IMG/VR virus record: IMGVR_UViG_3300002461_000717
Coordinates: 1 to 37,704 of that record
Strand: one strand, 5' to 3'
Length of the DNA stretch: 37,704 nt
From: a virus
In this document: piece after piece, positions 1 through 37,704 of the stretch
Numbering within the stretch: the stretch's first letter is position 1
Layout: every line of letters starts with the position of its first letter
Made by a program: the position numbers and the translations under genes
The notes under the pieces: generated by a model
What the model was told of the DNA's origin: nothing
The model's database searches: none
The model's input: the letters and a program-made list of their open reading frames with translations, nothing else

Positions 1-94
1 CTAAAAAAAGTTGTTAAAAAAAAGATTTGATGGTAAACAAATTTTCATGATCTCAAAATAGGAATGAAGATGGGAAAAGTATTTGGAAAAGGTG
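1..94. repeat. Terminal direct repeat, left copy (identical to 37611..37704)
   Basis: Read directly: bases 1-94 recur base-for-base at 37611-37704. Implies circular closure of the assembly or terminal redundancy. Confidence 0.95.
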
Positions 95-255
95 AATTAG
101 CTCTCTCATTGGGTAAAATACATGATTTTATCTGTAAGATAGAGAAGGGTTTAGATGATCTAGATGTAACCACTGCTGACATAGATGCAGCAATTGTAGT
201 GCTCAGAAATGCAGTAGAAAAAGAAATTAACGCTTTAAGTACAAGGGCACTATGA
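64..255 (+). CDS. Hypothetical small protein (63 aa)
   Basis: ORF track. ATGA stop/start overlap with the next ORF at 252-255. No motif recognised. Confidence 0.4.
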   Translation: MKMGKVFGKGELALSLGKIHDFICKIEKGLDDLDVTTADIDAAIVVLRNAVEKEINALSTRAL

Positions 256-767
256 ATAAAGAAGGACGACATAAAGACGGTAAATATCAAAAAGGTAGAG
301 AAGTACCCCCAGAAGAGAAAGAGAAAATAGCTCAAGCTTTGCAGGGTAATACCAATAGGCTAAAGATCAAATCTGAAGCTCTACAACAAGCTGCATTTAC
401 TGCGTATTGTGCTTGGGTATCAATGGGTAGAGATAAGAAAGGATTTGTCTTTGATTATGAAGATGAGAATGGTGTTTCAGGGTGTGTGACTCAAGGTACC
501 ATTGAGAATTATGTTAAATCACAACGCTTCAATTTAGACCCTTCACAAATGGATAGAGCAGAGTCACTTTCATACCAAGTATGGGAAGCAGCTGGTATTC
601 AAATGATGAAGGGTGAGATTGAGAAATGCCAACCAGCTATTTATCAGATGATGATGAGAAATAAATTTGGTTGGGATAGAGACAATAAGGTGTCTAATGT
701 CAATGAATCAGATGCTAAGAAATTCATGGAATTCTGTGATAGAATTGCTGAGCCACCTAAAGCATGA
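252..767 (+). CDS. Putative terminase small subunit
   Basis: Lies directly upstream of the large terminase with an ATGA overlap at 764-767. The C-terminal segment IYQMMMRNKFGWDRD resembles the conserved C-terminal motif of small terminases. Assignment by eye. Confidence 0.55.
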   Translation: MNKEGRHKDGKYQKGREVPPEEKEKIAQALQGNTNRLKIKSEALQQAAFTAYCAWVSMGRDKKGFVFDYEDENGVSGCVTQGTIENYVKSQRFNLDPSQMDRAESLSYQVWEAAGIQMMKGEIEKCQPAIYQMMMRNKFGWDRDNKVSNVNESDAKKFMEFCDRIAEPPKA

Positions 768-2050
768 GTTTCCCCCTCTCTGCTAAGCAACTTGATTCTT
801 TCAAGAATTCAAATGCAAAGATCAACATCTGGGAAGGATCTGTCAGAGCTGGCAAAACATATGTCAGTCTCTGGCGGTTCCTTAAAGAGGTGCAATTTGG
901 GCCTCAAGGGGAATATGCATTCATTACCCGCACATATGACTCATTTAAGCGTAATATATTGCCTCAGCTAGAGCGTATGATTGGCATAGATGCCAAGTAT
1001 TATGGTGGTAAAAGAGAGATCCATATATGGGGGAGGAAATGCCACATAATTGGAGCAGATGATGAAAGAGCAGAGAGCAAGATTAGAGGATCAACCTTTG
1101 CTGGAGCTTATGTAGATGAACTTAGCATCATTCCTGAAGTGGTATTCAAGATGCTCATTTCCCGTTGTGTAATGGGAGGAGCTAGGATATTTGCCACTAC
1201 CAACCCAGATTCTCCATTCCATTGGGCAAAGCGTGATTATCTCACTGATAATCCAGATGTATTGTCATGGAAATTCACTTTGGATGATAACCCAGAGCTT
1301 CAAGAGCTAGAGAAAGATTATCTAAAACGTCAATACCGTGGTATGTGGTATCAGCGTTTCATTGAGGGTAAATGGGTACAAGCTGAGGGTGCAATCTATG
1401 ACTTCTTTGAAGAGAAATTACATGTATTAGACTACCCTTTAACCAGGGCAGATCACTACATCTGTGGCATTGATTATGGAACTAGCAATGCATGCGCCTT
1501 TGTGCTAATTGGGATTAACCATGATTCATACCCCAACATATGGGTAGAGGATGAATACTACTATGACTCCAACATTCACCAGCGTTCTAAGACAGATGCG
1601 GAATATGCTGCGGATCTTGACAATTTCCTTAAGTTTAAGCATATACGCGCTATTTATCTTGATCCTTCCGCTGCTTCTTTTAGGGCTGAACTTCTTAGAG
1701 CTGGTATACACAATCTATTTGATGCTCAAAATGAGGTCATTAATGGCATACGCTTGGTGTCAACGTATCTATCATCAGGTACGCTTAAAATAACCCGTAG
1801 ATGCAAGAAGTTGATTGAAGAGATACAATCATACGTGTGGGATCCAAAGTGTCTTAAAACAGGCGTGGACAAGCCTAAGAAGCAAAATGATCATGCCCTG
1901 GATGCAATGAGGTATGCTCTATATAGCCACTATTTTAATAAGTCCACAGACCGTCTAACACCGGGAGACATTGATAAGATGCGTCAAGAGGCTTATCAGT
2001 CAGGGCCTAACTTGCCTAGGTTCTTCCAAGACCCTATTGACATGCGTTAG
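764..2050 (+). CDS. terL: Terminase large subunit (PBSX/Terminase_3-6-like)
   Basis: Walker A-like GSVRAGKT, Walker B AYVDEL, coupling motif ATTNPD, and nuclease acidic motifs GIDYGTSN and DHALDAMRY. Size 428 aa. Confidence 0.93.
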   Translation: MSFPLSAKQLDSFKNSNAKINIWEGSVRAGKTYVSLWRFLKEVQFGPQGEYAFITRTYDSFKRNILPQLERMIGIDAKYYGGKREIHIWGRKCHIIGADDERAESKIRGSTFAGAYVDELSIIPEVVFKMLISRCVMGGARIFATTNPDSPFHWAKRDYLTDNPDVLSWKFTLDDNPELQELEKDYLKRQYRGMWYQRFIEGKWVQAEGAIYDFFEEKLHVLDYPLTRADHYICGIDYGTSNACAFVLIGINHDSYPNIWVEDEYYYDSNIHQRSKTDAEYAADLDNFLKFKHIRAIYLDPSAASFRAELLRAGIHNLFDAQNEVINGIRLVSTYLSSGTLKITRRCKKLIEEIQSYVWDPKCLKTGVDKPKKQNDHALDAMRYALYSHYFNKSTDRLTPGDIDKMRQEAYQSGPNLPRFFQDPIDMR

Positions 2051-2354
2051 TAGACTTTAGGGAATGAATCATTGCTTCATGACCTAATTTTGCCTCTTCA
2101 AGGGTTTCATACCGCATGATTTCTAATTCAAGATGGTCTTCTGCTATGACAGCGGTTTCAAAATAGCCATTAAATCTTAGTCCTTTCTCTGTGTAGATTA
2201 GAGAAGGAATTCCTATCCATACAGTTGAGATGAACTTATCTCCATAGTGTTCTTGTTTCACAATGCGGTATTTGTAATCTTCAAAGAGTTCTCCCCATTG
2301 CTGCACAGTGAGAGGCTTTCCCTCTTTGTCTCTATATATGAAATGACTATTCAT
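2034..2354 (-). CDS. Hypothetical protein (106 aa)
   Basis: ORF track. Its ATG overlaps the stop of the upstream small ORF (ATGA at 2351-2354). Convergent with terL. Confidence 0.6.
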   Translation of the reverse strand: MNSHFIYRDKEGKPLTVQQWGELFEDYKYRIVKQEHYGDKFISTVWIGIPSLIYTEKGLRFNGYFETAVIAEDHLELEIMRYETLEEAKLGHEAMIHSLKSTNACQ

Positions 2355-2521
2355 TTGTTCTTATGAGCTTCTTTCCTGATGATATCTGTCAGGGTTTGAT
2401 TGATCTCTGCAATCTTTTGCAACTCAATCACTAGACGTGCTTGTAGGTAATTCATCCTAAAATGTAAAACCACAATGTGAAGACACATCATGGCAAGCAA
2501 TAGGAAAGAGTGCGTCTTCAT
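2351..2521 (-). CDS. Small hydrophobic protein (56 aa), below the ORF-track cutoff
   Basis: Hand translation MKTHSFLLLAMMCLHIVVLHF...KEAHKNK. ATGA overlaps at both ends (2518-2521 and 2351-2354) indicate translational coupling. The N-terminus is hydrophobic. Confidence 0.45.
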   Translation of the reverse strand: MKTHSFLLLAMMCLHIVVLHFRMNYLQARLVIELQKIAEINQTLTDIIRKEAHKNK

Positions 2522-2799
2522 ATTACTTCCTGGGGAAAGATTTTGCTTAATGGAATGATTTCTTCAGGTGCATCAGGCATAGGCATCCAATAAAGCACTT
2601 CAAATTCTATAGTTTTTAGCAAAATATTAGACCATCCTTTCTTTGGATCAAATCCACAGCTGATAACCATATCTACCGGGCTAGTCATAGACTGACCATA
2701 GCCATGCAGATGATCTGTGCCAATGGTTCTCCAGAATTTGACAATACACAAATATTCACCTGCTTTTGGTGTTCCAATATCAACGCTCTTCCAACTCAT
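2518..2799 (-). CDS. DUF551-like protein, paralogue E
   Basis: N-terminal MSWKSVDIGTPK and C-terminal YWMPMPDAP match the pattern shared by the paralogue set. GAGGA Shine-Dalgarno present. Confidence 0.7.
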   Translation of the reverse strand: MSWKSVDIGTPKAGEYLCIVKFWRTIGTDHLHGYGQSMTSPVDMVISCGFDPKKGWSNILLKTIEFEVLYWMPMPDAPEEIIPLSKIFPQEVI

Positions 2800-3012
2800 T
2801 TAATCCTCTTTTGGTGGTATAGGTAAGGGCATCCAGTATCTTACTGGAGCTGTAATATTCCATTTACAGCAATCTTGTTTAGCACATATCACCCAATGCT
2901 CATTGTATTCAATATCATTTGGCATATAGGCTATGTATATTCTCTGTGTGTCATAGGCCAATACATTAACATTAGGGGGTGGCAATTCAACATCAGCATC
3001 AATCCATTTCAT
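2800..3012 (-). CDS. DUF551-like protein, paralogue D (track ORF extends to 3030 via TTG)
   Basis: MKWIDADVELPPP ... RYWMPLPIPP. The ATG at 3012 aligns with the other paralogue N-termini. Confidence 0.7.
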   Translation of the reverse strand: MKWIDADVELPPPNVNVLAYDTQRIYIAYMPNDIEYNEHWVICAKQDCCKWNITAPVRYWMPLPIPPKED

Positions 3013-3019
3013 AAATAAC

Positions 3020-3202
3020 CTAATCCTCAAAATCTTTCCAATATACTACGTCATGAATCTGACATTTTTCACAACATGGGCAATTGCAATACCATTTACC
3101 ATCTTGATGCAGATATCCTAGATAGGTATCATCATAATCTGTTAAAATAAGAACAAGGTTGGTAAAGAGAGGTAGTCTGTCTTCTACACTAATCCAATTC
3201 AT
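3020..3202 (-). CDS. DUF551-like protein, paralogue C (Cys-rich, truncated C-terminal motif)
   Basis: MNWISVEDRLP ... VVYWKDF. GGAG lies 4-5 nt upstream of the ATG. Confidence 0.65.
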   Translation of the reverse strand: MNWISVEDRLPLFTNLVLILTDYDDTYLGYLHQDGKWYCNCPCCEKCQIHDVVYWKDFED

Positions 3203-3416
3203 CAGGCTCCTTATGTAATGGTATCCAGTGAGTTGGTTTTAAAGTGCAGTTGTAATCTTTTTTAATAGTCCATCCCCACGCTTCATTATATGCATCAATA
3301 TCATATAAGGTAAAAATAGCTTCACCTTCAAAATATTCATCAGGTGCATAATCTGCTTTTATCTTTACTAATTGATTGGATTTTGGAAGTCTATTCTTAA
3401 CACTAATCCATTTCAT
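3189..3416 (-). CDS. DUF551-like protein, paralogue B (track ORF extends to 3428 via TTG)
   Basis: MKWISVKNRLPK ... THWIPLHKEP. GGAG lies 6 nt upstream of the ATG at 3416. Confidence 0.7.
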   Translation of the reverse strand: MKWISVKNRLPKSNQLVKIKADYAPDEYFEGEAIFTLYDIDAYNEAWGWTIKKDYNCTLKPTHWIPLHKEPDELD

Positions 3417-3606
3417 CTCTTTCTCCAAAGTTTGGGTGCTTTAATTGGAACATCCAGACGCTTGCTTTCCTTGAGAGAATACTAGCTAATTTCTCTAATT
3501 CACTGTTGATTAATATCATGAAAGTTTCACGTGTATGCTCCGCAACACCATCAAAGGCCTCTTCATTGAGCTCAATTTTCATGATGATCTCTAAAGGCTT
3601 AGTCAT
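3403..3606 (-). CDS. Hypothetical protein (67 aa)
   Basis: ORF track. Overlaps both neighbours in a tightly packed same-strand array. Confidence 0.5.
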   Translation of the reverse strand: MTKPLEIIMKIELNEEAFDGVAEHTRETFMILINSELEKLASILSRKASVWMFQLKHPNFGERDEMD

Positions 3607-3883
3607 CTTCTTTATCTTTCTGGATTATATTGAATTCTAAATCCTGAATGCCTTCTTTTACTCCCTTTTGGATGGAGTCATAGAAATCCGCACACGGCAT
3701 ATGTGTGGCATGAGTGAATAATGCCCAGAAAGCATCATAAACACCCTCTCTAATAGATTCCAGAAAAGGTTCCCTAATAATATCTCCCGTATGACCATCT
3801 CCAGATTCAGTCATTGTAAGAAGAGCGTCTTGCACTCCCATTCTAACAGCTTGAAGATATTCTTCTTTGGTTAATTCTTTCAT
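3599..3883 (-). CDS. Hypothetical protein (94 aa)
   Basis: ORF track. ATGA-type overlap with the upstream phosphoesterase gene at 3880-3883. Confidence 0.6.
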   Translation of the reverse strand: MKELTKEEYLQAVRMGVQDALLTMTESGDGHTGDIIREPFLESIREGVYDAFWALFTHATHMPCADFYDSIQKGVKEGIQDLEFNIIQKDKEDD

Positions 3884-4557
3884 AATTCTATCCTAACTGG
3901 TTTATTTACAGGTTGATATCTCTCATTCACATGAGATGCGTTCACATAAATTGGGTAACCATCCAGATCAATGAATCCAAGATTTGGCCTTTTCATACCA
4001 TATGATTCATGAATATGACCAAATACATGTAACTTAGGCTGATGCATTTGTGAATAATAAAGGAGACTGTGACTACCTACATGCTCAATTTTATCACATT
4101 GGTGTCCTTCAATGAATGTGTCTCTTATCACTTCATCAAAAATCCCATAAGGAGGTTCATGCGTAATTAAAATATCAATATGTGGAGGAATCATGCTCCA
4201 TTTCTCCTCTAATTCTTGCTCACTATCTAACGTAAATGCTTTGCAATGGGGATTCATTCCTTCAAATGTCTTTGTCCAAGGAGATCCCCATATTTTATAT
4301 CCCATAAATTCCGTACCAGAATCCTGAAGATATTCATAATAACCTAGATTTATTGGAAATTCACCCACAAGATAGTTGTCATGATTTCCCCCAATAATGA
4401 TTCTTTTTGTGTAATTTTGTTGTGCTAACCACGAAAAAAAAGAATTCCAGTTCTCAGGCATTTCATTACGGACAAGATCTCCAGCAACAATCAGAAGGTC
4501 TCCTCCTTCCAGTTCCGGATAAAAACCGTGTAAATCTGAGATGCAATCTATGATCAT
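3880..4557 (-). CDS. Calcineurin-like metallophosphoesterase (Ser/Thr phosphatase-like)
   Basis: Ordered motifs SDLHG (DxH), AGDL (GD), GGNHD (GNHD/E), ITHEPP and FGHIHE (GHxH). Confidence 0.88.
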   Translation of the reverse strand: MIIDCISDLHGFYPELEGGDLLIVAGDLVRNEMPENWNSFFSWLAQQNYTKRIIIGGNHDNYLVGEFPINLGYYEYLQDSGTEFMGYKIWGSPWTKTFEGMNPHCKAFTLDSEQELEEKWSMIPPHIDILITHEPPYGIFDEVIRDTFIEGHQCDKIEHVGSHSLLYYSQMHQPKLHVFGHIHESYGMKRPNLGFIDLDGYPIYVNASHVNERYQPVNKPVRIEL

Positions 4558-4886
4558 TTTTCTTTCCTAATACCACGTATCATCATGCCCATAAATTCCT
4601 CATGCGAAGCTGGATCAACTCTTTGCAATTCATCAAATGTCCTCGGCTCACTCTCATCAATTGCTAGTCTCATATATCCTGTACATCCTTGTGGCAAATC
4701 CATTTGCATCCAATAGTCTGGAACATCTGTAGAAATTGCTTCTTTTCCGCCATAGACAAATTCCAAATAGTAGTCTTTACCTTGGTAATTTATCCTGCGT
4801 GCAATCCAAACATCTCCTTTCCTAAAGCAGACAATTTTCAGGCCTTGCGGAGGAAGGTTGTATTTGCTGAATTTAATCCATTCCAT
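4554..4886 (-). CDS. DUF551-like N-terminal domain protein, paralogue A, with extra C-terminal extension (track start 4892 is GTG)
   Basis: MEWIKFSKYNLPPQG ... DYWMQMDLPQG. AGGTGA Shine-Dalgarno before the ATG at 4886. ATGA overlap at 4554-4557. Confidence 0.65.
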   Translation of the reverse strand: MEWIKFSKYNLPPQGLKIVCFRKGDVWIARRINYQGKDYYLEFVYGGKEAISTDVPDYWMQMDLPQGCTGYMRLAIDESEPRTFDELQRVDPASHEEFMGMMIRGIRKEK

Positions 4887-4932
4887 GATCACCTATTTAT
4901 GAATGCCACTGCTATAATTAGCACTACTAGAA

Positions 4933-5160
4933 CTATGCAGGTTTGCCATGTGATTTCCATTCCATTTCCTTGTCCTGAATTGCTTTATCTAGATTGGCTA
5001 AGAAAAAACCCAATGCATTTTGTGTGAGATAAGGGCCATATTCACTGATACATTTTCTGATATGAGGAAATAAAAGGGACTGTACTGCCTCAATTTGGGT
5101 GATATATTCTATTTCTTCCTCAGTCAAATTCATCTGCATGCTCCTCTTTATGGTTTTCAT
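4933..5160 (-). CDS. Hypothetical protein (75 aa)
   Basis: ORF track. Same-strand array; no motif recognised. Confidence 0.5.
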   Translation of the reverse strand: MKTIKRSMQMNLTEEEIEYITQIEAVQSLLFPHIRKCISEYGPYLTQNALGFFLANLDKAIQDKEMEWKSHGKPA

Positions 5161-5500
5161 ACAGAATCTTTATCACTTCTTTGAATTTCCTGCGCGTATA
5201 TTCTTCCATCTGCTCATTTTCACACATCTTATAGGAGGGGAATTTCATTCTTTCAATCTCATTTTCTGGATGAGCTGACATCAATGCACACATATTTCCG
5301 CTTGTGATAGCCATAGCATATTTGACCATAGCTGGAAGTTCTATATTCTGGTCATAAAATATCTCAGCAATAAATTGCGTAAGCGTAGCGCTCATTCCCA
5401 AAGCTGTCATGAGACCATCAAGCATTTGCTCTTCATTCTTGTGGATTAATTTGATTTTTGCTTTGAGTTCTTTTTCTTTGTCCTCAACAGAATGAGCCAT
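5120..5500 (-). CDS. Hypothetical protein (126 aa), first gene of the leftward block
   Basis: ORF track. Divergent from the portal gene. Confidence 0.55.
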   Translation of the reverse strand: MAHSVEDKEKELKAKIKLIHKNEEQMLDGLMTALGMSATLTQFIAEIFYDQNIELPAMVKYAMAITSGNMCALMSAHPENEIERMKFPSYKMCENEQMEEYTRRKFKEVIKILYENHKEEHADEFD

Positions 5501-5512
5501 GCAAATCCTTTT

Positions 5513-5541
5513 TTGAAATTTAAAGTTAAAAGCTTTATTGT
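5513..5541 (+). promoter_or_regulatory. Sigma70-like promoter candidate upstream of portal
   Basis: TTGAAA (5513-5518), 17 nt spacer, TATTGT (5536-5541), in a 71-bp divergent intergenic region. Confidence 0.4.
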
Positions 5542-5571
5542 AAAGGAAATATTAGAAAATCAGGCTTCTTC

Positions 5572-7617
5572 ATGACATTATTTCCTCAACTTTCTGACTC
5601 TTACTATGTTGATAATGACCATAATATCCTAAAACTGATGGACTACACTTATGCCAAATACATCACAATCAATCAATCATTTTGGAGTGAAGCAGACATA
5701 GACAACCGCTTCAAAGCTGGGGATCAAACACTTTGGAATGATATTTATGGGAATTTACCAGCATTTAGGCGCAGGCAATTTAATTTCAACCGCATTAGGC
5801 GTGTTGTTAACATGATTTCTGGATATCAACGCCAGCATAGGAAATCAATTGTAGCTGTACCTGTAGAGGCAAGTCATCAAGAAACATCTGATCAATTCAG
5901 CAAACTTTTAATCCATGCAAATACACGTGGTCAAGTTTTAGAGACAATTTCTGAGGCATTTGAAGGTGCATTAACCACTGGTATGAATATGCTTTCTGTG
6001 TGGATGGATTTCAGAAGAGATCCCGTAAATGGAGAAATTCAGGTAGATAACGTCTCCTATAATGGCTATTTAATTGATCCATATTTCAAGCGTATGGACT
6101 TAACAGATTGCAACTCAATATGGACTAGAAAATATCTAAGCCGCACTCAAGTCCAAGCTCTAATCCCTGATAGGGAAGCTGAAATTAGAGGAATGAGAGG
6201 ATGGGGAAATAGAGATGGCAAATTCCAATTTATGCCAGAATCTTATAATTACGGAATGCAAGATCTGCTAATTTATGATGAATTTTGGTACATGGACACA
6301 CGCAAGCAAAAAATGCTATGTGATCCAGAAACAGGTGAGGTTTATGAATGGAGAGGACAAGATGATGACCTTAATTATTTTAAGCGTTTGTTTCCTAACA
6401 TTGTGGTACTTGACCAGGAAATCCCCACAGTAAAATTAGCAATTGTTGTTCAAGGTAAGGTAATGTATCACGGGCCAAATCCTCTTGGTATTGACCGTTA
6501 TCCATTTGTTCCAGTATGGGCTTATTATGAACCTCAAATCCCTTATTTCCCTTGGAGAGTGCAAGGAGTTGTGCGCGGAATCCGGGATGCGCAATATTTA
6601 TATAACAGGCGCAAAATAATTGAATTAGATATACTAGAATCTCAAATTAATTCAGGTTTTATATATAAAGAGAATGCGTTAGTTAATCCAAAAGATGTAT
6701 TTCTTCAAGGTCAAGGAAGAGGGTTAGCTATCAAGGCAGAAGCTAATATTGCAGATGTTGTTCCTATTCAACCGCCAGGTATTCAACCATCTATGATGCA
6801 ATTGTCTCAGCTATTAGGTGAAGAAATAAGCCAAATATCTGGCGTTAATGAAGAATTGCTAGGCAGTGCAACTGATGATAAAGCGGCTATTTTGGGAATG
6901 TTACGCCAAGGTGCAGGCCTTACCACATTGCAGGTGCTATTTGATAATTTAGACCAATCTTTGAAGCTTCTAGGTAATGTTGAAATGTCATTAATGCAGC
7001 AGAATTGGACACCAGGTAAGGTACGTAGAATCTTAGGACAAGAGCCTTCACAAGAGTTTTATAACCGTGCATTTGGCAAATATGATGCTGTAGTGGAAGA
7101 AGGCTTAAATACATCAACACAAAGACAAATGCAATTTGCGCAACTGCTTCAAATGCGTGAAATTGGCATTGAAATTCCAGCAGAAATGCTAATCAAATCC
7201 TCTACATTGCAGGAGAAAAATGAACTCATTGAAGCCATGCAACAACAGCAGCAACAGCAACAACAATTGGCACAGCAACAACAACAAGTACAAATGCAGG
7301 TGTTGCAGGCCCAAATTGAAGACCTCAAATCTAGAGCAATGGCTAACCAAGGACTTGGCGTTGAAAGGATATCGCGTATTGAGGAGAACAGAGCATTGGC
7401 AGTTGAAAGAATTGCAGAGGCCCAAAAAGACCGCGATATGGGTACATTGGATCGCATTAAAGCGGTTAAAGAACTAACGGACATTGACCTAAATCAAATT
7501 GAAAAGGCCATACAAATCATCCGTACTATTCAAGAAGCTCAGGTGAGAGAAAGTGTTCAATCAGAAGAGAAAGTCAAGCAAGATAGACCTTTGGAACAAG
7601 CGCAAATGCAAGCATAG
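5572..7617 (+). CDS. Portal protein with long C-terminal coiled-coil/poly-Q tail
   Basis: 681 aa, the largest head-module protein, near the terminase. The N-terminal two-thirds looks portal-like by eye. The C-terminal helical Q/E-rich segment resembles the barrel of P22-type portals. Confidence 0.75.
   Translation: MTLFPQLSDSYYVDNDHNILKLMDYTYAKYITINQSFWSEADIDNRFKAGDQTLWNDIYGNLPAFRRRQFNFNRIRRVVNMISGYQRQHRKSIVAVPVEASHQETSDQFSKLLIHANTRGQVLETISEAFEGALTTGMNMLSVWMDFRRDPVNGEIQVDNVSYNGYLIDPYFKRMDLTDCNSIWTRKYLSRTQVQALIPDREAEIRGMRGWGNRDGKFQFMPESYNYGMQDLLIYDEFWYMDTRKQKMLCDPETGEVYEWRGQDDDLNYFKRLFPNIVVLDQEIPTVKLAIVVQGKVMYHGPNPLGIDRYPFVPVWAYYEPQIPYFPWRVQGVVRGIRDAQYLYNRRKIIELDILESQINSGFIYKENALVNPKDVFLQGQGRGLAIKAEANIADVVPIQPPGIQPSMMQLSQLLGEEISQISGVNEELLGSATDDKAAILGMLRQGAGLTTLQVLFDNLDQSLKLLGNVEMSLMQQNWTPGKVRRILGQEPSQEFYNRAFGKYDAVVEEGLNTSTQRQMQFAQLLQMREIGIEIPAEMLIKSSTLQEKNELIEAMQQQQQQQQQLAQQQQQVQMQVLQAQIEDLKSRAMANQGLGVERISRIEENRALAVERIAEAQKDRDMGTLDRIKAVKELTDIDLNQIEKAIQIIRTIQEAQVRESVQSEEKVKQDRPLEQAQMQA
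7240..7287 (+). repeat. CAA/CAG trinucleotide tract encoding Q9-LA-Q5 inside the portal gene
   Basis: Read directly: caacaacagcagcaacagcaacaacaa ttggca cagcaacaacaacaa. Confidence 0.9.
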
Positions 7618-7782
7618 ACCAAGATGCGTTACTGGCTGTATCATAGGTAGATTGAGAATTTGGCTAGCAAAAAAGCAAGGAAATGTAAGAGAAAAGCAAA
7701 GGGATGAAAAATTAATATAAAAAAATTTTCTCAATAGTGTAAAGTGAATATTTTAAAGGTTAAGATTAAAGGAGACCTTGTT

Positions 7783-8061
7783 ATGAAAAAAGCTCATATG
7801 AAAGCTATGCATCATTCACATGAATCTCACAAACGTTCACATGGCGGCGATATGGCTGTAGGTCATGGGGTTTCTGAGAGAGAAGGTGCACCAATGGGAC
7901 ACGGAGAATTTGCAAATATGCCTCAAGGCGTGCATATGTCTCAGTATCCAAAACCTCCTGCTCAAAGAGGACACGTTTTAGATGATACAATGGCTGAAAT
8001 TGATCGCTGCAATCACCATGCAGAGCGTCAAGAAAGCAGATTCCTCTCTCATCAACACTAA
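7783..8061 (+). CDS. His-rich small protein with GxGxFANMP motif (track ORF starts 7744 at GTG)
   Basis: AAAGGAG Shine-Dalgarno before the ATG at 7783. By hand count, 14 His in 92 aa. Motif PMGHGEFANMPQG. Confidence 0.55.
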   Translation: MKKAHMKAMHHSHESHKRSHGGDMAVGHGVSEREGAPMGHGEFANMPQGVHMSQYPKPPAQRGHVLDDTMAEIDRCNHHAERQESRFLSHQH

Positions 8062-8070
8062 TAGGTAAAT

Positions 8071-8289
8071 ATGAAGCCAAAGCTCAGAGCAAATCAGGAA
8101 GCGAACTATGAGTTCTACCAGACGCGTAGCCCAGATGTGCCAATGGGTCAAGGCTCATTTGCTAACATGCCTGTTGATCCAATGATTACCACATTTTCCC
8201 GTGAACATGAACATAGAGATGGCATTACTAACAGCTTTACGGCTGATGTGCAATGGGTGTCCAAAGTATCTGAGAACAGGAAATCATAA
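8071..8289 (+). CDS. Small protein sharing the GxGxFANMP motif
   Basis: PMGQGSFANMPVD parallels the preceding ORF. Confidence 0.55.
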   Translation: MKPKLRANQEANYEFYQTRSPDVPMGQGSFANMPVDPMITTFSREHEHRDGITNSFTADVQWVSKVSENRKS

Positions 8290-8290
8290 G

Positions 8291-8422
8291 ATGGTAATGA
8301 TTAGACCAGGTGGAAAGGCAAAAAGTATTGCTGTAAAAGTGATGAAAGGAAAAGGCATTAAGGTGCCTACTGCCACCTCACAAAAAATGAAACCATTAAC
8401 TCAACCCTATTTACAACATTAG
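8291..8422 (+). CDS. Possible 43-aa basic protein
   Basis: An in-frame ATG lies 2 nt after the previous stop (MVMIRPGGKAKSIAVKVMKGKG...). The longer track ORF 8201..8422 would overlap the previous gene. Confidence 0.3.
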   Translation: MVMIRPGGKAKSIAVKVMKGKGIKVPTATSQKMKPLTQPYLQH

Positions 8423-8428
8423 GAAGCA

Positions 8429-8569
8429 ATGAAAAAACAGTCAAAAATTGCACGCATGGATGAACATCTTGGAATGAAAGATGGCAAGGAATCAAAAAAA
8501 GAGCAAAGCATGGAAGCGCGTAGACATGAGTCAAAAGGTGCTAAGAAAAAAATGAAGAAGAAGAAATGA
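8429..8569 (+). CDS. Possible 46-aa highly charged protein
   Basis: AGGAAG lies before the ATG. Translation MKKQSKIARMDEHLGMKDGKESKKEQSMEARRHESKGAKKKMKKKK. ATGA overlap with the next ORF at 8566-8569. Confidence 0.4.
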   Translation: MKKQSKIARMDEHLGMKDGKESKKEQSMEARRHESKGAKKKMKKKK

Positions 8570-8868
8570 AAGAGAGAACAGTCATAGCTAAAGGAAAATC
8601 GCTTCCCAGAGGAGAGGCTTCCAAACTACGTAAAAAACCAGGCATGGGTAGCGTAGGTAAGTACAAAAATGTCTCTCCTAAAAACTTTGCGGGGCCTGAT
8701 GGCACATTTCCTATCAATGATTTGCCTCATGCTAGGAATGCCCTTGCTAGAGCTCATTATGCGGCCAATCCTGGAGCTATTAGAGCAAAGGTGTATGCCA
8801 AGTATCCAAAATTGAAAGAGCATCATGAAGAGCGGGAAAAAGGCAAAAAATCTAAGAAAGAAAAATAG
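8566..8868 (+). CDS. Basic small protein with FPI...HARNALARAHYA motif
   Basis: ORF track. The motif resembles a widespread small phage/bacterial protein family; function unknown. Confidence 0.6.
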   Translation: MKERTVIAKGKSLPRGEASKLRKKPGMGSVGKYKNVSPKNFAGPDGTFPINDLPHARNALARAHYAANPGAIRAKVYAKYPKLKEHHEEREKGKKSKKEK

Positions 8869-8876
8869 AGATATTT

Positions 8877-9047
8877 ATGACAAAAATCACTTTCTCCTTT
8901 GTGAATGGCAAATCTAAAACTTTTCATCTCTCAGAAGTAGATATCCAAAAGATTATGATGGCTATTGACAGTGTCCAGACTAATTGGTTTGTGGTTCAGA
9001 ATTTCAAATTTAGACCTGAATCCTTGGTTTCTATAGAGACGGAATAA
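8877..9047 (+). CDS. Possible 56-aa protein
   Basis: Hand translation MTKITFSFVNGKSKTFHLSEVDIQKIMMAIDSVQTNWFVVQNFKFRPESLVSIETE. Fills the gap between neighbouring genes exactly. Confidence 0.45.
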   Translation: MTKITFSFVNGKSKTFHLSEVDIQKIMMAIDSVQTNWFVVQNFKFRPESLVSIETE

Positions 9048-9050
9048 AAC

Positions 9051-9509
9051 ATGTTGAGTTTTGAGAAAGGCCAGAAATTCACTGGTAAAGCAGCGTATGA
9101 TCTTCTGCATAAAGGTATTGAAGCCAATGAAATGCAAGAGGTTCAAGAGACAATTGATGCAATGACTCCCGCTTATATAGCTGAGCTGGAAGATTGCGCA
9201 CAAAAAAATAGCCGTAAGTATGACGGCAAATATTACATTGTTTGTCTCAGAAAAAAAGAGACGTTCTTTGTAAATGTCATAAGACAATGGTTCATAGCCC
9301 GTCAGACTAAGCCTATGCCAGATGTACTATTCAGAGATTATCCCAATTTTGATCATGATATTTGGGAAGTGTCACCTGGGGGAGACACCAAATTACTTTG
9401 GTCTCTCCCCCCTGGACAAGAACAACAAACTATTATGAAAAATCCCAGTCTTTACCATTCTGATCTAGTCAAATGGATCAGGGATTTTCAGAATGGATGC
9501 CTTATTTAG
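9051..9509 (+). CDS. Hypothetical protein (152 aa)
   Basis: ORF track. Its 3' end overlaps the convergent U-box gene by 8 nt. Confidence 0.6.
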   Translation: MLSFEKGQKFTGKAAYDLLHKGIEANEMQEVQETIDAMTPAYIAELEDCAQKNSRKYDGKYYIVCLRKKETFFVNVIRQWFIARQTKPMPDVLFRDYPNFDHDIWEVSPGGDTKLLWSLPPGQEQQTIMKNPSLYHSDLVKWIRDFQNGCLI

Positions 9510-10374
9510 CCACTAATGGATCAACTGATAAAACAGGATCTTCAATCTCTTCAGAAAAGATCTCTGTAACTTCTCTCATCTTACGTGAATATGCTTGAGG
9601 TGTAAGATCCCCGTTATTCAATTGGATAGTCAGATCTGTGCTTACCTGCTTCAAAATTTCAGCAGCCTGAAAGTCCAACCCTTTATAGATTGATTCAAAA
9701 CCTCTGACAATTGCTGGCGTGAATTCAGGGTTTTTCATCTCATTTTTAAGAACATTTGCGTAAGTTTTCTTGACCTTACCTACATATGTTATATCAGTAG
9801 TAAGTTGAGTCTTATTGAATACTCTACGGCAGTCAGGACATTTAGGCCCTCCTTCCGTACGTGCGTTTCTATCATAATATTCTTCAATATACACGCGCTC
9901 AAAAGTATGTCCACACATTGTTTGAACTGGATCTTTGATAATGTCCTTGCTTATAGAACATGTAAGACCTTGAAAAGCAGGAAGATTGTCACGTACTTGA
10001 ACAAATTTATCTATTACAGTTTTACCTTCAATAGAACTTTTCCAGTCTTCATAATCTCTATGAAGAACTACTCCACCAATAATGGCAGTAGTGACTAAAC
10101 CCGCCCCTAAGCCCACTGCTCCTCCAATAAGCATACCTTTAGGGCCAGCAGGCGCACCCAAAAGTGCTCCTCCAATAGTAAGACCGGCAGTGAGTTTGCC
10201 CCCGTCTTTTAATAGCCTTAAGGTTACTTCTTGTGTCTTATCTGCTCTAAAAAACTCAGCTGTGCGGTCTCTTTTTGCTGCAAATGTATCTGTGCGTGTA
10301 TACGCTACAAGTTCTTTGAATTCATCTTGCGGGATAGCATATGTACCCACTGAACTTCGTGCTGCTGATGTCAT
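9502..10374 (-). CDS. U-box/RING-like E3 ubiquitin ligase domain protein with bilobed hydrophobic anchor (track ORF extends to 10395)
   Basis: U-box-like segment LTCSISKDIIKDPVQTMCGHTFERVYIEEYY...KCPDCRRVF. Hydrophobic segment LTAGLTIGGALLGAPAGPKGMLIGGAVGLGAGLVTTAIIGGVVL. The ATG at 10374 has GGAG 7 nt upstream and an ATGA overlap with the upstream ORF. Confidence 0.8.
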   Translation of the reverse strand: MTSAARSSVGTYAIPQDEFKELVAYTRTDTFAAKRDRTAEFFRADKTQEVTLRLLKDGGKLTAGLTIGGALLGAPAGPKGMLIGGAVGLGAGLVTTAIIGGVVLHRDYEDWKSSIEGKTVIDKFVQVRDNLPAFQGLTCSISKDIIKDPVQTMCGHTFERVYIEEYYDRNARTEGGPKCPDCRRVFNKTQLTTDITYVGKVKKTYANVLKNEMKNPEFTPAIVRGFESIYKGLDFQAAEILKQVSTDLTIQLNNGDLTPQAYSRKMREVTEIFSEEIEDPVLSVDPLVAK

Positions 10375-10775
10375 ACTAATACTCCATTGTACCATTTATA
10401 AAATGTAATTGACAATCCTACTGCGGCACAAAATAATACTAATAAGCAACATGATAATGCTACCAATTTTTCTCTATCAATTGTGCAATCTAAACAGCTA
10501 ATTGTTACAAACCTAGATCTAAAAAACTCTGACGTCTTGTCTCTCTCTTTAACTTCACCCCGTTTTACTTTTTCTCTATGATCCTGAATGAAAATATGCA
10601 TTTGTACAAACTGATCAATGCTATCATAGGTTAGAGGAGGACAATTGACGCTGTTATCAGGATTAAGTGTGCAGAATTCGCGGTGCGCAGGGGTATAGAT
10701 GCTATTCTGAGTAGCATCATATCTAAACCCATTTGGGAGATTGTCAATTGTGTATGGAGTTCTAACAGCAGCCAT
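10371..10775 (-). CDS. C-terminally membrane-anchored protein sharing an RD[KR]T[SA]EFFR motif with the U-box protein (track start 10781 is TTG)
   Basis: ERDKTSEFFRS followed about 20 aa later by the TM segment LVALSCCLLVLFCAAVGLSITF. Translationally coupled to the U-box gene. Confidence 0.6.
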   Translation of the reverse strand: MAAVRTPYTIDNLPNGFRYDATQNSIYTPAHREFCTLNPDNSVNCPPLTYDSIDQFVQMHIFIQDHREKVKRGEVKERDKTSEFFRSRFVTISCLDCTIDREKLVALSCCLLVLFCAAVGLSITFYKWYNGVLV

Positions 10776-10800
10776 TACCAAGCATTCTTCACAAAGCCTT

Positions 10801-10828
10801 AATTTACGTCAAACGTCTTAATCTGCAA
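10801..10828 (-). promoter_or_regulatory. Promoter candidate for the U-box operon
   Basis: On the minus strand: TTGCAG (10828-10823), 16 nt spacer, TAAATT (10806-10801). Lies between the terminator at 10862-10897 and the ORF start. Confidence 0.35.
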
Positions 10829-10861
10829 GTTTTTTAGAAGTGTAACTCATAGCACCTAGAC

Positions 10862-10897
10862 AAAAAAAGCGGTGATTTGACCAGGCTGGCTCACCGC
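10862..10897 (-). terminator. Rho-independent terminator (minus strand)
   Basis: The minus strand reads GCGGTGA-15 nt loop-TCACCGC followed by TTTTTTT. Confidence 0.6.
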
Positions 10898-11407
10898 AAA
10901 GCCTTTTCAGAGTGATGCGCGTTTTAAACGCTCACCATACTTTTTCTACACGTGGTAGATAAGCTAAACGTAAGGCGCAAGAGTATAAATCACTGCCAAT
11001 GGAGTGTGCACGTCTGCATATCTCTTACGCCTCCGCATCTGTTTCCACAAAGTGGATCAGTCTCAAAAGCAAAGCCTTCCACCTCCAGATAAACTGGATT
11101 GAATATATAATACATTTTTGTAAAAAAAAGAGAGAGAGGATTCTCTCCCTTAACCATCTCTAATAAGGAGATATGAAAAGACATCTTGAACAGTTCTTAA
11201 TGAGACTAATGAGCCGCCATTGGCACATAGACAAAAGCGCTTAATGGGCTGCTGATACTCACCGCATTTAAAATAGGTCATGTGTGCCTATTCACCCAAC
11301 AGTTCCCCAAAGTTTCTACTTTAACCTCTGACGCATAACGTCAGCATTCAATTCCCCAGGGTAACTGCGCCGGCCAGGAAGTCCCAGCCCATTTTTTTTC
11401 AGCATGC
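10862..11407 (-). ncRNA. Candidate ~545-nt structured non-coding transcript (family unknown)
   Basis: No Shine-Dalgarno-preceded ORF on the minus strand. Bounded by a promoter-like element and the terminator. Multiple hairpins (11328-11344, 11272-11292, 10911-10936) and a 9-bp long-range complement (11243-11251 with 11385-11393). Confidence 0.3.
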
Positions 11408-11413
11408 ATCCAG

Positions 11414-11442
11414 ATTTTACCTCATAGAATCAATACTGGAAA
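11414..11442 (-). promoter_or_regulatory. Promoter candidate for the ORF-free transcript
   Basis: On the minus strand: TTTCCA (11442-11437), 17 nt spacer, TAAAAT (11419-11414). Overlaps the stop of ORF 11430..11675. Confidence 0.3.
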
Positions 11443-11675
11443 TGTATTTTAACCCATTTCTCTATGAAGTCAGTCAAATCTTTATAGGTTTCCAAATTTA
11501 ACTTTTGAGTATCTAAGTAGAAGTCCCTAAGCATTATTTTACATCTTCTAGTGCACCATTCATCATGCGTTTCTTCCTTTTCAGGTTTGACAAATCTTTC
11601 TGTCACATCATCCATTTTAATGTTCCAACTAACAGTTTTCATACGTTCCTCAGGTTTAGCATTTCTCTTAATCAT
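11430..11675 (-). CDS. Hypothetical protein (81 aa)
   Basis: ORF track. First gene of the reverse-strand island, divergent from the scaffold gene. Confidence 0.55.
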   Translation of the reverse strand: MIKRNAKPEERMKTVSWNIKMDDVTERFVKPEKEETHDEWCTRRCKIMLRDFYLDTQKLNLETYKDLTDFIEKWVKIHFQY

Positions 11676-11694
11676 GATCTATTCAAATATCTTT

Positions 11695-11723
11695 TTGACT
11701 TAAAGGAAAGTCTTTTGTATCTT
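11695..11723 (+). promoter_or_regulatory. Promoter candidate for the scaffold/capsid operon
   Basis: TTGACT (11695-11700), 17 nt spacer, TATCTT (11718-11723). Confidence 0.4.
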
Positions 11724-11816
11724 TAAAAATTAAACTTGACAACGTTAGCATGCGTTAATTGCGTCAAATCTGAGACTTAAGGCGTAAAAGAAGCTCGCCA
11801 CTTCAAAAGGAAAAGA

Positions 11817-12512
11817 ATGAACGCAGAAGAAACAGAGAGCGTAGAGGAGCAATCCTCAATGGCTGACGCTCAAGCCACTGAAGCGGGACAGCAGGAACCT
11901 CAGGTTGATGCTGCACAGCATAGAAAAAGAAACAATCTTGAGTACAACTGGGCAGAAGCAAGAAGAGGGCTTGCTGAGAGAGACAAGGAAATTCAGGATC
12001 TTAAAACGCAGTTACAATCCGTTTTGCAACCTCAAACACAAGAACCGCAGCTTAGTGATGATGACCTCTTAACTGCTAGAGATGGCAGAAAAGTAGTCAG
12101 ACAAGAAGCTTCAGAGATTGTGAAAGAAGCACTTAAACAATATGAGGCTTCAACGTTAGAAGAGCGTTTGCTTCAAAAGTACCCTGATTTCAATGACGTA
12201 GTCTCTCCTGACAATATAAATGTATTAAAGGAAACAGAGCCAGAACTCGCAATGTCTATAGCGTATCTGAAGGATGATCCAAAGGCTCAAAGCATTGCAG
12301 CTTATAAGTTACTGAAAAGGTTAGGGATTGGTACGAACAATTCCACACCAGAAAGAGACAAAGCACTTAAAAATGCTCAAAAACCTCTCTCTGTTAATGC
12401 AGTAACAAAATCATCTGCAATTGGTAATGCACACCTCTTTGAGAATGGACTGACTACAGAGTTGAAATCCCAGCTCTGGAAAGAAATGCAGGATTGCATG
12501 AAACGCGCATAA
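11817..12512 (+). CDS. Putative scaffolding protein
   Basis: Acidic, Q/E-rich and probably helical, 231 aa, immediately upstream of the major capsid gene. Positional inference. Confidence 0.55.
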   Translation: MNAEETESVEEQSSMADAQATEAGQQEPQVDAAQHRKRNNLEYNWAEARRGLAERDKEIQDLKTQLQSVLQPQTQEPQLSDDDLLTARDGRKVVRQEASEIVKEALKQYEASTLEERLLQKYPDFNDVVSPDNINVLKETEPELAMSIAYLKDDPKAQSIAAYKLLKRLGIGTNNSTPERDKALKNAQKPLSVNAVTKSSAIGNAHLFENGLTTELKSQLWKEMQDCMKRA

Positions 12513-12550
12513 ACACAAGTGAGTTTTGGCCACCAAATTAGGTGTTGCCA

Positions 12551-13498
12551 ATGTCAATCACTACAACAAGTGTATTGCCAGCCCCAGTGCAACAAAGCTT
12601 TAGCTTCAAGTTGCTCTCTGTGCCTGTGCCATACATGATTCATAAGATCCCTGCGGATCTTAAAGCAATGCCAAGAAATGGTGGTACTACGCTCCGTATG
12701 CGTAGATACAACCCCTTGGCTACAGCCCCTGTTCCCCTTGGGAATAGCGGAATAACTCCTCCACCTCAAACGCTTACTGCTGTCAACATTGACGCGCAGA
12801 TGGACTTCTATGGAACGTATATCCTACTCAATGAGCAGGTTACTCTCCAGAACCAAGATCCTGTGCTTAATGAAGCATCACAAAGATTAGGTGTTAGCCT
12901 CCGTCAAACTGAAGATCAGTTGATGAGAGATATGTTGACCTCCACAAGTGCTTTTATTAACTGCACTAATGGTACCAACGGAGACCTTCCAACTGAAATC
13001 ACACGTCCTGACGTAGATACTGTTGTGAGAACACTACGTGGTAATAATGCGTATAGCTTCTTAACAGGTATTGAAGGAGAAAACCGTTTTGGTACAGCTC
13101 CTGTACGTGATGCTTACTTTGGCTTGGGTCACACTGATCTTATTGGTCAACTAGATAACATCAACGGATTCATCCAGAAATGGAACTATCCAAATCAGCA
13201 ATCTACTCTTGATGCTGAGTGGGGTACTGCGTCTAACGTCAGATTCCTACTCTCTTCTATTGGTAGCATTACACCTAATGCATCTCTACTTGGTGCTAAT
13301 GTGTACAACATCTTTGTCACTGGCCGTGAAGCATTTGCAGCGATTGAACAAGATGGTTACAGCGCTCAATTTATTTATAGACCCCCTATTTATGATGGGC
13401 CATTGGCTCTGAACGCTAGTGTGGGCTACAAGTTTGCTGAAGTGCCTAGAATTACAAATGATACGTGGGTCTTCAACCTACGTTGTACATTGGCATAA
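12551..13498 (+). CDS. Major capsid protein (HK97 fold, resembling the N4-gp56 family; track start 12542 is GTG)
   Basis: Segments MPRNGGTTLRMRRYNPL, LGNSGITPPPQTL, DFYGTYILLNEQV and RQTEDQLMRDML match the usual capsid pattern by eye. AGGTG lies before the ATG at 12551. Confidence 0.85.
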   Translation: MSITTTSVLPAPVQQSFSFKLLSVPVPYMIHKIPADLKAMPRNGGTTLRMRRYNPLATAPVPLGNSGITPPPQTLTAVNIDAQMDFYGTYILLNEQVTLQNQDPVLNEASQRLGVSLRQTEDQLMRDMLTSTSAFINCTNGTNGDLPTEITRPDVDTVVRTLRGNNAYSFLTGIEGENRFGTAPVRDAYFGLGHTDLIGQLDNINGFIQKWNYPNQQSTLDAEWGTASNVRFLLSSIGSITPNASLLGANVYNIFVTGREAFAAIEQDGYSAQFIYRPPIYDGPLALNASVGYKFAEVPRITNDTWVFNLRCTLA

Positions 13499-13507
13499 GG
13501 AGGCTAT

Positions 13508-14554
13508 ATGAGTTCACCAATCAACGCAACTCTGACAGGCCAATTTGTAGGTTCTGCCACAGCCCAATTTATCATAATCCCTTCTGGGTATCAGTACTTT
13601 AAGATGTTCAACATCACTGATATGGGAACAGCCGCAACTACTTCTGTGATGACAGCAGAAGGAACAAGCTACATGCCAGCTAATTCAGCCTACTACTCTG
13701 TAGGATCTGGTGCTAGTAGCATTGCAACACCTATGTTCACTGCAACAGGTGGTTTAACATTTATTTTGGATAGTGCTGGTCAGCCTATTAGCGCTCAGTT
13801 AACAGGTCAATCTCTATCTTCAGCAGCTCCAGGTGTAGTTGGTTCTACCAATACTGGCGCGCTGCAAAATGGAGACATTGTACGTCTTTACAATGTCACA
13901 AATGATCAACAACTTTCTGGAATGGATTTCACTGTAGGTTCTGTAACAGCTAACACTAGCTTTACTCTAGCTTATCTTGCAACCAACCAGACCAACTTAG
14001 GTGTAGCAACTACTCTAAACTATAGAATACTTCCGTTTGATGCGCGCTACTATCCACGTAGACGCTTCATCACACGTGTAGCTTCTGTAGCAGGTGGAAG
14101 CAGCTTGCTTACTCTTTCTGTAACTCATGGTTACACAGTGGGTCAAGCAATCCGTATCTATGTTCCAGATAATTTTGGAACAGGCGCTAATCCTTTTGTG
14201 ACAGGCCCTATTGGTTCTGGAATCAACACAATTGGTAAGGGTATCACAGCTACAATCACAGCTATTGGGACTGCTGATACAAACAGCTTCACAAACACAA
14301 TCACAGTGAACGTTGATAGCTCAGCGTTTACATGGTTATGGCCAACCTCAGCTTCTTTTGCTGCTGGTTCTCAAGTGCCGTTTGTTGAGCCTGTAGGTAT
14401 GGCTGCAACTAACACCCTAGCTCTGCCAGTTGGAAACTTGTTGGATGATGCAACACGTAATACATCATTCAATGGAGTGAAAATTGGAACAACTATTCAG
14501 ACAACAGGCAAGACATATCAATGGATTGCTCAGTCAGGAGTAGCATTAAGCTAA
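13508..14554 (+). CDS. Virion structural protein (possible decoration or head-fibre protein)
   Basis: AAGGAGG Shine-Dalgarno. Follows the capsid gene and is followed by a strong terminator. Ser/Thr/Gly-rich with two small beta-barrel-like repeats (GDIVRLYNVT..., GQAIRIYVPD...). Confidence 0.6.
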   Translation: MSSPINATLTGQFVGSATAQFIIIPSGYQYFKMFNITDMGTAATTSVMTAEGTSYMPANSAYYSVGSGASSIATPMFTATGGLTFILDSAGQPISAQLTGQSLSSAAPGVVGSTNTGALQNGDIVRLYNVTNDQQLSGMDFTVGSVTANTSFTLAYLATNQTNLGVATTLNYRILPFDARYYPRRRFITRVASVAGGSSLLTLSVTHGYTVGQAIRIYVPDNFGTGANPFVTGPIGSGINTIGKGITATITAIGTADTNSFTNTITVNVDSSAFTWLWPTSASFAAGSQVPFVEPVGMAATNTLALPVGNLLDDATRNTSFNGVKIGTTIQTTGKTYQWIAQSGVALS

Positions 14555-14562
14555 TTTTAAGT

Positions 14563-14592
14563 GGGATGGGCTAAATACCCATCCCTTTTTTT
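14563..14592 (+). terminator. Rho-independent terminator
   Basis: GGGATGGG-ctaaata-CCCATCCC followed by TTTTTTT. Confidence 0.85.
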
Positions 14593-14600
14593 GGAGGAAT

Positions 14601-15092
14601 ATGACAAGTAATAATTTAGAAATACCAAACCCAAAGAGGGTCAAAGGTGGCGCAAGTCCCGCAGCTAAAGAAAAGCTTCAGGAATTGATGAAAGAAGAAA
14701 GCCGCCTTGTAAAAGGAATGTTCCAGTGCTTTGAAACGCCTGGTTCCACTGTGAAAATATCAGTCCATAAATATCCAACCCCAGACAAAGGCGGCATTCA
14801 GCCCTTTGAGAAAACTATGACAGATGGAGAGTTCTATGAAGTGCCTCTCTACGTTGCAAGATTTCTTAATGGAATTGATGTAACCGCTAGTGCTTTAGGT
14901 GATCCCAATACACGTAACGTTCAGATTGGTACCTGCTCATATCCAATTCATGGTTTCAGATGGAATGGAAACAATGCACCTACTTCTAGCACTGATGCTC
15001 TGGGAGTGCCAATTCCGTTAATTGGCGTCTCTAAGAGAGTAAGACGCTATGGATTTCAATCAATGGAGTTTGCGGGCGAATGGGCAGCATAG
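14601..15092 (+). CDS. Virion-module protein (163 aa)
   Basis: GGAGG Shine-Dalgarno. Position in the structural operon. Confidence 0.6.
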   Translation: MTSNNLEIPNPKRVKGGASPAAKEKLQELMKEESRLVKGMFQCFETPGSTVKISVHKYPTPDKGGIQPFEKTMTDGEFYEVPLYVARFLNGIDVTASALGDPNTRNVQIGTCSYPIHGFRWNGNNAPTSSTDALGVPIPLIGVSKRVRRYGFQSMEFAGEWAA

Positions 15093-15454
15093 TAGCTCCT
15101 ACAATTCCGTTAATTCCTTTTACCCCGCAGGCGCGTGTGATTGCAAATATCACTAATGCTAACCCTGCGGTGGTAACTACTTCAGATCCTCACGGGTATT
15201 TATCTCTTCTACTCATCAGGTTTTTTTTGCCTGCTCCTACATATTTTGGGATGCAAGCTCTCAATAGCCAGGTTTACCAGATAACAGTTCTTTCCCCCAC
15301 TACCTTTTCAGTTCCAGTAGATACAAGCAAATTGGATGCCTTCACAACCGCAGGAACAGAACAAGTACCTCAAACTACTCCCACAGCAGAGAACGCTTTC
15401 ATCTTGTATCAGGCTGAAAGAAACGCATTGCCACCAATTGGAGGAGGAATATGA
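15080..15454 (+). CDS. Small structural protein with ANITNANPAVVTT...GMQALN...YQITV beta-barrel motif
   Basis: ORF track. The motif recurs in 13508..14554 and 17131..19665. Confidence 0.6.
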   Translation: MGSIVAPTIPLIPFTPQARVIANITNANPAVVTTSDPHGYLSLLLIRFFLPAPTYFGMQALNSQVYQITVLSPTTFSVPVDTSKLDAFTTAGTEQVPQTTPTAENAFILYQAERNALPPIGGGI

Positions 15455-16533
15455 CAGCTTCTTTACCTTTTAATGTCACAGACATCATCAATAAAACTAG
15501 ACGTATCACAGCACGTCCTTCCCCATCTCAAATTAGTGATGCTGAAATAGTCAGATATGCAAATACCTATTACGTCTTTGATATGCCTGAAGAGTTGCGT
15601 ATGGAGTCATTGCGCGTTAACTATCAGTTTCTTACCAATGCCAACACTCCAGCATATGATCTACCAACTAATATCTATTTGGATGTGATGCCTCCAGTTT
15701 ATATTGCTGGTTACCAATCCTATATGACCCAAAGTAGGGAGAATTTCTTCAGAATAAATCCTGAATTGAACTTCCTTCAACAGCAATCTGCTACATATAC
15801 CGGAGGAGGAGCATATAATCCTCTAGGGCCTTTCCAAATTCAATGTACAGCAACTCCAATCCTCAGAGGATTCAAACCAAATCCTCCTGGCGCTTATTCC
15901 CTCACCACAACTGAAGTAAGCAAAATTAATTGGAATGTCTTGGTATCTGGTGTGGATACCGTAGGAAATAATCAAACCCTTGTTGATGACGGACAAGGTA
16001 ATCTCTACAGACTCTCAGATTTTACTAACAATATTATCACCTACCCTGTACGTGGTACCATTGACTATATAACTGGATTGGTGACCATTAATTCAGGAGG
16101 ATTTGTATTAGGAATTCCTGATTTATCCTCAATTACCATCCAGTATATTCCATATGTAGCTTCGCGTCCACAATCCTGTGTTTTCTTCCAAGATCAGATC
16201 CTTCTCTATCCCATCCCTGATCAGGCTTACACAGTCTCTTTTGAAGCTTATGCATATCCAATAGCCTTTGATGTGAATACAGGTTTCAACGTTCAAGTTC
16301 CTCAAGTCATTGAGTGGTGGCAGATGATAGCCGTAGGTGCTGCAATGAAGATTTTTGAGGATGCAGCTGATTTTGAAATGATGAACAAATATTTAGGCGT
16401 TCTTAAGAAATATGAATCTTATGCCTTAAGAAGAACCATAGTTCAGCAGACAAGTGAAAGAACAGCAACTATTTATACAGAACAAACCGCATTCCCAGCT
16501 TATCCGTTTGGGAACTTATTTTCAGGATTTTAG
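15451..16533 (+). CDS. Structural protein (360 aa; possible head-tail adaptor)
   Basis: GGAGGAGG Shine-Dalgarno and an ATGA overlap. The function is positional inference only. Confidence 0.55.
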   Translation: MTASLPFNVTDIINKTRRITARPSPSQISDAEIVRYANTYYVFDMPEELRMESLRVNYQFLTNANTPAYDLPTNIYLDVMPPVYIAGYQSYMTQSRENFFRINPELNFLQQQSATYTGGGAYNPLGPFQIQCTATPILRGFKPNPPGAYSLTTTEVSKINWNVLVSGVDTVGNNQTLVDDGQGNLYRLSDFTNNIITYPVRGTIDYITGLVTINSGGFVLGIPDLSSITIQYIPYVASRPQSCVFFQDQILLYPIPDQAYTVSFEAYAYPIAFDVNTGFNVQVPQVIEWWQMIAVGAAMKIFEDAADFEMMNKYLGVLKKYESYALRRTIVQQTSERTATIYTEQTAFPAYPFGNLFSGF

Positions 16534-16535
16534 GT

Positions 16536-17123
16536 ATGTCTTTTAACAGTAATATTCCTCAGGCTACAGATCTTATAAGTGTAAGTCAGCAAGATTTGCT
16601 CAATAACTTTACGTCAATGCAAAGCACCTATACCACGGACCATTATGGGTTTAATCCTCTCACAAATTTGGGCTATCACAAGCAAATTACTCTTGTAGAT
16701 GATGCTTTGGTAGTAAGATCAACAGCTGCTGGAAGACTCATTGAATACGCGGTTACCACTAACGCTCAAACATATCCCGCACTTCAAAGAGATGGTACCA
16801 CAACCGTTTATCAAGCACTTCCAATCAAAGCCTATGCATTATTTTTAACCAGTAATACTGGTAGTGCACCCGTTTCTTCATTCACTCTTCCCTATGCTAA
16901 TGTATCTGCAATCACACGCACAGGTGTTGGTACATATACTGTGACATTTGTGGATAATTTTCCAAACACGGCTTATGGAATTTTGAGCTCTTTCAATGCA
17001 TTTACTAGCATGATCATAACTGCTACTCCTTTAAGTACTAGCCAAATTCAAATCACTGTTAGGAGTCCCGCTGGAACGTTTAATGATATAAGTACCTTTA
17101 TCATGGTTGCCTGTCTTAATTAG
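16536..17123 (+). CDS. Possible tail tubular protein A-like (195 aa)
   Basis: Size and position ahead of the large tail protein resemble the T7 gp11/gp12 pair. No motif-level support. Confidence 0.4.
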   Translation: MSFNSNIPQATDLISVSQQDLLNNFTSMQSTYTTDHYGFNPLTNLGYHKQITLVDDALVVRSTAAGRLIEYAVTTNAQTYPALQRDGTTTVYQALPIKAYALFLTSNTGSAPVSSFTLPYANVSAITRTGVGTYTVTFVDNFPNTAYGILSSFNAFTSMIITATPLSTSQIQITVRSPAGTFNDISTFIMVACLN

Positions 17124-17130
17124 GAAAACA

Positions 17131-19665
17131 ATGACTGTAAGTTTACTCATCAAAAATCCGCGGAAAGGTCTAGAGAATGACATAGTTCCTGACCTATTGC
17201 CACAGGATGCATTTCCTACTCTTGAAGATGTATTCATGTTTAGAGGACGTGTAAGAAGACGTCGCGGTGCCAAAAGATTAGGACAAATAGTCAGCGGCGT
17301 TGTTGCAGAGGCTGTAGGAAGCGCCAATGGTGCAAACTTTGCAGGCACCTTAGCCCATACTCCTATTCAACCAGGCTCAGTTGTAATCACTGTGGGTGGT
17401 GTTACTTTTACTGATACAGGCAATGGAACATTCATGGGAGTTCCAGCGGGAAACACTGGAACAATCAATTATTTTACAGGAGCTATCTCACTTACGTTCG
17501 TTCCTCCCTTAGGAGGGGCTACGCCAGTAGTGGCCTCCTATTCTTTTTATAATTTCCTCCCAGTCATGGGATTAAGGACAAGAGAGCTAACAACAATCAA
17601 TGAAGAACAGCTCATTGGTTTTGATACTCTTAAAGCTAACGCATTTGTCTCAAGCGCTACTCCACCTCAATTTGTAGATATCTCATTCTATAAGACCACC
17701 AATCTAGCTTTCTCCTGGTCTGGTACTGATGCGCAATTCTTTTGGTCTACCAATTACCAGAACGCTTTCTTTGCTACAAACAACAACCCAGGTTTGCAGG
17801 TATTTGTAGTGACCAACGTTACAGCGGCTGCTAGCGCTGTGATTACCTTTACTGGAGGAGATGTATTTGTAAATGGTGACATCATCACTCTGACAAACGT
17901 TGTAGCAACAGCTGGAAGCACACTGAATGTGAATGGACTTACAGGAACAGTTACAGCGCATGCAGCTGGTACTGTTACCGTTACCATCAATACATCTGCT
18001 GGCTTTACGTATTCAAGTGGTGGATTGATTCATAGTTTAACGCGCACTCAAACAGGTGATGGAATTCGCTGGTATGATGGAACAGGTTGGGTGAATTTTC
18101 AACCGCCATTGAGCGCAACTACTACCGGTACAAATGTAAGTGTTTTGCAGACAGCGCTTATTCTTTTGCCTTACAAAGGTAGATTGCTTGCTCTAAATAC
18201 TCAAGAAGGAACTACCACAGGGCCTTCAACAAATTTTGCTCAAAGGGCACGCTATTCTGAAATTGGTACTGTGTATTATAACGCATTGACACCTCAAGGT
18301 TTTACAGGGGGATTTCAAGCGGATGCATGGAGAGATGACATTGTGGGAAGAGGAGGGTTTATTGATGCTCCTACCAGTGAACAAATTGTCTCAGCAGAAT
18401 TTATTAAAGACACAGTGGTTGTTTTTTTTGAGCGTTCAACTTATCAGCTCCGCTATACAGGGGACCCTACAATCCCCTTTATCTGGGAAAAAATCAATGC
18501 AGAGCTTGGAGCAGAGTCTACATTTAGCATTGTCCCTTTTGATAGGGGCATATATGGGGTAGGAAATTACGGTATTGTCACGTGTGACTCAGTAAATGTA
18601 GCAAGAATAGATCAGATCATTCCAGATGAAGTATTTAAAATTCACAACACTAACAATGGAGTGAGGCGGGTACATGGAATTAGAGACTACACAAAGCAGT
18701 TGGTTTATTGGACATTCCCTAATGATGTTGTCTTCACCAATAACGTCACCACCACCAAGTTTCCCACCCGGGTTCTCATTCTTAATTACCTTGATGGTTC
18801 TTATTCTTTCTTTAATGACTCGCTAACGTGTTTTGGTCAATTCCAAGCATTTAGGGATATCCGTTGGATAGATCTGCCAATACAATGGCAAAATTATCCG
18901 GAAAAATGGAATTCAGGAAGTTTGCAACAAGATTATCCTGTGATAGTTGCGGGCAATCAGCAAGGATATGTCTTCTTTTATAATCAGGATCAATCTGAAT
19001 CTCCTGTAAATGATCCTTCTCTTTCCATATCCGGTGCAACGCAAGCATCACCTGCACAAATCACAGCAGTTAATCACAATTTACAGGATGGTCAATTCAT
19101 CCAAATTACTGGTGTCAATGGCATGACTCAGTTGAATAGCAATGCCTTATCCCCTAATGGAATTTATCAGGTTTTAGCTGTCACGGGTATGAATACCTTC
19201 ACAATTTCTTATTATGATTCAGTATTGAATAACTTTTTCCCAGTAGATTCCACAGCATTTAGTGCCTACACAAATGGTGGAGAAATTGCTGTTCTCAATA
19301 ATTTTAATGTGATTAGCAAGCAATTTAGTCCCTTTGAAGATCAAGTACTTCAGGCGCGTTTGACCTACATGGATATTTTTGTGGATGCAGCAGCTAATGG
19401 GCAATTTAGTGTTAATTTCTATCTAAATCAAGATGATGACACCATTGTCACCACTGATGTCTCAGTTGCGCAAACGAATACGGGACAGCAAAGAATTTGG
19501 TTCAGAACTATCCCTAATGTCACAGCTGAATATATCCAATTCCAAATGACTCTTAGCAATGATCAATTGAATGATCCTCAATTCTTTGATTTTGACTTCA
19601 CGTTGCATGCAGTTATGATGAATTTCCAACCCGCATCTCGCTTCATGTTTGGAGTGCAATTATGA
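17131..19665 (+). CDS. Large tail protein, possibly tubular B/nozzle-like (track start 17107 is TTG)
   Basis: 844 aa from the ATG at 17131, with an AGGAAA Shine-Dalgarno. The N-terminal LLPQDAFPTLEDVFMFRGRVRRRRG resembles podovirus tail tubular B N-termini by eye. Confidence 0.5.
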   Translation: MTVSLLIKNPRKGLENDIVPDLLPQDAFPTLEDVFMFRGRVRRRRGAKRLGQIVSGVVAEAVGSANGANFAGTLAHTPIQPGSVVITVGGVTFTDTGNGTFMGVPAGNTGTINYFTGAISLTFVPPLGGATPVVASYSFYNFLPVMGLRTRELTTINEEQLIGFDTLKANAFVSSATPPQFVDISFYKTTNLAFSWSGTDAQFFWSTNYQNAFFATNNNPGLQVFVVTNVTAAASAVITFTGGDVFVNGDIITLTNVVATAGSTLNVNGLTGTVTAHAAGTVTVTINTSAGFTYSSGGLIHSLTRTQTGDGIRWYDGTGWVNFQPPLSATTTGTNVSVLQTALILLPYKGRLLALNTQEGTTTGPSTNFAQRARYSEIGTVYYNALTPQGFTGGFQADAWRDDIVGRGGFIDAPTSEQIVSAEFIKDTVVVFFERSTYQLRYTGDPTIPFIWEKINAELGAESTFSIVPFDRGIYGVGNYGIVTCDSVNVARIDQIIPDEVFKIHNTNNGVRRVHGIRDYTKQLVYWTFPNDVVFTNNVTTTKFPTRVLILNYLDGSYSFFNDSLTCFGQFQAFRDIRWIDLPIQWQNYPEKWNSGSLQQDYPVIVAGNQQGYVFFYNQDQSESPVNDPSLSISGATQASPAQITAVNHNLQDGQFIQITGVNGMTQLNSNALSPNGIYQVLAVTGMNTFTISYYDSVLNNFFPVDSTAFSAYTNGGEIAVLNNFNVISKQFSPFEDQVLQARLTYMDIFVDAAANGQFSVNFYLNQDDDTIVTTDVSVAQTNTGQQRIWFRTIPNVTAEYIQFQMTLSNDQLNDPQFFDFDFTLHAVMMNFQPASRFMFGVQL

Positions 19666-20156
19666 CCGTCAGTCAGCCAGTCAATAATCAATCCAGTTTT
19701 CTTCCTACTACAACGGTTCTGCCAGAAGATCCAAAAGAATTGCTTATTGTACTGACTAAAAACTTCAAAGATATTGCTAACTTCATTAATATCAGGGAAA
19801 TAGCAATCTATGAAACCATTGAAATTCTGACAGGTGAACAGTGGACAAATCCAGGTCAACCTACAAATAGACGTCAAACATTTAGGAAAATTTACTATTT
19901 TGGAACCATTGCTCCTGGAGCTAATTTGGCTATTCCCACCGGAATCACATCCGTGACATCTTATACTCACATTTATGGCACTGTGAATACAAATGTGCCA
20001 GATGCACGCTCCATTCCGTTTGCTGATGTGACTGCTGTGACAAATCAAATATCAGTGATTATAGATAATGTGGCCGCTACAGCCACAATCTTTAATGGCG
20101 CAACAGCTCCTACAATTACCAACGGAATTCTTGTTTTAGAGTATCTCAAATCCTAA
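19662..20156 (+). CDS. Tail-module protein (164 aa)
   Basis: ATGA overlap with the preceding gene. Confidence 0.6.
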   Translation: MTVSQPVNNQSSFLPTTTVLPEDPKELLIVLTKNFKDIANFINIREIAIYETIEILTGEQWTNPGQPTNRRQTFRKIYYFGTIAPGANLAIPTGITSVTSYTHIYGTVNTNVPDARSIPFADVTAVTNQISVIIDNVAATATIFNGATAPTITNGILVLEYLKS

Positions 20157-20471
20157 GTCAAACCGCGCATTTCCATCCTTATCTTGTACGGGACAGCAAA
20201 GCAATTCATGACTTTCATCACCAAATTTTCTGCATACATCTGGCCTATCTTCATAAATTGCACAGGATAAATCTTTCTGCAAAAATGGACAGAAAAGATC
20301 TTCCGTTATAGGAATCAATACATCTCCTTCTTTGGATGTTCCATGCATTTCCTGGATGACTTTTCTTTGGATAAGATCTGACTTTTCTTTCCATAAGCTC
20401 AATTTTATAGGCACTACGCCACAACATCTTGCTTTGCACTGTCCGTGGAATTTCTTACATTCAAATGGCAT
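20136..20471 (-). CDS. YkgJ/UPF0153-like Cys-rich Zn/Fe-chelating domain protein
   Basis: CKARCCG near the N-terminus and CPFL...CAIYEDRPDVCRKF fit the CxxCxxCC-family pattern. Confidence 0.7.
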   Translation of the reverse strand: MPFECKKFHGQCKARCCGVVPIKLSLWKEKSDLIQRKVIQEMHGTSKEGDVLIPITEDLFCPFLQKDLSCAIYEDRPDVCRKFGDESHELLCCPVQDKDGNARFDLGFEIL

Positions 20472-20498
20472 GCGTCTATGCTACCTGGGGATAAATAT

Positions 20499-20527
20499 TT
20501 GAACTATTAAAATATTTACTCTACAAT
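20499..20527 (+). promoter_or_regulatory. Near-consensus sigma70-like promoter
   Basis: TTGAAC (20499-20504), 17 nt spacer, TACAAT (20522-20527). The -10 element overlaps the track ATG at 20526, so the ATG at 20547 is the likelier start. Confidence 0.5.
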
Positions 20528-20546
20528 GAAGAAAAAAGGTGATCTT

Positions 20547-21065
20547 ATGGCTTCATGGTTAATTCCTCTCATTTTAGGTGGAGCGAGTATTTTTGCAAAC
20601 AAACAGGGTAATAAAAAACCCCAAACTACTCAGTATCCTACCATGTCTCCTGAGCAGCAGGCATTTCAAAATAAAATCTTAGAGATGCTTGGTGGCCAAT
20701 TAGGTGAGGGAGGAGATGAAGAATTTAATGCATTTGCTGCACCATATAAACGTCAGTTTGAAGAGCAAACAATACCTGGAATTTCAGAAAGATTTGCTGG
20801 ATTAGGAGGGTTAAGTAGCTCAGGCTTCACGCAATCATTAGGGCAGGCAGGTGCAGGATTAAATGAAAAATTAGCTGCGCTCCAGCAAGGTTTAAAATCT
20901 GAAAGATTCAATAGGCTGCTTCCTTTTGCATTCCAAAAAAACTTCCATACGGATGTAGAAAAAGGTGGACAGAATTGGCTTGCAGAGCTTTTAGGGCCAA
21001 TTTTGCAAGGATATGGAAGTGGTTTAGGCGGCAATCTAGCTAACATGGGATTTGGAGGCAAATGA
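20547..21065 (+). CDS. Putative internal virion/ejection protein with N-terminal TM segment (track start 20526)
   Basis: MASWLIPLILGGASIFA is a TM segment. AAGGTG Shine-Dalgarno. Gly-rich C-terminus. Confidence 0.55.
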   Translation: MASWLIPLILGGASIFANKQGNKKPQTTQYPTMSPEQQAFQNKILEMLGGQLGEGGDEEFNAFAAPYKRQFEEQTIPGISERFAGLGGLSSSGFTQSLGQAGAGLNEKLAALQQGLKSERFNRLLPFAFQKNFHTDVEKGGQNWLAELLGPILQGYGSGLGGNLANMGFGGK

Positions 21066-22153
21066 GTATTTCATTCAGTCAAAGAGAACCTTCACCCCTT
21101 GAGTTTCTTTCTAGATCATTAGGTCAAGGAATTGGCGGTGGTATATCTGAGCATTTACAATATGCCCGCCAACACAAAGAAGAAGAGAGACAAAAAGAAA
21201 TTCAAGCACAAGAGATTAGCTCTCTTCAAGACCGCTTAAAGCAATTAGGGCCAGACGCTACAGACTTAGATAAATTTGCTGCAATTGCTGCGTCTCCTGC
21301 AAGTGAAAAGACAAAAGCTTCTCTTCAAGAAGCACTACGTTTTGAAGGTGCAAAGAATTTTGCTAAGAAAGTGCGTGAAAATGAATCTGAATTATCAATC
21401 GCTGATATCCTTGAAGGTCAAGCGCTTGGGTTTATCCCTCCGGGATCTGGACAAGAATTACTGCGCACAATTGGTGGTACAAGAGAAAGAGAAGGCGCTG
21501 CTAAAATATATACTCCCGCATTTCAGGAAACCAACAAAGCTGGTAAGGCTGCTAGAGAAGGTATTGCGTCTGTACGTAGACAAAAAGAACTGCTAAAAAG
21601 CAAAAAGAATTGGGGTCCTTTAGATTGGGACAATTTGATTTCTAAATTTGGAATTCCAGGTGCTGCTTCTCCAGAAGCTCAAGAATTTCAAGCAGCTACA
21701 TTAGGATATTTAACAGGTGAAAAATCCCGTTTTGGCGTTAGGCTTACTGATGCTGACTTGAAATTGATCCAAAATAAACTTCCTGATCTTGCACGTACTA
21801 GAGAAGGAAATGAAGCAATTCTGAATTTGAAAGAGAGTGAATATGAATTTAAAACTCTTGAATCACAAGCTCAGCAAAATGTTCTAAAAAAAAACAAAGG
21901 TTTCACCTATGACTTTCAAGAAGAAGCTGACAAAGAGTTGGAAAACCTTTTGTCTCACCACCCTGATATACAGAGAAAATATACGCAAAGCGCTGAAACA
22001 ATCAAAAGATTAGCAGAAGAATCTCCAGAGCAAAAATCAGGAGATTTTGAATTCCAAACTCTTCCTCCAGCCTCCAAACATTCTGGTGAATATTTTGAGG
22101 ATGAAAAAGGTCAGATCTATAAAAGCAATGGCAAATCCTGGAAGAAACAATAA
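21062..22153 (+). CDS. Putative internal virion protein (363 aa, charged/coiled)
   Basis: ATGA overlap. Position after the tail genes. No catalytic motif seen. Confidence 0.5.
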   Translation: MSISFSQREPSPLEFLSRSLGQGIGGGISEHLQYARQHKEEERQKEIQAQEISSLQDRLKQLGPDATDLDKFAAIAASPASEKTKASLQEALRFEGAKNFAKKVRENESELSIADILEGQALGFIPPGSGQELLRTIGGTREREGAAKIYTPAFQETNKAGKAAREGIASVRRQKELLKSKKNWGPLDWDNLISKFGIPGAASPEAQEFQAATLGYLTGEKSRFGVRLTDADLKLIQNKLPDLARTREGNEAILNLKESEYEFKTLESQAQQNVLKKNKGFTYDFQEEADKELENLLSHHPDIQRKYTQSAETIKRLAEESPEQKSGDFEFQTLPPASKHSGEYFEDEKGQIYKSNGKSWKKQ

Positions 22154-23574
22154 TGCCATATAGAAGAATTGAAGCTCCCGTTGAAGAACAAGAAGAAGAA
22201 CCTGAAAAAAAGGCATTCCGTAGAATAGAAAAGCCTAAAGCAGGTGCTCTTAAACGTACTGCTGTCAATGTACCAAAAGAATTTGCGGCTGAAGCTGTTG
22301 GCCAAATCCCTCAATTAGCAGAATTAGCAACCGCTACCACTCCTTTTGTTGAAGAAAGAGAACAGCAAGCCAGGCATCCATTTCTTCCGGATATAGAATC
22401 TTTAGAAGGCTCTGGAGAAAAAGGATTGAGAAATTTACTCAATATGCTTGGTCAACAAGATTTGGTGCAAAAGCTCACTCCAGAATCATTGCGTGAAAGA
22501 TTCAGAGAAAAGACAGAAGGCGAGTTTGAACCCCAATCTAAGACAGAAAAAGTTTTAGGAAGAGGTGGTGCATTAGGTGGTCAGCTAGCTGGATTAGGCG
22601 GTGGTCTGCGTTCTATTCTAATGGGAGCTCTAGGAGGTCTTGCAGGACAGACAGGAAGAGAGTATGGACTTAATGAACCTTTAGCTACAGCTCTTGAAAT
22701 TGGAACCAGCATAGGAGGAGAAGCAGCTAGACCAGAACTGCTTGCCAAAGCTGGTGAAAAGAAGTTAGTGCAACATGCTAGAAAAGGTGGACTAACTGAA
22801 AAGCAAATTACTCCTCTGTTAAAATCCCCAAAAGCTCAAGAAAAACTAGGTCAACATGCGCTTAAAACTACAGAGCTAAAAAAATCTATCAAAGATATTG
22901 GAAAGAAATTTGATCAAAATTTCTATGAACCTCTCAAAGTAAATGCTAGCAAGCTTCCAAAACTGAATGAAGCTCAAACCGCTGAGTTCTTTGATTCACT
23001 TGTCCCTATTCAGAAAGAACTTGCCCACTCTAAATTACCAACCGTAGATAAGGAATATGCTAAAGATCAACTTGTTAAATTGGCTGAGAAAGTTGCTGAA
23101 GAAGGTCTGTCCCCAAGAGACATCATTGACACGTGGCAAGACATCAACAAAAACATCCAGTGGAAAAAAGCGGGCTCCAAGCCGTATGCCGCAGTCAAAG
23201 ACGCACTTGCGAAAACCTTTGAAAAAGTCAGTCCGGAACTCGCGGAAGACTTCCAGCTAACTAATAAGCTCTACTCTAAATTCAAACCTCTTGAAAGAGC
23301 TTTAGAACCTAAAGGTTTAGATAATATTTTAAATCTTGGTCATGAAGGAGAAGTAGCGGTTGCTCTTGCTTTCCATAATCCATCACTTATTAAGGCTGCA
23401 TTTGGTCACTTAGGAGCAAAATATATTGCAAACCAACTACTTACAAATCCAAGATACCATAACTTTAGTCAGAAGATGCTTAATGCGATCTACAAGCAAG
23501 ATAAGCAAGCTATTTCACGCCTATCCAAACAATTTCAGCAAATGGTTGATAAGGATATGGAAAAACAGAAATGA
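22153..23574 (+). CDS. Putative internal virion protein (473 aa) with glycine-zipper segment
   Basis: TAATG overlap. Contains GGALGGQLAGLGGGLRSILMGALGGLAGQTG. Confidence 0.5.
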   Translation: MPYRRIEAPVEEQEEEPEKKAFRRIEKPKAGALKRTAVNVPKEFAAEAVGQIPQLAELATATTPFVEEREQQARHPFLPDIESLEGSGEKGLRNLLNMLGQQDLVQKLTPESLRERFREKTEGEFEPQSKTEKVLGRGGALGGQLAGLGGGLRSILMGALGGLAGQTGREYGLNEPLATALEIGTSIGGEAARPELLAKAGEKKLVQHARKGGLTEKQITPLLKSPKAQEKLGQHALKTTELKKSIKDIGKKFDQNFYEPLKVNASKLPKLNEAQTAEFFDSLVPIQKELAHSKLPTVDKEYAKDQLVKLAEKVAEEGLSPRDIIDTWQDINKNIQWKKAGSKPYAAVKDALAKTFEKVSPELAEDFQLTNKLYSKFKPLERALEPKGLDNILNLGHEGEVAVALAFHNPSLIKAAFGHLGAKYIANQLLTNPRYHNFSQKMLNAIYKQDKQAISRLSKQFQQMVDKDMEKQK

Positions 23575-23627
23575 TTATCTACAAGCAGCTATAACGGCAA
23601 TAGCGGTAAAAAATAAGAATACAATCA

Positions 23628-23846
23628 TTATTTATTCCTCTCTATTTCTAAAAGTCTGTGATGGAAATCTTTCATTTCATTTTCTATAGCTCTCACTAAA
23701 TTTAAGATGTCTTTCCTATCTTCTTTTGCTTCAGCACGCAATGTATTTGATTCTGTACGTACCCAAAACATCATTGAAATGACTACACCAATCATTGCAA
23801 TTCCAGTTCCTACTACAGCAATGATGATTCCTATGTCTTGTATCAT
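23628..23846 (-). CDS. Small membrane protein (72 aa; holin-like topology is speculative)
   Basis: N-terminal TM segment IGIIIAVVGTGIAMIGVVISMMFWV followed by a charged helix. Confidence 0.55.
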   Translation of the reverse strand: MIQDIGIIIAVVGTGIAMIGVVISMMFWVRTESNTLRAEAKEDRKDILNLVRAIENEMKDFHHRLLEIERNK

Positions 23847-23938
23847 TAACTAACTCCTTTAGATTCAATATTAAGCATCTTCAATATTTTTGCGCTACTA
23901 TAAAAAAATTCATATATATACATGATACAAATATTTTT

Positions 23939-23967
23939 TTGACAAGTTTACCTTTCCGCACTAGCAT
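23939..23967 (+). promoter_or_regulatory. Promoter candidate for the tailspike operon
   Basis: TTGACA (23939-23944), 17 nt spacer, TAGCAT (23962-23967). Confidence 0.4.
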
Positions 23968-23996
23968 AACTTATAAAAATAATTTGAGAGATAACC

Positions 23997-25484
23997 ATGG
24001 CTCCTAAGCAACAAAATGTTACCAATTATAGCACTCCACAAGGCCTTTCCATACCAAACCCAAAAACTATCATAGCTAATAGAAATCCTGCTACAACAGA
24101 CAGAGGGTATCAATTAGGAACTTTGTGGGTAAATAAATCTGCTAGTTCTTCGTATCAACTAGTAAGTGTTAGCGCAGGAAGTGCTACCTGGAGCGCTCTT
24201 GGAGGAGGAGCTACACAAATCTCTACTTTAACTGGAAATAGTGGTGGAGCTATTTCTCCTGTTGCAGGAAATATTAATCTTTCTGGAGGTGCCTTAAACA
24301 CATTTGTTGGTTCAGGAAACACGCTTACACTCACTCCTAAAGCAAGCGCCTATCCTATTACTCCATTTGTAGTAGGACCTGTTGGACAAGCAGGTTATCA
24401 AACTATTCAATCTGCTCTTACTGCTGCCAATGCAGCTGGTGGTGGAATGGTTTATGTTCAACCAGGTACTTATACAGAAAATTTGACTTTCACTGGTAAT
24501 ATCACATTGATAGGTTCATCGGAACAAGATGTGTTTATTATTGGTACTCACGTACCTCCTACAACAGGATTCTTAAATTTATTCCGTTGTACTTTCCAAG
24601 GAGCGGCTGCAATTTTTAGTTCAGCTGCGGCAGGTACAGCAGCAATAATAATGGAAGATTGTTCAGTTAATGTCACAAATGGTTGGGCATTTGATCTACT
24701 AAACTGGGCCTCACCCGGTTCTGTAGCTGTTGATGATATTGGACCATTTGGAACAACAGATGGTTTCTTTAGAAATACTGGTGGTGCTGGATTTTTTGCA
24801 TTTAGCGCTGGGATAGGTAATGGAACCACAAATGCACTAACTGTTTCTGGCTTAACAGTGATTTTTGGTGCAGATATTACGTGCCCACTCACTCTGCAAA
24901 CAGGAGCAATTCTAGCATTTGATAATGGATTCTGCGCTGGTGCAATTACATTTTCCAATAACTCAACAGGAGCTATTAATAACTGTAGATTAACAGGCGG
25001 AGCTAGTGCAGCAGTCACTATGTCTTCTTCAGCAAGTGTTAGTATCCTCAACTCAGTAATAAGTTCCTCAAATAATCCTGCGATTGCTGGAGCTGGAGCT
25101 GGAACGCTTACGCTAGGCGGTAATACTTATCCCCTAAATGCTCTTCATGCTGCAACTCTTACGGTCGCTTATGCTTCAAGAGAAGGTGTTTTAGCTACAA
25201 AAAATACGGCTGGAGCATCCCCACAAATTGTTAACGCTCGTTCAGGTCAAGTAGCATTTACTGATACAATAGCTAACGGCGCTTATGGAACTCTTACATT
25301 GACCAATAGTACGATTTTGGCAACGTCAGTGATTGTAGCTTCAGTTTCATGTACCACTGTTAACTCAGCATGTCAAATTGTAGAAACCACTCCTGGAGCT
25401 GGAAGCGTTGCTTTTAGAATATTTAACGCTGGTGCGGCAACTACAGCGGCAAACATTCTAGTAAATTTCTGGGTTATTAACTAA
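23997..25484 (+). CDS. Tailspike 1, right-handed beta-helix (pectate-lyase-like) type
   Basis: YQTIQSALTAANAAGGGMVYVQPGTYTENLTF is a typical beta-helix N-cap. Also SSNNPAIAGAGAGTLT, and Gly/Ser/Thr/Asn-rich repeats. Confidence 0.75.
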   Translation: MAPKQQNVTNYSTPQGLSIPNPKTIIANRNPATTDRGYQLGTLWVNKSASSSYQLVSVSAGSATWSALGGGATQISTLTGNSGGAISPVAGNINLSGGALNTFVGSGNTLTLTPKASAYPITPFVVGPVGQAGYQTIQSALTAANAAGGGMVYVQPGTYTENLTFTGNITLIGSSEQDVFIIGTHVPPTTGFLNLFRCTFQGAAAIFSSAAAGTAAIIMEDCSVNVTNGWAFDLLNWASPGSVAVDDIGPFGTTDGFFRNTGGAGFFAFSAGIGNGTTNALTVSGLTVIFGADITCPLTLQTGAILAFDNGFCAGAITFSNNSTGAINNCRLTGGASAAVTMSSSASVSILNSVISSSNNPAIAGAGAGTLTLGGNTYPLNALHAATLTVAYASREGVLATKNTAGASPQIVNARSGQVAFTDTIANGAYGTLTLTNSTILATSVIVASVSCTTVNSACQIVETTPGAGSVAFRIFNAGAATTAANILVNFWVIN

Positions 25485-25499
25485 ATGGAGATTCTTTAA

Positions 25500-25877
25500 G
25501 TGGCTGACGCAGGATTAAAACTTGGAATAGAGACAATAAGGTCTCTTATATTTTCTTCAATTTCAAGCACATATGCTGGAATTACTTCTGTTCCTTTGCA
25601 AAATTCTGCACGCTTAATATGTATCACAAATTTGACAAACTCAAATCTTTTTGTTGCCTTAACAAATGGTAATACGCCTGCATCAGATGGAACAGCAGAT
25701 CAATTGATAATCCCTGCTAATGGATTCAAGTTGTTAGATGTGATGACAAATCACTATCCGCAAGATGGACAGCCAATGTCAGTAGTTGTAGGAACACGTT
25801 TTTGGGCAAGGACTGCTACAGGTAGCTCAAATCCAACCTCTGGATTTATTTATGTTGAAGCCTTTTTTGGAGATTAA
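25500..25877 (+). CDS. Hypothetical protein (125 aa) between tailspikes (GTG start)
   Basis: ORF track. GGAG lies about 10 nt upstream. Abuts the next gene. Confidence 0.5.
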   Translation: MADAGLKLGIETIRSLIFSSISSTYAGITSVPLQNSARLICITNLTNSNLFVALTNGNTPASDGTADQLIIPANGFKLLDVMTNHYPQDGQPMSVVVGTRFWARTATGSSNPTSGFIYVEAFFGD

Positions 25878-27746
25878 ATGTCACAAGCAGGCATAGCAAA
25901 CCTAGGTTCAATTCCTCCTCCTCCGGGTTCAATTACTGATCTTCAGGGTCAAGATGGCATAACAGTACCTCCAAATGGTTCTGGTATAATCTTTGTGGTA
26001 GGAGCTGTTGCAGCCGCAGGAACTACACCATTTACTACAACTGGGAATGCTGGTACTAGCACTGAGACTTGGACTATTCAACGTACTCAAGCGGCCGCTG
26101 TTTCAGCAGCTAACATTGTAGGGCTTGCCGCATTCAATTCCGCAGAGTTTACAGTAGACGCAAACGGATTTGTAAGCTTAGCGGGTGGTGGATTAGCAGT
26201 TGATTCATTCGCAATGCAGACAGGTACAAGCCCAGTTGTTCCTACAGGAGCGGGATTAGTTACTTTCAACGGCGCAGTGGTAGCCGCCGGTACAAATCCT
26301 GTACGTACAGACGGTACAGGCGCCAATACAATGGCTTTGGAAGTTCAAATCTCACAAGCTATAGCAGCTTCAAATGCTACCAACATTGGTTTGGCCGCCT
26401 TTAATTCTGCTCAATTTACTGTAGATGCCAATGGGTTTGTCAGTTCCACTCAAACGGATCTACACATTACGCCATTCATTGTAAGTGCAGCAGGGATAAC
26501 AAATGGTGCTAGCTTCACAACCATTCAAGCCGCTCTGAACGCTGCTAATGCAGCCGGCGGCGGTATAGTCTATGTTCAACCTGGCTCATACACTGAAAGC
26601 CTTACTTTATTTGCTAATACTGAAGTAGTAGGAACTCCCGGAAATTCTGATGCTGGAAGCGCTGGAAATACAGTCATCATCACTGGCGTCCATACACCTC
26701 CTGCAACAGGTTCCTTCACATTTGCAAACGTCAGATTAGTAAGTGCTACGGATATCTTTAACAGCGCTGTTGCTGGCTCTGCTGGATTAATCATAGAAAA
26801 TTCCTTCATAGCTATTACAAACGGCTTTTTATTCAATCTTCCTAACTGGACTGGAACTTTCATTACCTACAATATAGGTGAAGGTTCTACCAACAATGGA
26901 ATGGTAAATAATACAGGAGGAGCTACTTGTTTCTTCATTTCTGCAACACATGGCGCAGGAACTGGACAAACAATGGTTACCACAGGCCCTGTTATCATGG
27001 AAGAAGTTGTACTCAACTGCCCATGGTCAGCTAATACAGGAACAACAATTGCATGTGATTATGTAATTTTTTCACATACCGTTACGGCAGCAAATAATTC
27101 TACTGGAGCCTTCCATTGGTGCAGATTCTCTACAGGAGCTACAGCTGCATTGACAATGTCATCTTCAGCAGCTATCAAACTAACTCACTGCACTATAGAT
27201 TCTTCAAATAACCCAGCTATAGCAGGTGCTGGTGCCGGAACATTAACCTATTCAGATTTGGTATTCCTTTCCAATTCAGCTTTTGCAGGTACGCTTACTC
27301 TAGGTACAGTGAGTTGGAGACCATATTCAGTAGCCTTAGCTGCTACAGATGGAACCAAAGTTGGTACATGCAACTTCAACTCAGCGCAGTTTACCGTTGA
27401 TGCTAACGGTTTTGTATCTGCAATAGCTTCTATATTTCCTTGGATTGATCAAGCTACAGGTATAGTGCTAGCAGTCAATACAGGTTATTTTGTAACAGCC
27501 GCCACTACTCAAACTCTTCCTGCCGCACCTACTCAGGGTCAAGTAGTAAAAATTGTAGCTGATACATCAGGCGCAGTAGTAGTTACTGCCAATACAGGTC
27601 AAACAATAAGACTTGGCAGCGTGACTTCCTCAGTAGCGGGAACTATGACAAGTACTTTGCAAGGTGACTCAATGGAGCTGGTATTTAGAGCAGCTACAAG
27701 CACATGGATATCAATAGCAGATAACGGCGTATGGGTAGCAGCTTAA
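25878..27746 (+). CDS. Tailspike 2, beta-helix type with triplicated FNSA[EQ]FTVDANGFVS motif
   Basis: FTTIQAALNAANAAGGGIVYVQPGSYTESLTL and SSNNPAIAGAGAGTLT. The motif occurs at nt 26133-26177, 26400-26444 and 27375-27419. Confidence 0.75.
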   Translation: MSQAGIANLGSIPPPPGSITDLQGQDGITVPPNGSGIIFVVGAVAAAGTTPFTTTGNAGTSTETWTIQRTQAAAVSAANIVGLAAFNSAEFTVDANGFVSLAGGGLAVDSFAMQTGTSPVVPTGAGLVTFNGAVVAAGTNPVRTDGTGANTMALEVQISQAIAASNATNIGLAAFNSAQFTVDANGFVSSTQTDLHITPFIVSAAGITNGASFTTIQAALNAANAAGGGIVYVQPGSYTESLTLFANTEVVGTPGNSDAGSAGNTVIITGVHTPPATGSFTFANVRLVSATDIFNSAVAGSAGLIIENSFIAITNGFLFNLPNWTGTFITYNIGEGSTNNGMVNNTGGATCFFISATHGAGTGQTMVTTGPVIMEEVVLNCPWSANTGTTIACDYVIFSHTVTAANNSTGAFHWCRFSTGATAALTMSSSAAIKLTHCTIDSSNNPAIAGAGAGTLTYSDLVFLSNSAFAGTLTLGTVSWRPYSVALAATDGTKVGTCNFNSAQFTVDANGFVSAIASIFPWIDQATGIVLAVNTGYFVTAATTQTLPAAPTQGQVVKIVADTSGAVVVTANTGQTIRLGSVTSSVAGTMTSTLQGDSMELVFRAATSTWISIADNGVWVAA

Positions 27747-27756
27747 AGGATAAATT

Positions 27757-29181
27757 ATGACTTTTACACATGCATTAGCTACAAACAATTACGGGGAAGC
27801 CAAATTTATTGTTGCCGCAAGCGCAGCTAATGGAACCCATACCACAATTGCCGCTGCCCTAACAGCGGCATCCTCTGGTGATACTATCTTTATCCGTCAA
27901 GGAACCTATACAGAGAATATCACTCTCAAGGCTGGCGTCAATCTATGTGCATATGGCCCTGCTTCAGCTTTCTTTACTCCCTCTGCTGGCGGAGTGATTA
28001 TCAATGGAACCTGTACTATGACCACAGCAGGAACCGTTGGGATCAATGGTATTATTCTTCAAACAAATGGCGCAACAGCAGCTCTTGCAGTGACTGGAAG
28101 TGCAGCTTCTATTGTTCTTCTTGAGAATTGCTATCTGAATTGCACAGGAAATACCGGTGTAACATTCTCTTCCAGTTCAGCGTCTGCACAAATCCAATTT
28201 GAATATTGCAGCGGAGACATAACTACAACTGGGATTGCTCTTTTCTCTCATAGTTCAGCGGGTAGTCTTAGATTCTTACACTCAAGTTTTGGAAATAGCG
28301 GAGGCTCTACTACTAATAACACTGTTTCTGCTGGAGGATTTTTCCCAAATTATAGTAGTTGGGCAAATGGTACTACAGTATCAAATGCAGCTGCTATGAA
28401 TGGTTCGCATCTAGACCTGACAATGTCTGGCAATCAAACGGGTTTGACTACAGCAAATACAGCTGCAATTGGTGTTTCCTTTGCAACTTTTACTTCTGGA
28501 ACTTCATCCGCAATTTCTTTGGCTTCTGGAACAAGTCTACAACTGCATAATGTATTAGTAAGTAGCTCTAATGCAAGTCCTATAACAGGTTCAGGAACAT
28601 TAATTTATAGCAATATTGTATTCAATTCTGTAGCAGCTATTAATAATACTGTATTAAGATCACCATTTCCAGGCTCTCAATCATGGACATGGATTCAGAC
28701 TCAGACAGCAAGTGCTTCTGCCAGCATTTCATTCACTACTGGTATTGTTTCTCAATTCAATAGATATATGCTTGTATGGGATAATGTATTTGCTGCTAGC
28801 GGCGGCGGTCAAGCTATGCTTTTAAGATACAATCAAGGAAGCGGATTTGTTACTACTGGATATGCTGGCACAGGTGTATTTGGAAATACAGCAGGAGGCC
28901 CAACAGTTCCTGCAAACGTAACAACTTTTGCAATATTAGCCGGATCTCTTGGAAGCAGCGTCCCTGCTTGTTCAGGTACTTGTCTCATAGGAAACTCTCA
29001 ATTTTCAAATAGCTCTGGAGCTTCATATCTAACAAATACCTGCAATGATAGAGGATCAAACGGTATTGGAGTGTATGGAGGTACTTTTGGAAATACGGCT
29101 GCTATAACTCAATTACAAATTACCTTGGCTTCTGGAAATATTTCTCAAGGTACATTCTCTTTATACGGCATCATTAGCTAA
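27757..29181 (+). CDS. Tailspike 3, beta-helix type with a distinct C-terminal domain
   Basis: HTTIAAALTAASSGDTIFIRQGTYTENITL and SSSNASPITGSGTLIY are paralogous to spikes 1 and 2. Confidence 0.7.
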   Translation: MTFTHALATNNYGEAKFIVAASAANGTHTTIAAALTAASSGDTIFIRQGTYTENITLKAGVNLCAYGPASAFFTPSAGGVIINGTCTMTTAGTVGINGIILQTNGATAALAVTGSAASIVLLENCYLNCTGNTGVTFSSSSASAQIQFEYCSGDITTTGIALFSHSSAGSLRFLHSSFGNSGGSTTNNTVSAGGFFPNYSSWANGTTVSNAAAMNGSHLDLTMSGNQTGLTTANTAAIGVSFATFTSGTSSAISLASGTSLQLHNVLVSSSNASPITGSGTLIYSNIVFNSVAAINNTVLRSPFPGSQSWTWIQTQTASASASISFTTGIVSQFNRYMLVWDNVFAASGGGQAMLLRYNQGSGFVTTGYAGTGVFGNTAGGPTVPANVTTFAILAGSLGSSVPACSGTCLIGNSQFSNSSGASYLTNTCNDRGSNGIGVYGGTFGNTAAITQLQITLASGNISQGTFSLYGIIS

Positions 29182-29271
29182 AAAAACCTGATTTATCCCC
29201 CCCCCTGCGGGCGCGCGATTTTACAGAATCTTTATATTATTTGCACGCAAATTCTTAATACTTAGTGAAAT

Positions 29272-29299
29272 AAAAAAACCCAGGCTTTACAGGCCCAGG
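29272..29299 (-). terminator. Rho-independent terminator candidate (minus strand only)
   Basis: The minus strand reads CCTGGGC-ctgtaaa-GCCTGGG (7 bp including two G-U pairs) followed by TTTTTTT. The equivalent plus-strand RNA cannot pair. Confidence 0.45.
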
Positions 29300-29380
29300 T
29301 TAAATAGCACAATAGGATTTTTTTGCAAGCAATGTTAATATTGCTTAGCGGATTCTAGTTTAAAGAATTTTTTTAATCCA

Positions 29381-29722
29381 CTAGAAAGGCAACTCAAACA
29401 TGTCATCTTGAGTTTCAACAGGTTCTGCCTTCTTAGCCACAAAAGCTTTAGGAGCCATTGGATCATAGATTTTCATAGCAGCAATGATTTGCTTGCTAAA
29501 CTCATCTTGATCCTCTTTGTGCATTTGAATGATGTCTGCATATTTGGTTTCCCCACTCTCATTCTTGTAGGGCCTACTGGGCATATTTACCCAATACTTT
29601 CCACCATTTGCAAAGACGCTACACCCTTTGATTAGCCATTTTTTATCTGAATCATAGATATCCAAATACCCTTTCAGGTTCTTCTTATTCTCTACCTTTC
29701 TGTATTCCACAATCTTGTACAT
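29381..29722 (-). CDS. SpoVG-like protein, paralogue 1 (track start 29743)
   Basis: LKGYLDIY...IKGCSVFANGGKYWVNMPSRPYK parallels the SpoVG pattern (...IRVIDGNNGLFVAMPSKR...). AAGGA lies 5 nt before the ATG at 29722. Confidence 0.55.
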   Translation of the reverse strand: MYKIVEYRKVENKKNLKGYLDIYDSDKKWLIKGCSVFANGGKYWVNMPSRPYKNESGETKYADIIQMHKEDQDEFSKQIIAAMKIYDPMAPKAFVAKKAEPVETQDDMFELPF

Positions 29723-29770
29723 AAACATCCTTTTAGTCTTCATGACTTAAAGAAATATTTATGACTTTTT

Positions 29771-30070
29771 CTAGGCTTTTGTCAACTCAATTTTTAAAAA
29801 CTTATCTGCTTCTTGGATGATACTTTGGATCATCTCATCATGAATCTCTTTGTTAGAGAAAGAAATATGTGGATACCACACCATTTCTTTTGTCTCTGCA
29901 TCTAGGGTTTTGCGTCCTGGCATTTGATAAAACCACCCACCTTTAGCGCCTTTGTGTACTGCAATGCCACGGATATCCAGATCCAAATCTACAAGATAGA
30001 CATGGAGGGTTCCTTTGATCTTATTTTTTTTGTCTGTGTTTTTGTAAAATCCAACTATCTCTACTTTCAT
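29771..30070 (-). CDS. SpoVG-like protein, paralogue 2
   Basis: IKGTLHVYLVDLDLDIRGIAVHKGAKGGWFYQMPGRK shows the same pattern. Confidence 0.55.
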   Translation of the reverse strand: MKVEIVGFYKNTDKKNKIKGTLHVYLVDLDLDIRGIAVHKGAKGGWFYQMPGRKTLDAETKEMVWYPHISFSNKEIHDEMIQSIIQEADKFLKIELTKA

Positions 30071-30149
30071 ATGGTTCCTATTTTTTAAATGCCCCTAGGA
30101 CTGTATTAGAGGCTCAGTGTTAAACGATCTTTTGTAAGGATAGGTAACC

Positions 30150-30434
30150 CTATATCTCCATCTGTATTTTTGCTTCTTGGCAAGATTCTAAAGTTTCGCA
30201 ATATGTAATCATTTCTCCTTTTTCATCATCAGAGATATGTTCACAAAAAAAGTTTAAAAAATTATCTAATGATGATTTTAGAAAATATCCCTCAAAGCGT
30301 ACTCCATGGTCAAATGAAAGGGAAAATTTAAATATTTTGGGTTCAATATCAATAATTTTATAACAAATAAATTTTTCCATATTAAAAGCATAGGTATGAT
30401 TTGTGCCCATGCAAAGAAAATCTAAGTATTTCAT
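30150..30434 (-). CDS. Hypothetical protein (94 aa)
   Basis: ORF track. ATGA-type overlap with the upstream replication gene. Confidence 0.55.
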   Translation of the reverse strand: MKYLDFLCMGTNHTYAFNMEKFICYKIIDIEPKIFKFSLSFDHGVRFEGYFLKSSLDNFLNFFCEHISDDEKGEMITYCETLESCQEAKIQMEI

Positions 30435-31384
30435 TCCAAACCTTTTGTGCTTAAGTTTTTATTGTTCAATTCTTTAATTATTTTATGTTTGAAGTCTTTA
30501 TCAGTGAACTTTTCATGGATTGTTCTCATTGGTCCTGATCTGAGTTCTAGATAATCTGGACCAATTTCAATATCTGGATTCTTAAGATTCAACGCTTTGA
30601 CTTTCATTGCAAAAGCTCTATTCCTTTCTGGTAAAGGTACTTCAATGGGTTTGTTTTCTTCAGCAATTACAGCATCAATCACCCAGTTGATGATAGCCAT
30701 GTAGTCATTTTGTCCACCAGAAATGCCTTTGCCAATTTTCCAATTGGAGAGTTTTTCATAGCATTTATGAAGTTTGGAGGTATCAGAATCTAATCTTTGG
30801 AGAAGCTTTTGCTGCTGAGTAGGGGTAAGGAAGACAAATTCAACAACCTCTTCTTTGCTCTCTTTGATTTTTTTTCTTGAAGAAGGAAGAGAAGGAGCTG
30901 GAGCGGCAGCGACAGCAATGGGTGCTTGCACCGCTTCTTCCTCTTGTCTTTTCTTATATATAGTCTTATCTAAAGAAGACTCTTGATATTCTTTAGTGTG
31001 GTCATTTTGAACTTGTTCATTTTGAACTTGGTCAAAAGTGCCACGTGAAGAAATATTTTTAAACTTAGGTTTAGAAGATACTCTGTATACCCAGTTAGAA
31101 AAACGGTTTTTTCTTTTGATAGCTTCTCTGTGAATGAACCCATGTTCTATCAATTCATTGACCATTTTATATAGAGATTTTTGACCACATCTTCCTTTGA
31201 AATGTTCTTTAACGGATGCCATTTTTATCTGATATTTTTGTAAGTTATGACTCAAAAGGTAGATGAGTAGAAATCCAGCTGCCATTGAAAGAGTTTTATG
31301 CCGGCTTAGGGAATGAGGTGTAATGGAGAAAAGTTCTCTGTCTTCTTCTTCAACTTCAAAATGGGTATCATTGTCGCGTGTCAT
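30431..31384 (-). CDS. Putative replication initiator/replisome organiser (track start 31411 is TTG)
   Basis: Winged-helix-like segment KSLYKMVNELIEHGFIHRE. The C-terminal NDYMAIINWVIDAV resembles DnaD/initiator C-termini. Adjacent to an inverted-repeat-bearing non-coding region. Confidence 0.5.
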   Translation of the reverse strand: MTRDNDTHFEVEEEDRELFSITPHSLSRHKTLSMAAGFLLIYLLSHNLQKYQIKMASVKEHFKGRCGQKSLYKMVNELIEHGFIHREAIKRKNRFSNWVYRVSSKPKFKNISSRGTFDQVQNEQVQNDHTKEYQESSLDKTIYKKRQEEEAVQAPIAVAAAPAPSLPSSRKKIKESKEEVVEFVFLTPTQQQKLLQRLDSDTSKLHKCYEKLSNWKIGKGISGGQNDYMAIINWVIDAVIAEENKPIEVPLPERNRAFAMKVKALNLKNPDIEIGPDYLELRSGPMRTIHEKFTDKDFKHKIIKELNNKNLSTKGLE

Positions 31385-31470
31385 TAGGGGAGCTCCGTTG
31401 GGAGCCAACACTTTAAGAAGAGCTGAGCTAAAAGAGTTTTACATTATAAACAATTTCTTTTAGCATGCGT

Positions 31471-31495
31471 GATATTGCTCAATTTGAGTAATATC
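31471..31495. repeat. Near-perfect 25-bp inverted repeat (operator/origin candidate)
   Basis: GATATTGCTCA-att-TGAGTAATATC: 11 pairs including one G-T. Confidence 0.7.
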
Positions 31496-31528
31496 ATCAA
31501 CGTTCTGGGGTTAATAGAACGTTTAGGT

Positions 31529-31563
31529 GCCAGCTCTTCGCAAGATTGCTGGCCTTTTTTTTT
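31529..31563 (+). terminator. Terminator-like hairpin plus T9 (plus strand)
   Basis: GCCAGC-13 nt-GCTGGC, then C and TTTTTTTTT. Confidence 0.55.
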
Positions 31564-31579
31564 ATGTAATGAATTTGAT

Positions 31580-31600
31580 GCCACACTCTGTGGCATTTTT
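31580..31600 (+). terminator. Second terminator-like hairpin (plus strand)
   Basis: GCCACA-ctc-TGTGGC followed by ATTTTT. Confidence 0.4.
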
Positions 31601-31755
31601 CTTTACATGTTATGAACATCCGCCAACATAAATGTTCTGTATAATTTTAGTCTATACACTTGTGTTTCAGCCTCCAAAGTATTAAGAGATCTTTAAAATG
31701 CAAAAAAATGTTCTTTGCTTTAGACTATTGCGTTTCAAATGCTAAAGGAAATCTC

Positions 31756-32157
31756 ATGCTCACACAAATCTTATCAAGTTTAGTATTTATTTTTGGCATG
31801 TTGGGAGCATTATCCTGCATTATTTTTTCTTTTAAAAGTTACAAGCAGACTAGAAAGCTAATGACACAGGCAGTACAGGGACAAGATCACATTCAAAGAG
31901 TGATGGAGCATGCCTTAAAAGATTCTCAGAATGCATTTTTTAACATGCAAAATGAGATAAGAGGATCAGCGAATCACTCTGATGCAAAGCTAGAAAAAAT
32001 TGTAACTTTGTTACAGGATATTCAGTGTCAAGTGAGAGATTTGAATATGAGAGTCACCATAGCTGAGGTGAGATTAGAGGAGAGGAAGCCACAGACTACT
32101 TTATCTGCGCTTCCATCTCCTGCTAAAAGAGGAAGAAAACCTAAGCAGCTCACTTAG
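31756..32157 (+). CDS. Membrane-anchored coiled-coil protein with basic C-terminus (track start 31660 is TTG)
   Basis: TM segment MLTQILSSLVFIFGMLGALSCIIFSF. AAAGGA lies before the ATG at 31756. C-terminal PAKRGRKPKQLT. Confidence 0.55.
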   Translation: MLTQILSSLVFIFGMLGALSCIIFSFKSYKQTRKLMTQAVQGQDHIQRVMEHALKDSQNAFFNMQNEIRGSANHSDAKLEKIVTLLQDIQCQVRDLNMRVTIAEVRLEERKPQTTLSALPSPAKRGRKPKQLT

Positions 32158-33011
32158 AATGCTTCCTCAACTTCTGCATCTTCAATCTGATCTTCCCAAG
32201 CTAGATTATTTTTATCCATCCAGCTTTTGTAGTGCTTAAGGAAAGGCTCTGGATCTTTAAGCCATCCTAAGAGCACATCTCCTAAACTTCTGCCTTGAAG
32301 CTTGGATTGCACAAACTTTAAATAAGGCTCAAAGTGTTGGGATGCGGGTATTTGAACCTTATGGAAAAGACTATCTATTAGACCATCAATGTCTTCAGTA
32401 GCTTGTGTTTTCCCTTGCTTTGCAGATTCTGATGAGAATTCACTCTCTGCTTGTTCCATCTCTTCAGAAGTATAAAGCCCAGACATTTCAGCAGGAAAAG
32501 CCTTACGCAAAGCTAAAGACTCAGCACACTTAGCTAGCTGATTGCGAGCCATTTTCTGCCACATTGCAATAGGCTTATTTTCCTTATTGCGTTGGCAATA
32601 CTCATCAAAGAAAGCAGTAGCAGCCACTTCATGCCATGTTCCATCCTTGGTCATCTTCTTCACATATGCTGTTGCAGATTCTAGGTTTGAATTAGAATCA
32701 TAGGTATAAGAAGGCTCTTTTCCCGGTGCATAACGACCTGTCCTTTCAGCTATTAAGCGATATCCATCAATCCCCGTTTGGATTGTCATGGTCTCACGCT
32801 TCAAGTTGTTATCCCATCTTTTGACAGCATAAACTTGCTTCATGAAAGGGTCTAATCCTGTGCGTTTGCAAGCATGCACAAATAGCTGGAATTCATCATC
32901 TGTAGCTCCCTTGCAAATAGTGCGTTTGAGAAGATCTTTCTTAGATTCAAACTCATCAGCCTCAAACTGAGCTAATGAAACGGTCTTTTTTGTTACTGCT
33001 ACTGCTGACAT
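32154..33011 (-). CDS. recT: RecT/Bet-family single-strand annealing recombinase (track start 33047)
   Basis: Segments FVHACKRTGLDPFMKQVY, IQTGIDGYRLIAERTG and ARNQLAKCAESLALRKAFP. AGGT lies before the ATG at 33011, which sits 1 nt after the upstream stop. Confidence 0.85.
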   Translation of the reverse strand: MSAVAVTKKTVSLAQFEADEFESKKDLLKRTICKGATDDEFQLFVHACKRTGLDPFMKQVYAVKRWDNNLKRETMTIQTGIDGYRLIAERTGRYAPGKEPSYTYDSNSNLESATAYVKKMTKDGTWHEVAATAFFDEYCQRNKENKPIAMWQKMARNQLAKCAESLALRKAFPAEMSGLYTSEEMEQAESEFSSESAKQGKTQATEDIDGLIDSLFHKVQIPASQHFEPYLKFVQSKLQGRSLGDVLLGWLKDPEPFLKHYKSWMDKNNLAWEDQIEDAEVEEAF

Positions 33012-33012
33012 C

Positions 33013-33630
33013 TTACCTGCTCCTAATAATAGTTTTCTTCTCTGCATATATTTTCAATCCTGGGATTTCCCTAACGCCTGCTTTTAGAGCTTCTTGCACT
33101 TTATCTTCATCAACTGTGATATAGTTTATAGGGATCATAGCCAAACACTCAACCTGAAACTTCATGGTTGTTTTCTCATAAGCCAATGCACTTGAGGTTC
33201 TTAATTGAGCCTCTGTTTTTACAAAAGGAGTAACTTCAAGCTGTAAAGCATCTCTGAGTAGTTCTGCTTCCTTCTGCATATCTTCTTGCTCTCTCATATC
33301 CTTAATCTTCCAACATTCAATCTTAGAGATTAGAATGGACTCAATCCTATCTAGTCTCTCTAAGAATGGCCTACACTTTTCATTGTTGTAGGTTTGCATC
33401 TTGCGGTAAGGTTCATTAATCCTTTTTCTGATCTCCTCAATCTTCTTGCCATAGTTCTTCACCTTGGCAATCAGATTCATAGCTTCTTCAGCTGACCAGT
33501 GTGAGCATACCTCATAAAGCATTGCTCTTTCCAAAGTGTCATCAATTGCGTACTCAAAGGTACGCAATGTGTTTTCCATCTCATTTTCCTGTACACTAGC
33601 AGGACTTATCTCTACTAAATTAGCGCTCAT
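33013..33630 (-). CDS. Coiled-coil protein of the recombination module (Gam/Gp157-like position; function uncertain)
   Basis: ORF track. Helical, charged sequence lying between the exonuclease-side genes and recT. Confidence 0.6.
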   Translation of the reverse strand: MSANLVEISPASVQENEMENTLRTFEYAIDDTLERAMLYEVCSHWSAEEAMNLIAKVKNYGKKIEEIRKRINEPYRKMQTYNNEKCRPFLERLDRIESILISKIECWKIKDMREQEDMQKEAELLRDALQLEVTPFVKTEAQLRTSSALAYEKTTMKFQVECLAMIPINYITVDEDKVQEALKAGVREIPGLKIYAEKKTIIRSR

Positions 33631-33785
33631 ATTTCCCCATACGTTAAAATATCCATGTAATAACTAATCTCAGCCTCTTCTTTATCCTTAAGATACTGAT
33701 CATATTCTTCTTCCGTCTTGTTCAATCTCCACAACATTTCTTGAAATGTCTCAGGAGGTGAATCCGGTAAGTAGCATTTGAACAT
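33627..33785 (-). CDS. Small acidic protein (52 aa), below the ORF-track cutoff
   Basis: GAGGTG Shine-Dalgarno. Translation MFKCYLPDSPPETFQEMLWRLNKTEEEYDQYLKDKEEAEISYYMDILTYGEI. ATGA overlap at 33627-33630. Confidence 0.5.
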   Translation of the reverse strand: MFKCYLPDSPPETFQEMLWRLNKTEEEYDQYLKDKEEAEISYYMDILTYGEI

Positions 33786-33804
33786 ACACACCTCATTAAA
33801 AAAA

Positions 33805-34011
33805 TTATTTAACAGAAATGAGATTTGTAAGCTCTAGTTTTAGTTTCTCAAGGACTTTGAGAAGCTCTAGATCAGCCTGCATCTGGACTGTGATATGGTC
33901 TAAGAGAGTAAATTCAGTGAGTGAGATACGCTGAATTAATGTTTCTATATCTGCAAAAGATATGTTTTTGATAGAGTCTACCATGTGTGAATCCTCCAAC
34001 GGTTTGCACAT
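33805..34011 (-). CDS. Hypothetical protein (68 aa)
   Basis: ORF track. Confidence 0.5.
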   Translation of the reverse strand: MCKPLEDSHMVDSIKNISFADIETLIQRISLTEFTLLDHITVQMQADLELLKVLEKLKLELTNLISVK

Positions 34012-34026
34012 TTCTCAGTGTTTTGT

Positions 34027-34055
34027 CTCCCCTCAGTCTGATACACTGGGGGGAG
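34027..34055. other. Stable intergenic hairpin (11-bp stem, 7-nt loop)
   Basis: CTCCCCTCAGT-ctgatac-ACTGGGGGGAG. No T-tract on either strand. Confidence 0.7.
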
Positions 34056-34066
34056 AGTTATTGATC

Positions 34067-34642
34067 TTATAGAGAGCATTGTGATTGATCTTGTGATTTC
34101 CTGTCAACCTTGTTTAGATATTTGTGACAAATATATGCGCTCATACACACATTCATCAGATCTTTAGTGCTTTGATAAAGTTTAACATTGGGCATACTTC
34201 CATGTTTGTCTAGTTGCACAAAATAGAATAGGGTATCAATTTCATGTCCATTGGTCTTCATAAGGTATTGGTAAAATTGTCCCTGGAGCTGCCAAAGTTT
34301 GTCATTAGCTGTAGCGCTTGTTTTCCAATCCACTAAGCACCAAGCACCTTCTACTTGGATAATTGCATCTATTTCTCCTGTAATTTTAAGGGTGTCGCAG
34401 TAAAGACGTCCTATTGACTGCATAGGATATTTGCATAGGGTGTACCATCTCATAAAGCTGTCATAGTATCCTTGAGCCACTTCACTGACTGGAAGGTGAA
34501 TGTCATTATGGAATCCCATAATAGCCTCATGCACCTCAGTCCCTATTTCACCTTTTCTTTTAATTATCTCTGGAGGGATCCCCTCAAATTGAGGCCATTG
34601 ACCTAAAATCTCTGATACGCGAGTATAACCGGGTTTTATCAT
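34067..34642 (-). CDS. PD-(D/E)XK (RecB/Cas4-like) exonuclease
   Basis: GEIDAIIQ...CLVDWKTS is a D...(D/E)xK motif and QLQGQFYQYL is a QxxxY motif. AGGAGAGG Shine-Dalgarno. Partner to recT. Confidence 0.8.
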   Translation of the reverse strand: MIKPGYTRVSEILGQWPQFEGIPPEIIKRKGEIGTEVHEAIMGFHNDIHLPVSEVAQGYYDSFMRWYTLCKYPMQSIGRLYCDTLKITGEIDAIIQVEGAWCLVDWKTSATANDKLWQLQGQFYQYLMKTNGHEIDTLFYFVQLDKHGSMPNVKLYQSTKDLMNVCMSAYICHKYLNKVDRKSQDQSQCSL

Positions 34643-34677
34643 AGTGTTTTCCTCTCCTAGATGTTAATCTTAAAGAC

Positions 34678-34706
34678 TTGACTTTGGCAGAGGGAAAATT
34701 TATAGT
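34678..34706 (+). promoter_or_regulatory. Near-consensus sigma70-like rightward early promoter
   Basis: TTGACT (34678-34683), 17 nt spacer, TATAGT (34701-34706). Confidence 0.55.
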
Positions 34707-34728
34707 CAATGAATAATCAGAGGGAAAA
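34688..34728 (+). promoter_or_regulatory. Two 11-bp direct repeats CAGAGGGAAAA (operator candidates)
   Basis: Copies at 34688-34698 (inside the promoter spacer) and 34718-34728 (just downstream of the -10), 30 bp apart. Confidence 0.5.
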
Positions 34729-34736
34729 ATCAATCA

Positions 34737-34973
34737 ATGAGACAAACCGCTAAGATAAAAATAATGGCTTACCTTGATGCAACCGGTATGACACAAAAGG
34801 AATTGGCCTTGAAATGCAAGATCACCCCTGAAGGATTGTGTAGGGCATTGAAAAGAAATAAGCTATCTGCTTTGTTAGCGTATAAAATAAATAGGTACAC
34901 TTACGGGAAAATTAGCTATGAAGACCTAACTGACGATCCTTTCCCTAAGAAAAAAAAGAGGAGGACTACTTAG
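34737..34973 (+). CDS. Helix-turn-helix DNA-binding protein (Cro/antirepressor-like)
   Basis: GMTQKELALKCKITPEGLCRAL is HTH-like. First gene after the early promoter. Basic tail PKKKKRRTT. Confidence 0.65.
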   Translation: MRQTAKIKIMAYLDATGMTQKELALKCKITPEGLCRALKRNKLSALLAYKINRYTYGKISYEDLTDDPFPKKKKRRTT

Positions 34974-35074
34974 ACCCTCCCCTCTTACCCACACGGAGAT
35001 ATTGATGAAGAACCTGAATATAAAAAAATGTTTATTAAAATCCCAGTATTTTATACATAAGAGGAAAGGTTATC

Positions 35075-35527
35075 ATGATATCTCTGGATTTGTTTGGAAC
35101 ACCTGTCGCTTCAGCTAGACCAAGATTCAACTTCAAAACTAAGAGCGCCTATGAAGATCCACAACAGGGCAAACTTAAAGAAGGTGCTAAATGGCAGCTA
35201 AAGTCTCAATATAGGGAAGAACCTTTAGGTTGTCCCGTTTACGTTGACCTTACGTTTTATCTTCCCATTCCAAAGTCTACTTCCAAGCCTAAACAAAGGC
35301 AGATGCTAAATGGTGCAATGCATCACATTTGTAAACCAGACATTGATAACTTGCAAAAGTTTGTGTTGGATTGCATGAATGGCATTGTCATTGAAGATGA
35401 CAGAAGAGTGGTAGAAATCAGAGCACGCAAGGTTTACAGCACCAAGCCTGGTACCCTCATTAGAATTATGCCTATAAGACCTGAACAGTATGAGCAAATA
35501 GATGGAAGTGATCCAAGAAAAACTTGA
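35075..35527 (+). CDS. rusA: RusA-family Holliday junction resolvase
   Basis: PVASARPRF, KPDIDNLQKFVLDCMNGIVIEDDRRVVEI. GAGGAAAGG Shine-Dalgarno. Confidence 0.88.
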   Translation: MISLDLFGTPVASARPRFNFKTKSAYEDPQQGKLKEGAKWQLKSQYREEPLGCPVYVDLTFYLPIPKSTSKPKQRQMLNGAMHHICKPDIDNLQKFVLDCMNGIVIEDDRRVVEIRARKVYSTKPGTLIRIMPIRPEQYEQIDGSDPRKT

Positions 35528-35720
35528 TAAAGAATTTTTTATTGATATAGTGATCAGTGCGCTAGAGTTAGAGCAAATTCTAAAAGGCGAGATGATTTCA
35601 GTAGAATTTAGCTTGGGTAGGGAGAACGTCAACTTAGGAATAAGAAAACCTATAGAAGGAGAGAGTTATGCCCCTGAAAAAAGGAAAGTCCAAAAGAGTC
35701 ATCAGCGAAAATATAAGTGA
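35502..35720 (+). CDS. Hypothetical protein (72 aa)
   Basis: ORF track. Overlaps rusA by 26 nt and the 35668 ORF by 53 nt. Confidence 0.4.
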
Positions 35721-35826
35721 GATGGTACACGCAGGCCATCCGCAGCGCCAGGCAGTAGCAGCCGCATTAAGCACAGCACGCAAATCTGGTGCTAAGATTC
35801 CTAAGAAAAGGAAGAAGCGTGGATAA
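35668..35826 (+). CDS. Small basic conserved-looking protein (52 aa), below the ORF-track cutoff
   Basis: AAGGAGAG Shine-Dalgarno. Translation [52 protein letters not shown]. Resembles a widespread small-protein family (MP..KGS...I..N...E...G.P..QAVAIAL) by memory. Confidence 0.55.
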
Positions 35827-35875
35827 TTTTTTTCACAACATTATAAATGAACCAATAGCAATTTCACTGGAGAAA

Positions 35876-36163
35876 ATGCATGAAATTTCCAAACTTATCA
35901 ACGCACGGGCGCAGTCCACAAATATTTCACTTTTCCCATTTATTACTCTCTTTGCAGATAAGATTGATGAGCTAGAAGAAGCAGAAGAGAATTTTAAAGA
36001 AGCATGTATCCATATGCAATCTGAGGCTTCTGAAGAATTGCAGATGTGCAATGTAAAAGTCTCCCTATGCGTCTCTATATTGGTGAATTTCTTTTACCCT
36101 ATGATTGAGCAGCTTGAAAAGATTGTTGAAGACGGAATCATGCTAGAAAAGGATTTGAGGTAA
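35876..36163 (+). CDS. Hypothetical protein (track ORF begins at GTG 35789)
   Basis: The first in-frame ATG, at 35876, follows GGAG. The longer form would overlap the 35668 ORF. Confidence 0.5.
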   Translation: MHEISKLINARAQSTNISLFPFITLFADKIDELEEAEENFKEACIHMQSEASEELQMCNVKVSLCVSILVNFFYPMIEQLEKIVEDGIMLEKDLR

Positions 36164-36165
36164 AA

Positions 36166-36366
36166 ATGAAAGTTGTCATGACTTTGAAGAGCGGCTTGAT
36201 CATAGAAATTCCTGTACAAAGTTCAGAAGAGCTTGAAAGCATTCATATGAAAATGAGTAATTTCAAGAGATTCTTTGAATGGGATGCTAGAATGTGGATC
36301 AGAAAAAAAGAAGTAGCATCTTATGAGCTTGTTAATGCAGGACCAAAAGATGATGAAACTATATAA
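36166..36366 (+). CDS. Hypothetical protein (66 aa)
   Basis: ORF track. Begins 2 nt after the previous stop. Confidence 0.55.
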   Translation: MKVVMTLKSGLIIEIPVQSSEELESIHMKMSNFKRFFEWDARMWIRKKEVASYELVNAGPKDDETI

Positions 36367-36374
36367 AAATTCAC

Positions 36375-36397
36375 CCCCTCCACAAGTACCTGTGAGG
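36375..36397 (+). terminator. Weak terminator-like hairpin
   Basis: CCCTCCACA-agtacc-TGTGAGGG (one bulged C) followed by CATTTGAAATTT. Confidence 0.3.
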
Positions 36398-36602
36398 GCA
36401 TTTGAAATTTGAAAAGGTTATCCCTACTATTGCATTCATCGTAATGCTCTTAGTATTTGGAACTTGCATGTCAATGCTCTTCAGGCTACATGTAACATAA
36501 GGGTTATTATCAGACCATAGGAACATAGGGAAAATAGTCTATGAAAAGTGTTTTTCTGTTTATGCTATCAAGTATTTTCTTTATCCGGAATTCAAGGCAG
36601 TC

Positions 36603-37070
36603 ATGGTAAGTCCAAAAGATCCTAGATATGTTTTATGGTCTCAGCCTCAGTCTTATTACAATAAACCTGAAGCCAAGCTGGAACCTAAAACTCACCTACC
36701 TTGTGCGAGATGTTACCGATCTTTCAAAGTAGAAAAGCACTATCAAATGTATTGCTCAGATCATTGTGAAAAAGTTACAGAGGCTGAATTCTCAAAGCTC
36801 AAGGAAGATAAACTGAACACAACTTGTCAAGATTGTGGGATTAAGGTTCGCAATCCTGAAGAGAATTCTTGCAGAGCTTATTGCTTAATGTGTCTTAGGA
36901 AACGCGCAAGGAGCAGATATAAACCTGTGCCAGAAGCAGACAAAAAACCCTTCAAACCAAAGAATAAAGTTCCTCTTGGAGAGCTCATAAAACGCTCAGA
37001 GAATGAGAGAGTTTGGAATGATTCTGGATGGTCACATTACTTAAAGGGGCGCAAATGGGACAGAATTTAA
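36603..37070 (+). CDS. Double Zn-ribbon (CxxC) protein
   Basis: CARC...CSDHC and CQDC...CLMC pairs. Basic C-terminal half. Confidence 0.6.
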   Translation: MVSPKDPRYVLWSQPQSYYNKPEAKLEPKTHLPCARCYRSFKVEKHYQMYCSDHCEKVTEAEFSKLKEDKLNTTCQDCGIKVRNPEENSCRAYCLMCLRKRARSRYKPVPEADKKPFKPKNKVPLGELIKRSENERVWNDSGWSHYLKGRKWDRI

Positions 37071-37348
37071 TGCCTGATCCAGCTGCTATGAGGAAGTGCA
37101 TGATTTGCGGTGAAGAGAAATTGGTGTTAATTGATTTCCCTTCCTACGTAAATGGGAGCATTTGCAAGAAATGCCGCAGTCAAAAAGAGAAAATCAGAAA
37201 ACAAAAACATTTTGGCATGAAGCCTGAAAATCATTGGAAATTTAAACGTTTTGGCCCTGGCCCAAACCTAAAGGAAATTTATGGACAAGAAGATACGGAA
37301 AATAGAGAAAGAAACAAAAAAATCACTCAAAGACCTCAAGCAACTTGA
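37070..37348 (+). CDS. Zn-ribbon (CxxC...CxxC) protein (track start 37028)
   Basis: TAATG overlap with the previous stop at 37068-37072. Contains CMICG...CKKC. Basic tail. Confidence 0.55.
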   Translation: MPDPAAMRKCMICGEEKLVLIDFPSYVNGSICKKCRSQKEKIRKQKHFGMKPENHWKFKRFGPGPNLKEIYGQEDTENRERNKKITQRPQAT

Positions 37349-37418
37349 AAAGCTAGATAAAAAAAGAGATCCAGCTTGTGACTTAGGGAAAGAGATGATG
37401 AAAAATAAGAAAAAGAAA

Positions 37419-37541
37419 TCAGCCAAATAAGCTGTTTGCTATTCCGAATGTACACATCAATCCTATGATAAAAAAGACTAGGTATATTCCATCTTTGGCT
37501 AGATCCTGTGAAGTTTCTGCTGTAAGTTTGGTTTTGGCCAT
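37419..37541 (-). CDS. Possible 40-aa membrane peptide
   Basis: AAGGGGG Shine-Dalgarno. Translation MAKTKLTAETSQDLAKDGIYLVFFIIGLMCTFGIANSLFG with one TM segment. Confidence 0.4.
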   Translation of the reverse strand: MAKTKLTAETSQDLAKDGIYLVFFIIGLMCTFGIANSLFG

Positions 37542-37610
37542 AGTGCCCCCTTTTTTACCACAATCCTCCTAAAGAAATTATTTGTCAAATCAGCAAGTTT
37601 CATGATTAGC

Positions 37611-37704
37611 CTAAAAAAAGTTGTTAAAAAAAAGATTTGATGGTAAACAAATTTTCATGATCTCAAAATAGGAATGAAGATGGGAAAAGTATTTGGAAAA
37701 GGTG
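37611..37704. repeat. Terminal direct repeat, right copy (identical to 1..94)
   Basis: Same 94 nt as the window start, including the start of ORF 64..255. Confidence 0.95.

Follow-up and report, generated by a model that had tools for sequence, protein, structure and literature searches.

Ubiquitination in eukaryotes has its signature enzymes in the U-box and RING ligases. From bacteria, to our knowledge, these have been described almost exclusively as effectors that pathogens and symbionts secrete, and the one well-studied phage case of which we are aware is NleG, a divergent protein family from enterobacterial prophages. What, then, does a gene for such a protein do in the genome of a small tailed phage? 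The gene lies on a 37,704-nt viral record that comes from an environmental metagenome (IMG/VR IMGVR_UViG_3300002461_000717; hereafter the window), and the original prediction held that it encodes a eukaryotic-type ubiquitin ligase domain fused to a bilobed membrane anchor, carried by a phage to manipulate the eukaryotic host of its bacterium. The proposed carrier, a tailed phage with a small podovirus-like genome, was borne out: we found TerL, a P22-type portal and a major head protein, and the genome is complete, measures 37.6 kb and has podovirus features. Overlooked in that first reading were a partner gene coupled to the U-box gene and the membership of the U-box protein in a large family on phage contigs.

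The open frame (9502..10395, minus strand) encodes 297 aa, and residues are numbered by this ORF throughout. The start codon is likely M8 (nt 10374), whose ATG is preceded by a GGAG at a distance of 7 nt and forms the overlap ATGA (10371-10374) with the TGA stop of the ORF before it; the resulting product of 290 aa is identical to database protein P0001. Its conserved N-terminal region is followed by a glycine-zipper hairpin of 46 aa, then by the RING/U-box domain and lastly by a C-terminal domain of helices (Table 1). Because the Pfam scores of the window protein itself barely exceed their cutoffs, one might suspect a chance resemblance, or an ORF with no real gene behind it. This suspicion is refuted, and its probability is close to nil: 22 full-length homologues with 41-100% identity are conserved domain by domain, 190 representatives are found at E < 1e-10, the family profile matches solved U-boxes with E-values of 1e-15 to 1e-25, the predicted fold is of high confidence, and the GC fraction of the gene (0.398) is close to that of the genome (0.393).

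Table 1. Positions of the two-gene cassette, its protein domains and its candidate signals in the window
Feature	Position (nt)	Strand	Description and basis
U-box/RING gene	9502..10374	-	290-aa product from M8; stop codon 9502-9504
C-terminal helical domain, aa 204-297	9505..9786	-	Three predicted helices
RING/U-box domain, aa 143-203	9787..9969	-	Pfam, PDB searches, AF2/Foldseek, column conservation
Glycine-zipper membrane hairpin, aa 66-111	10063..10200	-	Two helices, PAGPKG between
N-terminal region, aa 8-65	10201..10374	-	Clade-specific motif FTRTDTF..(K/R)RDRT(A/S)E(F/Y)FRADKT
Partner gene, 134 aa	10371..10775	-	N-terminal YT(I/V)xNLPxGF, one C-terminal membrane helix (tail anchor)
Sigma-70-like promoter candidate	10784..10812	-	TTGACG-17-AAGAAT; consensus scan, 9/12 matches
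Terminator-like hairpin	10862..10897	-	GCGGTGA-15 nt-TCACCGC then TTTTTTT; read from sequence

The U-box signature, originally placed at nt 9766-9978, is present at aa 144-198 (nt 9802-9966), so that its location had been roughly right, and the expected matches to U-box and RING profiles were obtained above the curated Pfam cutoffs. We use RING/U-box superfamily for the Pfam clan that includes PF04564 (U-box), PF00097 and PF11789. The best Pfam match of the window protein was to zf-Nse (9.9e-07, 28.9 bits; cutoff 27), accompanied by matches to zf-C3HC4 (1.5e-4, 22 bits; cutoff 21) and U-box (PF04564; 1.6e-4, 22.2 bits; cutoff 21.4). When the domain alone was compared with PDB sequences, it matched the RING of TRIM30 (1e-07), TRIM25 (2e-05) and the U-box of GmPUB13 (3e-04), and a family profile of the same region matched LubX (5.4e-25), rice PUB12 (8.7e-16), Prp19 (5e-12), CHIP (3e-11) and human NSE2 (3.8e-10), as well as GmPUB13 and AtPUB14. 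Among the 94 family members, 73 match the Pfam U-box model (best 1.7e-16) and 32 match zf-Nse.

The first pair of zinc ligands had been described as degenerate, as in U-boxes rather than RINGs. Site I is indeed lost in the window copy (C146, S149, E166, Y169), but the residues of site II (C161-x-H163 ... C186-x-x-C189) are intact and invariant in 18 close homologues, which is the ligand pattern of SP-RING domains. Since these ligands are kept, the window protein reads as a RING/U-box hybrid of SP-RING type with one predicted zinc site, and not as a zinc-free U-box; neither it nor its 18-member clade has both zinc sites replaced, as a strict U-box would. No SUMO-pathway context was seen for it. 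Across the family the site II ligands are less constant (C161 in 31/94, H163 in 55/94, C186 in 46/94, C189 in 22/94), and because C189 is a cysteine in only 22 members, all four ligands can be kept in at most 22, and most members fit the strict U-box definition.

Residues C161, H163, C186, C189 and R190 align with C3, H4, C7, C8 and the arginine after C8 of the TRIM30 and TRIM25 RINGs, and the CPDCR of the window protein aligns with CPQCR of TRIM25 and CPVCR of TRIM30. Candidate E2-contact positions in the window protein are I148, Y173 (W in most members), P187 and R190; that such positions touch the E2 is what we take to be the case from the structures of CHIP, c-Cbl, RNF4 and TRIM proteins. 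The mean column identity of the family is only 13%, and the putative contact columns are nonetheless held: I/L/V148 in 88/94 members, P156 in 87/94, Y/F165 in 86/94, E/D166 in 88/94, I/L/V170 in 90/94, W/Y/H173 in 73/94, P187 in 87/94 and R/N190 in 60/94. The elements that persist are CP(I/L/V)(T/S), DPV, G-H-x-(Y/F)-(E/D)-(R/K), I..W, and (C/D)P with R or N three residues after the P.

The predicted structure agrees with the profile matches. An AF2 model built from a 94-sequence alignment reached a pLDDT of 89.2 and a pTM of 0.74, with pLDDT values of 95-98 across the RING/U-box domain, which adopts the cross-brace beta-beta-alpha fold. Foldseek placed TRIM69, TRIM21 and TRIM25 first, then CHIP and PUB13, with a probability of 1.00 and target-normalised TM-scores of 0.7-0.83; the fold that AlphaFold had been expected to reveal is thus confidently modelled and superposable on RING/U-box structures, CHIP included. 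Several of the matched structures contain a bound E2 (TRIM21-UBE2E1, TRIM25-UbcH5, CHIP-UbcH5 and LubX-UBE2D2). In a library of viral structures every named match belonged to a eukaryotic virus and none to a phage. By sequence profile and by predicted fold, the domain belongs to the RING/U-box superfamily. The three helices that follow it (aa 202-219, 227-260 and 266-280; pLDDT > 90) gave no PDB structure match outside the RING region in Foldseek; G206, K209, E219, F233, Q243, E246, K249, L255, Q258, T265, R271, R274 and E275 are invariant, and this C-terminal domain is a candidate substrate-binding or dimerisation module.

On the other side of the RING/U-box domain lies the predicted membrane anchor. 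The Gly/Ala-rich hydrophobic stretch of about 45 aa, split by PAGPKG, was found exactly where the original prediction had put it (Table 1). Its 46 residues include 14 glycines and a single internal charge, K86; G84, P85, G87, G91, G95 and G99 are invariant or nearly so among close homologues, G76, G87, G91, G95 and G99 are at least 90% conserved in the 94-member alignment, and some members match Pfam Gly-zipper_YMGG/OmpA. The AF2 helices around it span aa 52-79 and 85-136. A hairpin is therefore present, as the proposal of two back-to-back transmembrane helices implied, but the first helix is weakly hydrophobic (maximum of 1.37 on the Kyte-Doolittle scale over 15 residues, versus 1.8-2.0 for the second). 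The comparison with the bilobed anchors of chlamydial inclusion-membrane (Inc) proteins may apply to the split segment, but the segment is a GxxxG glycine zipper and the bilobed feature is not specific to Inc proteins. Glycine-zipper hairpins are frequent in ordinary bacterial membrane proteins. A match of 20 members to DUF6861 was set aside, as it covers the Gly-zipper segment only and is below cutoff in the five matching members individually examined.

A two-helix hairpin would place the N-terminal region on the same side of the membrane as the U-box and helical domains. The N-terminal region is predicted by AF2 to be helical, and T33, R34, R42, D43, R44, E47, F49, A51, D52 and T54 are invariant among 18 homologues. 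We considered a Tat signal here and rejected it on inspection, as about 25 largely charged residues separate RRDR from the hydrophobic segment. Some copies of the partner protein have an RDRTSE(F/Y)FR-like motif as well, likewise before their anchor.

Through the overlapping stop and start codons the U-box gene is translationally coupled to this partner, whose single membrane helix has a hydropathy of 2.62 (aa 105-123). Homologues of the partner gene lie directly upstream of the U-box gene at loci L001, L003, L004, L005, L006, L092, L094 and L096, and at L009 a non-homologous tail-anchored protein of 127 aa takes its position. The partner protein matched nothing in Pfam, PHROGs or PADLOC. It was considered as an E2 or a ubiquitin-like protein and rejected as an E2: it has no invariant cysteine, which an E2 would need, only about 105 soluble residues and no match to any family.

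The original prediction also described a reverse-strand cassette with a promoter-like element of its own. Both genes are indeed on the minus strand, and a sigma-70-like site lies upstream of them, where it is a consensus match only, one of 14 such sites in the region against 7.7 expected. Further upstream is a terminator-like hairpin, which a hairpin scan with a loop limit of 8 nt did not return; it would end the preceding minus-strand unit and so make the cassette a transcription unit of its own. In the window the cassette lies inside the structural module, on the strand opposite to the structural genes. Its reverse orientation, promoter-like site, upstream terminator-like hairpin and variable position among phages are those of a phage accessory ('moron') cassette, in this case one of two membrane proteins.

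Two small membrane proteins inside a structural module could also serve the phage in a way that has nothing to do with ubiquitin. The RING/U-box fold, stabilised by zinc, would then mediate protein binding or dimerisation in a pair of membrane proteins with a role in superinfection exclusion, in lysis timing (holin- or antiholin-like) or as a virion-delivered membrane protein. Such roles are vacant, in that no endolysin, holin or spanin was recognised anywhere in the genome with Pfam and PHROGs, and the predicted flanking helices resemble those of dimeric TRIM RINGs. Burroughs et al. are said to have argued in 2011 that some prokaryotic RINGs are unrelated to ubiquitin, and one of the 94 members matches the family of the P22 ejection protein gp7 (5.6e-4). 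That match is single and weak, and probably comes from the Gly-rich segment. A protein of 290 aa, with about 190 soluble C-terminal residues and no recognised endolysin gene adjoining, is unlike a holin, and the cassette, being accessory and mobile, is no constant component of a module for lysis or structure. The columns conserved in this very divergent family go beyond the structural core and are those that in known ligases contact the E2 and activate E2~Ub. We therefore regard a purely non-ligase role as improbable, and the U-box protein as probably an E2-recruiting membrane E3.

The family to which the protein belongs is large and undescribed, and its members have so far turned up on the contigs of phages related to this one. 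The architecture of the window protein recurs in about 93 of the 147 new representatives within the top 150 matches, and every member whose contig was checked lies on a phage-like contig of 6-43 kb, with the exception of one copy inside a contig of 379 kb. No member was found in 50,697 deposited phage records or in 72,556 plasmids, where the only matches were remote ones to the portal, a result that is neutral as to a phage-plasmid lifestyle, and clade-specific patterns found none of the close clade in 185,579 GTDB species genomes. A search for distant members with the 94-sequence profile mostly returned the close clade. A scan of JGI metagenomes yielded three short full-length relatives; the remaining matches share the RING/U-box motif only, and several of these look, on reading of the sequences, like algal LONRF-type genes, others being short U-box proteins whose contigs show no clear connection to phages.

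The phage lineage itself, with at least 214 IMG/VR contigs, abounds in metagenomes from bulk soil and peat, and within it the cassette moves. There is one copy per locus, and its genomic position differs in L001, L003, L008, L009, L200 and L230; no more than 5 of the 80 relatives have it less than 10 kb away from the portal, and of these 2 are strong cases. Across 72 relatives the gap between TerL and portal, which holds the cassette in L001 and L092, measures anything between 67 nt and 6 kb and contains unrelated cargo, and neighbouring accessory slots carry methyltransferases, HNH nucleases and ParB-like proteins. The combination of a U-box, a membrane hairpin and a tail-anchored partner, as a large and diverse family on environmental phage contigs, is new.

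Several known systems resemble this protein in part. The Legionella pneumophila effectors LubX (with two U-boxes), GobX and RavN share the canonical U-box signature, and LubX is the top solved-structure match of the family profile (52.9 bits for U-box 1, 35.8 bits for U-box 2). GobX is membrane-targeted by lipidation. These effectors differ in being chromosomal Dot/Icm substrates with neither a membrane hairpin nor a tail-anchored partner gene, whereas the window protein keeps its predicted zinc site, and the homology is limited to a domain of about 60 aa. Precedent for a U-box ligase as phage cargo comes from the type III effectors NleG (EHEC) and StoD (Salmonella Typhi), the nleG genes being located on lambdoid prophages. 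NleG proteins differ, however: they are soluble, their U-box is highly divergent, they have substrate-binding domains at the N-terminus, and both the temperate phages that encode them and the pathogen, which has a type III secretion system, are known. The window protein had no match to Pfam T3SS_NleG, and only one of the 94 members did (3.3e-4). Ligase activity of NleG and StoD with UBE2D and UBE2E enzymes has been reported, as has the membrane targeting of GobX (PMC12591485).

Membrane-bound RING-CH ligases, which include the cellular MARCH family and the viral K3/K5 (KSHV), mK3 and poxvirus M153R, offer a parallel for the proposed working principle. Like the viral ones, the window protein is virus-encoded, and it would share with MARCH and K3/K5 a RING-type domain tethered by a two-helix hairpin, facing the cytosol and probably choosing its substrates in the membrane; in these proteins, however, the RING-CH comes first and the hairpin after it, two zincs are bound, and the viruses are eukaryotic. 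We detected no sequence relationship between the window protein and RING-CH ligases. SP-RING/zf-Nse proteins (Nse2/Mms21 and the Siz/PIAS SUMO ligases) have the same ligand pattern, with site I lost and site II kept, but a canonical U-box without zinc is what the family consensus and the majority of members show, and the window protein has neither an SP-CTD or SIM context nor a link to SUMO or Ubc9. TRIM21, TRIM25, TRIM30 and TRIM69 are closest by single-sequence search and predicted structure (24-32% identity, TM-score up to 0.83) and share LxCxI..., DPV..xCGHxF, CPxCR and flanking helices; in contrast, they bind two zincs, continue with B-box, coiled coil and PRY-SPRY, and are animal proteins that are not membrane-anchored. 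The likeness to Inc proteins lies in a short N-terminal region, a bilobed hydrophobic segment of 40-60 aa and a functional domain on one side; no sequence similarity to them was found, nor did anything in the context point to chlamydiae or Wolbachia. The eukaryotic association module of Wolbachia phage WO reportedly consists of phage genes aimed at the bacterium's eukaryotic host, but it has multiple genes where this phage has a single eukaryote-like domain.

Taken together, these comparisons point to a membrane-anchored protein of E3-ligase type within the RING/U-box superfamily, which would work on the principle of MARCH, K3/K5 and similar RING ligases that are bound to membranes. The U-box would dock a charged E2~ubiquitin (or ubiquitin-like) conjugate at the membrane and promote transfer to a substrate, which might be picked by the C-terminal helical domain, by helix-helix contacts within the membrane, or by both; the partner protein could act as adaptor, substrate or anchor. 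The cognate E2 is most likely of eukaryotic type, because the consensus is near those of eukaryotic and effector U-boxes and the phage has no recognisable E1, E2 or ubiquitin-like protein: a Pfam scan of the 44 window ORFs found no E1 adenylation domain, E2/UBC, ubiquitin-like or JAB family. The only ubiquitin-named matches among these ORFs were the U-box itself and E1_FCCH. The latter, present in two tail-module proteins, was considered as a second link to ubiquitin and rejected, because podophages of Pelagibacter, Vibrio and Xanthomonas commonly have this domain in their tail tubular protein B. The characterised bacterial and prophage U-box proteins LubX, GobX, RavN, NleG and StoD all use eukaryotic E2s (PMC12591485). 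With such an E2, the protein may act on the ubiquitin system of a eukaryote, whether a protist or another, in which the bacterial host lives or by which it is ingested. This full statement, an E2-recruiting membrane E3 acting on a eukaryotic target, we hold tentatively, at somewhat short of an even chance. No integrase match was found in the window phage, so the stable lysogen expression usual for effector morons is not evident, and no other eukaryote-like domain (ankyrin, F-box or LRR) was found there.

The enzyme could instead work inside the bacterium. The premise of the original prediction that bacteria lack ubiquitin is outdated, as bacteria have the ubiquitin-like conjugation systems Bil, Bub and CBASS, with Bil attacking the tail proteins of phages (PMC11601596). 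At the inner membrane, on its cytoplasmic side, where a predicted zinc-binding Cys/His domain beside a hairpin anchor would fit, the U-box might engage an E2-like enzyme of prokaryotic origin, from Bil, Bub, CBASS-Cap2 or a eukaryote-like E1/E2/RING operon, either to sequester or redirect that system as anti-defence or to modify a host or phage protein. The conflict cargo in adjoining accessory slots and the recurrence of the gene across a soil-abundant phage lineage are in keeping with this. Against it, the family consensus is near eukaryotic U-boxes and not divergent prokaryotic RINGs, and the phage brings no recognisable E1, E2 or ubiquitin-like gene of its own. PADLOC, whose library holds defence and not anti-defence proteins, gave no match for the U-box protein, the partner, two neighbouring ORFs, one distant window ORF or three homologues. 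We know of no bacterial E2 that works with a U-box or RING partner, Bil, Bub and Cap2 functioning without an E3. We consider action within the bacterium somewhat less likely than action on a eukaryotic target.

The host bears on the choice between a eukaryotic and a bacterial target. The only cellular flank seen for the family, that of the copy in the 379-kb contig (L001), favours a bacterial target: it adjoins iscS-iscR-tsaD of free-living Ca. Sulfotelmatobacter-like Acidobacteriota, and the flanking IscS is 93-94% identical to those of soil metagenome-assembled genomes (Acidobacteriota by genome scan). A replication-protein search found no member on that contig. The junction is doubtful and possibly chimeric, because the phage lineage has a GC content of 32-45%, the flank 58% and cultured Terriglobales phages 51-58%; the window phage has 39%. 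The lineage, with its low GC and its use of Shine-Dalgarno sites, probably infects a low-GC bacterium, and its composition fits, without proving, protist-associated Gram-negative hosts. Its abundance in soil and peat is easier to explain with abundant free-living hosts.

On balance we lean, if only slightly, towards a widespread and unrecognised family of membrane-anchored U-box E3s that is mobile cargo of soil and peat podophages and acts through either the ubiquitin system of a eukaryote or a bacterial ubiquitin-like system. The question is directly testable, given a small protein with predicted key residues and a wealth of natural variants, some of which have the zinc site while others lack it. 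In the eukaryotic case, phages of protist-associated bacteria would supply a ubiquitin-hijacking membrane effector, the first outside the prophage NleG family and the first in environmental phages; in the bacterial case, phage-bacterium conflict would gain its first E3-type component. Should eukaryotic E2s be what the family acts on, soil tailed phages would shape the interactions between bacteria and protists, and should it act on bacterial ubiquitin-like systems, an E3 would be added to prokaryotic ubiquitin-like biology.

The minus-strand open reading frame claimed by the original prediction is real and encodes 297 residues, whose numbering is used throughout. Translation probably starts at the second Met (M8, nt 10374), as a GGAG lies just ahead of it and the ATG shares the sequence ATGA with the TGA stop codon of the upstream ORF; the resulting product of 290 residues is identical to the database protein P0001. 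The U-box motif quoted in that prediction and its Gly/Ala-rich stretch split by PAGPKG are both present (see the table). The GC content of the gene (0.398) is close to that of the genome (0.393), and therefore nothing suggests a very recent transfer.

Coordinates and matches of features of the window phage
Feature	Position (nt)	Strand	Match or detail
Terminal direct repeat	1-94 and 37611-37704		exact, 94 nt
Membrane-protein candidate	2351-2521	(-)	
U-box ORF	9502-10395	(-)	297 aa
U-box motif	9802-9966	(-)	aa 144-198
Gly/Ala-rich stretch	10063-10200	(-)	aa 66-111
N-terminal region of U-box protein	10201-10374	(-)	RDRTSE(F/Y)FR-like motif
Partner gene	10371-10775	(-)	134 aa, directly upstream of U-box gene, translationally coupled
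Promoter-like site of cassette	10812-10784	(-)	
Terminator-like hairpin	10897-10862	(-)	would close preceding minus-strand unit
Second tail-module protein	15080-15454	(+)	Pfam E1_FCCH 2.6e-06
852-aa tail protein	17107-19665	(+)	Pfam E1_FCCH 2.8e-09
ORF within tail module	20136-20471	(-)	Pfam CxxCxxCC 8.5e-07, above cutoff
Membrane-protein candidate	23628-23846	(-)	
SpoVG-like paralogue	29381-29743	(-)	Pfam SpoVG 2.4e-05, sub-cutoff
SpoVG-like paralogue	29771-30070	(-)	Pfam SpoVG 2.4e-05, sub-cutoff
Membrane-protein candidate	31708-32157	(+)	
Large terminase			phrog_2, 4e-52
P22-type portal			5e-74
Major head protein			7e-27
Other recognised genes			RecT, PD-(D/E)XK nuclease, RusA, replication initiator, metallophosphatase

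Residues 143-203 matched the RING/U-box superfamily in Pfam through zf-Nse (9.9e-07), zf-RING_UBOX (3.9e-05), zf-C3HC4 (1.5e-04), and U-box (1.6e-04), with three of these four matches exceeding the curated cutoffs. Compared on its own with the sequences of solved structures, the domain matched TRIM30 (1e-07), TRIM25 (2e-05), GmPUB13 (3e-04), and NSE2 (6e-04). When a profile of the domain region was built from 35 diverse family members, the matches were LubX (5.4e-25, to both of its U-boxes) and rice PUB12 (8.7e-16), with further matches to GmPUB13, AtPUB14, Prp19 (5e-12), CHIP (3e-11), NSE2 (3.8e-10), and TRIM21 (8e-08), a result that we regard as decisive, at the level of sequence, for the identity of the domain. 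An AlphaFold model based on 18 sequences was mediocre (pLDDT 62) and good over the RING/U-box domain, and one based on the 94-member alignment of the wider family reached a pLDDT of 89.2 for the whole chain and a pTM of 0.74. Foldseek searches of the PDB retrieved exclusively RING and U-box domains (TRIM69, TRIM21, TRIM25, RAG1, TRAF6, CHIP, LubX, and PUB13), with target-normalised TM-scores of 0.7-0.83, and found no solved structure matching the remainder of the protein. By profile and by predicted fold alike, the protein belongs to the RING/U-box superfamily, as originally predicted.

The same prediction had classed the domain as a U-box, a description that in its strict, zinc-free sense does not fit the window copy. 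Residue alignments to TRIM25 and TRIM30 indicate that zinc site I is lost (C146, S149, E166, and Y169) and that the ligands of site II (C161, H163, C186, and C189) are intact, so that the protein appears to be a one-zinc hybrid with the ligand pattern of an SP-RING, which is why zf-Nse is its best Pfam match; the ligand pattern is shared with SP-RINGs, but the SUMO context is absent. CGHTFE and CPxCR are invariant among the 18 close homologues. In the wider family, most members are canonical U-boxes that lack zinc ligands and follow the pattern CPI(T/S)...DPV..P.G(H)x(Y/F)(E/D)(R/K)..I..W....(D/C)P.T(R/K).P(L), and by column counts no more than 22 of the 94 members can have kept the four ligands of site II together; the transition from RING to U-box is thus represented within the family. 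The best-kept columns among the 94 members are I/L/V148, P156, V157, G162, Y/F165, E/D166, I/L/V170, W173, P187, and R/N190, which, judging from structures of CHIP, c-Cbl, RNF4, and TRIM proteins, we take to include the positions that touch the E2 as well as the activating residue that follows the last ligand. Retention of these contact columns is the main argument that the domain may bind an E2; a non-catalytic role at the membrane seems to us improbable.

A word-indexed search returned 22 proteins with 41-100% identity, mostly on contigs of ~38 kb, and an exhaustive scan of 1.84 billion representatives with a profile gave 3,811 matches at E ≤1e-3, 190 of them at ≤1e-10. Among the best 150 of the 3,811 matches, 147 were new, and ~93 of these 147 have the same architecture (Gly-rich hairpin, U-box, and helical tail within 200-420 aa); the others are mostly long proteins that match in the RING/U-box stretch alone. 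Five of ten distant members that we looked up are on contigs of 39.2-42.8 kb. The U-box gene is present in one copy per locus, and its position differs between L008 and L009, two of these distant members' loci that belong to related phages with the tail protein, terminase, RusA/ERF, and DUF551. No similar proteins were found in deposited phages, plasmids, or PADLOC, and the named matches in a viral structure library were to eukaryotic viruses in every case.

A different U-box architecture is found on a contig listed as viral (L007, the same as L100; IMGVR_UViG_3300027747_004440, 48 kb, 57% GC), where positions 9965-12286 encode a protein of 774 aa whose N-terminal U-box is of the CGHTFER type; judged by eye, a vWA-like segment (DNSGSMG) comes next and the C-terminus is Hint/intein-like. 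Short soluble U-box proteins that share this CGHTFER half-RING motif (136-137 aa, counted from the first Met), together with larger U-box fusions, are encoded on L101, L105 (a 101-kb contig), L111, L129, L130, and L132, which have 37-45% GC and no evident phage link; these genes may be of bacterial origin, and the phage domain may derive from them or be related to them.

The exact repeat shared by both ends of the window indicates that the contig is a complete, circularly assembled phage genome of 37,610 bp, by gene content that of a tailed phage. No integrase, endolysin, holin, or spanin was recognised by Pfam or PHROGs in the complete genome, no tRNA was found in it, and it encodes few other membrane-protein candidates. 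A nucleotide search of 50,697 deposited phage records found no match, and identity of the portal to its counterparts in phiR18, KPP25, and Bcep22 is only 23-26%. Two proteins of the tail module match E1_FCCH, a domain of the ubiquitin-activating enzyme E1. We rejected this as a second link to ubiquitin, as it is a generic podophage tail domain: tail tubular protein B of podophages of Pelagibacter, Vibrio, and Xanthomonas contains the segment too, and some of these records are annotated 'FCCH domain ubiquitin-activating enzyme E1'. We also note two adjacent SpoVG-like paralogues in the early region and, on the reverse strand within the tail module, an ORF with a putative zinc- or iron-chelating domain (CxxCxxCC) that may be another accessory insert.

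The cassette, formed by the U-box gene and that of a small tail-anchored partner, lies on the strand opposite to the flanking portal-side and scaffold/capsid genes, and has a promoter-like site, as proposed. The portal of a related phage on L001 recruits at least 214 IMG/VR contigs at 72-84% identity, and genomes of this lineage are 36-43 kb long. A family match was located within 10 kb of the portal in five of 80 relatives, and was strong in two (L200 and L230). In L001 and L092 the cassette is housed in the gap between TerL and portal, which among 72 relatives ranges from 67 nt to ~6 kb and variously carries helicases, HNH nucleases, DNA methyltransferases, ParA/ParB-like proteins, a collagen-like protein, a metallophosphatase, and more. 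This gap is an accessory-gene hotspot, and such a hypervariable slot with unrelated cargo marks the cassette as mobile accessory cargo rather than a core gene.

The membrane hairpin is a glycine zipper whose residues G84, G87, G91, G95, and G99 do not vary within the close clade; its segment has 14 Gly in 46 residues and one internal charge, K86, and hydrophobicity is strong in helix 2 and weak in helix 1. Pfam Gly-zipper families are matched by some family members, and matches to DUF6861 are confined to the Gly-zipper segment and sub-cutoff in all five DUF6861-matching members examined individually. The hairpin topology would place the N-terminal region on the same side of the membrane as the U-box with its helical C-terminal domain. 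The partner has a conserved YT(I/V)xNLPxGF at its N-terminus and a membrane helix at its C-terminus. Its homologues occupy the equivalent position in eight other loci, and in the distant locus L009 this position is filled by a non-homologous tail-anchored protein of the same size. The partner was considered as an E2 and ruled out, because it has no invariant Cys and no family match. An RDRTSE(F/Y)FR-like motif lies ahead of the membrane segment in both the partner and the N-terminal region of the U-box protein; among partner copies it is found in the window, L003, L004, and L006 and not in the others. By the tests applied, the U-box protein does not fall among the NleG effectors, the holins, or the known defence proteins, and it is probably not an Inc protein either.

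Evidence on the host comes largely from L001, a locus on a 378,905-bp long-read contig (ENA ERZ25039482 contig_49541) in which the same cassette encodes P0024, 45% identical to the window protein. At ~13,100-13,650 of L001, or about 76.0-76.3 kb of the contig, 39%-GC phage DNA joins 58%-GC DNA encoding IscS, IscR, a response regulator, TsaD, CCA-adding enzyme, DciA, and GatC, and the IscS is 93-94% identical to those of Acidobacteriaceae / Ca. Sulfotelmatobacter genomes assembled from soil metagenomes. Homology to the soil genomes stops ~85 nt after the iscS stop, at the expected iscU start, and low-GC phage-like DNA extends to about L001 position 13,500. Either a prophage has split the isc operon at this point, or the long-read assembly is chimeric. 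If the insertion is true, the host would be a free-living peat or soil acidobacterium, and the proposal that the protein manipulates a eukaryotic host of the phage's bacterium would suffer. The insertion is doubtful because it would split the isc operon, because the whole phage lineage has 32-45% GC, and because the five cultured Terriglobales phages have 51-58% GC (PMC11924767); that no integrase is visible in the portion of the L001 phage read also counts against it. An unrelated short-read assembly contains this phage as well, at 99% identity and with its terminase intact. In the window and in the related IMG/VR contigs L156-L235, 30-35% of first start codons have a Shine-Dalgarno-like motif (GGAG/GAGG/AGGA) 4-16 nt upstream, compared to 6-8% of control positions; the host probably relies on Shine-Dalgarno-dependent initiation, a finding that speaks against Bacteroidota-type hosts and tells us little else.

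Phage-borne U-box effectors (NleG) and membrane-tethered viral RING ligases (K3/K5) are already known, and MARCH and K3/K5 ligases act by recruiting charged E2 at the membrane. To our knowledge, the combination of a canonical U-box, a glycine-zipper hairpin, and a tail-anchored partner in a large family of environmental tailed phages has no prior description, and our literature searches found nothing comparable to a hairpin-fused, partner-paired phage U-box family. By analogy with those ligases, we consider it reasonably likely that the U-box would bring a charged E2 to the membrane and that the helical domain, the partner, or both would select the targets. As to the system in which this would take place, action inside the bacterium, together with conjugation systems of the Bil, Bub, or CBASS type, appears rather unlikely, and we lean towards the eukaryotic ubiquitin system because the consensus is close to those of eukaryotic and effector U-boxes, because no E1, E2, or ubiquitin-like protein is recognisable among the phage's own products, and because all characterised bacterial or prophage U-boxes act with eukaryotic E2s (PMC12591485). 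Taken as a whole, the statement that the family encodes E2-recruiting membrane ligases that would act on the eukaryotic ubiquitin system is one we put forward tentatively.

Follow-up and report, generated by a model that had tools for sequence, protein, structure and literature searches.

The longest ORF-free gap of the window, that is, of the whole 37,704-nt record IMGVR_UViG_3300002461_000717 that was analysed and to which all coordinates refer, lies at positions 10782-11429 and, as had been stated in an earlier note, contains no credible gene. The features that this note listed are all present at the positions it gave. The RNA locus proper spans 10862-11442 on the minus strand. It begins within the last codons of a small gene and is laid out as two units, A and B, which close with the intrinsic terminators T1 and T2, respectively:

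11430-11642, minus: small upstream gene; 70 aa from Met12 of an 81-aa ORF; its last codons hold the -35 of P_A
11414-11442, minus: promoter-like element P_A; -35 TTTCCA (11442-11437), 17-nt spacer, -10 TAAAAT (11419-11414)
11372-11400, minus: A8 run (11392-11400) and hairpin P1, GGCUGG/CUGGCC (11372-11389)
11301-11365, minus: diverged DUF3800-VIII RNA motif (RF03075); outer stem CCCU.../...GGGG; internal loop GAA / ...AGUA; inner stem-loop CUGACGU-UAU-GCGUCAG (11328-11344)
11241-11303, minus: 63-nt insertion; lengthens the motif's basal stem (CAGUU/AACUG) and contributes an AAUAGG/CCUAUU hairpin and a 9-nt complement to P1
11202-11240, minus: block 2, hairpin M3; GCGC-UUUUGUCUAUGUGCC-AAUGG-CGGCUCAUUAGUC
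11122-11151, minus: intrinsic terminator T1; 10-bp G+C-containing stem followed by U8
11066-11114, minus: start of unit B; extended -10-like TGTATTAT (11114-11107); hairpin UCCAG/CUGGA (11098-11084)
11066-11086, minus: start of unit B, continued; purine-rich GGAGGUGGAAGG (11086-11075); hairpin AAGG/CUUU (11078-11066)
10963-11064, minus: module M6; GAGACUGA-UCCAC/GUGGA-AACAGAUGCG; 15-16-bp long-range stem GGAGGCGUAAGAGAUA/UAUACUCUUGCGCCUU; then ACGUUUAGC
10912-10959, minus: module M7; hairpins UCUAC/GUAGA (10959-10945) and GGUGAGCGUUU/AAACGC..UCAC (10936-10912)
10862-10897, minus: intrinsic terminator T2; GCGGUGA-G-CCA-GCC-UGG-UCAAA-UCACCGC followed by U7

The gene neighbourhood and the promoter-like element

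The G+C content of the region had been estimated to exceed that of its flanks, and it is indeed higher than the mean of the whole stretch (43.3% versus 39.4%, sd 3.0), but the excess is modest, as 10.5% of all 540-nt windows reach the same value. Blastn searches of the region and of the head-gene block against 50,697 GenBank phages returned no match; the portal protein is about 25% identical to those of podophages of Pseudomonas, Burkholderia and Ralstonia. Neighbouring proteins gave no toxin match in PADLOC or Pfam. The small upstream gene is usually, not always, linked to the RNA locus, homologues without the locus being present in L011 and L020-L022. Pfam, PADLOC and NCBIfam assign the encoded protein to no family, PHROGs gives one weak match (phrog_8382, function not annotated, E 0.0063), and its AlphaFold model, a two-helix hairpin with a pLDDT of 76, is uninformative.

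The minus-strand TTTCCA-17-TAAAAT element that had been read as a promoter is present at 11442-11414, with its -35 within the final codons (HFQY*) of the small gene. The relatives all have a TAnAAT/TATAAA-like -10 at a distance of exactly 17 nt from TTTCCA and a spacer of variable sequence, and in bacteria a sigma-70 promoter occupies the corresponding position in front of the canonical copies. From the sequence, a start site near 11407 is predicted. The A8/P1 block that follows is invariant in seven relatives. Changes in the P1 stem preserve pairing in L003 (U-G to U-A), in L008 (G-C to G-U) and in L015 (G-C to A-U plus G-U to G-C), and L019 has a change from U-G to C.A. P1 is dispensable, because it is absent from L024 and L160.

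A diverged DUF3800-VIII RNA domain

The earlier note could assign the region to no family. In part such an assignment can be made, because positions 11301-11365 are, with high probability, a diverged copy of the DUF3800-VIII RNA, the best-scoring Rfam match in the whole stretch. The score is 31.0 bits against a gathering cut-off of 40.2 (E = 0.0027 for the region searched and 0.078 for the whole stretch), and under Rfam's operational rule the copy would count as a diverged homologue and not as a member of RF03075. Among the syntenic copies in related phages, that of L024 lies above the cut-off (41.9 bits), and those of L019, L008 and L003 reach 36.4, 33.7 and 33.0 bits; the copy of L160, another phage with the same downstream modules, is also above it (51.8 bits). 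The domain has the architecture of the family, namely a 16-bp outer helix, an internal loop of 3 nt / ~8 nt, a 9-bp inner helix and a 3-nt loop, with two A.A mismatches in the outer stem. The conserved nucleotides (the CCCU...GGGG base, GAA and GUAG in the internal loop, and the CG...CG apex) are all present; they were fixed by the search pattern in the pattern-retrieved sequences, not in the Rfam consensus or in the relatives found by synteny. The CTGACG/CGTCAG hairpin previously noticed at 11328-11344 turns out to be the inner stem-loop of the motif, and the 17 nt at its apex, CUGACGUUAUGCGUCAG, occur unchanged in many bacterial members. The GAA/AGUA internal loop may resemble a module of the loop-E/bulged-G type.

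It should be noted that the search pattern by which the canonical sequences were collected had been built around the phage copy, so that the Rfam model is the independent test. In an alignment of 51 sequences, 89% of the cells are paired, compared to 36-46% in slid controls, and 15 of the 25 pairs change on both sides; for eight family members found by synteny only, the values are 81% versus 27-51%, with six pairs changing on both sides. The alignment contains invariant U-G and G-U pairs, which on the plus strand would turn into A.C mismatches and thus fix the strand as minus. The inner stem differs between the present phage and the near-identical L001, and the differences are fully compensated.

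The layout of a stand-alone sRNA is not found in this phage: the insertion of P1 places the end of the -10 52 nt upstream of the motif, and the hairpin has no U-run immediately behind it. In L024 the spacing between promoter and motif is the canonical 10 nt, and relatives without the 63-nt insertion have GCGC and U4-5 directly after the motif hairpin. No DUF3800 domain was found with Pfam among the 39 ORFs of this phage or with the DUF3800 HMM and tblastn in any frame of the whole stretch or of the family loci; the best E value of the HMM on the whole stretch was 0.84, and the best tblastn matches (E 0.026 to about 2) fell in other genes of the family loci.

In bacteria, the canonical motif is an sRNA of ~75 nt that is transcribed from a sigma-70 promoter of its own; examples of canonical loci are those of Mucilaginibacter endophyticus (NZ_QPCG01000004.1; L025) and Desertivirga xinjiangensis (L063). 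A promoter was found within 50 nt upstream in 26 of 55 canonical loci, compared to one of 55 at the control position; it precedes the hairpin by 5-15 nt, and the motif is immediately followed by a U-run. A convergent DUF3800 gene is present in 37 of the 56 GTDB motif loci, and in canonical loci its 3' end typically lies no more than about 20 nt from that of the motif, overlapping it in some, so that the two transcripts probably overlap. The DUF3800 partner (PF12686) has an RNase-H-like fold and matches the PADLOC entry PDC-M04A (E = 6.6e-22), PDC-M04 being a candidate defence system only. Among viruses, none of 119 motif loci, covering 1.02 Mb and stemming mostly from one sample and one phage group and hence not representing 119 independent events, contains a DUF3800 gene. 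Some of them score 72-80 bits, and RF03075 therefore includes orphan members. The gut-phage copies, in which the 64-nt motif has an A-run before and a U-run after it, have the shape of a plain bidirectional terminator.

Conserved modules and alternative readings of the locus

The 63-nt insertion that follows the motif is absent from L001, L003, L008, L009, L013, L019 and L024, and no second copy exists among all sequences searched. Two elements to which weight had been given, a 9-bp long-range complement (11243-11251 with 11385-11393) enclosing two hairpins and an AATAGG/CCTATT hairpin at 11272-11292, can be read in the sequence, but both lie in or depend on this insertion; since it is restricted to its own lineage, neither is conserved, and the long-range pairing is absent from every relative. 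The M3 block is 89-97% identical in L003, L009 and L013, and it stands directly after the motif also in L024, L160 and, remotely, L016. The hairpin with T8 that had been located at 11121-11150 and regarded as the weaker signal does exist (11151-11122), but it is a strong terminator. L001, L003, L008, L009 and L013 all retain a terminator here, although its sequence has diverged, and L024 has a terminator-like long stem followed by T6.

In unit B, the loop of the UCCAG/CUGGA hairpin varies from 5 to 40 nt among relatives and the stem is kept (UCCAAAA/UUUUGGA in L013). M6, the structure of which was derived with RNAalifold and MFE folding, is 95% identical in L003 and 89% in L009. It is also found in L160, in L013, where it lies upstream of T1 inside unit A, and alone in L200, which has a short hairpin in place of the long stem and does not contain the motif. 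The CUGAU...GAAAC elements of M6 bear a superficial resemblance to a hammerhead core, but by eye the GA/G core residues are missing, and no ribozyme family of Rfam matched. The bulged stem noted earlier at 10911-10936 corresponds to the second hairpin of M7, which is deleted in L009; M7 has compensatory changes from C-G to G-C (L003, L024) and from A-U to C-G (L024). The GCGGTGA...TCACCGC hairpin with T7 at 10897-10862, already recognized as a terminator, is T2, whose stem in six sequences is 100% paired, compared to 21-46% in slid controls, with four pairs changed on both sides; the terminator scanner missed it solely owing to its 15-nt loop. Several conserved phage RNA modules with covariation support are newly defined, M3, M5, M6 and M7 being RNA modules so far undescribed, and M6 recurs in unrelated phage backbones.

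The minus strand of the region folds to -174 kcal/mol (z = -3.2) and the plus strand to -138 kcal/mol (z = -2.6). The 3' half alone has a z value of -3.5; the 5' half (unit A) alone is no better than shuffled sequences (z = -1.0). In related phages, the RNA blocks are 89-97% identical, compared to 68-84% for the flanking genes, and compensatory changes were observed in every helix examined. The higher conservation, the compensated helices and the strand-specific G-U pairs indicate that selection acts on the RNA, and the proposal of a conserved, structured minus-strand ncRNA bounded by a promoter and terminators is borne out. A convergent gene follows the locus immediately in L009 and L013, and the RNA is therefore not the leader of a downstream gene. 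Exact-pattern scans with block 1 yielded a single close relative in IMG/VR, nothing in GTDB genomes, and one real match plus one chance coding match (L014) in JGI metagenomes.

We infer two separate transcripts, which we regard as the likelier architecture. Host sigma-70 RNA polymerase would initiate at P_A, overlapping the stop codon of the small upstream gene, and would produce RNA A of ~290 nt (about 11407 to 11120), comprising P1, the DUF3800-VIII domain, the 63-nt insert and M3 and ending at T1. RNA B, ~255 nt long if it starts just after T1, would comprise M5, M6 and M7 and end at T2, and it could be made either by read-through of T1 or from the extended -10 just downstream of it.

The earlier note had instead envisaged one ornate RNA of ~545 nt, which would form a new class and in which T1 would be an internal structural hairpin or an attenuator. 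Units A and B are adjacent in this phage, L001, L003, L009, L013 and L024, the whole region folds better than shuffled sequences, as given above, and GOLLD and ROOL are phage-borne precedents (PMC5737381), but the modules do not behave as parts of a single molecule: unit A occurs without unit B in L019 and L015, M6 is all that L200 carries, and in L013 it has moved into unit A. Moreover, a 10-bp G+C-containing stem with U8, maintained as a terminator while its sequence drifts, is difficult to reconcile with an internal hairpin, we found no conserved pairs joining the two units, and the sole long-range pairing is the lineage-specific one. Large-RNA families gave no match either: GOLLD, ROOL, HEARO, raiA, tmRNA and group I-II introns were not detected at the gathering cut-off in the whole stretch, at E <= 10 in 10600-11900, or at E <= 1 in the whole stretch. 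Rfam at the gathering cut-off was altogether empty for the whole stretch, as was a tRNA/tmRNA search. We consider the single large RNA improbable.

A similarly low probability is given to a purely cis-acting role, in which the elements would be (bidirectional) terminators, 3'-UTR stabilisers or insulators separating the small gene on the minus strand from the head genes that converge on it from the plus strand, and would do nothing in trans. Both terminators are of good quality, convergent genes flank the locus in L009 and L013, and canonical DUF3800-VIII hairpins, with a U-run after and often an A-run before them, have the bidirectional shape. However, about 500 nt are conserved more strongly than the neighbouring genes, the conserved unpaired GAA/GUA loop, the AAUGG loop, GGAGGUGGAAGG, AACAGAUGCG and a dedicated promoter exceed what termination needs, and some relatives, L010 and L011 among them, do without the locus.

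Still less probable is a phage antisense RNA of the immunity type, like c4 of P1/P7, CI of P4 or sar of P22, that would control phage genes by base pairing. Small RNAs bounded by promoter and terminator in the late-gene region beside a small gene would fit, and the compensated difference between the inner stems of this phage and L001 recalls specificity determinants, but complementarity to the rest of the 37,704-nt stretch does not exceed 12 nt, which is chance level, and targets elsewhere in the phage were rejected on this ground. In addition, Pfam and PHROGs revealed no repressor, antirepressor or integrase gene near the locus, and neither c4 nor any other phage antisense family of Rfam matched.

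That the region holds a tiny or degraded protein gene is very improbable. The candidates are the 64/41-codon ORF at 10990-11184 on the minus strand, the 23-codon plus-strand mini-ORF at 11173-11244, which had been put forward as the alternative coding signal, and a decayed convergent DUF3800 gene, for which it speaks that in bacteria the gene lies in exactly this place next to the motif. Of the three substitutions of L001 in the 41-codon part of the minus-strand ORF, two are synonymous, but one of these falls in a hairpin loop and the other converts a G-U into a G-C pair (AAGG/CUUU hairpin). The same ORF has acquired a stop in L001 and is broken by +2/+18/+1 indels in L003, and the mini-ORF has a stop at codon 10 in L009, which rules out the small ORFs as genes; the 64-aa product has no match in Pfam or PHROGs. 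Neither tblastn nor the DUF3800 HMM revealed a decayed plus-strand DUF3800 gene in any frame. The region is non-coding, the minus strand being the one that is read. An element acting at the level of the DNA (a replication origin, a pac site or a protein-binding array, for example) would account for a hairpin-dense, conserved region but is the least plausible reading, as the stems rely on G-U pairs that are A.C mismatches on the other strand, compensatory changes keep pairing and not sequence, 10600-11700 contains no iterons or tandem repeats, and no GC-skew shift is centred there.

A possible role in counter-defence and known systems

Eleven DUF3800-associated RNA motifs have been without a functional hypothesis since 2017, and the function of the DUF3800-VIII RNA was not established in the paper describing it (PMC5737381); in the literature we found no function reported for any of these RNAs and no experiment tying the DUF3800-VIII RNA to the DUF3800 protein. 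DUF3800 itself occurs in defence contexts, namely, besides PADLOC PDC-M04, type VII retrons (PMC7736814), Cas12a2-linked systems (PMC10910872) and Cas13-associated CASK loci (bioRxiv 10.64898/2026.08.25.746378). In the reading with two transcripts, both RNAs would act in trans as structured, protein-binding RNAs. For RNA A we infer, tentatively, a decoy function against host defence: it would most likely mimic the host DUF3800-associated sRNA and titrate or mis-regulate the DUF3800 nuclease system during infection, an RNA-based counter-defence by analogy with the Racr RNAs and pseudo-ToxI. This role leaves the modules M3-M7 unexplained, and M6 occurs without the motif in L200. The account as a whole, that is, a non-coding locus with two tandem trans-acting sRNAs and a possible RNA mimic directed against host DUF3800 systems, is the reading that we favour over the others, at about even odds of being right.

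A broader and more speculative idea is that phages of several lineages use an orphan copy of the sRNA of DUF3800 (PDC-M04-type) loci against host defence; it could mimic an antitoxin or serve as a decoy, or it could silence the host DUF3800 mRNA by antisense pairing with its 3' end. In the present phage family this sRNA would be fused to M3, M5, M6 and M7, which may target other host factors. If this is true, the locus would be an "RNA anti-defence island". Because the bacterial motif is a promoter-driven sRNA convergent on a nuclease gene, phages frequently carry the RNA alone, and one phage family has enlarged the locus, it can now be tested if the nuclease is under the control of the sRNA and if phages take advantage of this.

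Two known classes can be set aside: the ~34-36-nt tandem repeats upstream of an endoribonuclease gene that characterize type III (ToxI-like) toxin-antitoxin systems are not present, and no reverse-transcriptase domain, which retron ncRNAs have as a neighbour, was found with Pfam among the 39 ORFs. Type I toxin-antitoxin pairs, for example txpA/RatA, consist of convergent RNAs that overlap at their 3' ends. The bacterial DUF3800-VIII sRNA likewise converges on the 3' end of DUF3800, but DUF3800 is a nuclease-fold protein of ~280 aa and not a small membrane peptide, and the phage copy is without a partner gene. Promoter-internal sRNAs derived from 3' ends are a known class, and the typical Hfq-dependent 3'-UTR sRNAs are shorter and less structured. 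The phage locus shares with them the -35 in the last codons of the upstream gene and an RNA that would begin just past the stop codon, but its RNA greatly exceeds them in length and structure, and a search of the phage revealed no pairing target. Like GOLLD, ROOL and HEARO, which are large RNAs of phages or mobile elements, the locus is phage-borne and highly structured; unlike them, it has a terminator in its interior and consists of modules that can also be found apart from each other.

The Racr RNA anti-CRISPRs (PMC10651486) and pseudo-ToxI of phage phiTE (PMC3475682) are phage RNA mimics shown to bind their Cas or ToxN partners. As in these cases, the phage carries as an orphan an RNA that in bacteria goes with a (here putative) defence or toxin protein, and it may work in a similar way; the locus is free of repeats. 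The closest relative is the DUF3800-VIII RNA itself (RF03075; Weinberg et al. 2017, PMC5737381). The phage copy differs from it in its score (31 versus 40.2 bits), in having no DUF3800 neighbour, in the P1 hairpin between promoter and motif, and in the replacement of the direct U-run by more than 150 nt of conserved modules before the terminator, but it shares with it a sigma-70-type promoter of its own, the two-helix hairpin with the CCCU/GGGG base, the GAA / ...GUA loop and the CG-loop-CG apex, and the apical sequence found in many bacterial members.

A constrained minus-strand RNA locus in a phage genome

The analysis has shown that a non-coding, structurally constrained locus on the minus strand (10862-11442) carries a homologue of the Rfam RNA motif DUF3800-VIII and is not accompanied by a DUF3800 gene. 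The window, ~38 kb long, is a phage genome that also encodes RecT and RusA; identical contigs stem from an activated-carbon (water filter) metagenome, no DNA-level relative was found among GenBank phages, and the portal is only ~25% identical to podophage portals. The locus is part of a cassette composed of a small gene (11642-11430), an ORF-free stretch (11429-10782), a 136-aa gene and a gene for a U-box/RING-like protein.

Genes of the window around the locus
764-2050: terminase
5572-7617: P22-type portal
9502-11675 (-): minus-strand cassette, inserted between plus-strand portal-side genes and head genes
11817-12512: 231-aa ORF in the scaffold-gene position, no family match
12542-13498: major head protein

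The ORF-free region is not coding. In relatives gathered via the flanking proteins, the 64-codon minus-strand ORF is disrupted by a stop at codon 7 (L001, a contig 96-97% identical) or by indels of +2, +18 and +1 (L003), and the 23-codon plus-strand ORF has a stop at codon 10 (L009). L001 differs from the window by three substitutions in the rest of the minus-strand ORF (41 codons), of which two look synonymous; both of these map to a conserved hairpin, one to its loop and one changing a G-U to a G-C pair. No protein family matched the 64-aa ORF. The absence of a credible gene, claimed in an earlier note, holds. No tandem repeats were found, and a DUF3800 gene remnant in any frame was rejected, as the DUF3800 profile and tblastn found nothing.

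The region is under selection as a minus-strand RNA. Identity to L003 and L009 is 89-97% in the RNA blocks, versus 68-84% in the small gene, a 152-aa gene and the gene in the scaffold position. Pairing is maintained through changes in each helix examined: the terminator T2 stem pairs fully (100%) across six sequences and four of its pairs have changed on both sides, a UCUAC/GUAGA helix becomes UGUAC/GUACA in relatives, a GGUGA/UCAC helix shows an A-U to C-G change, and hairpin P1 a G-C to A-U change plus several wobble changes. Many stem pairs are G-U, which are mismatches if read on the other strand. Folding energies are -174 kcal/mol (z = -3.2) on the minus and -138 (z = -2.6) on the plus strand; by halves, z is -3.5 for the 3' half alone and only -1.0 for the 5' half.

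It should be noted that the earlier note, which had proposed a large structured RNA at 10782-11429, is confirmed as an observation and partly supported as an interpretation. All of its features were found, i.e., the promoter-like TTTCCA-17-TAAAAT (11442-11414, -), a hairpin with U8 (11151-11122, -), GCGGTGA...TCACCGC with U7 (10897-10862, -; a 15-nt loop is the sole reason why the scanner missed it) and the local hairpins. The claimed excess in G+C exists but is slight (43.3% versus 39.4% ± 3.0; about one tenth of 540-nt segments are as high), and a 9-nt complement to P1 and an AATAGG hairpin are present but sit in an insertion limited to the window lineage.

Modular architecture and surroundings

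Elements of the RNA locus
11442-11414 (-): putative promoter
11400-11372 (-): A8 run and hairpin P1
11365-11301 (-): DUF3800-VIII domain
11303-11241 (-): 63-nt insertion, window lineage only
11240-11202 (-): block 2, hairpin M3
11151-11122 (-): terminator T1
11114-11107 (-): AT-rich extended -10-like element
11098-11066 (-): M5, two hairpins on either side of GGAGGUGGAAGG
11064-10963 (-): M6
10959-10912 (-): M7
10897-10862 (-): terminator T2

The promoter reading, made from sequence, is supported by the relatives, in which a -10 element resembling TAnAAT or TATAAA always lies 17 nt from TTTCCA while the spacer sequence varies; in L024, which has no P1, the -10 sits 10 nt ahead of the motif, as in bacteria. 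The 63-nt insertion carries TGCGGTGAG...CAGCAGCC, akin to the 5' arm of T2 (TGCGGTGAGCCAGCC), and may thus be a partial duplication; it also sets up an alternative pairing with P1.

The locus is modular. The first unit (unit A) occurs alone in L019 and L015, the latter with an extra domain inside the motif; M6 is placed upstream of T1 in L013, one M7 hairpin is missing from L009, M6 occurs alone after a portal and a small gene in L200, and the whole locus is missing from L010 and L011. A role as leader of the downstream gene was rejected, since a convergent gene abuts the locus in L009 and L013. M6 (GAGACUGA-UCCAC/GUGGA-AACAGAUGCG plus a variable stem and ACGUU) is found in other phage backbones (L200 5490-5560; L160 60-130, -; L013 4725-4800), once without any DUF3800-VIII motif, and could represent a phage RNA motif of its own, not described before.

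The small upstream protein, predicted by modelling to be a two-helix hairpin, is usually but not invariably linked to the RNA locus: a 58-aa homologue lies in the early-gene context of a different phage (L020-L022) with no RNA locus adjoining. The -35 hexamer of the promoter for the RNA falls on the conserved last codons of the small window protein, HFQY* (11430-11442, -), placing one sequence under a double constraint.

On the other side, the 297-aa protein (9502-10395, -) has zf-Nse, U-box and zf-C3HC4 matches, pointing to a U-box/RING-type domain, a eukaryote-like E3-ligase fold here in a phage, and a glycine-rich hydrophobic segment that probably spans the membrane; it may hint at a host living inside eukaryotic cells. 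Its gene and the 136-aa gene (10371-10781) look like a moron because both are missing from L003, L009 and L013, L003 having an unrelated 117-aa ORF in place of the latter. A promoter-like TTGACG-17-AAGAAT (10784-10812, -), immediately 3' of T2, could drive both genes independently of the RNA locus. Elsewhere, two adjacent small genes (29381-29743 and 29771-30070, -) each have a sub-threshold SpoVG-like match (E = 2.4e-5), and an 852-aa protein of the plus-strand late-gene block (17107-19665, +) has a ubiquitin-E1 FCCH-domain match above the cut-off (37 bits), also found in relatives. G+C is low at 23501-24000 (30.6%) and 30001-30500 (28.8%) versus a mean of 39.4%; the former overlaps a ~420-nt gap (23575-23996) without an ORF of at least 90 aa, which two short ORFs (72 and 87 aa) overlap.

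DUF3800-VIII in the phages and in bacteria

The earlier note could assign the region to no family; a relaxed Rfam scan, however, gave DUF3800-VIII (RF03075) as the best match by score and E-value at 11301-11365 (-), with 31.0 bits (cut-off 40.2), and the CTGACG/CGTCAG hairpin of that note (11328-11344) is the inner stem of the motif. Syntenic copies score 33.0 (L003), 33.7 (L008), 36.4 (L019) and 41.9 bits (L024, which passes), and a different phage, L160, has a motif of 51.8 bits with block 2 and M6 behind it, as in the window. On eight family members chosen by synteny only, the Rfam structure is 81% paired versus 27-51% in slid controls, and at inner-stem pairs 23-37 and 24-36 the combinations U-A, C-G, G-C, U-G and G-C/U-A replace one another. 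The window copy is therefore treated as a diverged homologue of DUF3800-VIII, and not as a member by the operational threshold of Rfam.

A relaxed pattern fitting the window copy as well as the Rfam consensus retrieved 56 loci from GTDB genomes spread over many phyla; in IMG/VR it retrieved at least 120. Fifteen of 16 sampled loci scored 52-80 bits with Rfam (L095 was under the cut-off), and across 51 diverse sequences pairing of the structure reaches 89% versus 36-46% in slid controls, with both sides altered in 15 of 25 pairs.

At 37 of the 56 bacterial loci an opposite-strand gene of ~280 aa is present, its stop codon in most cases at most ~20 nt from the motif 3' end (the called ORF overlaps the motif in some loci; three ORF fragments are 224-446 nt away). 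It encodes DUF3800 (PF12686) and matches the PADLOC defence candidate PDC-M04A (E = 6.6e-22). In the 50 nt upstream of the motif, 26 of 55 loci have a sigma-70 promoter matching at least 9/12, compared with one of 55 at a control position; the -10 of this promoter ends 5-15 nt ahead of CCCU, and the hairpin is followed by a U-run. Thus, the canonical element is a self-contained ~75-nt sRNA gene converging on DUF3800. Published work gives no function for this RNA (PMC5737381). DUF3800 itself is described as an RNase-H-fold domain present in type VII retrons (PMC7736814), linked to Cas12a2 (PMC10910872) and forming the domain of Csx32 in Cas13-associated CASK loci (bioRxiv 10.64898/2026.08.25.746378).

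Phage copies occur as orphans: DUF3800 was found neither among the 39 ORFs of the window, nor in any frame of the window and its relatives, nor in the 119 viral loci analysed (1.02 Mb). In the main viral group the neighbours are ordinary phage genes, e.g. a GH25 endolysin; as this group stems mostly from one sample, the number of loci overstates independence. Even so, orphan copies turn up in the window family, L160 and the gut-phage group. The latter (IMG/VR L081-L199, mostly sample 3300045988; high-G+C viral contigs of 30-60 kb), so named because its motif type matches a Faecalibacterium MAG (L033), has the highest-scoring copies among the matches listed (72-80 bits), flanked by an A-run and a U-run, with a GH25 endolysin gene ~1.4 kb away. 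A Lentisphaerae MAG (L026) has two copies 2 kb apart (307-370 and 2351-2414, -) and no DUF3800-like ORF within 3 kb of them.

Possible function

The element is a variant of a functionally unsolved RNA family, with new modules added, and a phage-borne orphan. The host polymerase would produce two sRNAs, ~290 nt and ~255 nt long, or else a single RNA by read-through, which would act in trans. Two main alternatives exist: the elements may serve only in cis, as elaborate terminators or insulators, or the locus may yield a single large RNA. A phage-internal antisense role is argued against by the lack of above-chance complementarity to other phage genes.

The trans-acting RNAs could, as a tentative and rather doubtful reading by analogy, mimic the RNA of a host protein-RNA defence module, which leaves modules M3-M7 unexplained. 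DUF3800 is not known to interact with RNA, and the locus opens this question to experiment. The closest functional analogy is provided by Racr RNAs and pseudo-ToxI (PMC10651486, PMC3475682), in which the RNA half of a host defence module is carried by a phage as a mimic.
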